Assembly (NCBI GenBank): GCA_028715645.1 | Contig: JAQURK010000001.1 | Coordinates: forward strand, 17,806-81,805 | Direction: 5' to 3' | Source: Candidatus Omnitrophota bacterium | Lineage (GTDB): Bacteria > Omnitrophota > Gorgyraeia > JABMQH01 | DNA: 64,000 nucleotides | Shown: positions 1 to 64,000 of the stretch, in pieces | How positions within the stretch are numbered: position 1 is the first letter of the stretch | Layout of the letters: every line of letters begins with the position of its first letter | Notes under the pieces: model-generated | Seen by the model: the letters and a program-made list of their open reading frames with translations, nothing else | Database searches by the model: none | What the model was told of the DNA's origin: nothing | Position numbers and translations under genes: made by a program

Positions 1-15
1 TAAGCGCTTTCCTGG

Positions 16-909
16 TCATTTTTCCGGAATTTCTTCTTTCTTTTCTTCAAGCAGCGATTCATTTATTTTCACATTCGCCTTAGCCCTTAGACCCGAAACC
101 AGTTTATCAAACGCCTCCCGTTTTTTATTTGCCAAAAGCTCGTTTGAAATCTTTGCCGACACGCTTTTTAAATCCTGTTGTTCGGCCGGTTTTTTATCTG
201 TCAATTTTATGATATGGTACCCAAATTGGGTCTTTACGACCGGGCTAAGCTGCCCCACCTCGAGCTTCGTTACCGCCTCTTCAAACTCAGGCACCATTTG
301 TCCCTTTGTAAAATAACCGAGATCGCCGCCCTTTTGGGCCGAACTATCCTGCGATTTGGTCTTCGCCAGTTCCTCAAAGGAAGCGCCCTTGGAGAGTTCA
401 TCCAGTATGGCTGCCGCTTCTTCCTCGGTTTTCACGAGTATATGGGATGCCCTCCATTTTTCCGGGACATAAAATTCGTCCTTATGGGTATTATAATATT
501 CTTCTATCTGTTGATCGGAAACCTTTGTCTTTTCCTCTACATCATCCTTGATAAGTTTTGATATCATTATCTTTCGCTGAGCCTCTTCCACCATCTCCTT
601 GACCTCCTTATCATTCTGGAGGCCTTTTTTCAAGGCTTCGCTATAAAGGATCTTCTCAAGGACCATATCGTCAACCAGTTCCTTTTTGCGGCCTTTTACC
701 ATGTTCTGGTAATAAGGCGGCAATTTTGAAATCCTCTCATCCACATCTTTCATTGTAATAACGTCGCCGTTAATGTTTGCCACGACGTCTTTCCGCGCCG
801 CGGACGGGGCAGTCTTTGATTTTCCGCATCCCGTAAAAATAACGAGCCCCGCGCCCAATAATACCGTTACGGCGGCCAGCGCAATCCTTCCAAATTTGTT
901 TTCTTTCAT
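16..909 (-). CDS. Parvulin/PpiC-type peptidyl-prolyl cis-trans isomerase, lipoprotein (PrsA/SurA-like)
   Basis: 297-aa ORF. N-terminal signal peptide with lipobox (LIFTGCG). C-terminal parvulin rotamase region with the GYHIIK-type motif. Confidence 0.75.
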   Translation of the reverse strand: MKENKFGRIALAAVTVLLGAGLVIFTGCGKSKTAPSAARKDVVANINGDVITMKDVDERISKLPPYYQNMVKGRKKELVDDMVLEKILYSEALKKGLQNDKEVKEMVEEAQRKIMISKLIKDDVEEKTKVSDQQIEEYYNTHKDEFYVPEKWRASHILVKTEEEAAAILDELSKGASFEELAKTKSQDSSAQKGGDLGYFTKGQMVPEFEEAVTKLEVGQLSPVVKTQFGYHIIKLTDKKPAEQQDLKSVSAKISNELLANKKREAFDKLVSGLRAKANVKINESLLEEKKEEIPEK

Positions 910-968
910 TTCTCTCCTCCTATTTTCTTAATATAATAACATAATCATACCCTTAAATACAACTTTTT

Positions 969-2942
969 TTATCCCTCCTCTTTTAAATTTGTAACCGCGC
1001 TTTTTAACAATCTGCAATAGAGGTCAAAACCCACGGCCTCTATGTAGCCGTGCTGCTCGGAACCAAGGAGGTTTCCGGCGCCCCTCAGCTGAAGGTCCTC
1101 CATGGCTATTTTAAAACCAGAACCCAGTTCTGTAAAATTCTTTATCGCAAGCAGCCGTTTTTCTATATCCTTCGTCAGGATGATATTATTCGGTATTAAA
1201 AAAAAGGCGTAGGCCTTTCGTTTGAATCTTCCTACGCGGCCCCTCAATTGATAAAGGTCGGCAAGTCCAAACATGTCCGCCCTGTTTACGATTATCGTAT
1301 TCGCGTTCGGTATGTCTATACCCGATTCTATGATGGCCGTCGATACCAGAACATCTATCCGGCCGTTTATGAAGCCGGCCATGGCGTTTTCAAGCATTTT
1401 CTCCGACATCTGTCCGTGGGCAATCTCAACGCGGGCCTCAGGCGCCAGGGACTTGATGTGGGCGGCTATTTTTTCTATTCCCAGTATGCGGTTGTGCAGA
1501 AAAAAAACCTGGCCCTTCCTTTCCAGCTCATTTCCTATGGCCTCCTTTATCAGTTTTTCGTCATATTCGCTGACATGCGTCTCGACAGGAAGTCTGTCCT
1601 GAGGAGGCGTGGCAATTATGGAAAGGTCCTTGGCGCCCATGAGAGACATGTATAAGGTCCTGGGTATCGGCGTGGCGGTTAGGGTAAGAACATCCACCAT
1701 CAGGCGCAGCCTTTTTAATTTTTCCTTGTGTCTTACTCCGAACCTCTGTTCCTCGTCGACAATCACGAGCCCCAGGTCCTTGAATTTTATGTCATCCGAA
1801 AGCAGCCTGTGGGTCCCTATCAGTATATCGACGCCGCCGTCCGAAAGGCCTTTTATGATTTCCTGCTGCTCTTTTTCCGTCCTGAACCTGCTAAGCATCC
1901 TTACCGTTACGGGATACCTGGAAAGCCGCAAGCTGAATGTATTATAATGCTGTTCCGCCAGGATCGTGGTCGGCACGAGAACCGCGGCTTGTTTATTATC
2001 CATTACCGCCTTAAACGCCGCCCTGAGGGCGACCTCTGTCTTGCCGTATCCCACATCGCCGCAGAGGAGCCTGTCCATGGGCCTTGAGGATTCCATGTCC
2101 TTTTTTACCTCTATGGTCGAGCGCCTCTGGTCCGGCGTCTCTTCATACGGAAAGGCCTCTTCAAGCTCCCGCTGCCAATCCGTGTCCTTTGAAAAACTAA
2201 AACCTGAAAGTGAGGCCCGTTTTGCCTGCAGCTCCAGAAGCTCGTATGCAAGCGTAAAAACGCCCTTCTTCGCCCTCTCTTTTACCTTCTGCCACAGGTT
2301 TGAGCCCAACTTATAAAGCCGCGGCGGCCTGCCCTCAAAGCCAATATATCTTTGAATAAGGTTGAGTTCGGTTGAAGGGACATACAGGATCTCCTTGTCC
2401 TGATATTCGATAACAAAATGGTCGAGGAAGGCCTTTCCCGTCTTAAGACGCTTTAAACCCCTGTACACGCCTATCCCGTGATCGACGTGGACCACAAGAT
2501 CGCCGGGTGAGATATCGACAAAATTATTTATGGGGATCTCTTCCGTAAATATGAGCGGCGCCCTTATCTTATGCGGCCTCAAGCGCGAGACGGGCAGGAT
2601 GATCGCGATCTGATGCTCCTGGGCATAATTTCCGGTCTGCGGGTCAAAGCCTCTTATCCTCTCGACGATGCTGCCGGAAAATTGTATCCTCACGGGCAGC
2701 TCGAAAGTGACAGGGAACACGTCAATCACTTCGCCCCTGCGGCTAAAGTCGCCTTCTTCGCACACCTGGACGGCATTCGTGTAGCCGAAGTCTATCAGCC
2801 CTTCGACAAACTTCATCACATTCACCGTCTCTTTCACATATATCTTTATACTCTCAAACATAATTGTTTCTCGTGACGGGGCAGCTCGACCGGCGGGCAG
2901 CCTTTCGGCTTGTTTTGCTGCGGCCTGCAATTGATATGTCAT
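969..2942 (-). CDS. mfd: Transcription-repair coupling factor Mfd, short form (about 650 aa)
   Basis: Has a CarD/RID-like segment (DLVVHVDHGIGVY...ILYVPSTELNLIQRY), helicase motif I (GDVGYGKTEVALRAA), motif II (DEEQRFGV) and motif VI (QLRGRVGR). The N-terminal approximately 130 aa (D1a) and the D3 and D7 domains of a 1150-aa Mfd are absent. The upstream spacer is only 200 bp. Confidence 0.75.
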   Translation of the reverse strand: MTYQLQAAAKQAERLPAGRAAPSRETIMFESIKIYVKETVNVMKFVEGLIDFGYTNAVQVCEEGDFSRRGEVIDVFPVTFELPVRIQFSGSIVERIRGFDPQTGNYAQEHQIAIILPVSRLRPHKIRAPLIFTEEIPINNFVDISPGDLVVHVDHGIGVYRGLKRLKTGKAFLDHFVIEYQDKEILYVPSTELNLIQRYIGFEGRPPRLYKLGSNLWQKVKERAKKGVFTLAYELLELQAKRASLSGFSFSKDTDWQRELEEAFPYEETPDQRRSTIEVKKDMESSRPMDRLLCGDVGYGKTEVALRAAFKAVMDNKQAAVLVPTTILAEQHYNTFSLRLSRYPVTVRMLSRFRTEKEQQEIIKGLSDGGVDILIGTHRLLSDDIKFKDLGLVIVDEEQRFGVRHKEKLKRLRLMVDVLTLTATPIPRTLYMSLMGAKDLSIIATPPQDRLPVETHVSEYDEKLIKEAIGNELERKGQVFFLHNRILGIEKIAAHIKSLAPEARVEIAHGQMSEKMLENAMAGFINGRIDVLVSTAIIESGIDIPNANTIIVNRADMFGLADLYQLRGRVGRFKRKAYAFFLIPNNIILTKDIEKRLLAIKNFTELGSGFKIAMEDLQLRGAGNLLGSEQHGYIEAVGFDLYCRLLKSAVTNLKEEG

Positions 2943-3148
2943 GTTATGTCATCCCGAATGTAGTATCTTTTTGGGTTATTCTTCGGGATTCATTCAATTG
3001 CTACGGCCGCAACGCAAAACATTACGCCTCAAGGCAGACCCGCCGGTAGCTGCCCCTTAGCTCACATTGAGAGAAATTTTTACGGTCAGCTAGTAAAGGG
3101 GTCCCCCGAGGGGTGGTGCCGAAGCGGGACGTGAAAATTTCTCCTTCA

Positions 3149-4879
3149 TTACATCTTGTTGGGTGCGGAAACGCCGAGGAGTTTAAGGCCGCTGGCAAGA
3201 ATGATGCGCGCGCAGTCCACAAGGAAGAGCCTCGCCTTAGTCAATTCCGCATCATCGTTTATCACCCTGTGCCTGTCATAAAAGCCGTGGAATGCGCCCG
3301 CAAGTTCCTGCAGGTACGCGACCAGGCCGTGAGGCTCAAGTGTGAGGCCGCAAACCTCTATCACATGCGGAAACTTCCAGAGGAACTTAATCAGGTCTAT
3401 CTCTTCCTTTTCCTTTAACATTGCCATCAGCCTCTCATCGGCCGCTGGAGCCCTTTCCTTCTCAAGGATGCTGCATATCCTCGCATGGGCATACTGCACA
3501 TAATATACGGGGTTCTGAGGGCTGTGTTTCTTCGCCAGCTCCAGGTCAAAGTCAAGGTGGCTGTCGGCCTTCCGCATCAGGAAGAAAAACCTTCCGGCGT
3601 CCCTGCCGACTTCATCTATCAATTCCCTGAGCGTTATAAATTCGCCCTGCCTCGTAGACATGGACACCGGTTTGCCTTCCCTGAAAAGCGTCGCAAGCTG
3701 TATTATGATTACGGAAAGGGAATCCTTGTCAAAGCCGAGGGCCTGTATAGCGGCCTTGAGCCGGGGGATATATCCATGATGGTCCGGACCCCAGATATCT
3801 ATCAATTTATCAAACCCGCGCGCGAATTTATCCTTATGATAGGCGATATCCGGCGCCAGGTAGGTATACGAACCATCGCTTTTTATGACAACTCTGTCCT
3901 TATCATCCCCGAATGCCGTTGATTTGAACCATGAGGCCCCTTCGCTGTCATATACAAACTCCTTGTCCCTTAAAGATTTTATTTGAGCTTCTATTTTTCC
4001 CGACTTCCCCAGTTTTGCCTGGCTGTACCATATGTCAAACCTGATGCCGAAATCGTCCAGGTCTTTTTTTATCGTGCCCATTATCCAGTCGCAGCTGAAA
4101 TGAAGGAATTCCTGCTTCCTGCGGTCGGAGGCCTCGACAAATCTTGATTTGTATTTATCCTCCATGGCCTTTGCGATGTCATAAATATAACCGCCTTTAT
4201 ATCCGTTCTCGGGGAAGTTAAATTCTTTTTTATGAAGCTCAAGGTACCTGGCGAGCACCGAATCGGCCAGGATAGACATCTGGACGCCTTCATCGTTTAT
4301 ATAATATTCCCGCGTCACTTTATATCCGCAAAATTCAAGGATGTTCGCGAGGGAATCGCCGAACGCGGCTTGCCTGGCATGGGCTATAGTAAGCGGCCCT
4401 GTCGGGTTCGCGCTTACGAACTCAGCGAGGACCTTTTTCCCGGCGCCTATCGAGCGGCGGCCGAAATTTTCCTGAGCGCTTGATAATTCTTCCAGGCAAT
4501 TATAAAAAATCCCGTCTGAGAGCCAAAGGTTAATGAACCCGGGCGGTTTAACCTCAAATTTCCTGACCGCGCCTTTTAGCGGCGATTTATTTAAATTTTC
4601 CTCGATGATCGGTATCAATAATGCCGCGAAATCGGCGGGGCGTTTCCCGGCGGCGGCGGCAAGCCTCATGGCGATATTGGTAAAAAGATCGCCATGCTCC
4701 ATCTGCTTGGGGATTTCAAGCTGGACCTGGACATCGTCAGGCAGCCGCTGAAACTCCTTTTTTAGCTGGATTATCGAATCTCTGATCAGGCGGGAGATTT
4801 CTTCTTCGATACCGTGGTTCTTGCGCATCGGGTCTGTTTCTTGGTTTTTGGGAAAGTCACATGAGGGGCGTCGCCCCAT
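3149..4879 (-). CDS. argS: Arginine--tRNA ligase
   Basis: ANPTGPLTIAHARQAAFGD (HIGH-class motif region), DHHGYIPRL, and a C-terminal anticodon-binding domain. The true start is probably the internal MRKNHG near 4828. Confidence 0.9.
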   Translation of the reverse strand: MGRRPSCDFPKNQETDPMRKNHGIEEEISRLIRDSIIQLKKEFQRLPDDVQVQLEIPKQMEHGDLFTNIAMRLAAAAGKRPADFAALLIPIIEENLNKSPLKGAVRKFEVKPPGFINLWLSDGIFYNCLEELSSAQENFGRRSIGAGKKVLAEFVSANPTGPLTIAHARQAAFGDSLANILEFCGYKVTREYYINDEGVQMSILADSVLARYLELHKKEFNFPENGYKGGYIYDIAKAMEDKYKSRFVEASDRRKQEFLHFSCDWIMGTIKKDLDDFGIRFDIWYSQAKLGKSGKIEAQIKSLRDKEFVYDSEGASWFKSTAFGDDKDRVVIKSDGSYTYLAPDIAYHKDKFARGFDKLIDIWGPDHHGYIPRLKAAIQALGFDKDSLSVIIIQLATLFREGKPVSMSTRQGEFITLRELIDEVGRDAGRFFFLMRKADSHLDFDLELAKKHSPQNPVYYVQYAHARICSILEKERAPAADERLMAMLKEKEEIDLIKFLWKFPHVIEVCGLTLEPHGLVAYLQELAGAFHGFYDRHRVINDDAELTKARLFLVDCARIILASGLKLLGVSAPNKM

Positions 4880-5223
4880 AGCCGTTCGAGCTTATAAAAA
4901 GAGCGCGCCTCGTTATGCAGTATATGTACGACAACCGTATTATAATCCAAAAGGACCCACCGGCCTTCGTTATAACCCTCTATATGCCAGGGACGGACTT
5001 TCTTTTTTTTAAGCGACTCTATGATCCCGTCCGCTATGGCCTTTGCCTGACGAGTGGATCCCGCGCTGCATATAAAAAAATAATCGCAGAGATTAGAGGC
5101 CTTGCGCAAATCAAGCGCTATGATCTCCTGGGCCTTCTTATCATCTGCACTTTGTTTTATTAAAAGCAGTAAACTGCTTATTTTCCTAATATCTTGAACA
5201 TCCCGGTCCCGCAGGTCGGGCAT
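4786..5223 (-). CDS. rsfS: Ribosomal silencing factor RsfS (Iojap family)
   Basis: IIALDLRK...DYFFICSAGSTRQAKAIADGI...HIEG...WVLLDYNTVVVHI...FYKLERLW matches RsfS. The start is uncertain: the ORF overlaps the upstream zinc-ribbon ORF and argS, so it may begin downstream of the annotated Met. Confidence 0.8.
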   Translation of the reverse strand: MPDLRDRDVQDIRKISSLLLLIKQSADDKKAQEIIALDLRKASNLCDYFFICSAGSTRQAKAIADGIIESLKKKKVRPWHIEGYNEGRWVLLDYNTVVVHILHNEARSFYKLERLWGDAPHVTFPKTKKQTRCARTTVSKKKSPA

Positions 5224-5366
5224 TTTCCTTTCATTGCCTCACGGCCGTTCTTCATGGTAACCTTGGCGGGATCCTTCATTTCCCTCTTTTCCTTGCACTT
5301 TAAACAATATCCTTCCATTTTCATCCTCCGATTTTTTCTTTGTTTAACAACTTTTTCCGCGTTCAA
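5178..5366 (-). CDS. Small Lys-rich zinc-ribbon protein (C-x2-C ... C-x2-C)
   Basis: 62-aa ORF with CLKC...CPTCG. It sits in a tightly packed, same-strand operon context. Family not recognised. Confidence 0.5.
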   Translation of the reverse strand: MNAEKVVKQRKNRRMKMEGYCLKCKEKREMKDPAKVTMKNGREAMKGKCPTCGTGMFKILGK

Positions 5367-5409
5367 CGAAAAAGTCTATCATATCGCTTACATTCGGTCA
5401 AGGGTAATC

Positions 5410-5979
5410 TTATATATAGAGTTTACTCTTTTCAATATATTCCCTCACCGCATCAGGAACCAGATACCTTATGGACCTGGCTTCCTTCAATCTTTTCCGT
5501 ATATCGCTTGAGGAAATCTCCATCCCGGTTATGGCCACCATCTGGATCGCCTTCGGTACGCCCTGTATCGGAAAACCGGGCCTGTTGGCCACTATGAAGT
5601 TGGAAAGCGCCAGTATCTCATCTATTTTTTTCCATGAAAACAGCTCCTTAAGCGAGTCAGAGCCTGTAATAAAGAAGAATTCGGTATCAGGGGGGAATTG
5701 CGCCTTAAATTTTTTTATTGTATCAACCGAATAGGATTTCTCCCTGGCATCGATCTCTATTTTTGAGACCTCGAACCTGGGATTCCCCTTTACCGCCAGG
5801 GACACCATCTTGAATCTGTGGGCCGCGTCCAGGATCACTTCCTCTTCCTTATGCGGAGGCAGATATGAAGGGACAAATATTATCTTGTCAAGATTCAGTT
5901 TGTGTAGCGCCTCTTCGGCCAAAATCAAATGGCCGATATGGATCGGATTGAATGTCCCGCCTAATATTCCTATTTTCAT
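5410..5979 (-). CDS. nadD: Nicotinate-nucleotide adenylyltransferase
   Basis: MKIGILGGTFNPIHIGHL (HxGH nucleotidyltransferase motif), ~190 aa, NadD-like throughout. Confidence 0.9.
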   Translation of the reverse strand: MKIGILGGTFNPIHIGHLILAEEALHKLNLDKIIFVPSYLPPHKEEEVILDAAHRFKMVSLAVKGNPRFEVSKIEIDAREKSYSVDTIKKFKAQFPPDTEFFFITGSDSLKELFSWKKIDEILALSNFIVANRPGFPIQGVPKAIQMVAITGMEISSSDIRKRLKEARSIRYLVPDAVREYIEKSKLYI

Positions 5980-5985
5980 ATTTAT

Positions 5986-6100
5986 TAACTTAAAAGTAAA
6001 AACGAAAAAGTAAAAACCACAACTTAAAAGTTAAAACTTATAATTAAAACTTTTTACTTTTAACTTTTGGTTTTGCCGTTTTCCTTTTGACTTTTTACTT
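5986..6100. repeat. AT-rich spacer built from an 11-mer (AAAAGTAAAAA) in both orientations
   Basis: TTAAAAGTAAAAA at 5990-6002, AAAAAGTAAAAACC at 6007-6020, TTAAAAGTTAAAAC at 6027-6040, reverse-complement TTTTTACTTTTAA at 6052-6064, and TTTTTACTTAA at about 6085-6097. These create several possible hairpins between proA and nadD. Confidence 0.5.
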
Positions 6101-6102
6101 AA

Positions 6103-7389
6103 CTACTCGCGTACCTGCCCATTACCGTATATCAAATATTTATACGTTGTCAACTCTTCCAATCCTACGGGGCCCCGGGCATGCAACTTTTCTGTCGAGA
6201 TCCCTATTTCCGCGCCCATGCCGAATTGACCTCCGTCGGTAAAACGCGTGGACGCGTTCACGTATACGCAGGCGGAATCCACATTCTTTAAAAAATAATC
6301 GGCATTCTTTTGATTATCCGTAACTATCGCGTCTGAGTGCATGGAGCCATACTTTCTTATATGGGCAACGGCTTCATTCAGGTTTTCCACCACCTTAACG
6401 GACAAGATTAAATCCAAATACTCTGTGCCCCAGTCCTTTTCGGTAGCGGCCTTTATATCCTTTCCGCCGAAGGCAGGGCCGCCTATTGAGGAAATAACCG
6501 AGCGAGTCTTCTCACAGCCCCTGATCTCAACACCGGCATCCCTGAATTTTTTCAGCATGGAAGGCAGGAACCTTGACGCTATTGCCTTATGGACCAAGAG
6601 GGTCTCCATGGCATTACATACTCCGGGCCTCTGGACCTTGGCGTTAAAACATATTGATTCAGCCATGTTTAAATCAGCGTCCTCATCCACATAGGTATGG
6701 CATATCCCCTTATAATGCTTTATAACCGGGATCTTTGACCTTAAAGAAACGAAATTTATCAGCTCTTCTCCGCCCCTTGGCATGACAAGGTCTATATAAT
6801 CTTTTTCGGCAAGCAGGACTTCTATCGCCTTCCTGTCGGTTTCTTCGATCAGGATAATCGCCCTCTCGGGCAAACCGCATGATTTTCCGGCCTTGGATAG
6901 CGCGTTGTATATTGCCGTATTTGAATTTATGGCCTCACTGCCGCCCCTCAAAATAACCGCGTTTCCCGACTTAAGACATAATCCAACGCAGTCGCTTGTA
7001 ACATTCGGCCTTGATTCGTATATGATGAATATAACGCCGATCGGAACCCTGACCTTATCTATCTGGAGGCCATTAGGCCTTTTTACGGAAGATAACTTCT
7101 CGCCTACAGGGTCTTCAAGCCCGGCGATCGTCCTTAATGACCCGGCCATTTCCTTAATCCGCCTCTCATCGAGGCGCAGCCTGTCTGTCATGGCAGGAGA
7201 AAGGCCGTTTTCGCGGGCTGTTTTAAGGTCTTGCGCGTTTGCGGCAAGGATTTTTTTAGCGCCTGCCTCCAGGCCGTCCGCCATCGCCAGAAGACACTCG
7301 TTTTTCTTAGAGGTTTCAAACGCGGCCAATCCCACCGCCGCCTCCTTCGCTCTTGCCGCCAATTGAATAATCTCATCTTTCTTTACCAT
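6103..7389 (-). CDS. proA: Glutamate-5-semialdehyde dehydrogenase (gamma-glutamyl phosphate reductase)
   Basis: 428 aa, aldehyde dehydrogenase fold with typical ProA N- and C-terminal regions (VPIGVIFIIYESRPNVT...). Confidence 0.9.
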   Translation of the reverse strand: MVKKDEIIQLAARAKEAAVGLAAFETSKKNECLLAMADGLEAGAKKILAANAQDLKTARENGLSPAMTDRLRLDERRIKEMAGSLRTIAGLEDPVGEKLSSVKRPNGLQIDKVRVPIGVIFIIYESRPNVTSDCVGLCLKSGNAVILRGGSEAINSNTAIYNALSKAGKSCGLPERAIILIEETDRKAIEVLLAEKDYIDLVMPRGGEELINFVSLRSKIPVIKHYKGICHTYVDEDADLNMAESICFNAKVQRPGVCNAMETLLVHKAIASRFLPSMLKKFRDAGVEIRGCEKTRSVISSIGGPAFGGKDIKAATEKDWGTEYLDLILSVKVVENLNEAVAHIRKYGSMHSDAIVTDNQKNADYFLKNVDSACVYVNASTRFTDGGQFGMGAEIGISTEKLHARGPVGLEELTTYKYLIYGNGQVRE

Positions 7390-7397
7390 ATGATATT

Positions 7398-7426
7398 ATT
7401 ATATCAGCGCTACCTGCCCAAAACAA
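7398..7426 (-). promoter_or_regulatory. Candidate sigma70 promoter for proA, giving a nearly leaderless transcript
   Basis: Minus strand: TTGTTT (-35, 7426-7421), a 17-nt spacer, TATAAT (-10, 7403-7398), then the ATG 9 nt downstream of the -10. Confidence 0.4.
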
Positions 7427-7675
7427 GTATTTATTGCTCGGGGTATTGTTCGCGGCGCTATAATTTTTTCGCAGTGTGCTGCGGTTTACGGCTCGTTCGT
7501 ATGCAGAAATTCCCTCGTAAGAGTAGTATTAGGGCTTTTCTCGGTCAGTTTCTGCACTCACTCGCCGTAATTCCTTGCACACCTATTATGTAAATACCAG
7601 ATGAGGCGATAAAAATTCTCATGCGCCGCTCACAACACCCCTCGCAATATATACCTCTCTCTATGCAACTTGAGA

Positions 7676-7862
7676 GGGACAGCTACCAGGGGGCCTGCCT
7701 TGAGGCGTAAAGATTTTGCGAGCGAGCGTGGGAATTGAATGAAGTCCCGACATTTATACATATTATTACTTGCTTACTTGGTCGGGACGGGAAATCTTCT
7801 ACATATCAATTCCAGCGAGCCGCAAAATTAGCCGAAGGGCAGCCCCCTGGTCAAGCTGTCCC
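7676..7862. ncRNA. Candidate structured RNA element (unclassified); strand not determined
   Basis: A ~23-bp closing stem pairs GGGACAGCUACCAGGGGGCCUGCC (7676-7699) with GGCAGCCCCCUGGUCAAGCUGUCCC (7838-7862); all pairs are Watson-Crick. Inside it sit an 8-bp stem (GGAAUUGA / UCAAUUCC) and an 8-bp apical stem (GUCCCGAC / GUCGGGAC) with a 30-nt AU-rich loop. Confidence 0.35.
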
Positions 7863-7869
7863 GGCACGG

Positions 7870-7914
7870 GTTAATCTACTTTGTTAATCAGTGAGAGGCA
7901 GAGGAAGGTGGTGA
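7870..7914. repeat. Direct repeat copy A (att-like), a duplicate of the MFS gene's 3' end
   Basis: GTTAATCTACTTTGTTAATCAGtGaGAGGCAGAGGAAGGTGGTGA. It is 43/45 identical to 10886-10930, which is the stop-proximal end of the transporter gene. It is read in the same frame as a pseudo C-terminus. Confidence 0.7.
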
Positions 7915-7916
7915 GG

Positions 7917-7951
7917 ATAAAAAAATATGAAGCCACAGATTGTGGCTTCAT
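7917..7951 (-). terminator. Rho-independent terminator of the 896-aa protein gene
   Basis: Minus strand: perfect hairpin ATGAAGCCACA-atc-TGTGGCTTCAT followed by ATTTTTTTAT, directly downstream of the stop at 8011. Confidence 0.7.
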
Positions 7952-8010
7952 ATTATATGACAGGGTGTACCTAAATAGGACGTCTGTTAATACTAATAAC
8001 TCTACAAACT

Positions 8011-10701
8011 CTATTGGCCAACTTTTATCCTTACGCAATGTATGTCAGAAGTGTTGTGGTGAAAATCATCTTCCCGGAGACTCGACCAAATTATACAAAT
8101 TCTATTACCTTGAGGATTGATGGCAATTTTGGGTCCACTCGTAACGCCGCTACCCCCGAATGTATAACCAGTATTAACATACTTATAAACCGGTATAGGT
8201 ACTGAATCAAAAGTCAATCCGCCATCTTCAGAAAAATTAAAGTACATAACAGTGCTCAATAAGTTTATCGTATAGGTCCATCTCGGATCAAAAAAATCCC
8301 CTACATAAGTAACATAGATATTGCCACTATCAGCCGCAACTAAAGAGGACATGCGATAATATGCACGACTGTCACTATATCCAAAGGGATTCATTAGGCT
8401 ATCTATAATTCTGCCATAGTCATCACCTATCGCTAGACAAACGGTTTGCCATTTCCAATGTTCATAGGACTCAACAAAATGCTTTTTACTCCAAATGGTG
8501 TAGATTTCATTATTAGCGCCAATTGCGATATCTGGATCATAGTTATATCCGCCAGAATATTCGTAATATGTATCAACCACTTTTGGTGTTTCAAAGTTAA
8601 GGCCATAATCTTGTGACCTTACCAATCTGATGTCGGTAACATATTCGGGCGGCACGGGCCCCAACACGTCTACACCATATACAAATCTTCCGTCTTTGCT
8701 GCACTCAATGTTGGCCACTGCCACTGCGCTGACTGGCCGTTCAAATGTTAAACCACCATCTATTGATCTTGCACAGTCACCTGAGGCTGACACATATACT
8801 ATATTACCTGATTCTGATACGGCTAAATCTGGATACGTACCATAAGCTAATGCTGCTATTTTATCGCTGAAAGTAATCCCTCCATCAGTAGATTTAATAA
8901 AATACGCTGCATTACTACCACGCCATACAATATAGATGTTGCCACTACCATCTGTGCGAATCTTTGGGAAACTGCCTGTTTCAATAGCCTTCCTTAAAAC
9001 ATTCCATGTAATCCCTCCATCATTTGACTTATCAAAATAAATTTTGCCGTCCCTATTATTTTGCCAAACCGCATAAACTGTGCCTTCAAATATTGCTATA
9101 TCTGGCATTGTTTCAGCGGGATCATTTGTCACTTGAATATTTGGGCTTATATCAATGTTTGGTCTGAGTCGTTGGTAATAAATACGCCCACTCGCGTATC
9201 CGGAATTGCCTGCCGCATCTTTGGTCTCTACAGTAATTGTATTTTCTCCTTCTACAAAATCGCCAACGTAACAACTCCAGGTTGTAGTATCAGGATAACT
9301 TACGGGTCTTACATATAAAGATGGGGCTGTAACTGTAATCGGCGCATTGAGCTCTCTTGCCCCTCCTATAATTTGGCCATCTAAGCTGGTAGAATAATTT
9401 CCGACGGTAACAGTTGGTGGGGTTGTATCCAGGATTATGGTATCGCTAAAGACCTGCGACCAGTTACCGGCCCTGTCAGAGAATTTCACAAATACAGTTT
9501 TTTGGCTATCGCCGGTATATAAACCCCAACTTGCCGCTGTTGAATAAGGTCTGGACGTAGACCAATTTACGCCGTCATTTGAAAATTTCATATCCGCCAG
9601 GCCTGAGCCGCCTTGGTTATCTTGCGCGGCCAAATTTAATATAACTGATACTGAATTTGTGTATTGGGCGTCATTGTTTATTTTTATTGAGCCGGTAGGG
9701 GGCGTTACATCAGAAGATGCTATACTCCAGGTCCCTTTCAGCACATAGCCGCTATAGGCGTTCTGTTTATCGCGTGCAAATAGATACATGTTCTTTTGTC
9801 CTAAAAATGCCGCTTTATATGCAACATTCCACTTCATGGTAAGGGTAGTACCGCTTCTTGAAACGGTTGTTTTTGAGCAATCAAGCTTGCCCCGTGTCAT
9901 CTGGATGATATTGCTTGAACCAGGGGCATAGCCGCCTGTCCAGCCTACACCATCACTTGCGTATAATTTGTTCTCTGGCTGATTGTAGTATACAGCGAAG
10001 CCATTTGGAAAGGTTGCGGTGGTATTTACCAAAAATAGGGCATGGGCTATATCCTGGTAGCCGTTTTGGTCACTGTAGGTAGCGGTGAATTCAACTGCTT
10101 GCTCCGCAATGCTTGAGCCGCTTGAAGGGGTAATTGTGCCGACAGTGGGTGGTTGATTTAACATAATATTCCATGTCCCTTTTAGTATATAATCACTTTT
10201 AGCGCCCTGTTTATCGCGTGCAAATAGATACATGTTCTTTTGTCCTAAAAATGCCGCTTTATATGTAACATTCCACTTTATAGTAAGGGTGGCGCCGCTT
10301 CTAGAAATGGTCGTATTTAAGCAATTAAGCGAGCCTTGTGTATTGCTGATTATGTTGTTAGAACCGGGGGCAAACCCGCCTGTCCATGCTGTTCCATTGT
10401 CACTTCGTAGGTATAATTTGTTCGTTGGCTGATCATAGTATGCAAGGAAGCAGTTTGTATTGCTTGTGTAGGTGGTATTTACAAAAAATAGGGCATGCTG
10501 TATGTCCTGATAGCCGTTTTGGTCTATATAGGTAGTGGTAAATTCAACTGTTGTGTTAGCAATGCTTGAGCTATTAGAAGGCGTGATTGTGCCGACAGTG
10601 GGCGCGTAGTTCAAAGCCGCCGCATAGCAAATACCAGACAATCCCGCGTAAATACTAAAGCTAACAACAGCAAGCAAAATCTTAAATTTTAAGTTTTTCA
10701 T
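8011..10701 (-). CDS. Secreted multidomain protein: signal peptide, two tandem ~150-aa repeats, Ig-like middle region, C-terminal BNR/Asp-box beta-propeller
   Basis: N-terminal signal peptide. Repeats over about aa 33-184 and 185-333 share conserved blocks (PTVGTITPS, YKAAFLGQKNMYLFARDKQ). The C-terminal half has four Asp-box motifs (SNDGGITW, STDGGITF, SIDGGLTF, SEDGGLTF). No sialidase RIP motif was seen. Confidence 0.8.
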   Translation of the reverse strand: MKNLKFKILLAVVSFSIYAGLSGICYAAALNYAPTVGTITPSNSSSIANTTVEFTTTYIDQNGYQDIQHALFFVNTTYTSNTNCFLAYYDQPTNKLYLRSDNGTAWTGGFAPGSNNIISNTQGSLNCLNTTISRSGATLTIKWNVTYKAAFLGQKNMYLFARDKQGAKSDYILKGTWNIMLNQPPTVGTITPSSGSSIAEQAVEFTATYSDQNGYQDIAHALFLVNTTATFPNGFAVYYNQPENKLYASDGVGWTGGYAPGSSNIIQMTRGKLDCSKTTVSRSGTTLTMKWNVAYKAAFLGQKNMYLFARDKQNAYSGYVLKGTWSIASSDVTPPTGSIKINNDAQYTNSVSVILNLAAQDNQGGSGLADMKFSNDGVNWSTSRPYSTAASWGLYTGDSQKTVFVKFSDRAGNWSQVFSDTIILDTTPPTVTVGNYSTSLDGQIIGGARELNAPITVTAPSLYVRPVSYPDTTTWSCYVGDFVEGENTITVETKDAAGNSGYASGRIYYQRLRPNIDISPNIQVTNDPAETMPDIAIFEGTVYAVWQNNRDGKIYFDKSNDGGITWNVLRKAIETGSFPKIRTDGSGNIYIVWRGSNAAYFIKSTDGGITFSDKIAALAYGTYPDLAVSESGNIVYVSASGDCARSIDGGLTFERPVSAVAVANIECSKDGRFVYGVDVLGPVPPEYVTDIRLVRSQDYGLNFETPKVVDTYYEYSGGYNYDPDIAIGANNEIYTIWSKKHFVESYEHWKWQTVCLAIGDDYGRIIDSLMNPFGYSDSRAYYRMSSLVAADSGNIYVTYVGDFFDPRWTYTINLLSTVMYFNFSEDGGLTFDSVPIPVYKYVNTGYTFGGSGVTSGPKIAINPQGNRICIIWSSLREDDFHHNTSDIHCVRIKVGQ

Positions 10702-10803
10702 TGTAGTTCTCCTTGTTTTTATATATCTTTTTAAACTAATTTATTACCAACACAAAAAAAATTAATCTGTACTCTTAAGTCTATCTCTAGCCTTCTGTAA
10801 GAG

Positions 10804-10831
10804 AGTATAGCACATAATTTGTATTTGTCAA
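10804..10831 (-). promoter_or_regulatory. Consensus sigma70 promoter for the 896-aa protein gene
   Basis: Minus strand: TTGACA (10831-10826), a 16-nt spacer, TATACT (10809-10804). AAGGAGAA sits 7 nt before the ATG at 10701. Confidence 0.5.
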
Positions 10832-10885
10832 GTAAATCTTTCTAACTTTTTTAAAGTATAACACCTGTGCGCTATTTACCCACTC

Positions 10886-10930
10886 GTTAATCTACTTTGT
10901 TAATCAGCGGGAGGCAGAGGAAGGTGGTGA
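10886..10930. repeat. Direct repeat copy B (att-like), lying at the 3' end of the MFS transporter CDS
   Basis: GTTAATCTACTTTGTTAATCAGcGgGAGGCAGAGGAAGGTGGTGA. It encodes the last residues ...TTFLCLPLINKVD* of ORF 10887..11900. Confidence 0.7.
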
Positions 10931-11900
10931 AGGCGGAGGCGATGATGAGGCCTTTTAGGCCGATTATTGGTAAAAGGTAGGCGCCCGAAAGATTGCTGGA
11001 CACAAGGGCAAGGTTGCTTATGCTGGCGAGGAACGCGAAAGAAGTGGCCTCAAGGCCATTCACCGTCTTTCGCGCCATTAGGTCCATTATCATAAGGAAG
11101 ATAAACATGCCCATGAGGTTATACAATATGTCGTAGAGAATGGCGGTTACCGGCGTATAATAAAGGTAGCTAATAGTTGTCACGGCGCCTAAAAAAACTG
11201 AAAAATAAAGCCACTTTTTAAGATTGATCCGCTGGCTGAATTTGTAATAAAGCAAAGAGCCCACTATTCCGAAAACAGTGCTTATGGTGCCGAGGGTCCC
11301 TATCCATACCTTCCCCCATTTAAACACATCCCTCTGTATGAAAAATAGCGGCGTGCCGAATGAAGGCGAATATTTGTAAAGAAATATAAATATACCGACG
11401 ATCAGTATTTTTTTATCGGCAAATATTTTTTTCAGGTCGGCAAAAAAAGAAGAGCTGATTTTCCGGCCCCCATCGTCTTCCCTGTAAAAATGAGCGATTA
11501 GCCCTACTATGACATAGACAGGCACAAGGCATAAAAAGGCCTCCCTGTACCCCCATCTTTGAGCGATATATCCGCCGCCTATGCCTGTCAGCATCACCGC
11601 CACTGAAATAGATATCCATTGGACGCTCTGTATCTTTCCGGTTGTCTTATTGCGCTTACCCTCCACGCACATGATCCCGTCGGTGGCGACGTCCCTGAAC
11701 GCGGCATTCGCCGAATTAAGGAGCATAAGCCCGATTAGAAGGGCGATAGGCAAAAAAGCAAGCCCAAGCACAAGGACTATAATTATATCCAGCGCCAGGG
11801 AAATAAAGATCCATATTTTTTTATTAAAATAGTTATCTATGACATAGCCGATCGCCGGTTTTATCAGCCACGCGAAGGTGGTAATACTGGAGATGACCAT
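10887..11900 (-). CDS. Multi-pass membrane transporter (MFS/BT1-like)
   Basis: About 10 hydrophobic segments, Gly-rich loops, transporter-like. The N-terminus may extend upstream through a non-ATG start, as there is no in-frame stop directly upstream. Confidence 0.6.
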   Translation of the reverse strand: MVISSITTFAWLIKPAIGYVIDNYFNKKIWIFISLALDIIIVLVLGLAFLPIALLIGLMLLNSANAAFRDVATDGIMCVEGKRNKTTGKIQSVQWISISVAVMLTGIGGGYIAQRWGYREAFLCLVPVYVIVGLIAHFYREDDGGRKISSSFFADLKKIFADKKILIVGIFIFLYKYSPSFGTPLFFIQRDVFKWGKVWIGTLGTISTVFGIVGSLLYYKFSQRINLKKWLYFSVFLGAVTTISYLYYTPVTAILYDILYNLMGMFIFLMIMDLMARKTVNGLEATSFAFLASISNLALVSSNLSGAYLLPIIGLKGLIIASAFTTFLCLPLINKVD

Positions 11901-12024
11901 GATCTTTTCGGGCGAGAAATTGAGGGTTTCCTTGAGGTAATAAAAAAGGCCTTGCGAGGGAAGGCCTTCGATGCCCTGTGTAAAATATACGACGCTGCTT
12001 AAGGCATAAATCCAGAACGATCTC

Positions 12025-12369
12025 TTATTCAGTCTTGGGCGCCTCCTGTTTTACCGGCGGGATAGCGATTGGCAAAGCGGCCTTCGTTTCAGCGCCGCCA
12101 ATGGCCTTTTTAACACGCTGGGTCTCCATGAGAGACCTGGATCTGTGAGTTGAAAGCGCGGCAAGGCTCAGGCAGGTAAGTAAAAAGATGACCGCGCTCA
12201 CAGAGGTCGCCTTCTGCAAAAATTTCGCGGCCGATGTCCCAAAAAATGTCTGGGTTGAGCTGATCCCGAAGGTATCGCTTAATCCCCCTCCCCTTCCGGC
12301 CTGAAGCAGTATGACAAGGATTAAAACCACAGAAACTATTACGTGAATTACAATAAGTAACGCGTACAT
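12025..12369 (-). CDS. secG: Preprotein translocase subunit SecG
   Basis: Two TM segments and the LLQAGRGGGLSDTFG motif typical of SecG. It lies downstream of tpiA, the classical position. Confidence 0.85.
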   Translation of the reverse strand: MYALLIVIHVIVSVVLILVILLQAGRGGGLSDTFGISSTQTFFGTSAAKFLQKATSVSAVIFLLTCLSLAALSTHRSRSLMETQRVKKAIGGAETKAALPIAIPPVKQEAPKTE

Positions 12370-12395
12370 TTCCTTTTCACCTCTTTTAATTAAGA

Positions 12396-13226
12396 TTACG
12401 CCCGTTTATCCGCGGCCCGCCTTACTATCTCGGTAAAGGTATCGACTTTAAGGCTGGCGCCGCCGACGAGCGCGCCATCAACGTCAGGTTTATCAAGCAG
12501 TGACGAGATATTCTCGGGCGTCACGCTGCCGCCGTATTGTATCCTGACAGCGGAGGCGGCCTCCTTCGAATACTGTCTGCCTATAATTTTCCTTATAAAG
12601 GCATGGACCTCTTCGGCCTGTTCCGGCGTAGCGGTCTTGCCCGTGCCTATAGCCCAAACGGGCTCATAGGCGAAAATCGTGTTTAAAATCTCTTTTTCGG
12701 TAATTGCCTTAAGGGCGCCCTGGACGTGGTCCTCTACCACTTTAAAGGTATCACCGGCCTCCCTTTCAGCCAGCCTTTCGCCAACGCATACTATCGGCGT
12801 AAGCCCGCCGGCAAGGGCGCGTTTCAATTTTTTATTCACCGAGTCATTGGTCTCATTGAAAAATTGCCTTCTCTCGGAATGCCCTATGATCACGTAATCG
12901 GCGCCCGCATCCTTGAGCATTGAAACGGATATCTCTCCTGTATATGCGCCTTTTTCCTCCCAAAAAAGATCCTGGCCGCCTGTCTTTATAGATGAACCCT
13001 TAAGCGCATTCGAGGTTTCGCTTAATGACGTAAACGGCGGGCATACCACCATATCAACACCTTTTACGCCTGACAGGTTCTTTTTAAGCCCGTTAACGAG
13101 TTCAAACGCCTCTTTAATGGTCTTGTTCATTTTCCAATTCCCGGCAATAATGGGTTTTCTCATAAAATTTTCGAAGAAAATTTTATCCCGAGCTGCCATT
13201 GCTTTCATCAGGCAGCGAGGGATCAA
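12396..13226 (-). CDS. tpiA: Triose-phosphate isomerase
   Basis: IIAGNWKMN, IIGHSERR and AYEPVWAIGTG motifs. The true start is probably the internal MRKPIIAGNWKMN near 13160. Confidence 0.9.
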   Translation of the reverse strand: MIPRCLMKAMAARDKIFFENFMRKPIIAGNWKMNKTIKEAFELVNGLKKNLSGVKGVDMVVCPPFTSLSETSNALKGSSIKTGGQDLFWEEKGAYTGEISVSMLKDAGADYVIIGHSERRQFFNETNDSVNKKLKRALAGGLTPIVCVGERLAEREAGDTFKVVEDHVQGALKAITEKEILNTIFAYEPVWAIGTGKTATPEQAEEVHAFIRKIIGRQYSKEAASAVRIQYGGSVTPENISSLLDKPDVDGALVGGASLKVDTFTEIVRRAADKRA

Positions 13227-14407
13227 CTATCCTGTAACGCGGCGATCCCCGGGAGGGTTTTCCCTTCCAGATATTCGAGCGAAGCGCCGCCGCCCGTCGA
13301 GATATGCGACATCTTTGCCTCCAGGCCAAATTTTGCTATAGCTGCCGCGGTATCTCCGCCGCCTATTATCGTGGTAGCCTTCAGGCCTGAGATAAACTTC
13401 GCGATCTCCCTTGAGCCTTTATCAAAGGGGGGCATCTCAAAGACGCCAAGCGGGCCGTTCCATATGATTGTCTTGGCGTTTTTTAGTTCTTCTTCAAATA
13501 ATTTTACCGTCTTAGGGCCGATATCAAGCCCCATCAGGCCGGCAGGGATAGCGGCATCCTTTGTAACCTCTACTCTGGCGGAGGGCTCCAATTTATCCGC
13601 GGCAACATGATCTACAGGTAAAAGGATCTTTACCGAACTTTTCTTCGCGTCCAGAAGGATCTCGCTTGCCAGCCCTGCCTTGTCCGCCTCCAGTTTCGAT
13701 TTCCCTATCTCTATGCCCTTCGCCTTAAGTAAGGTATATGCCATGCCGCCGCCAATCAGGATGGCATCCACCTTTTTCATAAGATTTTTGATGACCTCTA
13801 TCTTATCAGAGACCTTCGCCCCCCCAAGGATGGCGACATAGGGTTTCGCGGGATTGCTGACCGCCTTCTCAAAATACTCTATTTCTTTCTGGACAAGGAA
13901 TCCGGAGACGGAAGCGAGATACCTGGTAACGCCTTCTGTGGAGGCGTGGGCCCTGTGCGCCGTCCCAAAGGCGTCGTTTACATAGACGTCGCCTAGCGAG
14001 GCCAGTGACTTGGCAAAACCGGGGTCGTTTGCCTCTTCTTCCTTATGAACCCGCACGTTTTCAAGCATTACCACATCGCCGGGCTTCATTGCGCCGGTGA
14101 TTTTTTTTACCTCATCGCCCACGCAATCAGGCGCCATTTTTACGGGCCTCCCGATCAATTCGCTTAACCGCTGGGCAACCGGCCTCAAACTGAACTTGGG
14201 CTCCGGCCCTCCCTTCGGCCTGCCCAGATGGCTCATGAGGATCACCTTCGCCCTCTGGCCAATCGCGTATTCTATTGTCGGAACCGCTGCCCTTATCCGC
14301 GCGTCATCTGTGATATTCAGATTCTCATCCTGCGGAACATTAAAATCCACGCGCATGATGACCCTTTTATTTTTTATGTCAACATCCCTTATGCTTTTTT
14401 TATTCAT
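13223..14407 (-). CDS. pgk: Phosphoglycerate kinase
   Basis: 394 aa, PGK family signatures throughout (RVDFNVP..., GGGASLE...). Confidence 0.95.
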   Translation of the reverse strand: MNKKSIRDVDIKNKRVIMRVDFNVPQDENLNITDDARIRAAVPTIEYAIGQRAKVILMSHLGRPKGGPEPKFSLRPVAQRLSELIGRPVKMAPDCVGDEVKKITGAMKPGDVVMLENVRVHKEEEANDPGFAKSLASLGDVYVNDAFGTAHRAHASTEGVTRYLASVSGFLVQKEIEYFEKAVSNPAKPYVAILGGAKVSDKIEVIKNLMKKVDAILIGGGMAYTLLKAKGIEIGKSKLEADKAGLASEILLDAKKSSVKILLPVDHVAADKLEPSARVEVTKDAAIPAGLMGLDIGPKTVKLFEEELKNAKTIIWNGPLGVFEMPPFDKGSREIAKFISGLKATTIIGGGDTAAAIAKFGLEAKMSHISTGGGASLEYLEGKTLPGIAALQDS

Positions 14408-14416
14408 ACGCGGCCC

Positions 14417-15554
<1,138 letters not shown>

Positions 15555-15563
15555 ACTAACAAC

Positions 15564-16559
15564 TTATTTAGCTTCCCTCAATGTTTTTGCCGCCAATTCA
15601 GGCGGTGTTGGATTTATATAAAAACCTGTCCCCCATTCGAAACCCGCCACTCTGGTAATCCTTGGCATGATCTCGATGTGCCAGTGATAATCATCCCTTG
15701 CCAGATCATCGAGCGGAGTACTGTGCAGTATATAGTTATAAGCGGGATCATTAAGAAGTTTCTTGATCCTGGAAAGGGTGTCTTTGAATATGGACGCCAG
15801 ATCATTAATCCCCTCGACCTGGATTTGAGGAAAATCCGAGACGTGTTCTTTCGGAATTATCCAGGTCTCATAAGGGAACCTTGAAACAAACGGGGTAAAG
15901 GACAAAAAGCTCTTGTTCTCCGTAATCGTCAATTCCTTTTCCTGCAGCTCCTGCCTTATCATGTCGCAGTAAACGCATCTTTCCCGGTAACCGAAATATT
16001 TCTCGGCGCCCTCTATCTCGCCTACAACCCGCTTTGGCGCGAATGGGAGGGCGATGAGCTGTGAATGAGGGTGGTCGAGCGAGGCGCCGGCGGTAAAACC
16101 GTAATTCTTGAAGATCAGGATATACTTAAACCGCTTGTCTTTTCTAAGATCCAGGCTCCTGTCCCTGTATGCCCAAAGCATGTCCCTGATTTGAGATTCG
16201 TCCCTGTCCGCTATCTCAGACTCATGGTTTGGCGTATCTATGATAACCTCATGCGCCCCGACGCCGTTCATCAAGTCAAAAACGCCGATGCCGACCCTGT
16301 TCAAGTCGCCTTCTATCTGAAGGGCGGGGAATTTGTTTGGCACCACCCTGACATCCCATCCCGGGGTATTCTTTTCCCTTTTGTGCTTGCTATAGGCCAT
16401 GATCTCAGGCGGCGTCATCTTCTCATTGCCGTTGCAAAACGCGCAGACGCCGGCCTTCTTTGGCGAAGGCACGGACTTATAAAAGTCCGGGCCCTTTGGG
16501 CTGTCATTGTTTATTATGATCCATCTTCCCGTTATCGGGTCTCTTCTTAATTCAGGCAT
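15564..16559 (-). CDS. Galactose-1-phosphate uridylyltransferase-like HIT-family nucleotidyltransferase (paralog 1)
   Basis: MPELRRDPITGRWIII, CAFCNGNE...TPPE zinc site, and the HPH-type motif DHPHSQL typical of GalT. Confidence 0.7.
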   Translation of the reverse strand: MPELRRDPITGRWIIINNDSPKGPDFYKSVPSPKKAGVCAFCNGNEKMTPPEIMAYSKHKREKNTPGWDVRVVPNKFPALQIEGDLNRVGIGVFDLMNGVGAHEVIIDTPNHESEIADRDESQIRDMLWAYRDRSLDLRKDKRFKYILIFKNYGFTAGASLDHPHSQLIALPFAPKRVVGEIEGAEKYFGYRERCVYCDMIRQELQEKELTITENKSFLSFTPFVSRFPYETWIIPKEHVSDFPQIQVEGINDLASIFKDTLSRIKKLLNDPAYNYILHSTPLDDLARDDYHWHIEIMPRITRVAGFEWGTGFYINPTPPELAAKTLREAK

Positions 16560-16563
16560 TTTA

Positions 16564-17577
16564 TTATATCTCCAGTTCCTTCAGATATTTGGCAGCTTCT
16601 TCCGGGGGCGTAGGATTGATATAAACGCCGGTCCCCCATTCAAAACCCGCTACACGGGTTAACTTCGGGATAATCTCTATGTGCCAATGGTAGTCGTCCT
16701 CTATAGTCCTCCAGTACCCGGACTTTCTGCCTACCCTGAAGGGGGCCGTATGGATAATGTAATTATAGGGCGGGTCGCCAAGCGCGACCTTTAATTTTGA
16801 GAGGGTGATCTTAAGAACCCTTGCCAGGTCAAGCCTTGAGGCCTCTGGAAGCCGCGGAAAATCGCAGCTGTGGTCTTTTGGCAATATCCATACCTCAAAC
16901 GGAAACCTTGAGGCGAACGGGGCAATGGCCACAAACCCGTCCATTTCCAATATTATTCTGTCCTGAGCGTCCAATTCCTGTTTTAATATATCGCAAAAAA
17001 CGCATCTGTCCTTATAGTCAAAATACCGCTTGGCGCCGGCAAGCTCTTCCTTTACAAGTTTCGGATTTACAGGCGTGGCTATCAGCTGTGAGCGCGAATG
17101 CCTGTACATGGATTCGCCGTAATTCTTGAATATAAGCACATATTTTAACCTTGTGTCCTTTTCCAGATCGGCGATCCTGTTGATGTATGTGTCTATCATC
17201 TGTTTGATCTGCTCAGGCGGCAATTCGGCAAGATGCGCGATATGTTTAGGCGTTTCAATGACTATCTCATGCGCCCCGACGCCGTTCATAAGATCATAAA
17301 GCCCCTTACCGCGGCGGTTCAATTTGCCTTCTATGCGAAGTATGGGCGCTATGCTGGGCACGACACGGACGTTCCACCCGGGCTGATTTGGCTTTGTGCC
17401 CGGATTGCGTATCGCGAAAATTTCAGGAGGCGTCTTGTTCTCGCTGCCTTCGCAAAAAGGACAACCCTCATCCGGTACCTGTTCCTTCTTGGACAAAAAA
17501 TCTTCAGGCCTTTTAGCGCGTTCCGCTGCTATGATGACCCATCTGCCTGTTATCGGGTCCCTTCTTAATTGCGGCAT
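16564..17577 (-). CDS. Galactose-1-phosphate uridylyltransferase-like HIT-family nucleotidyltransferase (paralog 2)
   Basis: MPQLRRDPITGRWVII, CPFCEGSE...TPPE. Collinear with the downstream paralog, diverged tandem duplicate. Confidence 0.7.
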   Translation of the reverse strand: MPQLRRDPITGRWVIIAAERAKRPEDFLSKKEQVPDEGCPFCEGSENKTPPEIFAIRNPGTKPNQPGWNVRVVPSIAPILRIEGKLNRRGKGLYDLMNGVGAHEIVIETPKHIAHLAELPPEQIKQMIDTYINRIADLEKDTRLKYVLIFKNYGESMYRHSRSQLIATPVNPKLVKEELAGAKRYFDYKDRCVFCDILKQELDAQDRIILEMDGFVAIAPFASRFPFEVWILPKDHSCDFPRLPEASRLDLARVLKITLSKLKVALGDPPYNYIIHTAPFRVGRKSGYWRTIEDDYHWHIEIIPKLTRVAGFEWGTGVYINPTPPEEAAKYLKELEI

Positions 17578-17581
17578 CTTG

Positions 17582-18889
17582 CTATTTCCTCTCCAGTATA
17601 TGTAAAAAATCCCCCGAGTCTACCACACCCAGGATATTACCCTCATCATCCTGAACAATTATAACATCGGCGTCTTTTCCCCTCAAGTCTTTTAAAACAT
17701 CGCCAAGTAATCTGTCGCCCGAAACAACGATTACCTTTTTTCTTATAAGTTCTTTAATGGGCGTGCCCAGGCCTTCGTCGGCCTTTTGCGCCGCCGCGCG
17801 CTCATGAGGCTTGACGGTTTCCGACAACCGTTCCTTTATATATTCATAAAAGGTCGTAATGAGGATGCGCTTATAGCTTATCGCCATCGGGAAAAACGGT
17901 TTTCCCTCGATAAAATTCAGATGGCTTTCAAGAGTCGTTTGGCCCGTGCGCGGATCTATCGTCAAAAGATATCTTAGCGAACTGTCGGGCACTTCCTCCT
18001 CTTTCCCCTCGGGTATTGCCGAAAGATATGTGAGCCTGCAGGCGTCTTCCGGCGTCATATATAGATCCTGGAAATTCCCTTTTATATAGGCGGCGAGGTC
18101 GCTGTCCTGATCTGTACATACAGGCACATATTTTTCCAGGGTATCGATGGCGTCCGCGAGAAAAACGCCCAGCGCGATATCTATGTTATGGAGGAGGCCC
18201 GCGTTTACTATGGCGGCGTCATCCGATTGTCCCGGCCCGAGTTTATACCTTATATAAAAATACCTGACTTTTTTGCCGTCTTTCTTTTCTTCTTCCGGCG
18301 CTACTATCAACCCCCGCGACTTAAATTCATCTATCTCATCCTCATGTTCCTGGTGCGCCAGGCTTTCGCCGTCCAAGCCCATCGCGGCCATAACGTCTAT
18401 GTCGACAAGAAAACATCTTCCATAACCGATGTTGACCTTGTAAATCTTCTCGGCCTCTTTTCTGGCCTCAGGGGTGTCCCTTAGGCCGCCCAGATAGATA
18501 CCATTTAAGATATCCCCGGGATTAATCTGCCTTGTCTTAAAGACGGGTATGCCCAGGATAGGGGTGCCTCTTTTCGCGACAAGCCTGCTTAATTTCTCGC
18601 CCGCGATGACCCTGTTCACAAAATCCTTTATCTCGTCTATAAGCTCCTGCCTTTTTTGTTTTATGAAATTCGGGTCCCTGTCCAGGGCCAATACGACGTC
18701 GTCTATAGTGGTATTTACATAGAATCTCTTATGAAAGGCGCCGGCGCCGTTATGGGCCCTGCCTTCCATCGACTGCATGAAGATAATTTCTTCAATGCGC
18801 GGTGTGGTATCCAGCCTTTCGTTCGTCCTGAGGTTTCTGAAGTCCGCCTGTATCAGATCCCTGGGCGCTATCTTCGAATCGTTTGGCAC
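17582..18889 (-). CDS. Hypothetical protein with C-terminal CBS domain
   Basis: 435 aa. The last ~60 aa are CBS-like (VIVVSGDRLLGDVL...ILGVVDSGDFLHILE). The ~370-aa N-terminal domain was not recognised. Same operon as the GalT-like pair. Confidence 0.6.
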   Translation of the reverse strand: MPNDSKIAPRDLIQADFRNLRTNERLDTTPRIEEIIFMQSMEGRAHNGAGAFHKRFYVNTTIDDVVLALDRDPNFIKQKRQELIDEIKDFVNRVIAGEKLSRLVAKRGTPILGIPVFKTRQINPGDILNGIYLGGLRDTPEARKEAEKIYKVNIGYGRCFLVDIDVMAAMGLDGESLAHQEHEDEIDEFKSRGLIVAPEEEKKDGKKVRYFYIRYKLGPGQSDDAAIVNAGLLHNIDIALGVFLADAIDTLEKYVPVCTDQDSDLAAYIKGNFQDLYMTPEDACRLTYLSAIPEGKEEEVPDSSLRYLLTIDPRTGQTTLESHLNFIEGKPFFPMAISYKRILITTFYEYIKERLSETVKPHERAAAQKADEGLGTPIKELIRKKVIVVSGDRLLGDVLKDLRGKDADVIIVQDDEGNILGVVDSGDFLHILERK

Positions 18890-18942
18890 AATGCGTTAAT
18901 TATAACATAATATATTAACTTTGCAAGTAGATAAATTGAGGT

Positions 18943-19884
18943 TTAGGAGGCGCCTAACACATTACCTGGGGAAAACCGGTGGCCGCTGAGGAATTCCTTA
19001 AATGCCATAGGCCTTGAGCCTTCCTGCTGAAGCCTTTTTACTGCCAAGAAGCCCTGACCCGTCTTTACAATAATGCCCTTGTCTCCTTCGATAGCGATGA
19101 CCTCGCCTGGAACGCCCGTACGGCCTTCATCATAAATGACTTCTGTTTCAAGGATCTTAATGGTATGGCCTTTAAAAAGGGTGAATGCGGAAGGCCAGGG
19201 TAAAAGACCGCGCGCCCTGTTATGCAGCGCCGAAGCGGGCAGTTTCCAGTCTATCAGGCCGTCGCTTTTCTTTAACTTTGGGGCGAATGTCACAAAGGAC
19301 TCATCCTGCTTCTCAAACGACACTTTGTTGTTTTCTATCAAGCCTGCCGCTTCTTTTAAGACAGCGGCCCCCATCAAAGACAACCTCTCGCCCAGGGTGA
19401 CAGCATTATCTTCTTGGCTTATTTCTATTGCCTTGTCGAGAATTATATCGCCGGCATCCATCCTCTCTTCCATTTTAAACACGCTTACGCCTGTTCCTTT
19501 TTCACCGTTTATTATCGCCCAGTTGATAGGCGCCGCCCCGCGGTATCTGGGGAGGAGCGAGGCATGAAGATTTACTGAAAATTTTTTAGGGGCGGCCAAG
19601 ACTTCCCGTTTGAGGATCTGCCCAAATGAGACGACCGCGAATAGGTCGGCGCCCGCGCTTTTAAGTCTTTCGAGGGACGCGCTGTCAGAGGCGTTATCGG
19701 GCTGGAATACGGGCAGGTCAAGGGCGGTCGCGATCTCTTTTACCGGAGAAGGTGTAAGGCGCAGGTGCCTTCCCTTTTTCCTGTCGGGCTGCGTAACCAC
19801 CAGAAGGATCTTATGCCCGGCCTCAAGCAGCGCCTTTAAACTCGGCACCGCAAATCCCGACGTTCCAAAAAACACAATGTTCAT
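18943..19884 (-). CDS. fmt: Methionyl-tRNA formyltransferase
   Basis: MNIVFFGTSGFAVPSL...HASLLPRYRGAAPINWAII...SVFKMEERMDAGDII. Confidence 0.9.
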   Translation of the reverse strand: MNIVFFGTSGFAVPSLKALLEAGHKILLVVTQPDRKKGRHLRLTPSPVKEIATALDLPVFQPDNASDSASLERLKSAGADLFAVVSFGQILKREVLAAPKKFSVNLHASLLPRYRGAAPINWAIINGEKGTGVSVFKMEERMDAGDIILDKAIEISQEDNAVTLGERLSLMGAAVLKEAAGLIENNKVSFEKQDESFVTFAPKLKKSDGLIDWKLPASALHNRARGLLPWPSAFTLFKGHTIKILETEVIYDEGRTGVPGEVIAIEGDKGIIVKTGQGFLAVKRLQQEGSRPMAFKEFLSGHRFSPGNVLGAS

Positions 19885-19887
19885 GAC

Positions 19888-20412
19888 TTAGCAATATCGC
19901 CTGCCGAGGCAGGTGATGCCCATCTTCTTCTTATATTTGGCGATCAGGAGTTTTCTTTTCAGGAAACCCATCCTATCAATAAATAATACCCCGTTTAAAT
20001 GATCCATCTCATGATCTACAATCCGCGCCAGCATATCCGCCGCTTCAAGTGAAAATTCCTTGCCCTCCGGGTCCTTGCCCTTAACTCCGACCAGGCTATA
20101 ACGGGTTACCTCGCCGCTCATGGCGGGTATGCTGAGACAGCCCTCGCAATCCTTAACCCTTTTCCCCTTTCTGCAGGTGATCACCGGGTTTATTATGGCA
20201 AGCTCATCCGCCTTTTCTCCAGTGGGGTTACAGACGATAATCCTTTTTGACACGCCAACCTGAGGGGCCGCAAGACCTACCCCTCTCGCGAAATTCATCG
20301 TCTCGAACATATCCTGGATTAATTTTTTCTCGACAGCGGTAACCGCCCCAACGGCCGTTGCCTTCCGCCTTAAAATCTCGTCCGGAAATTTTCTTATCTC
20401 TAAAATCGCCAT
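19888..20412 (-). CDS. def: Peptide deformylase
   Basis: GVGLAAPQVG, EGCLS and HEMDHLNG metal-binding motifs. Sits directly upstream of fmt. Confidence 0.9.
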   Translation of the reverse strand: MAILEIRKFPDEILRRKATAVGAVTAVEKKLIQDMFETMNFARGVGLAAPQVGVSKRIIVCNPTGEKADELAIINPVITCRKGKRVKDCEGCLSIPAMSGEVTRYSLVGVKGKDPEGKEFSLEAADMLARIVDHEMDHLNGVLFIDRMGFLKRKLLIAKYKKKMGITCLGRRYC

Positions 20413-20414
20413 TT

Positions 20415-22421
20415 TTATACCATGTTTATGGGGTCGACATCTACCGTCATATAGGCGCCCCTTCCTTTTTTAAATTCTGCAACAAGGGGCCTTAATTGTA
20501 AAGAAAAATCTTTATCCGTCCTGAATTTCAAAAAAACATTCCATCTGTAGCTTCCCCTTACTTTTATCAAGGGTGAGGGCACCGGCCCAAGGACCTTAAA
20601 GACCTTTATCCCCCGGATGCGCGCCGCAAAGTCACTCGCCGCCTTTTTCGCCTTTTCCTCTTTGCCCGCCCTGAATGTGAATTTGATCAGCCGGTTATAC
20701 GGAGGAAAACCCAAAAACCTCCTTGTCGGTACTTCCTTTTCATAAAAAGCCTCGTAGTCATGCCTGCTTGCCGCGACGACCGCGTAATTATCGGGGGCAT
20801 ATGACTGTATAATGACCTCTGCGGGCGCCTCCCCCCTGCCTGCCCGACCCGCGACCTGGGTGAGGAGATCGAATGTGCGCTCCGATGCCCTGAAATCAGG
20901 CAGGTTTAACGAGGTGTCCGCAGAGATTACGCCTACCAGCGAAACCTGGGGAAAATCCAGGCCTTTCGCGATCATTTGAGTGCCGACAAGTATATCGATC
21001 TTTCCTTCCTTAAAGGCGTCCAGTATTCTTTCATGCGATCCTTTTTTTGAGGTAGCGTCCGTATCCATGCGGGCGATACGGGCGCTTGGAAAAAGGCGGT
21101 GTAATTCCGATTCGACTTTTTGCGTGCCGGAACCCGAAAATTTTATATATGCCCCCTTACATGAAGGGCATATGCGCGGGACATCAACCTTTCTGTTGCA
21201 ATAATGGCAAACCAGTTTGCCCGCGTCAGAATGATATACAAGCACTGACTTGCATTTTTGACACTCGCAGACATAACCGCACTTTTTGCAGTCAAGATGA
21301 GTGGAAAATCCCCGCCTGTTTAAAAAAAGCATTATCTGCCGTTTTCCGGACAGCGAGCGCGAAATAGCTTCTTCCAGAGGAAATGAAAATACCGCGAGCC
21401 TTTTTCTCTTGGCGAGTTCCTTGCGCATATCCACTATCTTTACTTTGGGAAGCTCTCTTTTTAAGATCCTCTCCGTCAAGCAAATTAACCTATACCTGCC
21501 GGTCTTTGCCGCATGATAGGCCTCGAGGGAAGGAGTGGCGCTGCCCAGTATCACAGTCGAGTTGGTAAGCTCTGCCCTTTTTATCGCGACCTCCCTTGCA
21601 TGGTAACGGGGTGAATCCTCCTGTTTGTATGACGTCTCATGCTCCTCATCAATGATAACGAGCCCCAGATTCTTGACAGGGGCAAAGATAGCGGAACGCG
21701 GCCCTATTACCACACGGCATTGGCCCTGGGCCGTCTTTTGCCATTCACTGAAACGCACGCCGGCTGAAAGCCTTGAATGGATTACTGAAACCTTGTCCCC
21801 AAACCTTGATTTAAAACGTTCGGTTGCCTGGGGGGTCAGCGAGATCTCTGGAACCAGCACGATGCTTGACATCCCGTGTTTTAGCGCGCGGTTTATTGCC
21901 TGCAGATACAATTCCGTTTTTCCGCTGGCTGTTATTCCAAATAAAAGATAAATCTCATGGCGGCGCTTGTCCAGGTCTTCCAGAATAGGCGTGAGGGCCT
22001 TCCTTTGCTGGGAAGTAAGATCAAGGTCAAAACTCTTATCGTATGAGCGCTCTGTTGTACCTTGCCTGGGTATCATCTTGGTTTTTCCCTTTCTTAGAGC
22101 CAAAGGGAGCGTATTTTCTATCGCCTCTCCGCGCGAACAAAAATAATAACCGGACATCCAGGCGGTAAGCCCAAGCATGGCTTCATCCAGCACCGGAATT
22201 TCGTCTATTACATCTTCTATATCCTTTATCTGATAGGGACCGGCCTCTCGGCTGCTTTTTAGTTCATCGGTAATAAGCCCCACAACGTATCCGACGAGCC
22301 TCTTTTTTCCAAACGGAACCCAGACCCGTTTACCCACGGCAATTTTAGTCTCGAGTGAATTGGGAACCGTATAATGGAAGGCTTTATCTATCGGAAGGCC
22401 CACAACAATTTCGGCTATCAT
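20415..22421 (-). CDS. priA: Primosomal protein N' (PriA helicase)
   Basis: Walker A (GITASGKT), DEEHE box (IIDEEHETSY), a Cys-rich zinc-binding insertion (CKKCGYVCECQKC...CHYC...CPSC), and helicase C motifs. Confidence 0.9.
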   Translation of the reverse strand: MIAEIVVGLPIDKAFHYTVPNSLETKIAVGKRVWVPFGKKRLVGYVVGLITDELKSSREAGPYQIKDIEDVIDEIPVLDEAMLGLTAWMSGYYFCSRGEAIENTLPLALRKGKTKMIPRQGTTERSYDKSFDLDLTSQQRKALTPILEDLDKRRHEIYLLFGITASGKTELYLQAINRALKHGMSSIVLVPEISLTPQATERFKSRFGDKVSVIHSRLSAGVRFSEWQKTAQGQCRVVIGPRSAIFAPVKNLGLVIIDEEHETSYKQEDSPRYHAREVAIKRAELTNSTVILGSATPSLEAYHAAKTGRYRLICLTERILKRELPKVKIVDMRKELAKRKRLAVFSFPLEEAISRSLSGKRQIMLFLNRRGFSTHLDCKKCGYVCECQKCKSVLVYHSDAGKLVCHYCNRKVDVPRICPSCKGAYIKFSGSGTQKVESELHRLFPSARIARMDTDATSKKGSHERILDAFKEGKIDILVGTQMIAKGLDFPQVSLVGVISADTSLNLPDFRASERTFDLLTQVAGRAGRGEAPAEVIIQSYAPDNYAVVAASRHDYEAFYEKEVPTRRFLGFPPYNRLIKFTFRAGKEEKAKKAASDFAARIRGIKVFKVLGPVPSPLIKVRGSYRWNVFLKFRTDKDFSLQLRPLVAEFKKGRGAYMTVDVDPINMV

Positions 22422-22424
22422 TTT

Positions 22425-23096
22425 TTATTCCGATGCGCGGAGCGCATGCCTAATCTTTTTCAAATCCTCCCATACCAGGCGTTTATCGCCCGGATTGCGC
22501 AAAAGATACGCGGGATGGAATGTAGGCATGACCTTTATATCATCCATTTCGTAAAATCTGCCCCTTAAGGCGCTGATAGGCGTTGCGCTGTTAAGCAAAA
22601 ATTGCGACGCAAATTTTCCAAGGCAGCATACGACCTTCGGATGAATGGATTCAATTTGCTCAAGGAGAAAATGCGAACAGGCCTCTATCTCATCGGGAAG
22701 AGGGCACCTGTTACCGGGCGGCCTGCATTTTAAAACATTGGCGATATAGACGTCTTCCCTTCGCATACCTATGGCCTCGATCATCTTTGTCAGGAGTTGC
22801 CCTGCCCTTCCGACAAAAGGTAAACCCTGCAGGTCTTCATCCGCCCCTGGCGCCTCTCCCACAAACATCAATCCCGCATGCGGCGAGCCGGAGCCAAAGA
22901 CCATATGAGTGCGCTTTTTATAAAGCGGACATGCCTTGCATGCCTCCGCCGCCTTTTTTATCCCTATCAATCCCTTTCTATCCTTATGCCGAATGTAGTT
23001 ATCCTGTGAAGAAGTTCTTCGCACAAATATCTCATTGATGCCGGCCAGCTTATCTGTCTCCAGATAGCCCTTTATGGACGCGATTATGCTTCGCAT
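22425..23096 (-). CDS. Uracil-DNA glycosylase, family 4
   Basis: GEAPGADEDLQGLPFVGRAGQLL motif and the HPAYLLRNP C-terminal motif. Confidence 0.85.
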   Translation of the reverse strand: MRSIIASIKGYLETDKLAGINEIFVRRTSSQDNYIRHKDRKGLIGIKKAAEACKACPLYKKRTHMVFGSGSPHAGLMFVGEAPGADEDLQGLPFVGRAGQLLTKMIEAIGMRREDVYIANVLKCRPPGNRCPLPDEIEACSHFLLEQIESIHPKVVCCLGKFASQFLLNSATPISALRGRFYEMDDIKVMPTFHPAYLLRNPGDKRLVWEDLKKIRHALRASE

Positions 23097-24241
23097 ACCA
23101 CAAACCTGGCGATTGCCGCCGCGGGATTTTCTTTTTTTATCTTCCTTATATTTTCTTTCATTTGTTTTAACAGGTTCGCGTCATGAAAGATGTCTTTAAT
23201 GATTTTTACCGCCTCTTGAGCCTCGTTTATCCTGAATGCCGCGCCGTTCTTAATAAGAAGGCGGCAATTCCTGCTTTCCTGCCCCGGTATCGGAGAAATT
23301 ATTATAAGCGGCAGCTCCTTTGCCACCGCCTCTGAAGATATCAGCCCTCCGGCCTTTGTTATAGAGACATCGGAAACGCTCATTAGTTCGTCGATGTAAT
23401 CTATGAAACCAAACGTATTCAAGCGGGTCGTTGGTCTTTGGCCCCTTCGGGAGGCTTCGCTCTCGTTGGTCGTTAGTTTATCGAGTCGTGCGCGCAATGC
23501 GGCGTTGTGGCCGCAGACAATTAATATCTGAAGCTGGAGTCCGCTTTTAATCAGGGCCTTGACAAGGGCCTCAATTGGCCCCACGCCAAAACCCCCGCCT
23601 GTTATAAGAACGGTGAACATATCGGGAGATATATTTAGTTTATCGCACACGGCCTTTTTTTCTTTTTGTTCATAAAATTTTGGATGTATCGGCATACCCA
23701 GCACATGTATGTTTTCGACAGAAACGCCCCACTTTTTTATCAGGTCCTGACGGGTCTCATTAAAACTTACGCAGAAGTGATCTGTCTCCCGTGAAAACCA
23801 GAATGAATGCATCCTGAAATCGGTAACACATGTTATAAGCATTGTCTTAAACCTGTTTTCTTTTTTAAGGCGCGAGATCACCTCTCCTGTCAGGAAATGA
23901 GTTGATATTACGATATCAGGATTATACTCAAGTAAAAGATCCTCAAGCGCCCTTGCGTTGTTCTTATTAACAAGGCGCCTGGCTATCCTGACAAAAGGAA
24001 AGAGCTGTCTGATATCAAGACAATAGTAAAAAAAACCCCAGATCGCGGGCATACGCAGCACTACGAATAGATAGGTCCTCGCATATGATCGCTTAAAGAA
24101 GTTTGTTGTATAATGGAGAGCGTCGATTATCTTTATCTGGGTATCCGGCGGGGATAAGCAATCAAGGGCATTCTTGATGGCAAAGGCGGCGCGCTTATGC
24201 CCTTCCCCCGCTGTTGCATAGACAATTAAGATCTTTTTCAT
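23084..24241 (-). CDS. Glycosyltransferase family 28-like (MGDG/diglucosyl-DAG synthase-like)
   Basis: N-terminal MKKILIVYATAGEGHKRAA motif and a C-terminal GT-B domain. Fits a monogalactosyl/glucosyl-diacylglycerol synthase fold. Confidence 0.6.
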   Translation of the reverse strand: MKKILIVYATAGEGHKRAAFAIKNALDCLSPPDTQIKIIDALHYTTNFFKRSYARTYLFVVLRMPAIWGFFYYCLDIRQLFPFVRIARRLVNKNNARALEDLLLEYNPDIVISTHFLTGEVISRLKKENRFKTMLITCVTDFRMHSFWFSRETDHFCVSFNETRQDLIKKWGVSVENIHVLGMPIHPKFYEQKEKKAVCDKLNISPDMFTVLITGGGFGVGPIEALVKALIKSGLQLQILIVCGHNAALRARLDKLTTNESEASRRGQRPTTRLNTFGFIDYIDELMSVSDVSITKAGGLISSEAVAKELPLIIISPIPGQESRNCRLLIKNGAAFRINEAQEAVKIIKDIFHDANLLKQMKENIRKIKKENPAAAIARFVVCEA

Positions 24242-24263
24242 CCTTATTTATCCTTATGTATCC

Positions 24264-24833
24264 CTATATATCCTTATCTTTCTTTATTATCTCCTCTACC
24301 GCTTCTTTCAGGTCCTTTTTAATAATATCCGGTTTTATAGGCCAGTCCTTTGTCTCATCCTCTGTCTTTGTCATGCCGCTTAAAACCAGGACCGTCCTTA
24401 AGCCTGCCCGGTTTCCCGCCTCGATGTCCGTCCTTTTGTCGCCTATCAGATAGGTTTTGGCAAGATTGACATCAAGGTCTTTTATCGCCGGCATAAGCAG
24501 CCCTGTCTTTGGTTTTCTGCAATCGCAGTTATCAGCCGCTGTATGGACACAGTACCTCACCGTCCATATCCTGCCGCCGGCAAGCCTTATCCGCTCAAGC
24601 ATCTTTTCGGTGATTTCTTCCAATCGTTTATCCGTATATATCCCTTTTCCGACGCCGGCCTGGTTTGAGATTACCGCTATCTTCACCCCTTTATCAGTGA
24701 GGTATTTAATCGCCTCCAGGGCGCCGGATAAAAAATGGAAGTCCTCCCAACGGGTGACATAACCTTCCCTGGTAATCTCGCCGGGATCCCTGTTGATAAC
24801 GCCATCCCTGTCGATGAATATCAGTTTATCCAT
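24264..24833 (-). CDS. gmhB: D-glycero-D-manno-heptose 1,7-bisphosphate phosphatase (HAD-IIIA)
   Basis: LIFIDRDGVIN HAD motif I, ~190 aa, GmhB/HisB-N family. Sits in a heptosyltransferase-containing cluster. Confidence 0.8.
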   Translation of the reverse strand: MDKLIFIDRDGVINRDPGEITREGYVTRWEDFHFLSGALEAIKYLTDKGVKIAVISNQAGVGKGIYTDKRLEEITEKMLERIRLAGGRIWTVRYCVHTAADNCDCRKPKTGLLMPAIKDLDVNLAKTYLIGDKRTDIEAGNRAGLRTVLVLSGMTKTEDETKDWPIKPDIIKKDLKEAVEEIIKKDKDI

Positions 24834-25529
24834 TTATGCTTTGAACCGGTATTTAAGAAGCGCCCAAAGCGCGCCGAAGGCATGCCACCAGTAAATCTTT
24901 TTCCCCTCTTCATAACTGCGGCCGTAATATGAGATGGGGACCTCATAGATGCGAAGTTTCTTTTTTAATAATTTTGCCGTTATTTCGGGTTCAACCTCAA
25001 AACCTCTTGATTCGATATTCAGTGTCGCAAGCAGATCGGCCCTGAACATCTTATAGCAGGTCTCGATATCCGTAAGGGTGGTATTGAACAGGATGCCCGC
25101 AAACAGCGTAATTACCTTATTCCCTACCCTGTGCCAAAACATATAAGCCCTCTGCGGCTTCGCGAACGTTAGCCTTGAGCCGTAGACCACATCTGCCCTT
25201 TCTTTACGTATGGGTATCAGCATCTCATCAAATTCCTCAGGATCATATTCCGTATCCGCGTCCTGTATGACAACGACATCGGATGTAACTTCCTTAAAGC
25301 CGGACTTGAGCGCGGCGCCCTTCCCTTGGTTTCGCGCATGGTGGATTATCTTGACCCTTCCGTCCGCGGGAAATTTCTTAAGGATATCGGCTGTTCCGTC
25401 CGTTGAGCCATCGTCGACAACGATCAACTGGCTTACGGCGGCGACCTTAAGAACCCGCGCTATCATCTCCGCAACCGTATTTTTCTCATTATAAACCGGC
25501 ATTACAACCGATAATGACAGCTGTTTCAT
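24834..25529 (-). CDS. GT2 polyprenyl-phosphate glycosyltransferase (DPM1/ArnC-like)
   Basis: SVVMPVYNE...VVDDGSTDGT...D-x-D motif, ~230 aa, soluble. Confidence 0.75.
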   Translation of the reverse strand: MKQLSLSVVMPVYNEKNTVAEMIARVLKVAAVSQLIVVDDGSTDGTADILKKFPADGRVKIIHHARNQGKGAALKSGFKEVTSDVVVIQDADTEYDPEEFDEMLIPIRKERADVVYGSRLTFAKPQRAYMFWHRVGNKVITLFAGILFNTTLTDIETCYKMFRADLLATLNIESRGFEVEPEITAKLLKKKLRIYEVPISYYGRSYEEGKKIYWWHAFGALWALLKYRFKA

Positions 25530-26293
25530 GAAGCCCCCTTTGCCTTTTTTAATTCCCAGTATTTGGCGAAGCTCATAACCTGATAAAGGCCGGCAAAAAA
25601 AGCGACCATAAAGCCGATAAAGCCGTCTTTATAGCCTTTTTTAATAACGAAGGTCTTGAAAAATCTGCCTATGGCCTTTTGGGCCGCTAAACCTTGAGAC
25701 ATTTTTCGCCCGTCCTTAAACCACTTTTTCGCCTCTTCGTCTGTCTGCCTGTTTAAACTTTCAAGGAAGTGGGAGAAATTTGGATAGCCCTTATGTATTA
25801 TATCAGACTTAAGGCATGACCATTGTCCCTCAAGCATGGCCCTGGGATGGACGCCTACTTCTTCATACTTAAAGTTATCTTTTTTAAAAAGTCTCAGTTT
25901 GCCCGCCGGATACCAGCCGCCGTGCCTTACCCAGTAATCGCCGATATAGTTCCTTAAAGGTATGGCAAAGCCTGTAAAATCGGTACCCTTTGCAAACAAA
26001 TTCCCAATCTCTTTTCCCAATTCCGGGGTTGCCGTCTCATCCGCGTCAAGGCTCAGCACCCATTCATTCCGCGCTTTCTGGTATGCCCAATTTCTGTGTA
26101 TGCCTTCCACATCCATTCTGCGCTTAAAGACCTGCGCATTATGACTGCTTGCGATCTCAACCGTCCTGTCCTGGCTGAAATCATCAACCACGATCAATTC
26201 ATCGGCCCATTGGACGCTCTTTAGGCAATCGCCGATGTTCGCCTCTTCATTCTTTGTAATAACCACAACAGATAACGGAACCTTATCAGCCAT
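25526..26293 (-). CDS. GT2 glycosyltransferase (LPS core-type)
   Basis: LSVVVITKNEE...LIVVDDFSQD GT-A motifs. Confidence 0.75.
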   Translation of the reverse strand: MADKVPLSVVVITKNEEANIGDCLKSVQWADELIVVDDFSQDRTVEIASSHNAQVFKRRMDVEGIHRNWAYQKARNEWVLSLDADETATPELGKEIGNLFAKGTDFTGFAIPLRNYIGDYWVRHGGWYPAGKLRLFKKDNFKYEEVGVHPRAMLEGQWSCLKSDIIHKGYPNFSHFLESLNRQTDEEAKKWFKDGRKMSQGLAAQKAIGRFFKTFVIKKGYKDGFIGFMVAFFAGLYQVMSFAKYWELKKAKGAS

Positions 26294-27152
26294 ATAGTCT
26301 CCTCATTTGAAGCAGGCCGGACTTAAGTCCCATTGTATCGATGCCGGCCTCGACTCTCAATTTATCCGCGCGCAAGCCGCCCTTTTTCGGCCTGGACGCC
26401 GGCTGTTTTAATTCAGCCGTAGATGTACCTTTTACGAACGTCTTATCCAGGCCAAACGATTCCGCGATATTTTCCGCGAATTCCGTCCTGTTCAGGTAAT
26501 CGGGTCCCGCCACATTAAATATGCCTTGCCTTTTATCTTTTATCAGCCTGGCGGTGATCGCCGATATATCCTCAACATAGGTTGGGGTCCCAAACTGGTC
26601 ATAAGGCGCCCGTATCTCCCTGTTTTCCTTTAAGGCCCTTATTACCTGCATCGCGAAATTAAGCCCGCTCTGCTGATACCCGTAAAGGCTGCATGTCCTT
26701 ATGATAAGATATCTTTTAAGTTCCTTTTGTATGATTTTTTCTGCCTCCAATTTAGTCCTGCCGTAACAGTTTATGGGGTTAGGCTTGTCTTCTTCGGTGT
26801 ACGGCCCGGCCTCCCCGTCAAAAACATAATCCGAAGAATAAAATACAAGGGAGGAGCCCTGCCGCTTCGCGGCAACAGCCACTTCTTTGGGGCCTTCCGA
26901 ATTCACTTGCCAGGCAAGGTCCTGGTTTTGTTCGCAAAAATCAACCCCGGTGATTGACGCCGTAAGCAAAATTACCTCGGGCCTGGCGCGCGAAATAACC
27001 TCTTTCACGAGGCCTTTTTCGGTTAAATCAATGTAGGCCAGTCCTTTTACCTTCTCGCATTTATCCGCGCCGGCGGCCTCGTTGCCCTTTGAGAGATCCT
27101 TTAAAAGATAATTACCGAGAAATCCGGCGGCGCCGATGATCAGTATCTTCAT
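26286..27152 (-). CDS. dTDP-4-dehydrorhamnose reductase-like (RmlD family)
   Basis: MKILIIGAAGFLG Rossmann motif, YGRTKLEAE catalytic YxxxK, RmlD substrate-binding-type C-terminus. Confidence 0.75.
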   Translation of the reverse strand: MKILIIGAAGFLGNYLLKDLSKGNEAAGADKCEKVKGLAYIDLTEKGLVKEVISRARPEVILLTASITGVDFCEQNQDLAWQVNSEGPKEVAVAAKRQGSSLVFYSSDYVFDGEAGPYTEEDKPNPINCYGRTKLEAEKIIQKELKRYLIIRTCSLYGYQQSGLNFAMQVIRALKENREIRAPYDQFGTPTYVEDISAITARLIKDKRQGIFNVAGPDYLNRTEFAENIAESFGLDKTFVKGTSTAELKQPASRPKKGGLRADKLRVEAGIDTMGLKSGLLQMRRLYG

Positions 27153-28258
27153 TGTGATTTAAGCCCTCTTACGATTCTCGCCAGATCTTGGGCGCCGGGG
27201 CGCAAAAGGACCGCCGCTTTATAGAGGGGCGCAAACTTCATAAGAAGTGAGGCGACGCGTTCATCGTCGGAAATAATAAGGTCGTAGCTTTTTTTTCTTT
27301 TGATAAGGACCTGCCACAGAGAGGACCATATAAAATTTTTGTCTCCGCAAAATTTAAGATGAACATTCGCGTGCTCAGCCAGCCCCGACTGTTCAAAAAT
27401 ATTAAGCCGGGCGGAGGGGTCCTCGCCTTTGATGAAGAGGTACATATAATTTCCATCTCTTGCCAGCTGGATGGATGAAGAAAGCGCGTTTTTAAATTCG
27501 CCGTTTTTTGTCTCGCGGCTCACAACTTGAAGAATTCTAAGCGGCCTGCCCCATTTTTTATAAAATCTTTCCTTATTCTTTTCCGCGATTGCGTTGATCT
27601 TTCTTACCTGCCCCGTTGAGCCGTGGCCGTGATGCCATACATATGAACCGCGCGCGATCACGCACCTGTAGCCCGCCCTTGCCGCGGTCATGGAATAATC
27701 CGTGTCTTCATACAGGGCAAGGACATACCCCTCGTCGATAAAACCGATCTTTTCGATTACCTCTTTTTTTATAAGCATGCAAAACGAGATGCAGTGCCCC
27801 ACCTCCAGGTATTTGTCTTTATAACCGAAAAGCGAGGCGGCATAGTCATTTAAGGGCATGCATTCCGGCGGTACCTGGTTAAAATTATTACTGGAAGGGT
27901 TTATCATCCCTATCTCGCGGTTATTTCCCGCAAGGTCTATCATGACGGATAGCCATCCCGGCGTAACCGTAGTGTCGCTGTCTAAAAAACATACAAAATC
28001 CGCCTGTATGTCCCCAAGAGCGATATTTCTTGCCTTTCCCGGGCCGGCATTTTCACTGTTAAATTTCACCTCAATATCTACATTGTCGTTGCCTTTGAGG
28101 CCGCGCAGGTATTCGCGCGTATCGTCCCGGCTGGCATTATCCACTATGATAAGACGGCTTTTGACGCCGGTGCAGGCAAGGACGCTGTTTACGCATCCCT
28201 TTATATATTCAAGGCCGTTCCATGTAACTACGATTATATCGCACCTGTATTTTGCCAT
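27149..28258 (-). CDS. GT2 glycosyltransferase with a C-terminal extension
   Basis: DIIVVTWNG...IIVDNASRDDT, DSD motif, ~130-aa unknown C-terminal domain. Confidence 0.7.
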   Translation of the reverse strand: MAKYRCDIIVVTWNGLEYIKGCVNSVLACTGVKSRLIIVDNASRDDTREYLRGLKGNDNVDIEVKFNSENAGPGKARNIALGDIQADFVCFLDSDTTVTPGWLSVMIDLAGNNREIGMINPSSNNFNQVPPECMPLNDYAASLFGYKDKYLEVGHCISFCMLIKKEVIEKIGFIDEGYVLALYEDTDYSMTAARAGYRCVIARGSYVWHHGHGSTGQVRKINAIAEKNKERFYKKWGRPLRILQVVSRETKNGEFKNALSSSIQLARDGNYMYLFIKGEDPSARLNIFEQSGLAEHANVHLKFCGDKNFIWSSLWQVLIKRKKSYDLIISDDERVASLLMKFAPLYKAAVLLRPGAQDLARIVRGLKSQ

Positions 28259-29106
28259 TAACCGATACTCTTCGCCATAGCCATTTGTTCCAGCATCGCT
28301 GACACCCTCTTGTCGTAGGTGTGCGATGAGGCCGCGAGGTCTTTTCCGGCCGCGGCCACAGCCCTTCTTTCATTATTATTTTCCAGATAGCGCTTAATCA
28401 TGAGAAATATTTCTTGAGGCGAGCTGTATACCGCCACATTTTTTTTATCCTCAAAAAGACCGTCAAACCCGTTTCCCTCCACATGGTTTGTAAGCAGCAT
28501 TGCCCCGCAGGCCATTACCTCAAATACCCGCATATTTATATCGTTTGCTATGGAATAATTAAACCCTATCTTTGCCTTGCTGTATATCTCTGATATTTGC
28601 GTAAAGGGAGCGTTGCCTATATAGGAACCCGGAAACCTTTCCCTTATCTCCTGGAGAAGCAGCTTTCTCGGCAATCCCCCGTCGTTTCCAATAAAGGCGA
28701 TGTCGATTGTTCTTTCCGTGCCCAAATCGCGGTGCAACTCGGAGTCGCAGGCGTGGGGCAGCCAAGAAACTTTATCTCCGCAGACGGCCTTGAGTTTAAG
28801 GTAACCGTCGTATTGCGCGCAAAAGACATGGTCATATAGTGGCGCCACGCCATTTATGGCCAAAAAGGGCTTTTTTAGATGGACGTCGCTCGCGTAAAAG
28901 AAAGAGGGCTTAAGCCTGCCATGCGGGATATCGTATTTATAATCGCCGTCATCTATCCTTAGATAGCAGTCAAACCGGGGCTCGATGCGGCCCGAATCCT
29001 TTAACCAGAAATGAGTCACGGCGTGGCCGGCCTTTACAAACGCTTTTTTATAATATTCGCCCAGGGTATCTTCCCGCAACTTATCATATATTATCGCGAT
29101 ATTCAT
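28258..29106 (-). CDS. CgeB-family / GT1-like glycosyltransferase
   Basis: C-terminal GT1-like region (FEVMACGAMLLTN) with a CgeB/DUF3880-like N-terminus. Confidence 0.55.
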   Translation of the reverse strand: MNIAIIYDKLREDTLGEYYKKAFVKAGHAVTHFWLKDSGRIEPRFDCYLRIDDGDYKYDIPHGRLKPSFFYASDVHLKKPFLAINGVAPLYDHVFCAQYDGYLKLKAVCGDKVSWLPHACDSELHRDLGTERTIDIAFIGNDGGLPRKLLLQEIRERFPGSYIGNAPFTQISEIYSKAKIGFNYSIANDINMRVFEVMACGAMLLTNHVEGNGFDGLFEDKKNVAVYSSPQEIFLMIKRYLENNNERRAVAAAGKDLAASSHTYDKRVSAMLEQMAMAKSIG

Positions 29107-29135
29107 AAACTTATATATATCCTTATCTATCCCTA

Positions 29136-29495
29136 TTATTCCCTATTATTCCTTATTTCATACCCCTTTTCCGTTTCAATCAAAATTTTCGCGTCTAACC
29201 CAAATCCCCTGACCCATTTTCTCGTTTGTTCTTTTGTTACAATTACCGTTTCCAATCCTTCCAGTATCCGGTGCCATAAAAAATAAAAAAACAGGTACGG
29301 GTTAAAAAAAATTCTTGGGATCGCGTGAATCCTCAAGCCGTCGGGCCTGGTAATGACGCCCAGGACCCTTTTATTTACTGTGCCCTTGATGATAATATCT
29401 ACGGATAAATTGTTTTTTAACAGCGCCGAGGAAAGTTCCTTCGCGCCGCGCCAGCCAACCTCAGAAATGATCAGGGCCTTTTTACATCCAGTCAT
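29136..29495 (-). CDS. Hypothetical protein
   Basis: 119-aa ORF packed between two sugar enzymes on the same strand. No recognised motif. Confidence 0.35.
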   Translation of the reverse strand: MTGCKKALIISEVGWRGAKELSSALLKNNLSVDIIIKGTVNKRVLGVITRPDGLRIHAIPRIFFNPYLFFYFLWHRILEGLETVIVTKEQTRKWVRGFGLDAKILIETEKGYEIRNNRE

Positions 29496-30417
29496 ATTTC
29501 CAACCGCGCGGAGGATCGGCCTTCATGGCCTCAAGGCCCTCCCTTATACCTAATCCTCTTACTAAAAGGTCCTTTTCCATCTTGTCTATTTTATAACTCG
29601 TATTCTTCGGGCGCTGGGCCAGCTGACTAAAAAAAGAACTGGCAACGGGGTTAATGAGGCCTCTGTCAAGCCCAAAGCAATCAGCCACATTAAGGGCAAG
29701 GTCATATCTGGATACTGTTTCTCCGCCCGCGATATGATAAATGCCCTCTTTTTCATGTCTGACAATGGCCCATATGGCCTCGGCCGCGTTACCCGCAAAA
29801 AGATGGTTATTGTAGATATCGTTAACTATGTTTAGCCTTTCTTTCCTTAAGAGCCTCTCGAGGATCCAGGTTACGGGATTCTGCCTTTCAAGGGGATGGT
29901 TCCAGCCATACATGGTCATAAGCCGGACAATAGAGTACTTAATGCCGCTTGAGGCAAGGGCTTTCTCCGTTTCTAATTTCGTTATCCCGTAATAATCAAC
30001 GGGGTTAGGCGCCGCCGCCTCATCATAAGGGGGATGCTCTCCGTCAAATACGGCGTTTGAAGACGTAAAAATCATCGAGCAGCCGTTTTCGGCGCAGGCC
30101 TCTATCATATTCCTGGAACCGATGATATTGGTAAGCTCTGCCTGGTTTTTATTCTTTTCGCAATAATCGACATTGCCTATGGAGGCGGCGTGGATAACGG
30201 TATCCGGGGAATATCCTTTGAATGCGGCCCTCACTTGATCCCGGCTGGTTATATCAAACTCGCGGTATTCGCATCTTCCGGCCTTCGAAAGGCGGTCTTT
30301 TGGGAATTTATAGTATCCTGCGCATATAGTGAATGAAAAGGGCATACGCGCTATAAGGGAAATACCAAGAAGGCCCGTGCCGCCCGTCAATAATATCTTA
30401 CGCGCCACCGGTTTCAC
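29482..30417 (-). CDS. NAD(P)-dependent sugar-nucleotide reductase/epimerase (RmlD-like)
   Basis: ILLTGGTGLLG Rossmann motif and YGITKLETE catalytic motif. Confidence 0.7.
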   Translation of the reverse strand: MKPVARKILLTGGTGLLGISLIARMPFSFTICAGYYKFPKDRLSKAGRCEYREFDITSRDQVRAAFKGYSPDTVIHAASIGNVDYCEKNKNQAELTNIIGSRNMIEACAENGCSMIFTSSNAVFDGEHPPYDEAAAPNPVDYYGITKLETEKALASSGIKYSIVRLMTMYGWNHPLERQNPVTWILERLLRKERLNIVNDIYNNHLFAGNAAEAIWAIVRHEKEGIYHIAGGETVSRYDLALNVADCFGLDRGLINPVASSFFSQLAQRPKNTSYKIDKMEKDLLVRGLGIREGLEAMKADPPRGWKYDWM

Positions 30418-31480
30418 CTCCTAAAAAATTATCGATCGCGGCCATGATCTCTTTTGTCTCAAGGGCGGTGAGGCATTCGTCATGAGCGCAGGATTTTAAT
30501 TTGAATCTTTGATAGCAGGGCTGGCAGACCAGGTCTTTTTTTATAACGAGACTGTTTGCGTCTTTAGGATACGGCCCATAGACCTCCGGGTCAACAGGGC
30601 CGAATATCGCGACGGTCTTGACGCCCTGGCTGACGGCGATATGCAGCGGCCCGCCGTCATTGCAGATAACCAGGCCGCATCTTTTTATCAGGGCGGCAAA
30701 CCTTGAAAGCGTTGTCCGGCCGCAGGCGAGAATCGGCTCTTGCCTGATAAGGCTGGCGATCTGATTGCAGAGCGCGATCTCGGACATATCGCCGAACAGT
30801 ATTAGTCTGGGGCGGATCTTGTCCGATATCAGATTGGCAAGTCGTGCGAACCTGTGCGCGGGCCACTGTTTTTTGTAGGCATCTACTCCCCAGCTGGCGC
30901 CTCCGCCCGGAATGAGCCCTATCAGCATATCATTTTCGCCGATACCATTTTCGGACAGATAGGCATTCGCCCATTTCACATCCTCCTGGTCCAGAGGGAA
31001 TTCAAGGCCCTTGGGCCTCGGTTCAATGCCGAGCAATTTTAAGATATCGAGGTAATAACTGACTATGTGCCTTTTTTCGTAACCGGCAATCTTGATTTTA
31101 TCCGTCAGGAATATACCCCGGTTTTTATAATTATAACCAATCCTTTTTTTTATGCCGATAAGCCATGAAAAGAAACCGAATTCGCGACCGAGGGAAAGAT
31201 CGATAACACAATCAAACTGTTTTTTCCTGATGGAACCTAAAAATTTCACAAACTTCCGAAAGCCCATTATCCGTGAGACCTTCCATAATTTCCTGAATTT
31301 ATCTTTTTCATAAATAAAAACTTTATCGACCTTGGGATTGCTAAGCAATATGTCCTTGGCCCTGGCATTGCATACAAACCCTATGTATGAATCCGGCATG
31401 GCCTCCTTTAGATTGGCGATGAGAGGTGTGGTAAAAAGGACGTCGCCTATGCCAAACGGATTTATTATAAGAATTCTCAT
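30398..31480 (-). CDS. GT9 ADP-heptose:LPS heptosyltransferase
   Basis: MRILIINPFGIGDVLFTTP N-terminal motif and a GT9 C-terminal domain. Confidence 0.8.
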   Translation of the reverse strand: MRILIINPFGIGDVLFTTPLIANLKEAMPDSYIGFVCNARAKDILLSNPKVDKVFIYEKDKFRKLWKVSRIMGFRKFVKFLGSIRKKQFDCVIDLSLGREFGFFSWLIGIKKRIGYNYKNRGIFLTDKIKIAGYEKRHIVSYYLDILKLLGIEPRPKGLEFPLDQEDVKWANAYLSENGIGENDMLIGLIPGGGASWGVDAYKKQWPAHRFARLANLISDKIRPRLILFGDMSEIALCNQIASLIRQEPILACGRTTLSRFAALIKRCGLVICNDGGPLHIAVSQGVKTVAIFGPVDPEVYGPYPKDANSLVIKKDLVCQPCYQRFKLKSCAHDECLTALETKEIMAAIDNFLGGETGGA

Positions 31481-32562
31481 TTTATTTTTGCTAAAACTTC
31501 CTCAGGCGTTATTGCCTCAAGCCTGTCTTTTTCTATTATGATATGACCGGCGCCATATGGCCCCCATCGCATCGGCCTGCTTCCGGCATCCTGCCTTCCA
31601 AAAAGCGCGACTACAGGAGTGCCTACCGCGGCGGCGATGTGGACGGGGCCGCTGTCGCTTGATACCAAGAATTTGCAATTTTTAAACAACGCCGCCAGTT
31701 CCCTCAGGGACAGGGCGCCGGTAAAATCAATTACTTTATTCACCATCCCTGAAATGACCTCTTTAGCCGATTGAACCTCATCCGGCCCGCATATCATCAC
31801 TACATTATACCCTTTTTGCGTAAGTAAATCCGCTAGTTTAGAGAAATTGGTTTTCGGCCACTGTTTTTTTGGATTGCTTGTACAGGGATGGACGGCTATC
31901 AGCCGGCAAATGTCGCTGCCGGGCGGGAGCGCCTTTTTTAATTTCTCAATTATAATATGGCCCGCGGTATCCGTCACCGTAAGGACGGGCCGCGCGTTTT
32001 TCGGTTCTATGCCAAGCGATCTAATCAGGTCAAGGTTATACTCTACCTCATGCCTCTCGGCCAGGAATTTCCGGTCGCTAACCCTGTGGGTAAGAAAAAA
32101 TCCCCATTTTCTGTCAAATCCGGCCCTGACAGGGATCCCCGCCAAAAAAACCGCCAGATGAAACTCCTTTTTTGGGTTAGCTATAATCGCCATATCAAAT
32201 TTCTTTTCTTTTAAAATTCTTTTTAACTTGAGGGCCCCGAGTACCGCCCCCTTATGTATCCTTATTTTTCCTTCTTTATCCTTATATTCTTTATACTCTA
32301 TGATTTCTTTTACATAGGGGTTGTCCTCAATCAATTCCCTTACCGCCGGATTTATCATCATACTGATATCCGCCTCAGGCCATTTTTCCTTTAGGGCTGT
32401 TATGACCGGAAGGGTAAGCACGACCTCGCCGATCCGGTCCGTCCTTATAACCAGGATTTTCATTTTATCCTTCTTAGTGAGACGGCCAGGCCGGCTATGA
32501 ACCAGAATACCACCACAAGCTTTGAAAAATAAAAGCTTGATTCGGTAAGGCCGTTTAAACAA
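31477..32562 (-). CDS. GT9 ADP-heptose:LPS heptosyltransferase
   Basis: MKILVIRTDRIGEVVLTLP. The probable true start is the internal Met near 32463, which removes the overlap with the ligase gene. Confidence 0.8.
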   Translation of the reverse strand: MFKRPYRIKLLFFKACGGILVHSRPGRLTKKDKMKILVIRTDRIGEVVLTLPVITALKEKWPEADISMMINPAVRELIEDNPYVKEIIEYKEYKDKEGKIRIHKGAVLGALKLKRILKEKKFDMAIIANPKKEFHLAVFLAGIPVRAGFDRKWGFFLTHRVSDRKFLAERHEVEYNLDLIRSLGIEPKNARPVLTVTDTAGHIIIEKLKKALPPGSDICRLIAVHPCTSNPKKQWPKTNFSKLADLLTQKGYNVVMICGPDEVQSAKEVISGMVNKVIDFTGALSLRELAALFKNCKFLVSSDSGPVHIAAAVGTPVVALFGRQDAGSRPMRWGPYGAGHIIIEKDRLEAITPEEVLAKIK

Positions 32563-33668
32563 AACGCGAAGATGCCGCAGCCCAACCCCAATGCGGCATT
32601 CCTTATATACCCTTCTTTATCCCTATCATTCCCTATTATTCCCTTTATTTCCAAGAAAAACGCCGCTAAAATCCACAGGAATATCCCAAGCCCGGTAAGC
32701 CCCATCTCGCCGGCCATCTGCAGATAATTATTGTGCGCATAACACTGTTCGGCGGTTATCACTGTGACGTCGCGGACCTTGTATTTGGGATAGGCCTTCA
32801 TAAAGGTATTTATTCCTACACCTATTACCGGATGGTCTTTGATCATATGAACCGCCGATCTGTAAAACGCGATCCGGTCCGCGTTGCAAAAAAACTCGAT
32901 AGGCGACTTTGTCGTCTTTCCCCATTCCTTTACGCCGTTTGGTATCAAAAAAGGCATCGCTGCCAGGGACACAGCCAGGGCCAGCATGACCCATTTATCT
33001 TTTTTAACAACCGCCATAAGGGCGATGGCGCCGTAAAAGGCCAGGACCGCGCCTCTCGAGAACGTAAGGACAACACAGACGGTTATCAAAATCGCGGCTG
33101 CCAGAACCAGCCCTTTAAGCAGTTTCTTGAACTCATACAGGGCAAGGGTCCATATTACAGGGACAACAGTGACAAGGTATATGCCGAAATCGTTGCAATG
33201 CTTGTACGCGGCGGTCATGCGTTTCAGGCCTATGTTTATGATCAACGGGTTTGAACGCAGCGCATCCCTTCCGGTAATATACTGGATAACACCGTCTATG
33301 CAAGCGATCGAAGCGCCGATTAGCAAAGCGGCCGTTATCCTTTTCGCCGTCCTTAGGTCATTGACGCCTTCGATCATCATAAAATAGATACCCAGGTATT
33401 TCAAAACCTTTATGAGGCCCTTTAAGCTGGTGCCCGGTTCGATCGAATTAAAGATCGAAAGACACGCGATGATAAAAAAAAGAAATAAGGGCAGGTTAAG
33501 CCGGGTATATCTTAAGGTCAGGTCTTTTTTTAGGCATTTTTTTAAGAGCCAGAAAACAATCGCCATCCCGAGCAGGGTGTTTACCGCGCCGCTTGAAAGC
33601 GGAAGAAAAAACGCCGCGCCGATAATCGAAAGCTCGATAACCCTCTCGCAAATTTTCGCCATCTTCAC
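32460..33668 (-). CDS. O-antigen ligase family membrane protein (WaaL/RfaL-like)
   Basis: About 10-12 TM segments with a large periplasmic loop of Wzy_C type. Adjacent to heptosyltransferases. Confidence 0.65.
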   Translation of the reverse strand: MKMAKICERVIELSIIGAAFFLPLSSGAVNTLLGMAIVFWLLKKCLKKDLTLRYTRLNLPLFLFFIIACLSIFNSIEPGTSLKGLIKVLKYLGIYFMMIEGVNDLRTAKRITAALLIGASIACIDGVIQYITGRDALRSNPLIINIGLKRMTAAYKHCNDFGIYLVTVVPVIWTLALYEFKKLLKGLVLAAAILITVCVVLTFSRGAVLAFYGAIALMAVVKKDKWVMLALAVSLAAMPFLIPNGVKEWGKTTKSPIEFFCNADRIAFYRSAVHMIKDHPVIGVGINTFMKAYPKYKVRDVTVITAEQCYAHNNYLQMAGEMGLTGLGIFLWILAAFFLEIKGIIGNDRDKEGYIRNAALGLGCGIFAFCLNGLTESSFYFSKLVVVFWFIAGLAVSLRRIK

Positions 33669-34381
33669 CCCTTCTTTAGTCTCAGGCTTACCACCCCAAG
33701 CTGGGTCTTCGCCTTAATCAGCACCGGAACCCTGCGTTGATCATCGCTGATATAGATTACCGCGTCCATGCTGTGGTACATGCTTTTATTCTCACGTCTG
33801 ATTTTGGAGTCCAGGACCCAGCAATCAAATTTACCAATTTTTTTCCTGCCTGTAACCTTCGAGTCAAATATATATGTGGACTGGTTATTGTTAACCATCT
33901 GTTTGATCTCGAGGCCCTCCTTTAACTCATGAGCCCTCAGATAATATATTGCCGAAATCGGATCCCTTACATCTGATGGAACTTTTTTAACACCTTTTCC
34001 CTCTGCATACATTATATTGTTCGCCCTGTCATATACAACCCTGCGCGCGTCTTCTGGTTTGCCGGCGATTTTTAGGAGCTGCTCAAATTTATACGGATAA
34101 AATCTATCTCTATCTATATACGAATTTAAATCTGCCTCCGCCTTAAAAAGCAACCCTATCCATTTTGCGGTCGCCGCCTGGCAGGTAACAAGATAGGACT
34201 TCTTGCCTTCATAGGCAGTGTCTTTCATTTCTATAACTGCATTTCCTACAGGAATAAGATAAAGATACTTTACGGAATATACCAACCTTTCACCGTTTTC
34301 AATCTTAGGGCCTTGGGCGCCTAAGATACCTACACACAGAATAAATATAAAAATAAGCGCTGATACCCTGCATCCCTTCAT
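33665..34381 (-). CDS. Secreted hypothetical protein (signal peptide)
   Basis: 238 aa, N-terminal signal peptide. Family not recognised. Confidence 0.5.
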   Translation of the reverse strand: MKGCRVSALIFIFILCVGILGAQGPKIENGERLVYSVKYLYLIPVGNAVIEMKDTAYEGKKSYLVTCQAATAKWIGLLFKAEADLNSYIDRDRFYPYKFEQLLKIAGKPEDARRVVYDRANNIMYAEGKGVKKVPSDVRDPISAIYYLRAHELKEGLEIKQMVNNNQSTYIFDSKVTGRKKIGKFDCWVLDSKIRRENKSMYHSMDAVIYISDDQRRVPVLIKAKTQLGVVSLRLKKG

Positions 34382-34391
34382 ATTCTTCCTC

Positions 34392-35111
34392 CTATTTTTT
34401 ATACAACCCCAGTCTGAGCCGCAAGACCATTATAACGGATTCTATAAAAACCCCGAGCGACATCTTCGAGCGACCCTTGCGCCTTTCAACGAATACGATC
34501 GGTATCTCCTTAATTTTAAAACCCTTCTTAAAAATCCTGTATTTCATCTCAACCAAAAAAGAGTATCCATCCGATTCAATACTATCCAGGGAAATGGCGC
34601 TCAAGGCCCTTTTTCTATAGCATATAAATCCGCTTGTGACATCATTCACAGGCAAGCCTGTAATAAGGCGGGCGTATGTATTTGCGCCTGAACTTAGTAT
34701 GATCCGCCACAGCGGCCAATTCAGGACACTGATCCCTCCTTCCAGATACCGCGAACCAATAACAACATCGCTTTCTTCAGCGGCCTTCAAAAAATCTGGT
34801 GTGTAGGAGGGGTCATGGGAAAAATCTGCGTCCATCCCGATGATGAAATCAGCCCCCTGGGCGATGGCCCGTTTAAACCCTTCCACGTAAGCGGCCCCTA
34901 ATCCCCTTTTAGCCATTCTGCGCACAATCTCGACCCTGGGCAATCTTTTGCCGATATCCTCTACCACCTGCCATGTCCCATCTGGAGAATTATCATCCAC
35001 CACAATTATCCTGATATTTAAATTAAGGGCCTCTATCCTCTGGATTAATCCGACGATATTTTCCTTTTCGTTATAGGTAGGGATCACTACGATTATTTTT
35101 TCATTTTTCAT
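34392..35111 (-). CDS. GT2 polyprenyl-phosphate glycosyltransferase (DPM synthase-like)
   Basis: IIVVIPTYNEKENI...IIVVDDNSPDGT and a DAD motif. Confidence 0.8.
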   Translation of the reverse strand: MKNEKIIVVIPTYNEKENIVGLIQRIEALNLNIRIIVVDDNSPDGTWQVVEDIGKRLPRVEIVRRMAKRGLGAAYVEGFKRAIAQGADFIIGMDADFSHDPSYTPDFLKAAEESDVVIGSRYLEGGISVLNWPLWRIILSSGANTYARLITGLPVNDVTSGFICYRKRALSAISLDSIESDGYSFLVEMKYRIFKKGFKIKEIPIVFVERRKGRSKMSLGVFIESVIMVLRLRLGLYKK

Positions 35112-36731
35112 TTACAGGCCCTTCTCTGAAACTAAATCCTTCATATCGTATACCGCTACCTCCCGGGCAAAGATATCATCCTTGTGACTTAGATAATCTG
35201 TTCTTCCCGTGAATTTGACCATCTCATAGAAGGAAGGAAAATAGAAATAAAACGGATCAGGTACCAGTAATCTCGGCCTGGATCTAAAATGAAATTCGTC
35301 CGTATTAAGCCAACTATCGGGACTTACCATCAGATAAACCTTCCCTCTGGAATTGGCCCCGCCCCTGGCCTCTGACCAATTGGCAACGCATATTATTTTA
35401 GCATCATTCAGCTTGGGCATAAGCAGATCGCTTGTCGTAGCCACATAATAAGAGGTGGTCAGGATTTTTTCCGCTTTATTTGCCAGTAAAAAGTCTTCTA
35501 TAACGTTAAAGTGCGACCTTACCTGTCTTACTGCCTTTACTGAGCAGTAGCCTCCTTCTATGATGAGCAAGATGATAAGCGCCCTCTGTAGATTTCGATT
35601 GTTTAACATATCGGCTATAAAAACGCCCATAATTACGCAAAATATGGGATAGGTGGCCAATATAAGCCGAAACTGTCTCTCGTGGCTCGCAAAAAATTGC
35701 CAGTATATCAGCATGCCGGCAGATAATACAAATAAGGCCAGCGCCACAAAACTCTTCTTTTTCAAGACATGTTTCAAAAAGTAAGCTATGCTCGATATGA
35801 TCATAAAAATGGTAAAAAACCAGCCGTTATAAAACCCACTCAAGCAAATCAGATGCCAATGCCCCAGATTTTTATTATTCAATAAACCATTCTGTATCGC
35901 ATCGCCGCTGTCCAAAAAAAAGACTTGGCCAACATAACCTTTATGTATAAAGGTAAACAATGGTGCCGTCTCGTTTCTGCCAAAAATAGACATTATCAAA
36001 AATACAAAAGGCAAAACAAGAAATCCCAGTAAAAAGGTAAATATCCTTAATGGCAATCTCTTGAAAGGAACGAATTTTTCAAAGCAACAAATGACAATTT
36101 CAAACATAATAAGAACAGGGACATAAAATATCGTGACTGTATGCGCTGTAAACGCGAGGCCAAGGATAAGACCTGTCAAAAACATGACTCCCGCGCCGTT
36201 TGTCTTTTTGACGTATGTCCTCAAATACAGAAAGAAGGCCAATACTACAAAAAAGGTCTGGTCTACGTGGCTCATATATGACCGCGAATAATAGACGTGG
36301 AAACCCGAAATCGCCAATAACATCGCCGCGATCAGGCCTGCCCGCTCGCTATAAAATTCTTTACCCATAGCAAAGGCAAGCCATACCGTAAGAACTCCAA
36401 ATAAAGCAATTATCATCATGGGGCCATATTGACTAATGCCAAATAAAAAAAGACCTAAAATTCCAAACAGGATATGATTTGGCTTGCCGGCAAAAGAATC
36501 TGTAACAGGGAGAAGCGCATTAAGGAAGTTTCCGCCGTCTTTAATAAAAAAATTTTCAATGCTTGCTTTCCCAGCGCAGGCCGCCCTATAATAAACGGTC
36601 TCATCAGGAAGGAAAAGGCCCCTTTTTGTTAGATCATAAAATCTCAGGGATGCCGCCATTATCAAAATCAGCAGAAGATAGATCAAGCCCTTTTTCCTAT
36701 TCATTTGTGTGTGCCCCCGCCTGGCCCGCAA
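35112..36731 (-). CDS. GT-C membrane glycosyltransferase (ArnT/PMT-like, GT39/83)
   Basis: 539 aa, about 12 TM segments, hydrophilic C-terminal domain. Paired with an upstream DPM-synthase-like GT2. Confidence 0.6.
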   Translation of the reverse strand: MRARRGHTQMNRKKGLIYLLLILIMAASLRFYDLTKRGLFLPDETVYYRAACAGKASIENFFIKDGGNFLNALLPVTDSFAGKPNHILFGILGLFLFGISQYGPMMIIALFGVLTVWLAFAMGKEFYSERAGLIAAMLLAISGFHVYYSRSYMSHVDQTFFVVLAFFLYLRTYVKKTNGAGVMFLTGLILGLAFTAHTVTIFYVPVLIMFEIVICCFEKFVPFKRLPLRIFTFLLGFLVLPFVFLIMSIFGRNETAPLFTFIHKGYVGQVFFLDSGDAIQNGLLNNKNLGHWHLICLSGFYNGWFFTIFMIISSIAYFLKHVLKKKSFVALALFVLSAGMLIYWQFFASHERQFRLILATYPIFCVIMGVFIADMLNNRNLQRALIILLIIEGGYCSVKAVRQVRSHFNVIEDFLLANKAEKILTTSYYVATTSDLLMPKLNDAKIICVANWSEARGGANSRGKVYLMVSPDSWLNTDEFHFRSRPRLLVPDPFYFYFPSFYEMVKFTGRTDYLSHKDDIFAREVAVYDMKDLVSEKGL

Positions 36732-38535
36732 TTATTTCATAAACATCTGTATCACCAAAGTTTTTAATAAACTTTAAACCTGGCAGCCTTTTCCTCTTAA
36801 TCTTCTCAAATTCATCTGCTATCTCTATATCGTTAGATTCGGCATAACCGCTTGCATGGATGATCACATATTTAACACTCAACCAATTCAACACCCTCGC
36901 TGTCCGTGGGTCGGATAATTTCCAGATGCTTTTCGCAATGCTGTTGCCAAACGTTCCGGGGCTTGTCCCATTTATTATCTTCTTCTCATGTATGGTCTGG
37001 CAGAACTTGTAATACTCATTAGGGCTTTCAGTATCCAAAGGATATTCCGCAATAGCAAAATCGCCCTTTTCCTGCTTTAGCCAATCATACACCCTTGGGT
37101 ACTTTGACATATCTATGATTTTGAACGGGGGGAAATTCAAAAATTCAAATAAAACCAACGCGCACATTAAAGACGCGAACGCTGTCTTGGCCCTATTGTT
37201 TTTGAACCTTTCAAGTATAAATTTTAGCCCAAATCCCGCCAGGACCGAAATCGCGAGCATTACAACTATGCCGAACCTGCAATAGGCCCTGAACATCGGT
37301 AATATCTTATACATAAAAAATGACGGCATATAAATCTTAAAATACGGAAATGTAAAATACGGCGGCTGGGAAAACAGCCATGCGACAAACGCAAGCCACA
37401 CAAAGAAACCAATATAAAAATCATCGTCATTGCTAGGAAGCTGCCGAAGGCGGCTGACGAAGCAATCTCTTTTTTGAGATTGCTTCGCCCCTTCGGGGCT
37501 CGCAATGACGGACATTGTCTTTCGCCTTTTTCTCCAATTTCTACATGCGATAAACGCAAGGATAATCGGCGTCCACCCCAAATACAACGTATGCTCCGTA
37601 TAGCTGACCCCATATAATGGAGAACCGATAAGCCCTTCACTAAATTTTCCAAAAACGGGATGCGTGGTCGCAGGTAATAAATAGCTAAGCGGCTTGGCTG
37701 ATTGCGTAAAAAGATCCTGGAAGGACCTTATATAACCTTTACTCAGCAGTTCCTGTGCACTTACAGGATGTAAATAACCACCTGCTATTCTAATTAATAT
37801 GGGAGATAGAACCAGAAGCATTGCTAAGCAGGATACTATTAAAAAACACACAAAGCGATAAGGGGGTTTTTTAAATATTTTTAATGAATATACTATCTCA
37901 TAAACAACAAACAGCGAAACTGCTACGCTCATAAAATACGTATAATAATAGTCAAAAAAGGCAACGAGTAAAAATGCCACAGCACAAAAAATAACATTTT
38001 TTAAACTCTGCTTTTCTCTAAGCTTAAAAATGGATAATATTAAAAGTGGCATCCACTGAATCTGGGCAAGGCCGAGGTGCTGCCATATCCTAACAAAATG
38101 ATATGGAAGGAATGCATAAATAACACCTGAAATAAATGCTGAGGCCCTATCTTTGGTCATAAACAGAACCAGCCAATACATAAACACCGCCGAGAGAATA
38201 AAAGACAAAAATACCTGCGCATTATATGTAAAAATAGGGTTTGTCAACATGGAAATCCAGCGGGTCAGGAAAAGCCAGATGGGATAAAAATTTGTGCCAT
38301 GTTTAAAATTCACACCAAATGGAAAAGATATATACGAACATTCGCCGAAATCATCCGTCTTATTATGAAAGCAGCGCTTCTGCCACCAGTAATACCATAT
38401 ACTGGCCTGTGGCTCATCGGTGTTTTCAAATCCGGGAATGGCGGAATTAATTTTAAGTACAAGCGGATATGTAAAAACAACTGTTGTCATTACAATAAAC
38501 AATAGAAATACCAGCGTTGTTTTTTTCATTTCCAC
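36697..38535 (-). CDS. Large polytopic membrane protein, GT-C/YfhO-like
   Basis: 612 aa, many TM segments, periplasmic C-terminal domain. Contains a palindromic in-frame segment at 37443-37497. Confidence 0.5.
   Translation of the reverse strand: MEMKKTTLVFLLFIVMTTVVFTYPLVLKINSAIPGFENTDEPQASIWYYWWQKRCFHNKTDDFGECSYISFPFGVNFKHGTNFYPIWLFLTRWISMLTNPIFTYNAQVFLSFILSAVFMYWLVLFMTKDRASAFISGVIYAFLPYHFVRIWQHLGLAQIQWMPLLILSIFKLREKQSLKNVIFCAVAFLLVAFFDYYYTYFMSVAVSLFVVYEIVYSLKIFKKPPYRFVCFLIVSCLAMLLVLSPILIRIAGGYLHPVSAQELLSKGYIRSFQDLFTQSAKPLSYLLPATTHPVFGKFSEGLIGSPLYGVSYTEHTLYLGWTPIILAFIACRNWRKRRKTMSVIASPEGAKQSQKRDCFVSRLRQLPSNDDDFYIGFFVWLAFVAWLFSQPPYFTFPYFKIYMPSFFMYKILPMFRAYCRFGIVVMLAISVLAGFGLKFILERFKNNRAKTAFASLMCALVLFEFLNFPPFKIIDMSKYPRVYDWLKQEKGDFAIAEYPLDTESPNEYYKFCQTIHEKKIINGTSPGTFGNSIAKSIWKLSDPRTARVLNWLSVKYVIIHASGYAESNDIEIADEFEKIKRKRLPGLKFIKNFGDTDVYEIIAGQAGAHTNE
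37443..37497. repeat. Long palindrome inside a CDS
   Basis: CGAAGCAATCTC-TTTTTT-GAGATTGCTTCG (perfect 12-bp stem) extended by GCCGAAGG / CCTTCGGGGC. It encodes a hydrophilic loop (PEGAKQSQKRDCFVSRLRQ). Confidence 0.4.
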
Positions 38536-39569
38536 ATTTGCTTTCCGTATATATAAGGGATTTTAAAAAATACATTCGGGACAAGTTTAAAAGTATCGCA
38601 CTTACTGCAGCTCGGTAACTTACTGTAATTACTCTCTTTCTGCATTTTTCTTATATTAAGGATTTTGGAATTATTCGAAAAATATATACCAAAAAGTGTC
38701 TGATTTAGCACATTACCCAATAATAAATCTTTTATAGGCTCATTTGAATAATAAGCAGCATCGCACGGGTAGACATCGCCGTTTATCCTTACCGCCATCC
38801 TGCTCCAGCACTGCGCGCATGGATAGAGATTTGGCCAACTCCCTTCGCATTTCAGAGCAGAAACATCTATTATACCCGCATGCGTCACGGGCTCGTGAAC
38901 GAAAACCTTATCCTGACCCCCTATTTTGCCTTTCCAGAAACTTATGCCTTTTGCCAGAGAAGGGTTGGTCTTTATCGTCTTAATAAATTGAATATGCAGG
39001 ACGGGGATATTTGATTTTAATTCTTTTCTGATTTTTAAAAAATTCTGCATATTTTCAGTAACTTTTTCATATAAATCTGCGCCCATCAATTCCCTATATG
39101 ATTCTCTGTCTGCGGCATTAATACTTACCGTAATTTCATCTACCCCTGCCTGAATAAGGTCATAGGCCCTCTTTTCTGAAAGCGCAACTGCATTAGTTGT
39201 AAAACTAAATTTTATTTCATCGCTGATCTCTTTAACACGCGCCACCAAATCTATTAGGCCGTGGTACAAAAGGGGATCACCTAAGCCATTTGTCATAAAA
39301 ACAATTTTTTTGCCGGATTTAAACAGATCCCGTATCTCTTTTAAGACTTTATCCAGTACCTCAGGCATAATATCTTCTGATTTAAAATTACCGTCTTTTA
39401 CCCAGGTTGTCCTGGAGCACATTTCACAGAGAAGATTACACCGCGTAGTAACTTCACAATTTACCGAATAAATAGAATTAAGCATAGAAAACCTGTAGAA
39501 CAGCCTTACCGGAAGGCTATTCTTAATTAAATTGAGATTTTCTGGGGGTATCAATTTTCTCAACAGCAT
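38526..39569 (-). CDS. Radical SAM enzyme with C-terminal SPASM/twitch-like Cys cluster
   Basis: CNLLCEMC (CxxxCxxC) near the N-terminus. C-terminal CEGSW...CAQCWSRM...YPCD. Confidence 0.8.
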   Translation of the reverse strand: MLLRKLIPPENLNLIKNSLPVRLFYRFSMLNSIYSVNCEVTTRCNLLCEMCSRTTWVKDGNFKSEDIMPEVLDKVLKEIRDLFKSGKKIVFMTNGLGDPLLYHGLIDLVARVKEISDEIKFSFTTNAVALSEKRAYDLIQAGVDEITVSINAADRESYRELMGADLYEKVTENMQNFLKIRKELKSNIPVLHIQFIKTIKTNPSLAKGISFWKGKIGGQDKVFVHEPVTHAGIIDVSALKCEGSWPNLYPCAQCWSRMAVRINGDVYPCDAAYYSNEPIKDLLLGNVLNQTLFGIYFSNNSKILNIRKMQKESNYSKLPSCSKCDTFKLVPNVFFKIPYIYGKQMWK

Positions 39570-40534
39570 TCTAATTTTATCCTGGGCGTGTAATTTAACT
39601 CTCTTTTCGCCTTAGCCGAAGATAGGCATAGATCCGCTATGGGACTTTTAGCTATAAGGCGCACCATTGGTGACCACGGTATGATACGCCCGAATAAATA
39701 CATAATCCTTAATAAGGTAATTGGTATCCTAAAAGGGGCAACCTCTTTATTTAATTTTTTGGCGGCTATTTTCAGATAATCTCCCGCTGAAATATTCTCG
39801 CCCCCTAAAATATATTCCTCTCCTGCCTTGCCGTAAAGGGCTGCTGATATTATGCCGTTAACTAAATCTTCAACCGCAACATAATTAAAAATCCTGTCTG
39901 AGGGACCTATAAGATTCATTAAACCACCAGGGATACCTCCGCCTATTCTTTCCCATAAAAATCTCTGCAGGCCAAAAGATTTAACAGGCATCGAGGAAGA
40001 GAAATCCGCAGGGTCTATCACTGCGGTCGGATAGACAACCACCACCGGCAAGATAGTCTTAGCCTCCCGCACTAATCTTAGGGCCTCTATCTTTGTCTGA
40101 AGATAATAGTCATATCCGCAAAAATTTTTCTGCAGCCACTTTTCATCTCTTTCGAGTTTGCCGGTAGGTTCAAAAACCGCTGCCGTTGAAACATAGACAA
40201 ACTTCTTAACTCCTGCATTCTTGGTAATCTCTAAAATGTTTTTTGTTCCGCCTATGTTTATCTCATTAAACTTATTTAGTCTATTGTCAGCAATATTCTG
40301 ATAGACTGCCAGGTGAAAGACATATTCGCAGTCCGCCATGGCTTCTTTTATGACCACGTTATCGTTTATGCCGCCCTTTATTATTTTTACATTACCAATC
40401 TGCGGCCACAAGTTATCGCCTTTCCTGGTTAATACCTTTACGAAAAATTCTGAAGAGGAAAGTTTCTCAACCAACAAGTGTCCTATTTTCCCTGTCCCAC
40501 CCGTAACAAAAACCCTCTTATCTTCTACGGCCAT
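39560..40534 (-). CDS. NAD-dependent epimerase/dehydratase (SDR family)
   Basis: VFVTGGTGKIGHLLVEKL and catalytic YLQTK. Confidence 0.8.
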   Translation of the reverse strand: MAVEDKRVFVTGGTGKIGHLLVEKLSSSEFFVKVLTRKGDNLWPQIGNVKIIKGGINDNVVIKEAMADCEYVFHLAVYQNIADNRLNKFNEINIGGTKNILEITKNAGVKKFVYVSTAAVFEPTGKLERDEKWLQKNFCGYDYYLQTKIEALRLVREAKTILPVVVVYPTAVIDPADFSSSMPVKSFGLQRFLWERIGGGIPGGLMNLIGPSDRIFNYVAVEDLVNGIISAALYGKAGEEYILGGENISAGDYLKIAAKKLNKEVAPFRIPITLLRIMYLFGRIIPWSPMVRLIAKSPIADLCLSSAKAKRELNYTPRIKLECC

Positions 40535-41758
40535 TTATGCCCTTTGATTCTTAATAACCTTAGAAAAAATTTCATCCACCCTCTTGTCCCAGTTCCACTC
40601 GTGGGCCCATTCAATCGCGTCCTTGCGTACCTTATCAAATAAATCTTTATTCGATAGGAGGTTCAAAATATTCTTTGCGAATAATTCAAAATTAAAGCAG
40701 GGCGTTTTTATCATCCCTTTTGGATAATATGTCTTCAAAGACTCTAAATTAAAACTGACTGCTGGCAAACCGCAGGCCATAGCTTCACAGGACGCCATTC
40801 CTCCGGAATCGTACGTAGCCGGATGGACTACGATTTTTGCGGATTTCAATAGCTCAATTTTTTCAACCCCATCTACATAGCCATGCATGGATACGCTATT
40901 CTGAAACCCGAGTGCAGTTATTTTATCCTCTATATCTTTTTGCAACGATCCATAGCCTATGATCAAAAGTTTCGCCTCTTTTTTACCGGCCAATACAATC
41001 CTCCATATATCTAATAATCCTAGAACACCCTTCTGCGGATGAAACCTGCCTATGAAAACTGCGTCATATTTTTTAATGGCTGGCTCTGGCACCGAATCGG
41101 ATAGGGTGCAATCAACACCTCCGCGGATAACTATAATTTTGTTTTCGCCACGTTTTTCTGTAATAAATCTATCTACATCTGGCTGGCTCGTAACGAAAAC
41201 AGTATCAGCAAATATTTTTACCAGTAAATAAACCGGATACTGCGATATATAAAATATAAGCCCCCTTAGAAAATTCTTTCCCTTGTAGGGGTTGTTTTTG
41301 TCAAACGGATTTGGCGCGGAAAGATAAAAACCTGCGATCCATCTGGACCTAGGATACAATCTGTTCATAAGCCAGCCGGGAATTGCATCCGGCCAGAAAT
41401 CAGAGGTCGAATAAACTATTGCCCCGCTTGCTTCAGCTCCTTTGCCCTGTAATTTTAAACTTAGCACATTCAGAGCACCTTTTATGGTCAATACTGTATA
41501 AAATACGGCCAGACCAAGTTTTTTATATTTGCCGCCCTTTAAAATAAAATAATTGGCCTTATCCAGCCCATTCCTGATACAGGTGGTATATCCCTGCTCC
41601 GTAACAAATATATTTATGCCTACACCTTCCAGCCTCAGCCATCTGCGCGCGATTTCAATAAATATCCTTGTACCACCGCACATACCCTCATCGCCCATGG
41701 TATAAGCGATCATACTTATGATGATCTTATTATTTGGCATTATTCTTCCTGTAATCAA
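40535..41758 (-). CDS. Glycosyltransferase family 4 (GT-B)
   Basis: C-terminal VHPATYDSGGMASCEAMACGLPAVS EX7E-type motif. Confidence 0.8.
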   Translation of the reverse strand: MITGRIMPNNKIIISMIAYTMGDEGMCGGTRIFIEIARRWLRLEGVGINIFVTEQGYTTCIRNGLDKANYFILKGGKYKKLGLAVFYTVLTIKGALNVLSLKLQGKGAEASGAIVYSTSDFWPDAIPGWLMNRLYPRSRWIAGFYLSAPNPFDKNNPYKGKNFLRGLIFYISQYPVYLLVKIFADTVFVTSQPDVDRFITEKRGENKIIVIRGGVDCTLSDSVPEPAIKKYDAVFIGRFHPQKGVLGLLDIWRIVLAGKKEAKLLIIGYGSLQKDIEDKITALGFQNSVSMHGYVDGVEKIELLKSAKIVVHPATYDSGGMASCEAMACGLPAVSFNLESLKTYYPKGMIKTPCFNFELFAKNILNLLSNKDLFDKVRKDAIEWAHEWNWDKRVDEIFSKVIKNQRA

Positions 41759-42761
41759 TTATTTTCTGTACGATACAATTCTCATCCAACAAATCCATAC
41801 AGTTAGGTTTTTTATCACAAATTACTTTCTTCATGCAGCACAAGCAGTCCATGTGGAGAGAAACTGCCTCGCCCTTTGAATAGAATTCAATTTCCTGCGG
41901 TGGCGTAGGCCCGAAAAACGCTATCGTATACTTTCCCAAGTATATACTTATATGCATCGCAAGTGTATCTGCAGAAACAACTACATCGCATATATTTATC
42001 AGCGAAGAGAATCTGCGCAGGGAACTATGATAGCCGGAATCAATAAGTTTCCTGTCCGCCTGTTGCCTTATTATCCTGTTCCGCTCGCATTCCTTCTCCC
42101 CACCAAACAGCACGACCTTGAATTTTTCTTTTATCAGTTTATCAATAAGCTTGACTGTCTTATCCAGCGGCATCTCTTTGAGGGGCCAGCGCCTGCCTGC
42201 GCTTGTATTGATACCCACCACGATATCTTTATCTAGATCAATCCTGTATTGTCTTGCAAAATCCAGCCCGTCTTTTTCTTCCTGTTTCGTAAGCTTCAGC
42301 ATGGGTTTATATTTTGAACTATAGGGGATATCTATAATATCGCACATGATCTTCTGGTAGCTGAACTGATTTTTTTTCTTCAACAGATCACGATCTTCTC
42401 CTCCCAACAGGCTCATGGCCATCCAATAACCAGTCCTTTCGGTTCCTAGTATTTTACCATCCTTAAGATAATACCCGAACCTTTTCCCTTTTAAATCGCT
42501 CGCAAGCTGGCATGCATCCCAGTCCTCATCCAGGTTAATAATTAAATCATATTCGGATTTTTTAAATTCTTCTGTCAGTTCCGACTCAACATATATCTTG
42601 TCTATCAGCGGATGGTTCTCCAAGATAGGCTTGGACAAATCGGTGGTTATCCAGTAAATCTTTGCATCCAGATATTTTTCCTTAAGGGCCGGCAGTATGG
42701 CCGTTGTTCTTAAGACATCCCCTATTGCGGCGTATTTGATGACTACTATTTTTTTACTCAT
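41730..42761 (-). CDS. GT9 heptosyltransferase-family glycosyltransferase (third copy)
   Basis: MSKKIVVIKYAAIGDVLRTTAILPAL N-terminal GT9 motif. Confidence 0.75.
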   Translation of the reverse strand: MSKKIVVIKYAAIGDVLRTTAILPALKEKYLDAKIYWITTDLSKPILENHPLIDKIYVESELTEEFKKSEYDLIINLDEDWDACQLASDLKGKRFGYYLKDGKILGTERTGYWMAMSLLGGEDRDLLKKKNQFSYQKIMCDIIDIPYSSKYKPMLKLTKQEEKDGLDFARQYRIDLDKDIVVGINTSAGRRWPLKEMPLDKTVKLIDKLIKEKFKVVLFGGEKECERNRIIRQQADRKLIDSGYHSSLRRFSSLINICDVVVSADTLAMHISIYLGKYTIAFFGPTPPQEIEFYSKGEAVSLHMDCLCCMKKVICDKKPNCMDLLDENCIVQKIIDYRKNNAK

Positions 42762-44142
42762 AGCTAAGCTTGATACCGTAAAGCAAAAAATCCGATGTCC
42801 TCCTTAATTTCCGGTATATCCTTCCCAACATTCGCTTCACAAAAGCCGTTCTAGGCAAGTTTATAACAAACCTAAAAATACCAAGGTAGTAAAGAACCGG
42901 AAATTTTACAATAAGGGCAAATACCTTCTGGAGATTCTCGATTTTCTTTTTATATGATTTGGAAAATTTTAAAACTGTAGAATTAAAGAAATTATTGTCA
43001 ATGACCTCATAGTTGCCATCGAAAAATCCTTTTTGTATTGCATAATCGGCAAGCGGGGTCCCCGGATATGGCTGATATATGGATACCCATGCATACGTAG
43101 GCTTGCACCTTATATTAAGCTTGAGTGTGGCCAGATCCGATTTAAAATTACCGCCGGGCAGACCCAGCATATTCTGCATCATTGTTTTGATATTGCTTTT
43201 CCTGAAAAGGTCCATGGCATTTACTATCTCATCATACTTCATGTTTCTCTGCAAAACCTCATTCCTGAGATAGTCATCCCCAGATTCCGCTGCTATGTGA
43301 ACACTTATACAATTCGCGTCTTTAAGCATCTGGACTTTTTCGGCATCTACCTTATTTGCCCTCACATGGCAATGCAAGGGCAAATTAACCCCTTTTTTGT
43401 ACTTTTCTGAAAATTCAGCCAACCAGTTTTTATTCAGCGTAAATGTATCATCCTGAAAATACACTATTTTCGTGGGAGAACTGTTCACTACCATCTCGAT
43501 TTCTTTTATTACATTATCAACAGATCTGTACCGTACGCGGTTGCCCAGATTTTTGTAAAGCTCGAAATATTTCTCATTAAAACAGTAGCTGCACTTAAAT
43601 GGGCAACCCCTGGTTGCCATAAAGTGTTTTATAGGGCCCTGTTTTATAAAATCATATTTAAAAAATATGTCCCTGTCCGGAAACGGAAGATTGTCAAGAT
43701 TGTCAAGTAGCGGCGCCAGGGAATTATGCGATATCCTGGAAGCTTGCTTGTATGAAAGATTAGGAACTTCTTTAATCGAAATTTCATTCTTTAAAAATTT
43801 TATGAACTTAACGACTGCCACCTCTCCTTCGCCACGTATGACATAATCAACATCTTTATCATTAATTACCTCTGGAAAAAATGTCGGGTGAGGACCGCCC
43901 ATTACTGAAATAAATTTATGGATATTTTTAAGTTCCGAATTTATTTTTAAAAAATTCTTTTGTGACCCGGTAATAACACTATAGCCGATAATATCCGGTT
44001 TAAAAGACAAGGTTTTTCCGCGGTAATCCTCCCCCGCTTTAACCAGATCAAGTTCAAGGCCTTCTTTCTTTAAGATAGAGGAAATATACATTATCCCTAG
44101 CTGCTCCATAAAAAAATTATTTGTAATAAAAAGGAATCTCAT
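42754..44142 (-). CDS. B12-binding radical SAM enzyme
   Basis: N-terminal cobalamin-binding-like domain and ATRGCPFKCSYCFN (CxxxCxxC). Confidence 0.85.
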   Translation of the reverse strand: MRFLFITNNFFMEQLGIMYISSILKKEGLELDLVKAGEDYRGKTLSFKPDIIGYSVITGSQKNFLKINSELKNIHKFISVMGGPHPTFFPEVINDKDVDYVIRGEGEVAVVKFIKFLKNEISIKEVPNLSYKQASRISHNSLAPLLDNLDNLPFPDRDIFFKYDFIKQGPIKHFMATRGCPFKCSYCFNEKYFELYKNLGNRVRYRSVDNVIKEIEMVVNSSPTKIVYFQDDTFTLNKNWLAEFSEKYKKGVNLPLHCHVRANKVDAEKVQMLKDANCISVHIAAESGDDYLRNEVLQRNMKYDEIVNAMDLFRKSNIKTMMQNMLGLPGGNFKSDLATLKLNIRCKPTYAWVSIYQPYPGTPLADYAIQKGFFDGNYEVIDNNFFNSTVLKFSKSYKKKIENLQKVFALIVKFPVLYYLGIFRFVINLPRTAFVKRMLGRIYRKLRRTSDFLLYGIKLSYE

Positions 44143-45302
44143 TTCTTATTCTCTTCTATAGCTTTCAGCAATCTCCCGACATGATTTTTTATATCTATAG
44201 TTTTAATATCCAGCCATGCCTGCTTTCCCATTTCGTACGCCCTGTCGGGAGTATTTATAAGCAGTCTGATATAATGAAGATATTGTTCTAAATTATCCTG
44301 CGGCGGATAAAATCCATCTCGTTCGTGAATCAAAAAATCAGATATTCCGCAACCCTGTGGAGCTATAAAAGTAACTCCGTTGCAAGCCGCCTCATATAAT
44401 GTAGAACCCCAAGCCTCTATCAGCGGATGAATTAAAAAAAAGGCCTCGTCAAAAAACTTTTGTATGCCGCCTTCATCTAGATCGGTAAGAAAAACTATGC
44501 GTTCACCTAGGCCTTCTTTGGAAATAGACTTTTTTACTTCCGTAAGGTATTCCGCGGGGTGCCACTGCCCCGCTACATAAAGCTTGTGCTCAACAGGTAA
44601 TTTTTTTATTATCCTTATCAGGAACTCAAAGTTTTTTGAGAAATCCCATTTTGTAAATGCTGATAATCTATTACCCCTTTGGGAAGGTATTGCATCCCGG
44701 CGCTTATATGTGGCGGGAGGAATAATGTAAACCTTCTTGCCACTTATTTTTTCCAGATAATCAGCCTCGAATCTAGATTGTTTACATACGGCTATGGCAT
44801 TTTTTAGTATAAGTCTGTCGGTGAATTTAGACAACACAAAAACTGGATAGAAAAAAAACCTCAGGGCCTTTTTGTTCAGGTATACCTTTTTAATTATATA
44901 CGAAATCGAATCGTGCACATAAGCAACATAGGGGATTTTCTTAACTTTGGACAACGAATATGCGGAAAAACAGGTATAACCAAGATGGCTTATGATACAA
45001 CTGTACCTATTTCGCTTTATCATTAAGGGAAGAAAGATTATATACAAAATATGGAAAAGGGAGAAAAATGAAAAAAGTGGTATTTTGGCATTTATGCGCA
45101 GACAGCGAGGTAATTCGTTCCATAATACCCTGACCTTTATGCCTGCCAGCATATCGCTATACAGGCCCTGGCTGTTATCATAAAGCACTAACAGCTCGGC
45201 GGTTGTGCCCATTATCTGCATCTGACGCACTTCTTCTATAGCCAGCTTGCTGGTGCCACCCTTGGCTATCTGATCTATCAATACCCCTATCTTCCCGTAC
45301 AT
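44139..45302 (-). CDS. Glycosyltransferase family 4
   Basis: C-terminal HPLIEAWGSTLYEAACNGVTFIAP. Confidence 0.7.
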   Translation of the reverse strand: MYGKIGVLIDQIAKGGTSKLAIEEVRQMQIMGTTAELLVLYDNSQGLYSDMLAGIKVRVLWNELPRCLRINAKIPLFSFFSLFHILYIIFLPLMIKRNRYSCIISHLGYTCFSAYSLSKVKKIPYVAYVHDSISYIIKKVYLNKKALRFFFYPVFVLSKFTDRLILKNAIAVCKQSRFEADYLEKISGKKVYIIPPATYKRRDAIPSQRGNRLSAFTKWDFSKNFEFLIRIIKKLPVEHKLYVAGQWHPAEYLTEVKKSISKEGLGERIVFLTDLDEGGIQKFFDEAFFLIHPLIEAWGSTLYEAACNGVTFIAPQGCGISDFLIHERDGFYPPQDNLEQYLHYIRLLINTPDRAYEMGKQAWLDIKTIDIKNHVGRLLKAIEENKK

Positions 45303-45335
45303 AGGTTATGATTATATCATGGAAAATATACTAGA

Positions 45336-46364
45336 TTACCATTTTTTCCTGCTCAAGGGTCTTGAAATAAAAAGACTCTCCACGCTTGAAGCGGCATATA
45401 TAAATAAGGTTATAACGCATGCGGGGATATGAAAAAACCAAGCTGCGTCCCTCTTCTTGGCATAGCTCCTTATGGCCTGCAAAACCAGGGGAAATACTAA
45501 AATGCTGTAGAACGTAAACTTTATCGCGCCAGCAACGCGCATGCCGCCCCATTTGTACCTTCGCAGCCCAAGTTTCTTATAATATTGGTAGTCCCTTACG
45601 CGGCGCGTCTGCTTGTGTATAAACCTGGAGAGGCCACCCGCGAATATGTGAATGATACCGACTTTGACCTTCGCGACCTTCAGTTTATAACCCATGGACG
45701 AGAGCTCATAAAGCAGGTCGATGTCAAATAGATAATTTTCCATCTTACATTTGTCTAAAACATTTTTACGTATAAAAAAACCGTTGGCGCCAATGGTGGG
45801 CATATGTTTGCCGTTTAACTCAATCTTCAGATAATCGCCCTTGTCTTCTTCTTTGCGCGGCATGTCTGTCCATCGTCCGGTCAGGGTGCTGCGCCTGTCA
45901 TAATTGCCCAAAAAGAGGCATAGGGGGTCATTCATACCCAGGAGGGCGCTGTAGCGCGTAACATAGCCGTCGCTTTTCCTGTAGGTATATTCAAGCGGTT
46001 CGCTCGCTATAATCTCCCCATCGGAGAAAGGCTCAACCATCCTTCGCATCCAGCCTTGAGAGGGCAAAATGTTATCGCTGTCAATGAATGCGATTATTTC
46101 TCCTGAGGAGGCCTTCGTGCAAACCGCCTTCCCTGCCTCCCCCGTCCTTAACGGATTATCCAGGATTTTCAAACTAACACCGCTGTTATAGTCGGCGGAT
46201 ATTGATTTAATTATTTCTATTGTTCTGTCTATTGAGCCGCCGTCCGCGATAACGATCTCAATTTTATCTTTTGGGTAATCCTGCAAAAAAATGCTTTCAA
46301 GACACCGCCCTATGGTATTTTCGGCATTCAGGGTTGGTATATCGACAGAGACCGCGGGAAACAT
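45336..46364 (-). CDS. GT2 glycosyltransferase with C-terminal TM segments
   Basis: VSVDIPTLNAENTI...IADGGSIDRT, DSD motif. Confidence 0.75.
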   Translation of the reverse strand: MFPAVSVDIPTLNAENTIGRCLESIFLQDYPKDKIEIVIADGGSIDRTIEIIKSISADYNSGVSLKILDNPLRTGEAGKAVCTKASSGEIIAFIDSDNILPSQGWMRRMVEPFSDGEIIASEPLEYTYRKSDGYVTRYSALLGMNDPLCLFLGNYDRRSTLTGRWTDMPRKEEDKGDYLKIELNGKHMPTIGANGFFIRKNVLDKCKMENYLFDIDLLYELSSMGYKLKVAKVKVGIIHIFAGGLSRFIHKQTRRVRDYQYYKKLGLRRYKWGGMRVAGAIKFTFYSILVFPLVLQAIRSYAKKRDAAWFFHIPACVITLFIYAASSVESLFISRPLSRKKW

Positions 46365-46366
46365 GA

Positions 46367-47359
46367 TTACCTCTTGATTTTTGTATGCATTTTTTTAACC
46401 CTGTCCAGGTCTGACTCAACCATCATTTTGACAAGGCCTTCAAATGTTACCGTCGGGCCCCAATCCAGTCTTTTCCTGGCTTTACCGGAATCCCCCTTTA
46501 GCACATTGATTTCTGAAGGCCGATAAAGCATCTTATCAATAATGGTATATTTTTTCCAGTTGAGACCTGCATAATCAAATGCCAATTCCGCAAATTCTTT
46601 TACAGAATGGGCCTTCCCCGTGGCAATTACGTAATCTTCGGGCCTGTCCTGTTGAAGCATAAGCCACATCGCCCTTACATAATCCCCTGCAAACCCCCAA
46701 TCTCTTTTGGCATTCAAGTTCCCCAGGTGTAATCTGTTTGAGACACCAAGCTTAATTTCGGCGACGGCATTTGAAATCTTTCGGCTTACAAATTCAAAAC
46801 CGCGGCGAGGGCTTTCATGATTAAACAGAATTCCGGAAAGGGCAAAAAGATCATACGCCTCGCGATAATTCTGGGTCAGGTAAAATCCGGCAACCTTTGA
46901 AATCCCATAGGGTGAACGCGGATGAAATGCCGTAGTCTCATTTTGAGGCGTTTCTTTGGCCTGGCCGAACATTTCACTCGATGCCGCAAAATAAAATTTA
47001 CATTTTGGCGCCCGCTCCTTGATTGCGGACAAAACAAAATGCGTCCCGTTGATGTTTGTATTTAGCGTTGAAAACTCATCCTCAAAGGAATAACTGACAA
47101 AACTCTGAGCAGCCAGATGGTAACATTCATCCGGCTTCACCTTCTCTACTATCTTGAACATGCTTGCATAACTTTCTAAAGAACCCGGATGAATAACAAT
47201 TTTATCCAGAATGTGATTTATCCTCCAGAGATGATATCCCGGATCTTCAATGGCTACCCTCCTGACTATCCCATGAACCTTATAGCCCTTTCTCAAAAGA
47301 AACTCCGCCAGATATGAACCATCCTGTCCATCTATTCCGGTAATCAGCGCCTTTTTCAT
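46367..47359 (-). CDS. gmd: GDP-mannose 4,6-dehydratase family
   Basis: ALITGIDGQDGSYLAEFLLRKGYKVHGI matches the GMD N-terminal signature. YGISKVAG...ILFNHESPRRG. Confidence 0.8.
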   Translation of the reverse strand: MKKALITGIDGQDGSYLAEFLLRKGYKVHGIVRRVAIEDPGYHLWRINHILDKIVIHPGSLESYASMFKIVEKVKPDECYHLAAQSFVSYSFEDEFSTLNTNINGTHFVLSAIKERAPKCKFYFAASSEMFGQAKETPQNETTAFHPRSPYGISKVAGFYLTQNYREAYDLFALSGILFNHESPRRGFEFVSRKISNAVAEIKLGVSNRLHLGNLNAKRDWGFAGDYVRAMWLMLQQDRPEDYVIATGKAHSVKEFAELAFDYAGLNWKKYTIIDKMLYRPSEINVLKGDSGKARKRLDWGPTVTFEGLVKMMVESDLDRVKKMHTKIKR

Positions 47360-48855
47360 AACTCACTCCTTTTTTTAAAATCAGAAATATGGCCCATCAC
47401 CTTCATTCCCGACCTCCCAAAATAACTTAACTCGGAGAGGTCCCTAAGTTTTATAAACCGATTAAATAAAAATTGCGGGTTAAGCGCTACCTTGTAAATA
47501 TCCCGCACAAGATCCAGGACCTCTTTATCATTCATGGATACCTTCATTACCGGCTCCTTCATGCCGTACCTGTCCCAATCTTCGGTTTTTAACCATCCGT
47601 TTTTTTTGCATTCCTCAAATAGAGGAGAATGAGGATAAGGGATAACGACCGTAGCCTGCACCGTATAGGCATAGCCTTTCTTTAAAAGATACGCTCCCAA
47701 TTTTAGTCTTTCTTTCGCATCCTCATAGGTTTCCCACGGATAACCAAACATAATGGTGATATGCGGGTATAACCCTGCTGCCCTTGCCGCCTTGCAATCA
47801 TTAACGATGTTTTCTACCTTTAAATTTTTTTTCAACCTATCCAGGGTCTTTTGGTTTGCGGATTCCATACCAAAAAGCAGCAATCTAAAATTCGCCTTTT
47901 TCATTAATTTAAAATCTTCTTTTTTAAGGCTGCCAAACCGCATGTTGCAGTCAAAATAAACTTTTTTATTATATCCTCCGGCGATCATCCCTTTACAGAA
48001 ATCATTAAGCCAGCCTCCGATGGGAAAAGTACCCGTATCATCCATTATTTCGCGGATTTTATTATTTTTTACAAGCGCGCCGATTTCATACAGAACATTT
48101 TCAACCTTGCGAACTCTAAATTGCGGATACAAGGTAGGCCAGCTGCAAAAAGTGCATTTGCCCCACCAGCAGTCACGGCCCGACATTATGTAGGTACCCG
48201 GCGTGCGCTTGTAGTTCCCGTTTGTGTAGGCGTAGTGTTTCCATTCGGTGAGCTCACGGTCAACAAAAGGCAGGGAATTTAGGTCGTGGTTGAGCTGGAA
48301 TTTGCCCGTGTTCCGTATGTGGCCATTCGAACGGTACCAAATCCCGGGTTCCAGATTAGTAATCGGTAATTGGTAATCGGTAATTGGTAATTTACTAAGA
48401 GTCTTGCATAAATTTAATAATAAGAAATCATAATCACCGCCGGTGAGCACAAAATCTACTTTGGAGTTCGCAAATGATTCCTCGGGTAACGCGGTGACAT
48501 GGTCGCCGAATAAAATGGTCAATGGTCTATAGTCAATGGCCGATAGTCCGTTAATGTCATTTATTATTTTCCAATGCTGTTTCACGACCGGGGTCTTGGT
48601 CTCAAAGGCGATGAGGCCTGGCTTCTGGTCTTTTATGAAATTTAAAAATCTTTCATAGTCCCATCTTTGAGCAATGCTGTCATTCCATATAACATCAAAA
48701 CCTGCATTTTTCAGCATCGTTGCGGCATACGCGGGGACTATGGGGTATATATAGGTGGGGCTTTTAAACCATTGAAATTGTCTGTTTTGAGACAAAAGCG
48801 GCGTTCCCGCGCCTTTTAATGGCGGATATGAAATTATAACCTTAAATTTTTTCAT
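47356..48855 (-). CDS. B12-binding-like / radical SAM-like enzyme with non-canonical Cys motif
   Basis: N-terminal B12-binding-like fold. The Cys cluster is CWWGKCTFC (C-x4-C-x2-C). Contains an in-frame 14-bp x2 DNA repeat (LPITDYQLPITN). Confidence 0.6.
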   Translation of the reverse strand: MKKFKVIISYPPLKGAGTPLLSQNRQFQWFKSPTYIYPIVPAYAATMLKNAGFDVIWNDSIAQRWDYERFLNFIKDQKPGLIAFETKTPVVKQHWKIINDINGLSAIDYRPLTILFGDHVTALPEESFANSKVDFVLTGGDYDFLLLNLCKTLSKLPITDYQLPITNLEPGIWYRSNGHIRNTGKFQLNHDLNSLPFVDRELTEWKHYAYTNGNYKRTPGTYIMSGRDCWWGKCTFCSWPTLYPQFRVRKVENVLYEIGALVKNNKIREIMDDTGTFPIGGWLNDFCKGMIAGGYNKKVYFDCNMRFGSLKKEDFKLMKKANFRLLLFGMESANQKTLDRLKKNLKVENIVNDCKAARAAGLYPHITIMFGYPWETYEDAKERLKLGAYLLKKGYAYTVQATVVIPYPHSPLFEECKKNGWLKTEDWDRYGMKEPVMKVSMNDKEVLDLVRDIYKVALNPQFLFNRFIKLRDLSELSYFGRSGMKVMGHISDFKKRSEL

Positions 48856-50216
48856 CTCTTGAGTTTTGTCATAAAGGAGTCGAAAACATTACTTATAAAA
48901 AGGCGCTCATCCTTCGTTATGCCGGGATAAACGCCTATCCAAAACAGATTATTCATAACCATGTCGGAGTTCTTCAAAGAACCAAAAATTTTGTACTTAA
49001 CATCCCGATAGGCCGGCTGTCTTGTGAGGTTTCCGCCGAACAACATACGGGTGGCAATCTTGTTTTTTCCCAGGTAGTTTACAATTTCATTCCGCGTAAA
49101 CGGGACATCACCCCTAACCAAAATCGGAAAGCCGAACCATGATGGTTTTGAATGTTTCGCGGGGCGCGGTAAAATAAAGTATCTTTCATATTTCACCAGC
49201 GCCTTTTGAAAGAATTGAAAATTTTCCTGTCTCTTTCTAATGAATCCGCGCAGTTTTTCGAGCTGTGCGCATCCGATAGCAGCCTGCATATCCGTAATTT
49301 TCAAATTATACCCAATATGAGAATACACATATTTATGGTCGTATCCGTAAGGGAGTTTGCCCAATTTTTGCGAAAACCGCTTACCACAGGTATTGTCATG
49401 GCCCGGTTCGCACCAGCAAAACCTGCCCCAGTCTCTTAGTGACAACAATGCCTTTTGCAGGTCAGGATCGCGCGTCAAGACCGCTCCCCCCTCACCCATT
49501 GTTATATGGTGGGCAGGGTAAAAACTGCAGGTTGAGATATCTCCAAAGGTCCCCGTATACCTTTCCTTGTATTTTGAACCCAGGCCGTCGCAGTTATCCT
49601 CAATAAACCAAAGGTTATGCCTTTTTGCAACCTGTAAAATCCTTTCAATGTCCATGGGATTGCCAAGGGTATGGGGAACAAAAATTGCCCTGGTTTTTTT
49701 AGTCACAGCCCTTTCTATTTTTTCCGCTTGAATATTATATGTCCCTAGCTCTACATCAATGAATACTGGGATTAACCTGTTTTGTATAATAGGATTGAGC
49801 GTCGTAGGAAAGCCGCAGGCAGTAGTAATCACCTCATCCCCCGGCCTTAATCGTCTTTCCTTTAATAAAGGCGAGGTTAGCGCTGACACTGCCAGAAGAT
49901 TTGCTGATGAGCCTGAATTAGTTAAAAGGCAGTATTTGACCCCCAGAAATTCGGCGAATTTATTCTCAAACTCTTTGGCATATCTACCCGAAGTAAGCCA
50001 AAAATCAAGCGATGAATCAACCAGATTAATCAATTCAGCGGAGTCGTAGACCCTTGTTGCATAGGGAATTGCGGTCTTGCCCGGGATGAATTCTTTATCT
50101 ACACCTTTGGCCTTATGGAACTTTCTGATTAATTTAAATATTTCTTTTTTGATATTGTTTTCCGATGTCATAACTGTTACCACCCGGGTTCTTCCAATAA
50201 ATTGCAAGTCTTGCAA
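48852..50216 (-). CDS. ddhC: CDP-6-deoxy-D-xylo-4-hexulose 3-dehydrase (E1), DegT/DnrJ family
   Basis: DegT-family fold with His replacing the PLP-lysine (FYPAHHITMGEGG), plus FCWCEPGHDNTC (C-x-C-x7-C), the diagnostic E1 [2Fe-2S] motif. Confidence 0.85.
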   Translation of the reverse strand: MQDLQFIGRTRVVTVMTSENNIKKEIFKLIRKFHKAKGVDKEFIPGKTAIPYATRVYDSAELINLVDSSLDFWLTSGRYAKEFENKFAEFLGVKYCLLTNSGSSANLLAVSALTSPLLKERRLRPGDEVITTACGFPTTLNPIIQNRLIPVFIDVELGTYNIQAEKIERAVTKKTRAIFVPHTLGNPMDIERILQVAKRHNLWFIEDNCDGLGSKYKERYTGTFGDISTCSFYPAHHITMGEGGAVLTRDPDLQKALLSLRDWGRFCWCEPGHDNTCGKRFSQKLGKLPYGYDHKYVYSHIGYNLKITDMQAAIGCAQLEKLRGFIRKRQENFQFFQKALVKYERYFILPRPAKHSKPSWFGFPILVRGDVPFTRNEIVNYLGKNKIATRMLFGGNLTRQPAYRDVKYKIFGSLKNSDMVMNNLFWIGVYPGITKDERLFISNVFDSFMTKLKR

Positions 50217-51205
50217 ATCTGCGGCGGTTCAGGATTGGGATCCAAAAGCCCCTGCCGCATCTTTACCAGGGTCGGATGGTTAAAGATCTCTTCAGGGGCG
50301 TTTTCAAATAGATTGCTGTTTGGACCCTCCAATATCATGTCAGTGCCGCAACAAACTGCCATCTTCCCGGACATATCACAGCTGATACGCTGCCATAATT
50401 GCGGACAGCGTTTTTTTGCCCCCTTGGCCTTAACTACTGCTGGCCAAAGGCAAAAACCTGGTAAGGCCTCATTTATCCGACGTTGCAATTCAATATATGC
50501 AGGGCTGTTATCAGGGATAATCTCTTCCGGCTTGGGTTTTATGCCCACCGGCCGATACATAAAGAACCTTAAAGAAAGGCATCCCGCATCACGAAGGAAA
50601 CGCGCCGTATTAAGCAGGCCCTCTGGAAACTTCTCCACCATGGTTCGCAATAACACAATGCTTGCATGCACGGGAAAAACTCGATTAATCTCTGGTAGGT
50701 CTCCTTCTATGTCGGATTGGTTCGTATCGTAGATAGATACGTTGATCCGTGAAACGCCAGCCTGCCTTAGCTCAGCAATACGCTGGGCCAACAACAAACC
50801 ATTCGTAGAAATATTGGTGATATGCCCGCGTTCTGTCAAATAAGCGATAATACAGCCTAAATCTTCAACCAGAAGCGGTTCCCCGCCCAAGAGATCAACC
50901 AACAGGCAATTTGCGAATAACGGATTTGCGAAAATGCACTTTACTTTCTCAAGGGTGGCCTCTCTTTCCCATAAATCTGCTTTGCCTTCATGTGATATTC
51001 TGGCCACACTGCAATAACCGCAATCAAGGTTACACCTTAAAGTAACCAACATTGCGCCAATTTGTGGAGTATAGCGGCGGATGGGTATTACCGACTCGCG
51101 TTTTAGGCAACGGTATTTTAGGTAATTCCAAAGCTTGGGGGCCGCCTTTAATGGCCGGACCTTTTTTAGCATCTCAGTGCGATACGAAAGATACGACATC
51201 TTCAT
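50177..51205 (-). CDS. Radical SAM enzyme with SPASM-like C-terminal Cys cluster
   Basis: LRCNLDCGYC (CxxxCxxC). C-terminal CPQLW...CDMSGKMAVCCG...CKTC. Confidence 0.8.
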   Translation of the reverse strand: MKMSYLSYRTEMLKKVRPLKAAPKLWNYLKYRCLKRESVIPIRRYTPQIGAMLVTLRCNLDCGYCSVARISHEGKADLWEREATLEKVKCIFANPLFANCLLVDLLGGEPLLVEDLGCIIAYLTERGHITNISTNGLLLAQRIAELRQAGVSRINVSIYDTNQSDIEGDLPEINRVFPVHASIVLLRTMVEKFPEGLLNTARFLRDAGCLSLRFFMYRPVGIKPKPEEIIPDNSPAYIELQRRINEALPGFCLWPAVVKAKGAKKRCPQLWQRISCDMSGKMAVCCGTDMILEGPNSNLFENAPEEIFNHPTLVKMRQGLLDPNPEPPQICKTCNLLEEPGW

Positions 51206-52138
51206 TTAAAAATTTATACGCTCTTTTTCAATAACCATCGGCCTCTTTAAAACCTGGGTATGTATCGAGCCTACATATTCGCCGATTATCCCTATAAATA
51301 CCATTTGCATAGAAGCAAAAAAGAAAAAGCCGATAACTAACGGGGCGATCCCGAGAGAAAACCTGTTCCAGAATAAAAGTTTATATACAAGATATCCCAG
51401 GGCCACCAGGAAGCATAATAAAGCTGAAAAAAATCCCAGCATGGTAGCGAGACGAAGGGGTATCTTGGAATGGCTGGTGATACCCAGCATTGCGTAATCA
51501 TAAAGAATATAGAAATTATTCTTTGTAATTCCCCACTTGCGTTTGGGTTGTATATACGGTATTTCGGCGCGCTCAAAACCTATTTCACAGATGAGGCCGC
51601 GAAAATACGGCAGCGGATCATCGAGTTTGCGTATAATCTTAATTACCTCCTGATCGTACAAGCCGAATCCTGTGAAATTTTTGATAAGCTTGATGTCGGA
51701 TAGGCCGCCGATAAGGTTGTAATAGGCGTTCTTAAAAATATTCAGTATAGGGGATTCTTGACTTTGGATCCTCACACCCACTACAATCCTGTAACCTTCC
51801 TCCCATTTTTTTATGAAGTCTACTATCATCTCTGGGGGTTGTTGCATATCTGACACTATGCTTATAACAGCGTCTCCCTGGGCCTGTAACATCGCATAAA
51901 CAGGTGATCTCAGCTGGCCGAAATTTCTGGTATTTAATATCACCTTTATATTTCTATCCTGCCTTGCGATATCTCTTAATATTTCCTGAGTCCTGTCTCT
52001 GGAATCATTATCAATAAAGATATGTTCGTAACTATATCCCTTAAGATCCGAAAAAATATTCTTTATCCGGCTATAGATTTCCTGTATGTTGCCTTCTTCA
52101 TTATAACATTGCGTAACAACACTAATATGCTTCACCAT
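51206..52138 (-). CDS. GT2 polyprenyl-phosphate glycosyltransferase (GtrB/ArnC-like)
   Basis: ISVVTQCYNEEGNI...IFIDNDSRDRT and two C-terminal TM helices. Confidence 0.8.
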   Translation of the reverse strand: MVKHISVVTQCYNEEGNIQEIYSRIKNIFSDLKGYSYEHIFIDNDSRDRTQEILRDIARQDRNIKVILNTRNFGQLRSPVYAMLQAQGDAVISIVSDMQQPPEMIVDFIKKWEEGYRIVVGVRIQSQESPILNIFKNAYYNLIGGLSDIKLIKNFTGFGLYDQEVIKIIRKLDDPLPYFRGLICEIGFERAEIPYIQPKRKWGITKNNFYILYDYAMLGITSHSKIPLRLATMLGFFSALLCFLVALGYLVYKLLFWNRFSLGIAPLVIGFFFFASMQMVFIGIIGEYVGSIHTQVLKRPMVIEKERINF

Positions 52139-53118
52139 TTTCTCCTCTCAGCTTGTATTTCGCTTGTCTTCCCTTCTCCATTCTCATCGTCTTTTATGAA
52201 ATATTTTTTGCGTAACTCTTTTGCGTAGTTCAAGTAAAGATCTTCTTTAATGGCATTGACGTCTAGGGTATTTTTAATTTTTTTATAGTGACCAGATAAA
52301 TCGGCTATCGCCCTCTCATATGTAGTAAATTGGAACTTTCCTATTTCAGAAATAAGCCTTTTGTTGTCCCCCGAATACTCAACTCCGACTCCTGGATTTA
52401 ATACTCTTATTTCACATTTATGGTCGCTTACTTTATTAACCAGGCCAGCGATTGTCAGCAAATCAATCGATTCTGTCGGGGTGATATTAAAAATTTTTTC
52501 CTTCGTTTTATTGTTTACAAAGTATACAACTATCTTATAAAGGTCATTACTATATAAATAATCATAAATAACATTTTGATTGATGACTATAGGCATACCA
52601 AGTAGATTTTTCACTATTGAGTTAGATATAAATTTATAACGATAATTCTCGTCTTTCCCGAATATACCAAATATTCTAAAACAAATTAAATTTTCGCTGT
52701 TTGTGTCTTGAATATATTTTGAAATCAAGTATTTTGAATAACTATGGCTATCTTCGGGAATGTATTTGCCAAAATATTCTTCGGACATCTTTTTGTACCA
52801 ATGGCTCCTTGAATACTCTGAACCGCTGCCTAAATTTATCATTTTCATGGAAGGCGTCATATGTCTTTCTATATTAAAAAACATGCGTAAATTATTTTCA
52901 CATGTATTTACGGGGTAAGACGTACCATTTCTTGATGTTGTTGCACAATGTATAATAGTTTCAATATGGTTTTTTTTAAAATATTTGCCTACCTCATTGG
53001 GGTTTGTCAGATCTAGCTCATCTTTAGATGGAGATAATACTGAATATTTGTCTTTTAAAAATAACTCCACTAAATTGCGACCGACAAAACCTCCCGATCC
53101 AGTTATTAAAATACTCAT
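52132..53118 (-). CDS. NAD-dependent epimerase/dehydratase (SDR)
   Basis: MSILITGSGGFVGRNL and YLISKY catalytic motif. Confidence 0.7.
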   Translation of the reverse strand: MSILITGSGGFVGRNLVELFLKDKYSVLSPSKDELDLTNPNEVGKYFKKNHIETIIHCATTSRNGTSYPVNTCENNLRMFFNIERHMTPSMKMINLGSGSEYSRSHWYKKMSEEYFGKYIPEDSHSYSKYLISKYIQDTNSENLICFRIFGIFGKDENYRYKFISNSIVKNLLGMPIVINQNVIYDYLYSNDLYKIVVYFVNNKTKEKIFNITPTESIDLLTIAGLVNKVSDHKCEIRVLNPGVGVEYSGDNKRLISEIGKFQFTTYERAIADLSGHYKKIKNTLDVNAIKEDLYLNYAKELRKKYFIKDDENGEGKTSEIQAERRKW

Positions 53119-53138
53119 AAATACCTATACCTCTTTAG

Positions 53139-54179
53139 TTAAAACCAGTTAATTTTTTTCCAATCAGCAGGATACGCATCTGACCTATCTACTTGAGGCA
53201 AGATATTCTGGTAAAAGAAAGTGTCTCTATTCCCGCACTGACAACTATACTTATTATCATAAGAAAACCACTTCGTACCCAATCCACGTTTTACTATCGT
53301 TTCCAAATCCTCACTAAAAATATTACCGATTGTAATTGGAATCCAAGGACATGGTAACACATCGCCATACGCTGTAATAGAAAAATGTCTCTTCATGCAA
53401 AGACATCCAAATTGGTGACCACAATTTGGAGATAGATGTGTTGAAATATTGTATTTTCCTTGCAAAGATTGGATATATTCAATATCTTTTGAATCGCATA
53501 TTTCGTCCTTATATTCTTCAAATGCTCCCGTGGGCTTTGCATGAATAATGCTTGCATGCTCTCCAAATTGAGCAATATAATCCAATTGCTTAATTAATTC
53601 TCCGCTATTTATCAGGCTTTTAGTGGCGACAATGTTAATAATGACTCCCAGTCCATATTTATTACAATACTTCAAGGCTTCAATACATCTTTTCCATGAT
53701 CCTTTTACCCCCCTAAACATGTTGTGGTTATATTCAAGGCCATCAATACTTAAATGAATTCTGTCAATACCTATTTCCACCAACCATTTTATCTTCTCTT
53801 CACTTAATAACCATCCATTTGTATCCATACTAATAACAAATCTACTGGGGCCTATCGCATCAACGACATCCTTCAGATCCGGAAAAATTAAAGGTTCTCC
53901 TCCAGAAATACAAATACTTGCCAAACCCATTGCATCAGCTTGATCTGCAATTCGTTTAACGTCTGCGATAGATAAAAGCCTGCCATTTTTTTTCTTGAAT
54001 TTTTCAATAGCGCAATGCTTGCATTTAAAATTGCAATCATATTTATATTGTAGCTGAATTAAAGCAACGCATTCTTTATTTTTTATCTTTTCTGGGTGTT
54101 TAATTATTTTTTCATATGCCAATGACTTTTTTTCCTGCAATTTCACTCTGTTCTTTTTTTCTCTATCTGTCATTTCCAT
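53139..54179 (-). CDS. Radical SAM enzyme (SPASM/twitch-like)
   Basis: CNFKCKHC (CxxxCxxC). C-terminal Cys-rich region (CGHQFGCLC...CPW...CQCG). Confidence 0.8.
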   Translation of the reverse strand: MEMTDREKKNRVKLQEKKSLAYEKIIKHPEKIKNKECVALIQLQYKYDCNFKCKHCAIEKFKKKNGRLLSIADVKRIADQADAMGLASICISGGEPLIFPDLKDVVDAIGPSRFVISMDTNGWLLSEEKIKWLVEIGIDRIHLSIDGLEYNHNMFRGVKGSWKRCIEALKYCNKYGLGVIINIVATKSLINSGELIKQLDYIAQFGEHASIIHAKPTGAFEEYKDEICDSKDIEYIQSLQGKYNISTHLSPNCGHQFGCLCMKRHFSITAYGDVLPCPWIPITIGNIFSEDLETIVKRGLGTKWFSYDNKYSCQCGNRDTFFYQNILPQVDRSDAYPADWKKINWF

Positions 54180-54183
54180 TTTT

Positions 54184-55329
54184 CTATCCCCCTTTTATAA
54201 ACTCAATTTTATTTCCCTGCAGCACCGCAATATTTACACCAGCATTCATCTGCATCAGTGTTTTCAACACTTCACCTGGATAAAGTCCCGGCACCATGAC
54301 TATCACTAAATCTACTTTCCTTTCCTTCAAATACTCCGGAGCTACTATATTCAAATGTAAAATAGGAGTAACCCTTCCCTGCTTAAACTTTGCCGAGTCG
54401 ATTATATATTCAATATTTTTTAACTTGCTTAATGCTAACAATGCAAGCGTCCTATGGCCCGCACCCCAGACGGCTACTTTTTTATTTTGTGATTTGTAGT
54501 CACTAACAACCTGCTGTAAATTTTTAATAAGTTTTTCCACTTCACTAAAATCTCTGGAAATATCTAAAACTTGCCTCTTTTTCACTATGAGCGCGATATC
54601 ATTATCCTCATTAATTGTATAGCACTCCAATACCTCAAAGCCATTCATTTCAAAAGCATGGGTTAATGTCGTTTTAGTGAAATATGAAAGGTGGTCAGCG
54701 ACAAATTCATTAAAACATTTTGTTTTTAACAAATAATCCAAATTGGGAACACTTACAAACCCTGCGGCGGCGGCGGATGCATTGTTATATATCGTTCCGA
54801 TAATATGTCCGGGATCGGGCAAATGTTCCAGGTAATTTAATAAAACAAAGGCGCCAAATGGATGGCCTGGTATTTTATCCATGTCTCCAATATAACCTTT
54901 AATCATTTTTCTACCGGCGGATTTCCCAATCGCGACCGATTCAGACGAGGCCTCGATCCCAACTGCCTTTAAACCCGCCTCTTCCAAGACGTCCAGCATG
55001 TGGCCCTCGCCGCTGCCGACCTCTATAACCTTTTTTCCCTTTAACCCGAATTTATTAACAAACCCCTGTATTTGCGAAAGCCTGGCCATCCTTGTCTTAG
55101 GGGAGAACGACGCGGCAGTAATTACTTTTTTAAAATATTCTACAGGCCTGGTATTTATCTGAACTAGACCGCAGGCAGAACATTGGTATATGTTCAAGGT
55201 TATCCCTTTATCCTTTTTAAATTCATTTTTTTTCGGAAAATATTGGGCGGCCTTTGGCATTCCGTTTAATCGCAATAATGGGCGCGGAAACAAGCCGCGG
55301 CCGCATAAGCGGCATCTATTAGGATTCAT
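54184..55329 (-). CDS. SAM-dependent sugar C-methyltransferase (TylC3-like) with N-terminal zinc ribbon
   Basis: CRLCGRGL...CSACG zinc ribbon. VIEVGSGEGHMLD SAM motif. C-methyltransferase-type C-terminal domain. Confidence 0.8.
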   Translation of the reverse strand: MNPNRCRLCGRGLFPRPLLRLNGMPKAAQYFPKKNEFKKDKGITLNIYQCSACGLVQINTRPVEYFKKVITAASFSPKTRMARLSQIQGFVNKFGLKGKKVIEVGSGEGHMLDVLEEAGLKAVGIEASSESVAIGKSAGRKMIKGYIGDMDKIPGHPFGAFVLLNYLEHLPDPGHIIGTIYNNASAAAAGFVSVPNLDYLLKTKCFNEFVADHLSYFTKTTLTHAFEMNGFEVLECYTINEDNDIALIVKKRQVLDISRDFSEVEKLIKNLQQVVSDYKSQNKKVAVWGAGHRTLALLALSKLKNIEYIIDSAKFKQGRVTPILHLNIVAPEYLKERKVDLVIVMVPGLYPGEVLKTLMQMNAGVNIAVLQGNKIEFIKGG

Positions 55330-55353
55330 GACAAACTCCGGTTTTTCTTATTT

Positions 55354-56136
55354 TCAGACATCAAGTCTTTTCTCAAGCATTGCGATTCTCTTTTCGTCTT
55401 CGTTTGTGACGCGGTGATAGTACCGCCTTTTACTCTTTAGCCAAAGAAGCTCAAATTTTATGCCTAAGGGAAGCCCCTTCGAGATATTCTTAATCGCGTT
55501 TTTATGATAGACCAATTTCCGCGTTTCAAATTTACCTAAAAGATTTTCTGATATAATGGTCTCTATAAAGGGTACGCTCTCAATCGAAATGGCCCCGCCA
55601 AGCGCGGTCTTTAAGCCCTTTTCCTTCGCCTTCTGAAAAACATCAAGACAGTATTTTAACATCTCATCGCTGTTCACAAAATTCCTGTCGGCGCCGAGGG
55701 AAGCGGTAAAGTCTACCCTTCCCACGGTTATACCGCTCAACAGGCCTATCTTATCTACATTCAATATCTCGTCTATATTACGGTATGCCGTAATCGTTTC
55801 AATATTAACTGCAAACTCGATATCCTTCTGATTATCTTCGGGCACAAAGGTGTCAATCGCGCTTAAAAATTTACTCACGGCAAAAGCGGTTTCAGCCATC
55901 GGGGCGATAATCCCCCTCGCCCCTAGTGAGAGGGCCTCGTATATGTCGGTTACGGCCTCCACCCCGCCAATTTTCAGGATTAAAGGCAATTGCGCCATAT
56001 TCGCTACGTCCTTTAATCTCATCAACTCGACCAGCCGGCTGCCTTCATTTTCATATTCCGCCTTGATCTCAAAAACGCCGTACTCATTTTTTAATTTTTT
56101 CAACAATTCGATCATTTCATATTCCAAAACATTCAT
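55354..56136 (-). CDS. HpcH/HpaI aldolase / citrate-lyase beta-like protein
   Basis: TIM-barrel aldolase motifs (GARGIIAPMAET...). Associated with the downstream TPP enzyme. Confidence 0.7.
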   Translation of the reverse strand: MNVLEYEMIELLKKLKNEYGVFEIKAEYENEGSRLVELMRLKDVANMAQLPLILKIGGVEAVTDIYEALSLGARGIIAPMAETAFAVSKFLSAIDTFVPEDNQKDIEFAVNIETITAYRNIDEILNVDKIGLLSGITVGRVDFTASLGADRNFVNSDEMLKYCLDVFQKAKEKGLKTALGGAISIESVPFIETIISENLLGKFETRKLVYHKNAIKNISKGLPLGIKFELLWLKSKRRYYHRVTNEDEKRIAMLEKRLDV

Positions 56137-56918
56137 TTCCCCTCCTTAAGATATTGCAGTAATTTATGAAGATTTTCAATAATAAGAACATCCCGCTTTA
56201 AAACACTGCCTTTTAGGCCGATTAAAATTGCCTTACTGTTATAGTTCAAGGCCATTACAATATCGCTTTCATATGAATCACCCACTACCATAATCTCATG
56301 GGGTTTAACTCCAAAGGTTTTTGAAATCCTGGATAAAATATATGTGTTCGGTTTTCCAACAATAAAATCCGGTCTTCTATTTGCGGATGCGGCTATTGCC
56401 CCTACCATCGCGCCGCAGCCGGGCATATATTTGTTTTTTTCGACCGGGAAAAAATTATCTTCATTGCACGCAATAAACCTGCCCCCTTTCAATAAGACCG
56501 AGAGGGCGGTTGCTATCTTTTTATAATTAAAATCAAGGTCAAGGCCGACAACAAGGTTTCGCGCCGAAGCATTATCCATAATCCTGAGGCCGCTGTTTTT
56601 AATTTCCCTGCGAAGGCCACGAGAACCAACCACATACAAATTATCTATTCCTGACTCGTTAAGATAAAAGGCCGTCAGGGCAGAAGAGGTATAGAGTTCG
56701 CTCAGTCCGCACTTAATCCCCAGCCTGTTTAATTTTTCGCTCACTTCTCTTTTTGTCCTCGAGGAGTTGTTTGTGAAAAATACAACCTTATACCTTTTTC
56801 TTAAATAATCAACAAGTTCGATTGCGCCTGTAATAACGTCTCCTCCCATATAGAGGGTGCCGTCCAAGTCAAGCGCAAACAGCTTTATCTTCCCGGCGCA
56901 TTCAAACCTTTTCCGCAT
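56133..56918 (-). CDS. HAD-superfamily hydrolase, subfamily IIA
   Basis: FALDLDGTLY motif I, FFTNNSSR, and a C-terminal GD motif. Confidence 0.8.
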   Translation of the reverse strand: MRKRFECAGKIKLFALDLDGTLYMGGDVITGAIELVDYLRKRYKVVFFTNNSSRTKREVSEKLNRLGIKCGLSELYTSSALTAFYLNESGIDNLYVVGSRGLRREIKNSGLRIMDNASARNLVVGLDLDFNYKKIATALSVLLKGGRFIACNEDNFFPVEKNKYMPGCGAMVGAIAASANRRPDFIVGKPNTYILSRISKTFGVKPHEIMVVGDSYESDIVMALNYNSKAILIGLKGSVLKRDVLIIENLHKLLQYLKEGK

Positions 56919-58707
56919 CCGTATCCTTTTTGATCATATTTAAATAAAATTCATCCCGCGCAAGAAGGGGGGAAAGATCTTCCAACGGCCTTGATATGAT
57001 TCGCCCGTCCGCCATTTTTTCCGACGACAATTTGGGGGCAAAGACATAATCCTTATTCAAAATAACTTCGCAGATCAATCCTGTCCGGCAAGACAAAATA
57101 TCCTTAATTACCATTCCCATCCTAGCGGTGGAATTTATTCTAAAATAATTTAAGCCGTATAAATCCGCGACCTTGGAGAAATCCGGAAATGAGACACCCG
57201 ATTCCTTATTACAGCCTATAAATTTCTTATTAAAAAATTCTGTTTGAGTCAGCTCAATTGAGCGGTAGCCTTGATTATTTAAAATAAATATTTTTATCGG
57301 CAGATTATAGTGCCTTATGGTCTGAAATTCCTGAATATTCATCTGAATGCTGCCGTCGCCTGCGATACAAACTATGTCCTTATTCCCCGCCAGGGCGGCG
57401 CCGATGGAAGCGGGCAAATCATACCCCATCGAGGCGCAGCCGGAATTCCAAAAAATACGCTGCCCTGTCTTGACAATGCCTGCTTGAAACAGGCCAACAC
57501 ACGCGGTTCCGTTTCCGGCGATGATAATAGCATCATCATCCAGAGCGGCCGTCAATTCTTCAACAAAATGGTAGGGGTGAACGGACGATTCGCTTTGGGT
57601 TTTGTATTCATCCAAAACAACAGGATATCTTTTCTTAAGGCTGCGGCACCGTTCAAGCCATGATTTATCAATTTTGAGACCTTTTTGGATTCTTTCCAAT
57701 AACATGGTTATAAAAACCTTTGCGTCAGAATGAACCAGTAGGTCGCCTTTTAATGTTTTTTTACGCAGCTCCGCTTCGTCAATATCAATGACTATTTTCA
57801 TTGCGCGACTGGCAAATGAGGCCCAGTTGTAGCTGACCTGCCTGATATTATTTCTGGTTCCAAGGCATATAACAAGGTCCGCGTTTTGAAGGGCAAAATT
57901 TCCTGCGCGGCTTCCGAGCGTCCCTATCCTGCCGATAAAATTATCTGAATTGGAGGCGATTAAATCGAATCCATTAAATGTGGTGACGACGGGGATGTCC
58001 AATAACTCAACCAGTTTCAAAAACTCTTTTTTGGCCTTTGCAATCCTGATACCATGTCCGGCAATGAATAGCGGCCGTTTGGCCTTTTTAAGCTCTTTAA
58101 TAACAACCGCCATGACTCCGTCTTCTGCCGCCTGCGGAATATAATTCATTTTATCGCCCTGAAGATTCCGTTCATCAATCAACGCCCCTTGAATATTCAA
58201 TGGAATATCCAGCCATACCGGCCCCGGCCTTCCCGAGGTAGCGGTATAAATGGCCCTGTCTAATTCCATTTTTATGGCATCGGGCTCAGTCACCATCTTT
58301 GCATATTTGGTAACCGGCTTTACAATATCAATTATATTAATCTCCTGATCGCCCAATTGGCGTAAGCGGTTGCCGGGATCAGACGCGATGGTTGTTTCAT
58401 ATTTTACTTGGCCGGAAAGGTATAATACGGGGACGGAGTCAAGCCACTGCCCAACAACCCCTGTTAAGGTATTGGTTCCTCCGGGGCCAGATGTAACACT
58501 AACAACCGCCAACCCTCCCTTTGTTCTGGCATACCCTTCCGCCGCAATCGCAGCCGCCTGCTCATGGTGGGCGCACACATATTTAATTCGTTTTTCCTTT
58601 TGCAAGGCGTCATTTAGATGCATCGCGCCGCCGCCAACCACAAGAAAGACATGCCTAATCCCATAATCGGCTAAATAGTTAAAGATATAATCAGCTACCC
58701 TTATCAT
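56902..58707 (-). CDS. Thiamine-pyrophosphate enzyme, acetolactate-synthase large-subunit-like (YerE-like candidate)
   Basis: 601 aa with N-terminal TPP-Pyr, central and C-terminal TPP-PP domains (GDGS...N motif). Confidence 0.85.
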   Translation of the reverse strand: MIRVADYIFNYLADYGIRHVFLVVGGGAMHLNDALQKEKRIKYVCAHHEQAAAIAAEGYARTKGGLAVVSVTSGPGGTNTLTGVVGQWLDSVPVLYLSGQVKYETTIASDPGNRLRQLGDQEINIIDIVKPVTKYAKMVTEPDAIKMELDRAIYTATSGRPGPVWLDIPLNIQGALIDERNLQGDKMNYIPQAAEDGVMAVVIKELKKAKRPLFIAGHGIRIAKAKKEFLKLVELLDIPVVTTFNGFDLIASNSDNFIGRIGTLGSRAGNFALQNADLVICLGTRNNIRQVSYNWASFASRAMKIVIDIDEAELRKKTLKGDLLVHSDAKVFITMLLERIQKGLKIDKSWLERCRSLKKRYPVVLDEYKTQSESSVHPYHFVEELTAALDDDAIIIAGNGTACVGLFQAGIVKTGQRIFWNSGCASMGYDLPASIGAALAGNKDIVCIAGDGSIQMNIQEFQTIRHYNLPIKIFILNNQGYRSIELTQTEFFNKKFIGCNKESGVSFPDFSKVADLYGLNYFRINSTARMGMVIKDILSCRTGLICEVILNKDYVFAPKLSSEKMADGRIISRPLEDLSPLLARDEFYLNMIKKDTDAEKV

Positions 58708-58736
58708 AATTTCTTTAGAACCCCTTTAATGAAATG

Positions 58737-59231
58737 TTACAAATACTTTCTGTATATTTCATGAAATTTTAATAAATTCTCAGGGCAGGTCTTATGCCAC
58801 ATAAGGTATCCCGCGTCGCTGCTGGAAAGCTCTGTATTTTTAGGAACAAAATCTGATGTCAATGAACATTTAAACAAGATTGAAATGAAATGGCCTCTGA
58901 CGTCATGTTCTTTTAGAATTATTTGATTTATCGCAATGGGGGCGGGATCAAAATTAACGGGCGCCCCTATTTCAGCTTCAGCCACTTTTTTGACCCTTGT
59001 ATCCAGGGTTTCTTTGAATCTGACGATGCCGCCCGGCAGATGCCATCCCTTGCCCGAGTATTTGTCGTCCCTCCACGATAGGAGCGTACGCTTAAATTCA
59101 TCCTTTATCAAGAGGTCAACATTTACCAGCGGGGTCACTCGGCTTATGTAATAGAATACCTCATCGGGTAGGCCCGCCTTGGGATTCGGGCTGTGTTTTT
59201 CAATGATTGCTATGGCATCCGTAAGATTCAT
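58737..59231 (-). CDS. Nudix hydrolase, GDP-mannose mannosyl hydrolase-like
   Basis: GWHLPGGIVRFKETLDTRVKKVAEAEIG variant Nudix box. ~160 aa like Gmm/WcaH. Sits in a GDP-sugar context (gmd nearby). Confidence 0.65.
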   Translation of the reverse strand: MNLTDAIAIIEKHSPNPKAGLPDEVFYYISRVTPLVNVDLLIKDEFKRTLLSWRDDKYSGKGWHLPGGIVRFKETLDTRVKKVAEAEIGAPVNFDPAPIAINQIILKEHDVRGHFISILFKCSLTSDFVPKNTELSSSDAGYLMWHKTCPENLLKFHEIYRKYL

Positions 59232-59248
59232 AAAATACCCTCGATTGA

Positions 59249-59989
59249 TTAAAATTCTATTTTTGTATCATCTATGGCCGCAAAGGTATTCCTGAATATG
59301 GATCTTGCCTCCATCTCGGCCTTCTTTCGATCCTTCAGGGTTAAATATAAATTACTATCAAAGTGTACCAAGGCCAGCCTTTTTATCCCGGCGGCCTTTG
59401 CCATCTGTGACGCGCTTCGCGGATTCAGGTGCGGCCAGTTATTATCCTCTTTATTAGATTTATACGCGCATTCCGAAATAAGCAAGTCCGCGCCCTTAGC
59501 CAGATGATAGAGATTTTTACAAACCCCCGTATCGGTACAAAAACTGATTATTTTATTTTCCAGAGAAAAACGATATCCGTAGCAGGTAACCGGATGTCTC
59601 AGCTTTTTAAATTTAACATCTAAAGGACTGGAATTTTTTTTATTTAGCTCATGCAGTCTCAGATCCATCTTCAATTTCGCGAATGGCATCGTGTAAGGTT
59701 TATTAATAATTTGACGGAAAAACCTTTTCAGGCCAGGAGGCCCATATACATCTATCCCCTGCGGAAAACTGAATTTAGCCAGGGTATGCAAACCAATAAC
59801 ATGATCTAAATGAAAATGGCTTAAAAATAAATAAACTGGTTTTTGTCCTGTAACGTACCGGCCTATTTTATAAAATCCGCCGCCTGCATCCAGGATTATA
59901 TATTCCGTTCTTGTTTCAATAAGCACGCAGAGGGTATTGCCTGTTTTTGTATCATACCAGCCGTTTGTACCCAAAAAAATGATCTTCAT
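59249..59989 (-). CDS. MBL-fold metallo-hydrolase
   Basis: HFHLDHVIGL (HxHxDH) motif. Confidence 0.8.
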   Translation of the reverse strand: MKIIFLGTNGWYDTKTGNTLCVLIETRTEYIILDAGGGFYKIGRYVTGQKPVYLFLSHFHLDHVIGLHTLAKFSFPQGIDVYGPPGLKRFFRQIINKPYTMPFAKLKMDLRLHELNKKNSSPLDVKFKKLRHPVTCYGYRFSLENKIISFCTDTGVCKNLYHLAKGADLLISECAYKSNKEDNNWPHLNPRSASQMAKAAGIKRLALVHFDSNLYLTLKDRKKAEMEARSIFRNTFAAIDDTKIEF

Positions 59990-60960
59990 ATTTGCCTAAA
60001 AATTTTCTTATACCAGTTTATGGTTAATGTCAGTCCCCTGTCTAATGAATATACCGGCTTCCATCCCAAGACCCTCCTGGCCTTTTTCGCAGACAGGTAC
60101 TGTTTTTTTATTTCGTATCTTGCCTTATTAATAACCTTGCAATTTAATTTTTTATTGGCTGATCTATAAATCTTCTTTGTCAATCCCAGCACCGAAATCG
60201 GATCTTCATTGCTAAAATTAAAGGCCTCCCCATAGATCCCCTTCTTAACCATCCTTTCCGCCAGCATGATGTAGCCGTTTACAATATCGCCTATGTATAC
60301 ATAATCCCTTATGAATTTACCATCGCTTCGTATCAACAGCGTCTCATTGGTAATAGCGCAGCGTATGGCATCCGGCACGAGTCTGGAAAAATGAAAATCC
60401 CCTTCTCCGTAAATATTTCCGCACCTGGTAATGCAGACAGGGACATTATAGGTATTAAAATATGTATAGGCCAGCAAATCAGCGCAGCTCTTGGATACAT
60501 CGTAAGGATGAGCGCCCTTAAGCGACGCTTCTTCGGTATAGGGTAGTTTCTTGTGCGCACCGTAAGCCTTATCGCTGGAGGCTATCACAACGGCTTCTAT
60601 AAATTTTTTATTACGGGATGCCTCTAAAATATTCCATGTGCCTTCTATATTTGATTTGAAGGCCTTGACAGGTTTTTTATTTGCTTCGCCGACAATCGCC
60701 TCGGCCGCCAGATGAAAAATCACCTCTGGTTTATGCCTGGCTATAATGCGGTTTATAAGCCTCATATCCGCGACATCACCTTTTACGCAAATAATATTCC
60801 TCCTTGAATCCTCCAGTATGGAGATAGGCCTGTTAATTACTTTGTCTACGCCAATTACAGCGGCCCCGCGCTTCAAAAGCGCCCTGGCAAGCCATGATCC
60901 CAAAAACCCTTCATGCCCCGTTATCAGCACCTTCTTATTTTCCCAAAACTTATTCGGCAT
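59986..60960 (-). CDS. ddhB: CDP-glucose 4,6-dehydratase-like SDR
   Basis: VLITGHEGFLGSWLARAL resembles the RfbG GHTGFKGSWL signature. YDVSK catalytic motif. Adjacent to rfbF. Confidence 0.75.
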   Translation of the reverse strand: MPNKFWENKKVLITGHEGFLGSWLARALLKRGAAVIGVDKVINRPISILEDSRRNIICVKGDVADMRLINRIIARHKPEVIFHLAAEAIVGEANKKPVKAFKSNIEGTWNILEASRNKKFIEAVVIASSDKAYGAHKKLPYTEEASLKGAHPYDVSKSCADLLAYTYFNTYNVPVCITRCGNIYGEGDFHFSRLVPDAIRCAITNETLLIRSDGKFIRDYVYIGDIVNGYIMLAERMVKKGIYGEAFNFSNEDPISVLGLTKKIYRSANKKLNCKVINKARYEIKKQYLSAKKARRVLGWKPVYSLDRGLTLTINWYKKIFRQI

Positions 60961-60961
60961 T

Positions 60962-61738
60962 TTAGCTCCAAACCTTCCAGGGGGCGCATCCTGATTGCCA
61001 GAGTTTTTCCAGCTCTATCCTATCCCTTAGGGTATCCATGCATTTCCAGAATCCGCTATGCTTATAGGCGGCCAATTGGCCATCTCTCACTAGGCCTTCG
61101 AGCGGCTCTCTTTCCCATATCGTGGCATCGCCCTCTTTTATGTAGTTAAATATCTCCGGGTCCAAAACAAAAAATCCGGCATTTATCCAGCTGTCCTCTC
61201 CCCTCGGTTTTTCAAGAAACGATTTCACGCTGTTATTATCACGAATATCCAAAATGCCGAATCTGCCGGTTGTTTGAACAGCGGTCAATGTAGCAAGTCC
61301 TTTATTCTTTCTGTGGGCCTTGATAAGGGCCTTTATATCTATATCCGCTACCCCATCGCCATAGGTCAGCATAAATGTCTCATCACCGATATACCTCTCA
61401 ACCCTTTTTAACCTTCCGCCCGTCAGCGTCTCGCCTCCCGTATCCACCAGCGTAACCTTCCATGGTTCGGATGCCGTCTGATGTACTTTCATTTTATTTG
61501 ATGTAAGGTCGATAGTTACATCAGTCATATGCAAAAAATAGTGCGAAAAATATTCCTTTATGATATAACCGCGGTAACCCAGGCATATAATAAATTCGTT
61601 GACGCCGTAATGCGAGAATATCTTCATGATGTGCCATAGAATAGGTTTGCCTCCTATCTCTATCATAGGCTTTGGTATAACCTCTGTCTCTTCGCTAATC
61701 CTTGTCCCTCTTCCCCCTGCAAGCACAACTACTTTCAT
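60962..61738 (-). CDS. ddhA: Glucose-1-phosphate cytidylyltransferase
   Basis: MKVVVLAGGRGTRISEETEVIPKPMIEIGGKPILWHIMKIFSHYGVNEFIICLGYRGYIIKEYF, near-collinear with RfbF. Confidence 0.9.
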   Translation of the reverse strand: MKVVVLAGGRGTRISEETEVIPKPMIEIGGKPILWHIMKIFSHYGVNEFIICLGYRGYIIKEYFSHYFLHMTDVTIDLTSNKMKVHQTASEPWKVTLVDTGGETLTGGRLKRVERYIGDETFMLTYGDGVADIDIKALIKAHRKNKGLATLTAVQTTGRFGILDIRDNNSVKSFLEKPRGEDSWINAGFFVLDPEIFNYIKEGDATIWEREPLEGLVRDGQLAAYKHSGFWKCMDTLRDRIELEKLWQSGCAPWKVWS

Positions 61739-62730
61739 TTTTTACCTCCCATATCATCAGTTCCTTCATCATCCTCTTCTTTTAAGCGCCGGGAAGATAG
61801 GCCCTTAATAAAATAAACACCGTATGCCAGATGGGTTAAGATGATCCCGGCAAAAACTATAAATTTCAGTCTCAGCCTGCCCGCTTGTTTAAAAGAATAC
61901 AATAAACTCAAAAATACGTACAGTGCAATAGTGAATAGATAGAAATCCCTTACAAAGGGATCAAAAATCGCGATAATGCCTCCTGCGATTAGGCCCAGAA
62001 TAAAAAAACTCGGGATAAAATAGCTAATCTTAAGAGAGGTGGAAGGAAATCTCTTCGCAAAATAGCCTCTATGCAGGGCATAGTTTCTAATCTGTTTTAA
62101 GTGGGGAATAAATAACGGCCGCCTGTGATGATATACCAACACGTGCGGATCATATTCTATCTTCATTTTAAGCTCTTTTGTTATTTTAAGACATAACACC
62201 GTATCTTCTCCGGGCCAAAACGCCGTGTCAAATCCGCCTATTTTTTCGAATACATCCCGTCTTATAAGAAAATTACAGGAAGGATAGTCATCCAGATCGC
62301 ATCTGAATTTAGGTATATAACGCCTCATGTGTGGTCCGCTTACTAAAAACGAAGAATATACAAACCCGCTTGCCTTTCTCCTTAAACCGTCATCCTCCGG
62401 AGTAACCGCCGGGCCGCAGACCACGGCGACATCCGGATCTTTAAAATAGACAACGGCATTTCTTAACCAATCCCTCCTGGGAAAGGCGTCGTCATCCAAA
62501 AAGGCAAGGATATCCGATTCAAGGCCCTTTACGGCAAGGTCTCTTTTTTGGGCGGGGCCTACCTTTCCTGTGGGGACCACCCTTACCTTGTTCCTGTAAG
62601 GCAATTCGACCGGCTCATCCGGCAGTATAATTATTTCAAAATCAGGATAATCAAGTAAAAGGCAGTTCTCTATGCACTCCCTTAAATTTTTATTATCAGC
62701 CTTGATTGGTATAAGTATGGAAACTTTCAT
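61735..62730 (-). CDS. GT2 glycosyltransferase with C-terminal TM helices
   Basis: VSILIPIKADN...DDDAF motifs, hydrophobic C-terminus. Confidence 0.7.
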   Translation of the reverse strand: MKVSILIPIKADNKNLRECIENCLLLDYPDFEIIILPDEPVELPYRNKVRVVPTGKVGPAQKRDLAVKGLESDILAFLDDDAFPRRDWLRNAVVYFKDPDVAVVCGPAVTPEDDGLRRKASGFVYSSFLVSGPHMRRYIPKFRCDLDDYPSCNFLIRRDVFEKIGGFDTAFWPGEDTVLCLKITKELKMKIEYDPHVLVYHHRRPLFIPHLKQIRNYALHRGYFAKRFPSTSLKISYFIPSFFILGLIAGGIIAIFDPFVRDFYLFTIALYVFLSLLYSFKQAGRLRLKFIVFAGIILTHLAYGVYFIKGLSSRRLKEEDDEGTDDMGGKK

Positions 62731-62753
62731 AGATGCATCATTCCTGCCCCGTG

Positions 62754-63491
62754 TTATTCATAATAGCGCAAGATGTACATTCTGTACCATACCGCCATCG
62801 TATCCCACCAGGTGTCATAAATAGCTTTGATGCCGATCCTGCCCCAGTCTACTCTTTTATAATTCATGACTACAGGGGCCTCGGCTACTTTGTACCCAAA
62901 ATGATGCGCAAGAACCAGAAGTTCAAGGTCAGAGGCGAATTTTTTTACTAAGCTTTTTGGCATTACCTTTTCAAGTACGGCCCTTTTAAACAGCTTAAGG
63001 CCGGTCTGGGTATCCCTGATCGGGAGGCCGAACATAAGCTTTACCAGGAAGAAATATATGGAACTGACAATGCGCCTGTAAACGGGATATTCCAGTTTGG
63101 AATTAGGGTGCCTCTTTGAACCTATTACCACATCCGCCTCATCCAGCCGCAGAATATCAAAAAAGGTCTGGAGCTGTACGGGATGCAGATCCATATCTGA
63201 ATCAAGGAAAACCACATATTGCCCTTTTATATATCTGAAACCCTTTTTAAGCGCCCTGCCCTTTCCATAATTCTCCTTGTTTTGTATAACCGATATTTTA
63301 TCAAACATACCAGCCGCTCTTTGAGCCTCCTTATATGTATTATCCTCGCTTCCATCATCTACAACGACAATTTCATAATCACATCCAAACTCCTCAAAGG
63401 TTTCAGCTGTTTCTTTTATATTATTAAATATCTGCCTGCCTTCATTATGGGCGGGCATGATTACTGATATGGTCTCTTTTAAAAATTTCAT
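62754..63491 (-). CDS. GT2 polyprenyl-phosphate glycosyltransferase (DPM-like)
   Basis: ISVIMPAHNEG...IVVVDDGSEDNT and a DSD motif. Confidence 0.8.
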   Translation of the reverse strand: MKFLKETISVIMPAHNEGRQIFNNIKETAETFEEFGCDYEIVVVDDGSEDNTYKEAQRAAGMFDKISVIQNKENYGKGRALKKGFRYIKGQYVVFLDSDMDLHPVQLQTFFDILRLDEADVVIGSKRHPNSKLEYPVYRRIVSSIYFFLVKLMFGLPIRDTQTGLKLFKRAVLEKVMPKSLVKKFASDLELLVLAHHFGYKVAEAPVVMNYKRVDWGRIGIKAIYDTWWDTMAVWYRMYILRYYE

Positions 63492-63492
63492 A

Positions 63493-64000
63493 TTAACTGC
63501 CCTTCAAAGAAGATCTGAGATTAATTACAAACAAAACAAGCGAGTTAACGAGGAGTATGAATAAAACCTGCGATAGCGCGGCGTGGAAAATTAATATCGC
63601 TAAAACCTGCAGCATGCTAAACAGGACCAAACTTTTAAGAAACATAAATTTAGATACCGAAAGCTGATACAACAAAAGGACGGACAGCAACGAAAAGAAA
63701 ATCATTGCTATGCTAAATAACCGCCCCAAAAAAATTATCTCAAGGTTAACCTTCCCAGTCAAAATTTTCAAAAAGACCTCCGGAAAAATATTATACGCGA
63801 GCACGACACATAGGCATAAAAGAACAGTATATCCTAAACTCTTTAATAGCAAAAAGCGCGAATCTTTATTCTGCGCATGGAGACCTGCAGCGTGGGGAAA
63901 CATGACCGTGTAAATTGCCCCTGGTATAAAAAAAACCATCTTCCCTATTAACTGGGCCACGGAATAATAACCGGCCAGGATAGGATCAAAAAAATGTTTA
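63493..64000 (-). CDS. Polysaccharide flippase (Wzx/MOP-like), C-terminal part; gene continues beyond the window
   Basis: Polytopic hydrophobic C-terminus. The reading frame stays open past position 64000 (GTG at 63960 is internal). Confidence 0.55.
   Translation of the reverse strand, partial: KHFFDPILAGYYSVAQLIGKMVFFIPGAIYTVMFPHAAGLHAQNKDSRFLLLKSLGYTVLLCLCVVLAYNIFPEVFLKILTGKVNLEIIFLGRLFSIAMIFFSLLSVLLLYQLSVSKFMFLKSLVLFSMLQVLAILIFHAALSQVLFILLVNSLVLFVINLRSSLKGS

Follow-up and report, generated by a model that had tools for sequence, protein, structure and literature searches.

A hairpin element of Omnitrophota that probably belongs to a new family of dispersed, structured intergenic repeats

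Main finding

In this study, a 187-nt element at positions 7676-7862 of a 64,000-nt stretch of Omnitrophota DNA (the window) was found to be, on the balance of the evidence, a copy of a new dispersed, non-coding and structured intergenic repeat family in Omnitrophota, similar in kind to REPIN, ERIC, Correia and bcr1 repeats. The family consists of long hairpins with an internal conserved core and a strand bias; it is dispersed and variably present, and near-identical copies occur at unrelated loci. Its structure is kept by selection through compensating mutations. The family is without previous description and shares no sequence with any described family, and no published description of Omnitrophota repeats or non-coding RNAs was found in the literature.

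Fold of the element

When the whole window was folded in sliding segments of 200 nt, the three top outliers were the element at 7676-7862, the segment 2881-3080 and the segment 7441-7640. Folded as RNA, the plus strand of 7676-7862 gave -94.8 kcal/mol, compared with a shuffle mean of -54.0 ± 4.5 kcal/mol (z = -9.05), and none of 200 dinucleotide shuffles was as good. The strongly nested 187-nt hairpin that had been proposed in a preliminary description of this DNA is thereby borne out. The minus strand gave -86.7 kcal/mol (z = -8.3). Folded as DNA, the two strands gave -49.3 and -47.3 kcal/mol, and are equivalent under these parameters. The features of the element are as follows.

7676-7862, plus strand: copy 1, of subtype 1; plus is the better-folding strand, called sense here, and is antisense to all neighbouring genes (from folds, covariance model R1, and alignments A2 and A6)
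7676-7694, plus strand: 5' strand of the basal rod, P1 (9 bp) and P2 (10 bp), pairing with 7842-7862, with a conserved 2-nt bulge at 7852-7853
7676-7684 with 7854-7862: first segment of the closing helix, 9 bp
7852-7853: bulge CA in the closing helix, 2 nt, 3' strand
7685-7694 with 7842-7851: second segment of the closing helix, 10 bp
7695: unpaired C of the closing helix
7696-7701 with 7836-7841: third segment of the closing helix, 6 bp including one U-G pair
7696-7706, plus strand: 5' strand of the conserved core, UGCCUU-GA-GGC, pairing with 7831-7841 around a tandem G•A / A•G internal loop
7831-7841, plus strand: 3' strand of the conserved core, GCC-GA-AGGGCA
7731-7743, plus strand: 5' strand of helix P7, GGAAUUGA, and the invariant junction AUGAA; the partner UCAAUUCC (7806-7813) is preceded by a conserved CAUA
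7744-7788, plus strand: apical hairpin with an 8-bp stem and a 29-nt AU-rich loop, the variable part of the family

The closing helix had been described as 23 bp of uninterrupted Watson-Crick pairing, which is incorrect; the 2-nt bulge and the unpaired C break it into successive segments of 9, 10 and 6 bp. The 8-bp helix formed by 7731-7738 with 7806-7813 is as claimed. The apical 8-bp helix GUCCCGAC/GUCGGGAC (7744-7751 with 7781-7788) is also present, with a loop of 29 nt instead of the 30 nt given.

The rod had been likened to 6S RNA with its central bubble. 6S RNA has a large central bubble that mimics an open promoter, occurs in single or low copy, and is conserved in related genomes. The element shares with it a length of about 185 nt and the overall rod shape, and differs in bubble, model match, copy number and synteny: no 6S model matched even at E ≤ 10, no bubble is present (besides the tandem G•A, the largest internal loops are 5×1 and 3×1), two copies lie within 5 kb, and the orthologous spacers of the relatives L003, L006, L007 and L138 are without the element. 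There is hardly any chance that it is a 6S RNA.

Other known RNAs were not detected either. At Rfam gathering thresholds the whole window gave zero matches, and at E ≤ 10 over 7300-8100 nothing relevant was returned, only chance-level matches elsewhere in that stretch. The tmRNA and RNase P models suggested for checking gave zero matches, and no tRNA or tmRNA genes were found in the window by ARAGORN. For a retron msr/msd or an IS-derived omega RNA, also suggested, there was no partner gene in the 64-kb window and zero Rfam match. An IS110 bridge RNA was rejected, as no IS110 recombinase was found in the ORFs of the window or in those flanking the other members.

Family members

A second copy was found by blastn in the same window, 72% identical to copy 1 over 189 nt and with a fold of -99 kcal/mol (z = -9.6).

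2878-3056, minus strand: copy 2, of subtype 2, located between argS and mfd; it shares the strand of the genes and ends 16 nt before the likely mfd ATG (about 2861)

Metagenomes were scanned with a pattern anchored on the most conserved feature, so that the core is fixed by the search. Chance matches in GC-rich DNA accounted for 113 of the 120 metagenome matches listed, and blastn and folding identified at least seven members among the matches listed (L024, L044, L060, L064, L079, L081 and L120). Six of the seven came from one metagenome, Ga0315284, and may stem from several organisms; L024 is from the same sample as L006, a contig that carries a ProA relative. With the covariance model R1, scores of 174-192 bits were obtained on one strand of the nine members and of 24-47 bits on the opposite strand; copy 1 scored 177.4 bits on the plus strand (nothing comparable on the minus strand) and copy 2 scored 178 bits. 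No further full members were found with R1 in the approximately 1 Mb of DNA searched, and the copy number demonstrated in a single genome is only two per 64 kb.

Weak but significant R1 matches revealed divergent relatives at L006:8885-9036 (minus), L136:10018-10211 (plus), L136:8871-9042 (minus) and L137:14243-14376 (minus), all in the argS-mfd spacer of relatives that are syntenic around ProA. The relative in L137 retains GCCUUGAGGC...GCCGAAAGGC exactly, and the plus-strand relative in L136 retains CCUUGAGCG...GCGAAAGG. Since these two were found independently of the pattern, the core is conserved beyond the sequences that the pattern selected.

Two subtypes were distinguished, subtype 1 with copy 1, L024, L060, L079, L081 and L120, and subtype 2 with copy 2, L044 and L064. 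Both are present in the genome of the window and in Ga0315284, so that both lineages predate the divergence of these organisms. They persist across organisms at 76-90% identity and are about as conserved as the host proteins. Such conservation is explained no less well by a selected function, for example that of an RNA gene, than by selfish DNA.

In the GTDB species genomes, a strict two-block pattern gave only one chance match, in a Treponema coding sequence; the family is therefore undetectable by this pattern in the representatives. Pattern matches in viral contigs were chance matches only.

Conserved structure, covariation and strand bias

Members of the family are imperfect palindromes of 160-190 nt that fold to a rod about 80 bp long. 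A consensus of 56 pairs, drawn by hand and covering P1-P7 and the base of the apical stem, was tested on alignment A6 of the nine members. Standard pairs filled 93.5% of the consensus cells, and double-sided compensatory changes were observed at 16 of the 56 pairs, in 29 cells that are not independent events as the members are related; none of 500 column shuffles reached these values. When the 3' partners were slid by 1-3 columns as a control, 0-3 such pairs and 23-43% pairing were obtained. RNAalifold independently found 13 covarying pairs, and the region of the basal helix holds 9 of the 16 pairs. Template switching at the DNA level can also give palindromes compensatory changes, although it would erase, not keep, the conserved asymmetric irregularities.

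Among these irregularities is a tandem G•A/A•G loop, with CCUU/AAGG on one side and GGC/GCC on the other; it is invariant in the nine members, in the seven metagenomic ones partly by construction because the search pattern fixes the core. A 2-nt bulge on the 3' strand, a 5×1 loop (GUAWA/A) and a three-way junction (AAUUGA-AUGAA ... CAUA-UCAAUUG) are conserved as well. Subtype 1 has a second tandem G•A, in place of which subtype 2 has G-C pairs. Across the family, the length of the apical stem ranges between 8 and about 20 bp, and a second small hairpin often follows it; in members other than copy 1, the tip is a GC-rich extended stem with this second hairpin. A K-turn reading of the G•A core was ruled out by inspection, because the G•A pairs have no 3-nt bulge next to them. 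The members do not share a conserved reading frame, including one from the AUG of the junction, and a small ORF starting at the invariant AUGAA was ruled out by shifting frames and early stops.

The sense strand was the more stable one in all nine members, by 1.0-14.5 kcal/mol, and it has 16 G-U cells in 6 columns versus 5 A-C cells. In the divergent relative of L006, the strands differ by 22 kcal/mol.

Strong covariation, an apical stem of variable length, and invariant internal loops and junction are the typical pattern of a functional RNA, and the copies might be independently transcribed, trans-acting, multi-copy small RNAs with the G•A core and the junction as protein-binding sites and the tip as a tolerated expansion segment. 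The uniform strand preference agrees with this, as do the 22-kcal/mol advantage of one strand in the L006 relative, the G-U pairs and tandem G•A that exist on the sense strand only, the appearance of the preference with RNA and not with DNA parameters, and the conservation of both subtypes across organisms. Against it, no conserved promoter or terminator flanking the element was found, a single helix holds the 5' and 3' ends together without conserved single-stranded tails, and no Rfam family matches. Together with the distribution of the copies described below, this leaves small RNA genes as the main rival reading, possible but unlikely.

Genomic context in the window

A Candidatus Omnitrophica MAG encodes a protein with 100% identity to ProA of the window (6103-7389, minus). 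The minus strand carries all genes of the window, which are closely spaced and follow each other in the minus-strand order tpiA, secG, an MFS gene, an inserted gene for an 896-aa Ig-like protein, proA, nadD, rsfS, argS, mfd and a surA-like gene; before tpiA lie further genes of glycolysis, replication and repair, together with a large cluster for glycan synthesis. The window has only three long spacers, 2862-3148, 7390-8010 and 10702-10886. Domains of transposases, integrases, recombinases, reverse transcriptases, TnpB or Cas proteins were found in none of the ORFs of the 64-kb window.

Copy 1 lies, as first described, about 250 nt upstream of the proA promoter and start (7389) and downstream of the terminator (7924-7954) of the large inserted gene. 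The predicted proA promoter, TTGTTT-17-TATAAT (7421-7426 and 7398-7403, minus), is homologous to TTGTCA-17-TACAAT of the relatives; the conserved -35 and -10 boxes are right beside the start codon. A cis-regulatory role as a leader, attenuator or riboswitch, in which copy 1 would serve proA or copy 2 would serve mfd, would account for the end of copy 2 on the gene strand 16 nt before the mfd start. It does not account for copy 1, which is on the opposite strand and upstream of the proA promoter, nor for relatives that lack the element before the same genes, nor for other members whose flanking genes are unrelated, and is very improbable. The earlier conclusion that the element is not a proA leader holds in view of strand, promoter position and absence in relatives.

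The element abuts, as claimed, one copy of a direct repeat (copy A, 7865-7914), at a distance of 2 nt. The 50-nt repeat (7865-7914 and 10881-10930, 92% identical) brackets a 3-kb low-GC insert (7915-10880), which carries the gene for the 896-aa secreted Ig-like protein (8011-10701, minus) with its own intrinsic terminator. The final 44 nt of the MFS gene and a further 6 nt make up copy B of the direct repeat. The interval between MFS and proA is, in relatives, empty, occupied by small unknown ORFs or, in L007, marked by an oligopeptide ABC operon that replaces the MFS gene; since its content differs among relatives, this interval is a variable islet. Before the 3-kb insertion, copy 1 would have sat 8 nt past the MFS stop.

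The proximity to the cassette raised the possibility of a DNA-level site, a cruciform or single-strand hairpin for a recombinase, perhaps attC-like, that had inserted the adjoining 3-kb cassette. Besides the 2-nt distance to copy A of the direct repeat, the variable nature of the MFS-proA and argS-mfd spacers in relatives is consistent with such a site, and so are the hairpins formed by both strands as DNA and the flank shared by the L060 and L079 copies on the 5' side only, as expected for recombination at the element. On the other hand, no integrase or recombinase was found in the window, the direct repeat of the cassette is the duplicated 3' end of the MFS gene and not the element, and copy 2 and most other members adjoin no cassette. 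A recombination site is improbable for these reasons. The tie to a cassette boundary looks incidental, as in L120 the element directly follows the orthologous MFS gene, with the contig ending at the element.

attC sites are 57-141 nt long, with R''/L''-L'/R' boxes and GTTRRRY at the 3' boundary, and are accompanied by an integron integrase and a cassette array. The attC reading was rejected: no integrase is present in the window, the neighbours are housekeeping genes without a cassette array, the 160-190 nt of the members exceed the attC size, and no GTTRRRY-type boundary motif is common to the flanks of the nine members. The preliminary suggestion of an element-associated RNA or a recombination-site structure nevertheless pointed in the right direction, because the element is a copy of a dispersed repeat family.

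Two further hairpins occur in the same spacers as copies 1 and 2.

7427-7654, minus strand: an unrelated 228-nt imperfect hairpin that fills the same spacer as copy 1 and ends exactly at the predicted proA -35 box
3068-3143, minus strand: a separate small palindrome, GAGAAAUUUU...AAAAUUUCUC (the AAATTTTTACGG palindrome), beside copy 2 and not unusually stable alone (z = 0.35)

The 228-nt hairpin gave -95.7 kcal/mol on the minus strand (z = -9.5) versus -82.4 kcal/mol on the plus strand (z = -6.5), and had zero relatives in the DNA compared and zero Rfam match. Its reading as a distant family member is unsupported, as it has no R1 match and does not share the architecture.

Presence and absence among relatives

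The comparison loci were those of ProA relatives of 77-80% identity, with proteins 76-80% identical and gene order kept. The MFS-proA gap was without the element in L138 (15 nt), L006 (43 nt), L003 (60 nt) and L136 (151 nt), as was the region upstream of proA, there following other genes, in L135 (174 nt) and L007 (135 nt). For argS-mfd, gaps without the element measured 18 nt (L003) and 30 nt (L007). In the window, L006, L136 and L137, this spacer is enlarged and strongly structured, with elements that differ in subtype and orientation; it contains a 77-nt hairpin in L138 and is 233 nt long in the P0004 contig.

L120 has the element after tpiA, secG and the MFS gene, oriented relative to them as copy 1 is, and the two copies, sharing site and orientation, could be orthologous. 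The MFS protein of L120 is 71% identical to that of the window; L003 and L006 (76-80%) are closer yet lack the element. This indicates either ancient presence followed by loss or repeated insertion at a permissive site.

The L060 and L120 copies are 94% identical overall and 98% in the rod, and their flanks and neighbours differ (Fic versus MFS). The L064 copy is nested inside the palindrome GAGAAAUUUU...AAAAUUUCUC, whose intact form adjoins copy 2 in the window. In L060, a solo fragment of the 3' arm lies 35 nt downstream of the full copy. L060 and L079 have at least 90 nt of 5' flank in common and no common 3' flank. Several contigs end at or near the element. Genes neighbouring the members are unrelated and include those for an FAD oxidase, a BNR protein, Fic, TrpB, two types of MFS protein and a nucleotidyltransferase. 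The absence from close relatives with kept gene order, the near-identical copies at unrelated loci, the nested copy and the truncated arm are repeat-like and speak against the small-RNA reading.

Relative to the upstream gene, 7 of 10 copies are antisense and 3 are sense. The seven antisense copies begin 8-130 nt past the stop codon, six of them within 8-66 nt and that of L006 at about 130 nt; such convergence to the upstream gene is also what free-standing RNA genes can show.

The family shares with MITEs the multiple dispersed copies, the presence/absence among relatives and the lack of coding capacity. No signal of a target-site duplication above the permuted null was obtained for the nine members (offsets up to 17 nt, lengths 2-9 nt). 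The ends are inverted repeats (P1/P2, 19 bp) with a copy-specific, covarying sequence, for example GGGACAGC, GCGGGUAGC, GCGGCCAGC and UUGGGCGGC, and the most conserved blocks of the family are internal. Because the terminal sequences covary instead of being conserved, there seems to be no classic transposase-binding inverted repeat. No reverse transcriptase, TnpB/IscB or IS110 recombinase was found in the ORFs flanking members. The missing duplication, the covarying ends, the absence of mobility genes from the 64-kb window and the low copy number demonstrated count against a mobile repeat.

Comparison with known repeat families

REPINs are doublets of REP sequences that form hairpins and are mobilised by RAYT Y1 transposases in Pseudomonas and enterobacteria. 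Like REPINs, the Omnitrophota repeats are extragenic, dispersed and non-coding, with a long imperfect hairpin of variable tip as the replicating unit. They also resemble REPINs in lacking a target-site duplication, in a probable strand-specific recognition of the hairpin, and in long persistence with presence/absence differences. They differ in arms of about 80 nt with several internal loops, in place of 20-25-nt REP units or short REP palindromes, in having a tandem G•A loop, and not a GTAG-flanked stem, as the core, and in the low copy number demonstrated. No RAYT gene was found within the 64-kb window.

Other families of this kind, and the background on REP and BIME sequences, have been described (PMC3184786). 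bcr1 of the Bacillus cereus group is about 155 bp long, flanked by 5-bp direct repeats, and known to be transcribed (PMC3184786). [quoted passage not shown] ERIC (127 bp) and Correia/NEMIS (about 104-157 bp) are MITE-like imperfect palindromes that, like the Omnitrophota copies, are intergenic and often located just 3' of genes (PMC3184786). Their terminal inverted repeats are conserved and TA duplications are present, with an IHF site in Correia as well, whereas the Omnitrophota family has covarying termini, no duplication, a longer rod and an internal conserved part. ERIC and Correia are co-transcribed, and their long RNA hairpins affect mRNA processing or stability; a block to 3' exonucleases or attraction of RNase III is documented for ERIC, Correia and REP (PMC3184786). 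For the Omnitrophota copies, support for co-transcription of the ERIC, Correia or bcr1 type is positional only, from the seven of ten copies located 8-130 nt past a stop codon and from copy 2 inside the argS-mfd unit.

Proposed behaviour of the family

Under the repeat-family explanation, copies are gained and lost in the few tolerated spacers of compact genomes, usually right after a stop codon, as presence/absence and the near-identical copies at unrelated loci show. They may spread or be exchanged among permissive spacers by a mechanism that leaves no duplication. The strand-specific irregularities would serve as a recognition surface for a copying or binding protein, on one strand as RNA or single-stranded DNA.

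Copies inside transcription units would probably be transcribed passively, to give a double-stranded RNA hairpin of about 80 bp. Since argS and mfd are separated by 18-30 nt in relatives, copy 2 appears to be transcribed as part of the argS-mfd unit and would consequently form such a rod. By analogy with known repeats, this rod could block 3' exonucleases or attract RNase III between the neighbouring genes. Copy 1, between the terminator at 7924-7954 and the proA promoter, is for that reason likely untranscribed on the gene strand and is probably a silent passenger.

A bolder version, which we hold to be rather unlikely, is that the family represents a "giant REPIN", a self-propagating RNA or single-stranded DNA hairpin whose G•A core would be recognised by an enzyme, or a multi-copy, protein-binding class of Omnitrophota non-coding RNA, the sense structure being selected regardless of gene direction.

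The Omnitrophota, which are uncultivated and for the most part ultra-small, have compact genomes. The family shows that structured hairpin modules, gained and lost between close relatives, occupy the few long spacers of these genomes, and it is a ready-made marker for genome plasticity and strain typing. Covariation, strand bias and the G•A core also make it a well-defined starting point in the search for a new protein that recognises hairpins or for a new class of RNA; should it be no more than a passive repeat, it would matter chiefly for annotation. The family may explain the contig breaks at or near copies, and it explains spurious N-terminal extensions such as that of the mfd ORF in the window. 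This ORF (969-2942) encodes a short homologue, about 630 aa from the likely start at about 2861, that begins at the UvrB-interaction domain; the UvrB_inter domain begins at residue 32 of the long ORF, and the proteins of relatives begin with MFESIKI, 27 codons downstream. The 27 extra N-terminal codons are an artefact of an ORF that reads through the 3' arm of copy 2. A profile of the 3'-arm translation, aimed at spurious ORFs over other copies, returned only the ORF of L044 itself.

Other repeats in the window and in related spacers

Related Omnitrophota spacers are mosaics of other short repeat modules, including GCAGGCCTTTTGCTGCGCT-type units, GTCATTCCCGCGnAAGCGGGAATCC and the AAATTTTTACGG palindrome. 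These were seen in the flanks of the elements of L060, L079, L044, L120 and L081, and at L006:8756-9200 and L136:8726-9248. Such mosaic spacers look BIME-like.

A REP-like double palindrome with units of the type GTCATTGC...GCAATGAC is present at 37420-37510, inside and apparently in frame with a 612-aa ORF (36697-38535, minus) that has no Pfam match. The argS-mfd spacer of L006 contains a related unit (L006:8795-8836).

Arrays of 4-5 units with a 10-nt period (ATAAGGRATA / ATAGGGATA in the minus reading) occur at 22952-22992, 24226-24303, 29095-29162, 32250-32290 and 32595-32652, at gene junctions of the glycan-synthesis cluster. The three that were read directly (24226-24303, 29095-29162 and 32595-32652) are immediately upstream of start codons, and from their sequence the arrays look like reiterated Shine-Dalgarno-like or protein-binding sites.

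Follow-up and report, generated by a model that had tools for sequence, protein, structure and literature searches.

A foreign insertion of about 3 kb at the 3' end of a BT1 transporter gene in Candidatus Omnitrophota

Phages and ICEs that integrate at the 3' end of a protein-coding or tRNA gene leave attL/attR identity blocks, and the classic examples of cis-mobilisable elements (CIMEs) are those of Streptococcus thermophilus at the 3' end of fda. Tn7-like elements insert downstream of the 3' end of a conserved gene, as at attTn7 by glmS, with Tn7 itself marked by 5-bp duplications, terminal inverted repeats and tns genes. The hallmarks of a transposon are a duplication of 2-15 bp, terminal inverted repeats and a transposase, and those of integron gene cassettes are an attC site with an R''/R' core, an IntI integrase, and an ORF that is usually promoterless. 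The Omnitrophota are a phylum known almost solely from metagenomes, and their mechanisms of gene flow are poorly characterised. In a recent preprint, 223 Omnitrophota chromosomes are reported to contain ~1,900 variability loci without an explanation (doi 10.64898/2026.06.07.730766). CIMEs are defined in PMC5704250. Homology-facilitated illegitimate recombination (HFIR), which is described in PMC3240628, has been proposed for the orphan 3' ends found in T6SS and Rhs arrays, and is rare where measured (PMC5361080).

The insertion and its flanks

The locus comes from a Candidatus Omnitrophota metagenome-assembled genome (MAG), and the window is the whole stretch of DNA that was analysed, 64 kb, in whose positions all coordinates are given. 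On the minus strand the order is the BT1 gene ending in repeat copy A, the cassette, repeat copy B, 2 hairpin elements named HP-A and HP-B, and proA. The adjacency of BT1 and proA in relatives, the DUF5674 alternatives found there in others, and the GC3 contrast of the cassette, all given below, establish that the ~3-kb insert at the 3' end of BT1 is a genuine insertion, compositionally foreign, at a variable junction.

An earlier note on this DNA had described a 45-bp sequence occurring twice with 2 mismatches, once as the C-terminus and stop of an MFS-like gene and once in an intergenic position, and both copies are there. Copy A (10886-10930, minus strand) is the functional 3' end of BT1, made up of the final 42 nt of coding sequence, the TAA stop, and a single nt beyond it, and encodes a C-terminus of TTFLCLPLINKVD before the stop. 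Copy B (7870-7914, minus strand) is a displaced, non-coding pseudo-3'-end of BT1 in which the frame is kept, reading TTFLCLSLINKVD before the stop. The copies start 3016 nt apart, and a longer version of the repeat spans 50 nt at 92% (7865-7914 and 10881-10930). The 2 mismatches share a single codon, which is CCG (Pro) in copy A and TCA (Ser) in copy B; they are flanked by identical blocks of 22 nt and 20 nt, and the BT1 proteins of relatives have Pro at this codon. The edges of the repeat are sharp on either side, and the distal edge, the stop codon, and the base of HP-A coincide. A search tolerating as many as 3 mismatches found two occurrences of the 45-mer in the window and no more, where 0 of 100 shuffled sequences gave a match, and neither half of it is found in IMG/VR, so a dispersed repeat, which the note had named as a refutation, is rejected.

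Between the copies, the note's single gene with its own near-consensus promoter, strong ribosome binding site, and perfect intrinsic terminator is found in each particular. The promoter, TTGACA-16-TATACT with an upstream TG, lies at 10804-10831 on the minus strand and agrees with the consensus at 11 of 12 positions. As read from the sequence, the ribosome binding site AAGGAG (10709-10714, minus strand) stands 7 nt before the ATG at 10701, which opens the sole ORF between the copies (8011-10701, minus strand, 896 aa). The terminator (7917-7954, minus strand) has a stem-loop at 7954-7924 with a perfect 14-bp stem and a 3-nt loop, then T7, and ends 2 nt from copy B. Non-coding DNA inside the repeats amounts to only ~280 nt and holds no extra ORF or pseudogene relic, hence no relic of a larger island, and the note's suggestion of a decayed island finds no support here. 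No tyrosine or serine recombinase gene, nor any other mobility gene, is found inside the repeats, as the note had said, and the flanking duplicate restores the end of BT1.

The cassette protein, MDD5448991.1, is named "sialidase family protein" by NCBI and has a signal peptide. Its predicted fold has 2 tandem beta-sandwich repeats of ~150 aa and an Ig-like domain, over residues ~30-430 with pLDDT >90; the confident model covers the N-terminal half alone, and the C-terminal half has weak BNR/glycosylhydrolase-like matches. The product is predicted to be a secreted, adhesin-like protein. No homologue with more than ~52% identity, other than itself, is found in 5.8 billion proteins, and its nearest homologues occupy other genomic contexts. 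The composition check that the note had proposed sets the cassette apart, its GC3 being 0.372 versus 0.572 for BT1, 0.561 for proA, and 0.50-0.61 for every remaining gene of the first 33 kb, flanking core genes included.

BT1, a folate/biopterin-family MFS transporter gene (10887-12032, minus strand), has its first ATG at 11900, and its conserved N-terminus aligns from a CTG at 12032, overlapping the secG stop. A "terminator" called at 11969-11945 is a false positive lying inside this conserved N-terminal coding region. The identity of BT1 to relatives runs parallel with that of pgk, proA and nadD, which indicates that the gene and its end are native; at the resolution of 75-80% identity BT1 is concordant with its flanks and gives no mosaic signal. 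Copy B keeps the original downstream context of hairpins, proA promoter and proA. The latter (6103-7389, minus strand) is identified as gamma-glutamyl phosphate reductase by its neighborhood and a match to the Aldedh family. Its native promoter, TTGTTT-17-TGATATAAT (7398-7426, minus strand), is conserved in relatives and still in place here, and in the closest relative, L033, it begins 1 nt past the BT1 stop.

Copy B is intergenic as the note had it, but what adjoins it is no plain spacer: the 480 nt from there to the proA promoter are made of 2 long hairpin elements that the note overlooked. HP-A is an imperfect hairpin of 187 nt (7677-7863; covariance-model hit 7668-7874) adjoining the pseudo-stop of copy B with a spacer of 0-1 nt. 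HP-A is a member of a small repeat family, another copy of which lies at 2872-3057; a search of 36 related loci for this family gave one truncated hit (L104). HP-B, unrelated to HP-A, is an imperfect hairpin of ~230 nt (7425-7656, the start being approximate; z = -7.5) that occupies what remains of the spacer as far as the proA promoter. The hairpins fold far more stably than shuffles, with z between -6 and -7.5. Rfam and tRNA/tmRNA scans of the window, including a permissive scan of 7380-8020, returned nothing, so the insertion does not adjoin a tRNA, tmRNA or known RNA gene.

The junction in relatives and the classes of element

The 4 closest relatives whose flanking DNA is long enough have proA(-nadD) immediately after BT1, across gaps of ~40-150 nt (identity 80% for L033, 77% for L032, 75% for L002 and L003), which is the empty site that the note had suggested looking for. 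Three other relatives have a two-gene DUF5674 module at the same junction, of which no remnant is found in the window's spacer. The closest clade has 3 junction states downstream of BT1. More widely, ~19 of 61 BT1-marC loci have 0.2-5.2 kb of extra DNA, and in L013 a protein sharing the N-terminal domain of the cassette protein is encoded downstream of BT1. Among more than 100 related loci none has a duplicated BT1 3' end, the apparent one in L006, L038 and L039 being rejected as a repeated terminator-like palindrome. Nor was a recognisable integrase seen beside BT1 in these loci, as judged by reading the listed ORF starts, with Pfam labels for L104-L106 only. A search for a strain-level empty site or excision product found no BT1 homologue between 80% and 100% identity, and no donor arrangement of BT1 followed by the cassette is present in GTDB species representatives, JGI metagenomes or the 5.8-billion-protein set.

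The junction of BT1, copy A and cassette is confirmed at 100% identity by an independent assembly (Logan, SRR22315506). The Logan contigs end at hairpins and at an internal repeat of the cassette gene, leaving the right-hand junction of terminator and copy B uncovered, and that junction is present in one assembly only. Exact-protein look-ups with BT1, secG, proA, the cassette protein and a small ORF over copy B gave only 2 short Logan contigs from one run.

The note had also proposed a check for recombinases, and no recombinase or transposase family is seen among the listed Pfam families of the other 56 window ORFs, the lists for two of the three batches giving the top 25 families. Of its "classic footprint of site-specific integration", the real insertion with a duplicate that restores the gene stands, and the integrase att reading has nothing positive behind it; a duplication footprint of this kind can arise without an integrase. 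The empty site in the 4 relatives and the atypical GC3 are what is expected of an integrase-mediated genomic island or prophage remnant; the recombinase gene that should adjoin one att site is found neither inside the repeats nor among the listed Pfam families. In structure the locus resembles a CIME, with a direct repeat at both ends of which copy A is the BT1 3' end, the att function being putative, and with a cargo of a single 896-aa ORF having adhesin-like and BNR-like matches. An integron cassette is rejected on several grounds: the repeat's GTTAATC departs from the GTTRRRY attC core, no inverse core to match it stands at the opposite base of the adjacent 187-nt hairpin, the gene has its own promoter, and no integrase is among the listed Pfam families. 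A transposon with target-site duplication is rejected by a duplication of 45-50 nt, no inverted repeats at the cassette ends, and no listed transposase family. Xer/dif is rejected with no inverted-arm dif-like site, Tn7 and casposon-like readings with no terminal inverted repeats, and all of these with no matching enzymes among the listed families.

Candidate routes of insertion

The explanation we favor, tentatively and at somewhat less than an even chance, is that a foreign transcription unit entered the BT1-proA junction by one reciprocal crossover, a Campbell-type integration; the circular intermediate and the single crossover are what we infer from the product. The ancestral state would have been a BT1-proA junction without the cassette. 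The incoming DNA, presumably circular, would have held one complete unit for the secreted adhesin-like protein along with a match to the BT1 end, and the crossover would have taken place inside the last 45 nt of BT1, paired with the matching segment on the incoming DNA. The product would then begin with a hybrid BT1 3' end that still functions (copy A) and continue with the cassette, with copy B as the displaced pseudo-3'-end still attached to the hairpins, the proA promoter, and proA. The mismatch pattern fits an exchange located in the 3' block, the incoming copy having supplied the Ser codon. Also in favor are the sharp-edged repeat with its two sole copies in the window, one completing the BT1 ORF and the other keeping its downstream context; the proA(-nadD) neighbor of BT1 in the 4 relatives; the proA promoter still in place; the low GC3 of the cassette; the native character of BT1; and the junction confirmed by Logan.

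As to the agent, a site-specific recombinase supplied in trans is a possibility that we regard as doubtful. RecA could alternatively have acted on the ~45 bp of homology, and the shortness of 45 bp for RecA-mediated integration counts against the crossover explanation. So do the listed Pfam families of the window, among which no recombinase is seen, the more than 100 related loci, which show neither a duplicated BT1 end nor an integrase-like gene next to BT1 although extra genes are frequent at that junction, and the single assembly behind the right-hand junction. The collections searched contain the cassette, its protein and the 45-mer nowhere else, the last 15 codons of BT1 are not exceptional in nucleotide or third-position conservation, and the coincidence of repeat edge, stop codon and HP-A base is explicable by other mechanisms too; these also weigh on the negative side. 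The present structure looks like a fixed islet, whose sole predictable dynamic is precise loss via recombination between the repeats.

Rather unlikely, in our estimate, is HFIR with 3'-end displacement. Linear DNA from a close relative having the cassette immediately after its BT1 stop would recombine homologously within or upstream of BT1, while its far end, past the terminator, would be joined illegitimately 45 nt before the recipient stop, with the recipient's last 45 nt remaining as an orphan. Copy B does have the cassette terminator on one side and the original downstream DNA on the other, as a displaced 3' end would; the 2 differences in 45 nt would be donor/recipient polymorphism; and the route requires no integrase, there being none among the listed Pfam families of the window. 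The junction downstream of BT1 is moreover a recurrent site of gene-content change in Omnitrophota where mobility genes are not recognisable, L013 has a protein with the same N-terminal domain downstream of BT1, and like logic has been proposed for T6SS and Rhs orphan 3' ends (PMC5361080). The collections named above, however, contain no BT1-cassette arrangement without the duplicate, and the closest cargo homologues are in other contexts. HFIR also demands that the donor cassette and the recipient HP-A start at the identical nucleotide past the stop, the junction of terminator and copy B is without clear microhomology, and such measurements as exist show the process to be rare (PMC5361080).

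A hairpin-provoked event, either template switching during replication or break repair, has to be judged improbable. The strand copying the BT1 end would stall at the base of HP-A, switch to foreign DNA, copy the cassette through its terminator, and re-prime on the original template 45 nt upstream, duplicating that segment. Both switch points would adjoin stable hairpins, as the distal repeat edge is exactly at the HP-A base (0-1 nt spacer) and the cassette ends 2 nt past a strong terminator hairpin and T-run; the hairpins fold far better than shuffles, and long palindromes are replication barriers and recombination hot spots. Capture of ~3 kb of foreign DNA by such a route is nevertheless not an established bacterial mechanism, and it comes here without demonstrated microhomology. 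It also presupposes that the hairpin came first and the cassette second, and the repeat edge that meets the hairpin base equally meets the stop codon.

A bolder proposal, which we would call a long shot, is that the cassette is either a minimal integrase-less mobile unit or the product of long hairpins that actively trigger foreign-gene capture at their base. In the first version one gene and a 45-nt target copy may repeatedly enter and leave the BT1 3' end within Omnitrophota populations, and this may be driven by a recombinase in trans or by the host's own recombination.

Very improbable is a true CIME or decayed element, in which an ICE, IME or prophage in the BT1 3' end was reduced to one cargo gene and both att sites and is mobilisable by a related incoming element. 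Flanking direct repeats that include a gene 3' end, the lack of integration and transfer genes, and the foreign composition fit the definition (PMC5704250). The small amount of non-coding DNA inside the repeats, free of pseudogene relics, speaks against decay from an ICE or IME, as do the absence of a close cargo homologue and of either 45-mer half in IMG/VR, and a tidy promoter-to-terminator unit is unlike the expected product of random decay. The more than 100 related loci and IMG/VR yielded neither a related element nor an integrase, nor a BT1 att site that is occupied, which also leaves the note's cis-mobilisable element without support.

An assembly artefact, with 2 strains (BT1-cassette and BT1-hairpin-proA) stitched via the shared 20-22-nt blocks, is barely credible, the MAG origin of the window, the right-hand junction uncovered by Logan contigs, and 2 differences such as strain variants would have being outweighed in that a graph mis-join collapses shared sequence and creates no second copy, a path would need the 'TTTTTTTATCC|TCACCACC' junction in reads, and an independent assembly matches the left junction at 100% identity.

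Significance and comparison with known systems

Small genomic islets with a surface-protein gene are common, and this one by itself reveals no new mechanism. It is a clean and datable example of single-gene acquisition in Omnitrophota, and the scar gives a testable handle on islet mobility. If the mobile-unit or hairpin-capture reading were true, it would point to a gene-acquisition route specific to uncultured, small-genome Omnitrophota and would help explain the variability downstream of BT1.

Like CIMEs and integrase-less islets, the locus has flanking direct repeats, one of which restores the target 3' end, no integrase or transfer genes, a foreign cargo, and an empty site in relatives. 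Unlike CIMEs, it shows no remains of a parental ICE or IME, its site carries no related element with an integrase in any relative, and the cassette is found a second time nowhere; the insert is one neat 3-kb transcription unit, and its att function is putative. The displacement seen with Rhs, CDI and T6SS genes (PMC5361080) is similar in that incoming DNA follows a conserved gene, the resident 3' end is pushed downstream and non-functional, and no dedicated recombinase is needed. In contrast to those arrays, the remnant here is only 45 nt and near-identical to the working copy, a housekeeping-type transporter takes the place of a polymorphic toxin as the target, and successive remnants are absent. 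Phage and ICE integration at 3' ends differs by its integrase and excisionase, its element-sized cargo, and a reuse of the site that is undetected in relatives here; what it shares with this locus is an identity block of tens of bp including the gene end, and a gene that is intact afterwards. Unlike Tn7, the cassette is without a 5-bp duplication, terminal inverted repeats or, among the listed Pfam families, tns genes, and like Tn7, the insertion has a precise position with respect to a conserved gene's stop codon.

Repeat copies and the cassette between them

On the minus strand the genes run pgk, tpiA, secG (12369-12025), the transporter gene BT1 (stop at 10887), an 896-aa ORF (10701-8011), a gap of 480 nt, proA (7389-6103) and nadD. 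Within the MFS superfamily the transporter falls in the folate/biopterin (BT1) branch (Pfam BT1 6.8e-17; TIGR00788 7.6e-20). A 45-bp direct repeat with 2 mismatches, one copy at the end of this gene and the other intergenic, had been described in the earlier note, and it is seen as stated, at 10886-10930 (copy A) and 7870-7914 (copy B), both read on the minus strand and spaced 3016 nt apart; a longer version of 50 nt (7865-7914 and 10881-10930) has 92% identity. With up to 3 mismatches allowed, the 45-mer has exactly 2 copies in 64 kb and none in shuffled sequences, and its two halves have no occurrence in IMG/VR. Copy A does encode the last 14 BT1 residues and the stop (ending TTFLCLPLINKVD), and copy B keeps the same reading (ending TTFLCLSLINKVD) outside any gene. 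The mismatches are positions 1 and 3 of a single codon, CCG in copy A vs TCA in copy B, flanked by identical blocks of 20 and 22 nt, and relatives carry Pro at that position. The repeat edges are sharp on both sides, similarity stopping at the ends.

The DNA inside the repeats is 2,971 nt, with only about 280 nt non-coding. The expression signals of the single gene, as previously listed, are all present in the sequence: a near-consensus promoter TTGACA-16-TGnTATACT (10831-10804, minus), an AAGGAG RBS 7 nt ahead of the ATG, and a terminator (7954-7917, minus) with a perfect 14-bp stem followed by T7. NCBI has proteins identical to the transporter and the cassette protein, MDD5448992.1 (MFS transporter) and MDD5448991.1 ("sialidase family protein"), on a 125,466-nt contig of a Candidatus Omnitrophica MAG. 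In the independent Logan assembly of SRR22315506 the stretch from pgk through BT1, copy A, the promoter and the start of the cassette gene recurs at 100% identity, and the assembly ends inside that gene's internal duplication.

The 896-aa protein consists of a signal peptide, two tandem domains of about 150 aa, an Ig-like domain, and a C-terminal half with weak BNR or glycosylhydrolase-like matches. The tandem domains, 75-83% identical at the DNA level, come from an internal duplication of about 450 nt (9722-10149 vs 10166-10602) and are two copies of an Omnitrophota-wide beta-sandwich domain; residues 30-430 are predicted with pLDDT >90 as tandem beta-sandwiches like titin or adhesin modules. 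Because the best homologues besides itself reach 45-52% identity over 17-60% of the length, and are large Omnitrophota surface proteins in unrelated contexts, many of them carrying SpvB or RHS-type domains, the cassette as a whole is a singleton in public data.

The conserved N-terminus of BT1 (11900-12032, minus) has no ATG, GTG or TTG start, and a CTG at 12032, which overlaps the secG stop and has AGGAGG 9 nt upstream, aligns with Met1 of relatives. The gene would either initiate at this CTG or begin at ATG 11900 with about 44 residues fewer; the NCBI annotation uses a third start, giving 361 aa. A predicted "terminator" at 11969-11945 falls within this N-terminal coding stretch.

The BT1-proA junction in relatives

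About 100 related loci were collected from species-representative genomes and JGI metagenomes; nearly all are labelled Candidatus Omnitrophota, and the order pgk-tpiA-secG-BT1 is conserved among them. A search for BT1 homologues at 80-100% identity found none, so the comparison is without strain-level relatives. Among the nearest relatives and the window the junction has three states. L033 (80%), L032 (77%), and L002 and L003 (75%) go from BT1 directly to proA-nadD with gaps of about 40-150 nt. L104, L105 and L106 (78%) have a DUF5674 gene and a 110-aa ORF in between (7092-7846, 1748-2418 and 2329-2999, respectively), with no BT1-end duplicate at the flanks; the conserved proA promoter precedes the pair in L104 and L106 but follows it in L105, which implies either separate insertions or a local rearrangement. 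In the window, the third state, the junction holds the cassette together with two hairpin elements. The empty site and the base composition both bear out the earlier reading of the cassette as an insertion: GC3 is 0.372 in the cassette gene, 0.572 in BT1, 0.561 in proA, and 0.50-0.61 in all remaining genes of the first 33 kb. BT1 itself is native, since its identity to each relative follows that of pgk, proA and nadD.

The proA promoter reads cTTGTCA-17-TGATAcAAT in relatives and is kept in the window at 7426-7398; in L033 it begins 1 nt past the BT1 stop. This TTGTCA-17-TGATACAAT type is conserved upstream of proA in the window, L033, L002, L003 and L104-L106. In the window and L033 the -10 box ends only 6-8 nt ahead of the proA ATG, a spacing suggesting that the clade's proA mRNA is leaderless.

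More distant Omnitrophota have a MarC-like gene after BT1, with a gap of at most 200 nt in about 42 loci and 0.2-5.2 kb of extra genes in about 19, all of them co-directional with BT1. They include toxin-antitoxin-like pairs, pseudopilin clusters, up to five tandem "TITTYYPSPYG" secreted-protein paralogues, large membrane proteins and, in L013, a protein sharing the N-terminal domain of the cassette protein. Extra genes lie downstream of BT1 in L013, L036, L040, L047, L069, L075, L095, L100 and others. The BT1-downstream junction is a variable spot. No integrase or transposase is recognisable among the genes inserted there, and a duplicated BT1 3' end occurs in none of the loci besides the window; an apparent second case was rejected as a repeated terminator-like palindrome. 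The last 15 BT1 codons show no unusual conservation across 68 relatives, ranking 212th by nucleotide identity and 193rd by third positions among 323 windows.

The window's 56 remaining ORFs have housekeeping or polysaccharide-synthesis roles, with no recombinase families among the Pfam matches listed. The second half (about 34000-64000, especially 52135-54194) holds a glycosyltransferase, sugar-nucleotide and radical-SAM cluster of LPS/capsule type, whose GC3 of 0.30-0.55, markedly below that of first-half core genes (0.50-0.61), is typical of an exchangeable polysaccharide locus.

Hairpin elements beside copy B

The DNA after copy B is no plain spacer but holds two long hairpin elements, missed in the first reading. 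HP-A, an imperfect hairpin of 187 nt (7677-7863; z = -6.0 and -7.5 on the two strands), abuts copy B with a spacer of 0-1 nt, so that the distal repeat edge falls together with the base of HP-A as well as with the BT1 stop codon. Next to it, HP-B (about 230 nt, about 7425-7656; z = -7.5), also imperfect and unrelated to HP-A, extends into the proA promoter, its base overlapping the -35 region; no further copy of it was found. The extra DNA relative to empty sites therefore exceeds the cassette alone, comprising the cassette, one repeat copy and both hairpins.

HP-A is one of a small family, with a second copy at 2872-3057 in the space between argS and the gene that follows; the two align at 82% identity, with 51 of 51 predicted pairs kept, 7 of them by compensatory double changes. 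In L104, a relative at 78% identity, a covariance model picks up a third, truncated copy (12076-12228) directly behind argS, where the second copy also lies. The family has no Rfam match, and may represent either a conserved structured RNA or intergenic repeats of ERIC/MITE type. Long palindromes recur in the intergenic regions of this genome (3071-3143, 15492-15567, and 5985-6102, a near-perfect AT-rich one of 118 nt between nadD and proA), and independent Logan contigs end at such sites.

Mechanism and comparison with known islets

One copy restores the gene end and the displaced copy stands with the original downstream DNA, which is the topology of a single reciprocal crossover. We therefore rank a Campbell-type event first, with confidence just short of even. 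An incoming circular DNA with a segment matching the BT1 end would undergo one reciprocal crossover; if this fell in the 3' block, the host would have kept its Pro codon and the incoming copy would have brought the Ser codon. The agent might be a recombinase in trans, or RecA using about 45 bp of homology.

The same footprint would also result from three other routes. One-ended homologous recombination (homology-facilitated illegitimate recombination), put forward to explain the orphan 3' ends of T6SS and Rhs loci (PMC5361080; PMC3240628), would need as donor a close relative with the cassette already after BT1, and is possible if on the unlikely side. Template switching or break repair at the HP-A base is favored by the strong hairpins adjoining both junctions, and is still improbable. 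Decay of an ICE or IME to a genuine cis-mobilisable element (CIME; PMC5704250) is very unlikely, as the insert holds no relics and no related element turned up in the related loci or in IMG/VR. The most unlikely of all is a metagenomic mis-join, though the right-hand (terminator-copy B) junction is seen in this one assembly only.

That the locus is something less familiar, a minimal trans-mobilised cassette or a hairpin-triggered gene capture, we consider quite improbable. The closest known form is the CIME-like islet at a gene 3' end, as the earlier note proposed, with the definition in PMC5704250. That likeness stands for the flanking repeats, the absence of mobility genes, the foreign composition and the empty site in relatives, and does not visibly extend to descent from an ICE or IME, a cognate recombinase or site reuse, the traits that define a CIME proper. 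We therefore do not file the locus as a CIME; it is one more example of a familiar kind of event, in the form of a small genomic islet with a surface-protein gene as cargo, and such loci are frequent but unexplained in Omnitrophota (doi 10.64898/2026.06.07.730766).

Follow-up and report, generated by a model that had tools for sequence, protein, structure and literature searches.

The 896-aa protein encoded on the minus strand at 8011..10701 of the window, the whole 64-kb stretch of Omnitrophota DNA that we analyzed, is probably a secreted or cell-surface protein in which four beta-sandwich domains carry a seven-bladed propeller, and it is encoded by an apparently inserted gene. The propeller would project from a stalk made of two ~150-aa domains and two Big-type Ig domains. 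Omnitrophota are uncultured nanobacteria proposed to be epibionts, parasites or predators, and their large extracellular proteins have been noted for their few annotated domains (PMC10066038). The locus described here is a well-defined example of that sparsely annotated class. The protein is secreted and modular, with a fairly ordinary surface-protein design, and nothing about it is mechanistically surprising, since proteins with Ig stalks and propellers are common, as are gene conversion and the duplication of domains within genes.

The reading frame starts with ATG and is complete, comprising 896 codons and a stop codon, in agreement with the protein length given in the original prediction. 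The product was identical to the NCBI entry 'MAG: sialidase family protein [Candidatus Omnitrophica bacterium]'. Its cluster contained one member from one contig, an exact look-up for contigs encoding the protein found none on record, and a PDB sequence search with the whole protein returned no match at E <= 1. Domain boundaries were drawn from 120 relatives and gave the following features:

10621..10701, minus strand: Sec-type signal peptide, residues 1 to ~27, read by eye
10153..10617, minus strand: module A, a predicted enlarged Ig/PKD-like beta-sandwich, residues 29-183, of a family without a Pfam or NCBIfam model
9703..10152, minus strand: module B, a second copy of the module A domain, residues 184-333
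9403..9702, minus strand: Ig-like domain 3, residues 334-433, of OmpL47 / Big_3_3 / Big_7 type
9112..9402, minus strand: Ig-like domain 4, residues 434-530, with weak Big_13 and Glucodextran_B-like matches
8014..9111, minus strand: predicted seven-bladed Asp-box (BNR) beta-propeller, residues 531-896, with four canonical and two degenerate Asp-boxes

The expected signal peptide was recognized by eye from its MKNLKFK start, hydrophobic core and CYA/A site at about residue 27. No canonical lipobox was present within it, and many relatives aligned to the protein starting at residue 1-8. Anchoring signals of the cell-wall, outer-membrane, T9SS, LPXTG and autotransporter kinds were also sought by eye in the protein, and none was recognized; the protein would be attached to the surface rather than released or retained in the periplasm.

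The canonical Asp-boxes were located at residues 559 (SNDGGITW), 604 (STDGGITF), 646 (SIDGGLTF) and 824 (SEDGGLTF), the four that had been counted before. Two degenerate ones, at 696 (SQDYGLNF) and ~759 (GDDYGRII), aligned with the fourth and fifth Asp-box columns of the family. AF2 modeling placed these boxes in a closed seven-bladed propeller (pTM 0.90), with Asp-box turns between strands 3 and 4 of successive blades, so that the domain is predicted to be an Asp-box beta-propeller, as originally proposed. Its fold and its S-x-D-G-G-x-T-W/F turns at blade spacing are shared with seven-bladed Asp-box propellers of solved structure (BNR_2-type, PL25 5uam, GH74 2cn2), but identity to any solved structure was only 10-17%, no catalytic residues of these enzymes were identified, and the domain here lies behind four Ig-like domains. 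The PLL-family lectins 5c9o and 6rfz were matched in fold only.

Several seven-bladed Asp-box propellers of similar structure (GH74, PL25, PL42) act as enzymes. We considered whether the propeller is a glycan-active enzyme of sialidase, GH74 or PL25/PL42 type, with the Ig-like domains acting as spacers or carbohydrate-binding accessories, in a secreted polysaccharide degrader for prey, host or environmental glycans. The NCBI name points in this direction, as does PF13088 BNR_2, which precomputed annotation placed on 33 of 35 C-terminal homologs. Further points in its favor are a weak match to the NCBIfam model NF045728 (F510_1955 glycosylhydrolase, E = 1.7e-7), Foldseek top matches that include PL25 ulvan lyase, GH74 xyloglucanases, GH93 and sialidases, and relatives in which the same N-terminal modules are fused to glucoamylase-type and pectate-lyase-like domains. 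However, the NCBIfam match covered residues 558-677 only and scored 30.8 bits against a cutoff of 175, and the Foldseek matches reached TM-scores of just 0.4-0.63 at 10-17% identity. The 896-aa protein itself had no PF13088 match at E <= 1, and PF02012 BNR scored 17.7 bits against a cutoff of 27.

GH33 exo-alpha-sialidases have Asp-box repeats, a beta-propeller and secretion in common with this protein. They are recognized by six blades, a RIP motif, an arginine triad, a nucleophilic Tyr with Glu, and an acid/base Asp; a six-bladed propeller is also found in GH93. The propeller described here has seven blades rather than six, it bears no RIP/Arg-triad signature, and the R-[IVL]-P motif is absent from the whole 896-aa protein, which extends the earlier remark that no RIP motif was seen. 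Membership of GH33 was rejected on blade number and on the RIP motif and arginine triad, although the Asp-boxes are present, and 'sialidase family protein', assigned automatically, is probably a misleading name. Across a 36-sequence family alignment, the sole conserved columns belonged to the per-blade structural motif (P..IA, VW.D, IY..S.DGG.TW), and no Arg, Glu or Tyr was conserved outside it. We favor a binding head over an enzyme because no conserved catalytic-type residues appear in this repeated-blade alignment, which could be out of register. Judging from its fold class, the propeller would be a head that binds a ligand, most likely a glycan, and not a sialidase, and we regard an enzymatic propeller as unlikely, though with an appreciable chance.

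Between the propeller and the N-terminal modules, residues 334-530 gave weak profile matches to Big_3_3, Big_13 and OmpL47-type domains. These fell within residues 347-501 and are consistent with the Ig-like middle region that had been suggested. The type represented by Ig-like domain 3 forms a tandem module in many relatives. A PDB sequence search with the middle region matched antibody light chains only, which we judged to be chance.

We compared the surroundings of the gene with those in its three closest relatives (L001, L002 and L031), all of which show the order pgk-tpiA-secG-transporter-proA-nadD-rsfS. The gap between the transporter gene and proA is 70-160 nt in these relatives versus ~3.5 kb here. 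By gene order, the 896-aa gene is evidently a strain-specific insertion among housekeeping genes, between the BT1/MFS transporter gene and proA. Seven neighboring genes were checked with Pfam (mfd-like, argS, nadD, proA, the BT1/MFS transporter gene, secG and gap), and the names rsfS, tpiA and pgk were taken from synteny with the relatives. The GC3 of the gene was 0.372 versus 0.50-0.61 in ~30 neighboring housekeeping genes. Both the insertion and the atypical GC3 agree with the horizontal acquisition originally proposed; GC3 is also low at 35-45 kb and 52-54 kb of the window, so composition alone is no proof of foreign origin. The synteny comparison indicates that surface-protein genes are gained at strain level within an otherwise conserved housekeeping array. 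The signals and repeats around the gene were as follows:

10804..10831, minus strand: predicted sigma-70-type promoter, TTGACA-16-TATACT, with 11/12 matches and a TG extension
10709-10714, minus strand: predicted ribosome-binding site AAGGAG, 7 nt before the ATG
7924..7954, minus strand: predicted intrinsic terminator, a 14-bp stem followed by a T-run
10881..10930, minus strand: direct repeat copy 1, the native 3' end (last 14 codons and stop) of the BT1/MFS transporter gene at 10887..11900
7865..7914, minus strand: direct repeat copy 2, 46/50 identical, an orphan transporter 3' end just after the terminator
7675..7868, no strand assigned: long hairpin of ~190 nt adjoining repeat copy 2, a repeated element with a second copy at 2872-3057

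With a promoter, ribosome-binding site and terminator all predicted from the DNA, the gene evidently forms a self-contained transcription unit. The two copies of the 50-nt direct repeat delimit a 3016-nt insertion and are the sole such long-range repeat in the 64-kb window. Since the repeat duplicates the transporter 3' end, the transporter gene stays intact. Integrase-mediated insertion at gene 3' ends produces a similar arrangement (attL/attR), in which a duplicated target-gene 3' end flanks foreign-looking DNA, and the insertion here would have occurred at the 3' end of the transporter gene, leaving an att-like duplication. Unlike in integrative elements, the cargo is a single gene and no recombinase was found in the 3-kb unit or among the seven Pfam-checked neighboring genes; a recombinase responsible for the insertion would not be encoded nearby. 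Another duplicative repair process could explain the repeat instead of an att-like event. We rejected a transposon target-site duplication as unlikely: such duplications are typically far shorter than 50 nt, and terminal inverted repeats are absent from the unit. We also rejected an integron cassette, as there was no attC-like site or nearby integrase and the only hairpins were the terminator and the 190-nt element. An Rfam search of 7000-12000 returned nothing, indicating that this element is no catalogued RNA.

BLASTN of the whole cassette against 31 related loci gave no match, and a metagenome scan with the 22-nt core common to both repeat copies gave one match, on an unrelated contig that resembles no part of the window. 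Neither the 31 loci nor the scan yielded empty-site or second-site evidence for mobility, and the genomic context of P0017, the nearest full-length relative, was an uninformative 6-kb contig. In locus L012, a different module-bearing gene (606 aa, with a weak GH99-like match) lies two genes downstream of the transporter ortholog. This is a weak hint of a variable hot spot, and only that because synteny in L012 differs anyway.

The two ~150-aa tandem modules reported earlier were readily recovered. Residues ~29-183 and 180-333 shared 104/153 amino acids (BLASTP E = 3e-72), and modules A and B were 69% identical in amino acids and 75% in nucleotides, the DNA repeat splitting into three collinear blocks, 75-83% identical and spaced 444, 450 and 453 nt apart. 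Their fold had been called unknown, a description that no longer applies to the predicted structure (AF2 pLDDT 97.8), which is an enlarged Ig/PKD-like beta-sandwich. Compared with PKD or Big domains, the modeled module is roughly 50% larger, with ~155 aa and 13 strands. Profile searches assigned the repeats to no known domain: among 55 module-family members, no Pfam family matched more than 2/55 (best E-value 0.007), NCBIfam gave nothing on residues 29-333, and a PDB profile search with the module returned no match (E >= 0.35). A Cys pair was present in 100/188 modules, which fits an extracytoplasmic location; of this pair, seen in about half the family, module B lacks the first Cys.

We then assessed how widely the module occurs. 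The domain is widespread in Omnitrophota, and the family comprised 4154 representative proteins at E <= 1e-3 and 2736 at E <= 1e-10; cataloguing this ~150-aa Ig-like family would improve the annotation of thousands of metagenomic proteins. Among the first 120 relatives, 81 carried 1-6 copies, placed N-terminally in 65, C-terminally in 10 and internally in 6. Modules usually followed the signal peptide directly and preceded many different C-terminal 'heads'. Their partner domains in relatives included SpvB/TcaC, glucoamylase, FG-GAP/VCBS, discoidin, lipase, pectate-lyase-like and dockerin domains, a diversity that fits the module as a shared stalk or display module. Ig-like/PKD stalks of fibrillar adhesins and surface enzymes likewise form variable-copy tandem arrays beside a functional head. 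Fibrillar adhesin-like proteins combine repeated stalk domains, a terminal adhesive domain and a cell-surface anchor; the 896-aa protein has a stalk and a terminal head, and inspection by eye recognized no anchor motif.

The lack of a recognized outer-membrane or cell-wall sorting signal would suit a different role, in which the protein is a periplasmic or envelope-assembly scaffold whose Ig-like modules mediate protein-protein contacts. The seven-bladed propellers YncE and Ycf48 provide a model for such a role. A strain-specific inserted gene, however, is atypical for core envelope machinery, and proteins with heads of typically extracellular function (toxin-complex SpvB/TcaC, discoidin, dockerin and hydrolase) carry the stalk modules too; we consider a scaffold very unlikely. 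A broader proposal is that the module represents a large uncatalogued, Omnitrophota-enriched family serving as a common surface-display or anchoring stalk for many interchangeable heads of toxin-complex, hydrolase, lectin or propeller type. Genes of this kind would travel between genomes one per cassette, without an integrase, each insertion falling at the 3' end of a gene and being marked by an att-like duplication of ~50 nt. We hold this proposal to be quite doubtful as a whole; if true, Omnitrophota nanobacteria would have a modular and mobile 'surface repertoire' system with which to interact with hosts or prey.

Within the stalk of the proposed secreted or surface protein, modules A and B were 69% identical to each other versus 51-54% to any other module in the sample, and P0017 has one module versus two in the 896-aa protein. 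To judge from these comparisons, the pair evidently goes back to a duplication within the gene, specific to this lineage and by now old. The original prediction had called the duplication recent, but dS between the modules was 0.59 overall and 0.77 outside one near-identical patch, the two copies of which are:

9763..9834, minus strand: putative gene-conversion patch in module B, 71/72 nt identical to 10207-10278
10207..10278, minus strand: putative gene-conversion patch in module A, partner of 9763-9834

It had further been suggested that the repeats duplicated recently and still expand and contract as an array, with diversifying selection acting on them for adhesion or the recognition of glycans. 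Copy number does vary across the family, from 1-6 in the 81 relatives to up to 13 matched module stretches per protein in wider matches, and the 71/72-nt patch shows that copies still recombine; the metagenome scan contributed no related contig. Against such an array stand the dS of 0.6-0.8 and the dN/dS of 0.39 between the copies, the latter indicating purifying rather than diversifying selection, and the fact that the variable 'head' is the propeller and not the repeats. We consider this explanation highly improbable. The near-identical stretch itself exists, although the coordinates first proposed for it, with an offset of 447, give only 18/72 matches; the true offset is 444, and the longest exact run is 59 nt. 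Because dS is 0.06 inside the patch versus 0.77 outside it, the stretch is best read as a local gene-conversion patch left by one short event.

The gene at 8011-10701 on the minus strand is an intact ORF of 896 aa, and its product is identical to a public database entry, 'MAG: sialidase family protein [Candidatus Omnitrophica bacterium]', on a 125-kb contig; clustering at 90% identity leaves that entry as the sole member of its cluster, on one contig. The name 'sialidase family protein' is probably misleading. The established domain order is a signal peptide, two ~150-aa modules (A, residues 29-183; B, residues 184-333), two Ig-like domains and a C-terminal propeller.

We searched residues 531-896 separately and found 35 homologous proteins at 24-40% local identity (BLASTP, best E = 4e-25), nearly all with PF13088 (BNR_2) and some named sialidase family. 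As first noted, four canonical Asp-boxes are present (residues 559, 604, 646 and 824), and the R-[IVL]-P motif occurs nowhere in the 896-aa protein. In an alignment of 36 sequences (20-41% identical to the query along its full length), the only well-conserved columns were those of the repeated blade framework (P..IA, VW.D, IY..S.DGG.TW), and no conserved Arg, Glu or Tyr was found outside it. The framework comprises seven strand-W and six Asp-box positions; besides its four canonical Asp-boxes, the query has two degenerate ones. The AlphaFold2 model of this domain (pLDDT 86.3, pTM 0.90) contained 25 strands, and Foldseek matched it to PL25, GH74, PLL-type lectins, GH93, sialidases and sortilin (TM 0.4-0.63, 10-17% identity). 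An NCBIfam glycosylhydrolase match scored 30.8 bits, far under the cutoff of 175. The Asp-boxes do form a propeller; it is seven-bladed and, in contrast to GH33 sialidases, lacks the defining sialidase features, and the protein is not a GH33 member. That the propeller is seven-bladed and not sialidase-like is a new point.

The internal repeat first noted was recovered in the protein, where residues ~29-183 and 180-333 are identical at 104 of 153 aligned positions (BLASTP E = 3e-72), and in the DNA as three collinear blocks (75-83% identity; spacings 444, 450 and 453 nt). No well-known domain was assigned to it: Pfam and NCBIfam gave no family placement for residues 29-333, 55 diverse members of the module family scanned singly against Pfam had no family common to more than two, and the module profile reached a best E of 0.35 against PDB sequences. 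A full HMMER search across 1.84 billion representative proteins matched the module in 4154 proteins at E <= 1e-3, 2736 at E <= 1e-10 and 850 at E <= 1e-30, with up to 13 matched stretches in individual proteins. Of the first 120 relatives, most of them under an Omnitrophota name, 81 carried 1-6 full modules; in this set 65 proteins have the array starting inside their first 100 residues, 10 have it as their C-terminal end and 6 have it internally. Partner domains are highly varied (SpvB/TcaC N-terminal, glucoamylase-type, FG-GAP/VCBS, discoidin, lipase-like, pectate-lyase-like beta-helix, dockerin, PKD and other Ig types). A Cys pair occurs in 100 of 188 modules, and module B has lost the first Cys. 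The description of these repeats as of unknown fold was not borne out: the module is an enlarged Ig/PKD-like beta-sandwich that lacks a closely related solved structure and belongs to none of the catalogued families. That it represents an abundant but uncatalogued family of Ig-like domains is a new point.

The Ig-like middle region was confirmed. Residues 334-530 gave weak matches to Big_3_3, Big_13, Glucodextran_B and an OmpL47-type domain, and the stretch recurs as a tandem module in many relatives with precomputed Big_7, Big_13 or Big_3_3 annotation; we interpret it as a pair of Ig-like domains of the conventional bacterial kind.

Modules A and B share 69% identity, against 51-54% for either one compared with any further module sampled. 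P0017, the nearest relative over the full length, has a single module and is 42% identical across residues 174-895. Since A and B are mutually closest and P0017 has one module, the duplication or homogenisation is lineage-specific. The near-identical 72-nt stretch reported for the repeats exists (71/72 identical), at 9763-9834 and 10207-10278 with an offset of 444; at the offset of 447 implied by the coordinates first given, only 18/72 positions match. Its longest exact run is 59 nt. Between the modules dS was 0.59 and dN 0.23 (Nei-Gojobori); dS was 0.77 without this patch and 0.06 within it (residues 138-166 of A). The duplication is thus not recent, and there is no sign of the proposed diversifying selection (dN/dS = 0.39). 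The sequence comparison is most simply read as an old tandem duplication, kept under purifying selection, in which a single short tract later underwent recent gene conversion.

We favour, with some reserve, a protein whose four sandwich domains would form a stalk, possibly an anchoring module, displaying the propeller outside the cell as a ligand-binding, probably glycan-binding, head. Lyases and hydrolases are found among related seven-bladed Asp-box propellers, so a glycan-active enzyme keeps some weight, though it is unlikely; a periplasmic scaffold is more improbable still. A stalk bearing a binding head is compatible with the literature, without being proved by it: host- or prey-associated lifestyles have been proposed for Omnitrophota, with large, poorly annotated extracellular proteins carrying adhesion-type domains (PMC10066038). 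The design, with its propeller head on an Ig-like stalk, a domain duplicated within the gene and a tract of gene conversion, is a common one in bacterial surface proteins.

All large ORFs in the window lie on the minus strand. The insertion site has the following features:

10887-11900, minus strand, BT1/MFS-type transporter gene, one neighbour of the inserted gene
6103-7389, minus strand, proA, the other neighbour
Promoter of the inserted gene, its own and near-consensus, TTGACA-16-TG-TATACT
Ribosome-binding site of the inserted gene, AAGGAG, 7 nt ahead of ATG
Intrinsic terminator of the inserted gene, 14-bp stem
10881-10930 and 7865-7914, 50-nt direct repeat, 46/50 identical, bracketing the inserted unit

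Around them, the upstream side has gap, pgk, tpiA and secG, and the downstream side has nadD, rsfS, argS and a gene for an mfd-like helicase. Copy 1 of the direct repeat is the transporter gene's native last 14 codons plus stop, and copy 2 is an orphan duplicate directly past the terminator; the repeat is the sole long-range one of its kind in the window. A scan of species-representative genomes gave 31 Omnitrophota-type loci with a transporter ortholog, and the 896-aa gene is absent from all 31. The closest (L001, L002 and L031; transporter identity 71-77%, proA identity 70-78%) have the order pgk-tpiA-secG-transporter-proA-nadD-rsfS, with a transporter-proA gap of only 70-160 nt versus ~3.5 kb in the window. 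GC3 of the inserted gene is 0.372 versus 0.50-0.61 in ~30 neighbouring housekeeping genes, although other low-GC blocks occur in the window. The synteny of the closest loci, own signals, direct repeat and GC3 support acquisition of the gene by insertion at the transporter gene's 3' end, accompanied by an att-like duplication. The immediate neighbour genes encode no recombinase, so we can only infer the mechanism. A single-gene, repeat-flanked insertion within a conserved housekeeping array is also a new point.

The low-GC blocks at 35000-45300 and 52100-54200 (GC 0.32-0.41, GC3 0.30-0.48, below the window's housekeeping part) may represent clusters of genes that are accessory or came in by horizontal transfer. 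In another Omnitrophota genome (L012, JBFMBZ010000040.1), a 606-aa gene at 12134-13954, two genes downstream of the transporter ortholog, encodes a weak GH99-like N-terminal match and one C-terminal copy of the ~150-aa module; the stretch following this transporter gene may be a variable site for genes that carry the module.

A hairpin element of ~190 nt (arms ~70-85 nt) occurs twice in the window, at 7675-7868, adjoining direct-repeat copy 2, and at 2872-3057, in the spacer separating argS from the mfd-like helicase gene. Over 196 nt the copies share 72% identity, with compensatory double changes at 6 of 44 shared pairs and a diverging loop. The RNA fold reaches -88 kcal/mol (z = -6), and Rfam gave no match; candidate identities are a MITE- or REP-like element and a structured RNA. 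Between this hairpin and the conserved proA promoter lie ~245 non-coding nt (7430-7675), with no counterpart in the transporter-proA spacers of L001, L002 and L031 and no Rfam match.

Tandem 10-nt units were observed at 24226-24303, 29095-29162 and 32595-32652, and also at 22952-22992 and 32250-32290. They lie directly upstream of several genes on the minus strand and extend into their start codons. In minus-strand reading they are ATAAGGAATA, ATAGGGAATA and ATAAGGATAT, with 3-5 units per site and a Shine-Dalgarno-like AGGGA or AAGGA every 10 nt, and they may be translation-initiation or regulatory repeats. Finally, two adjacent paralogous genes at 15564-17577 (331 and 337 aa) contain DNA blocks 72-73% identical and spaced 1018 nt apart, indicating that the gene was duplicated in tandem.
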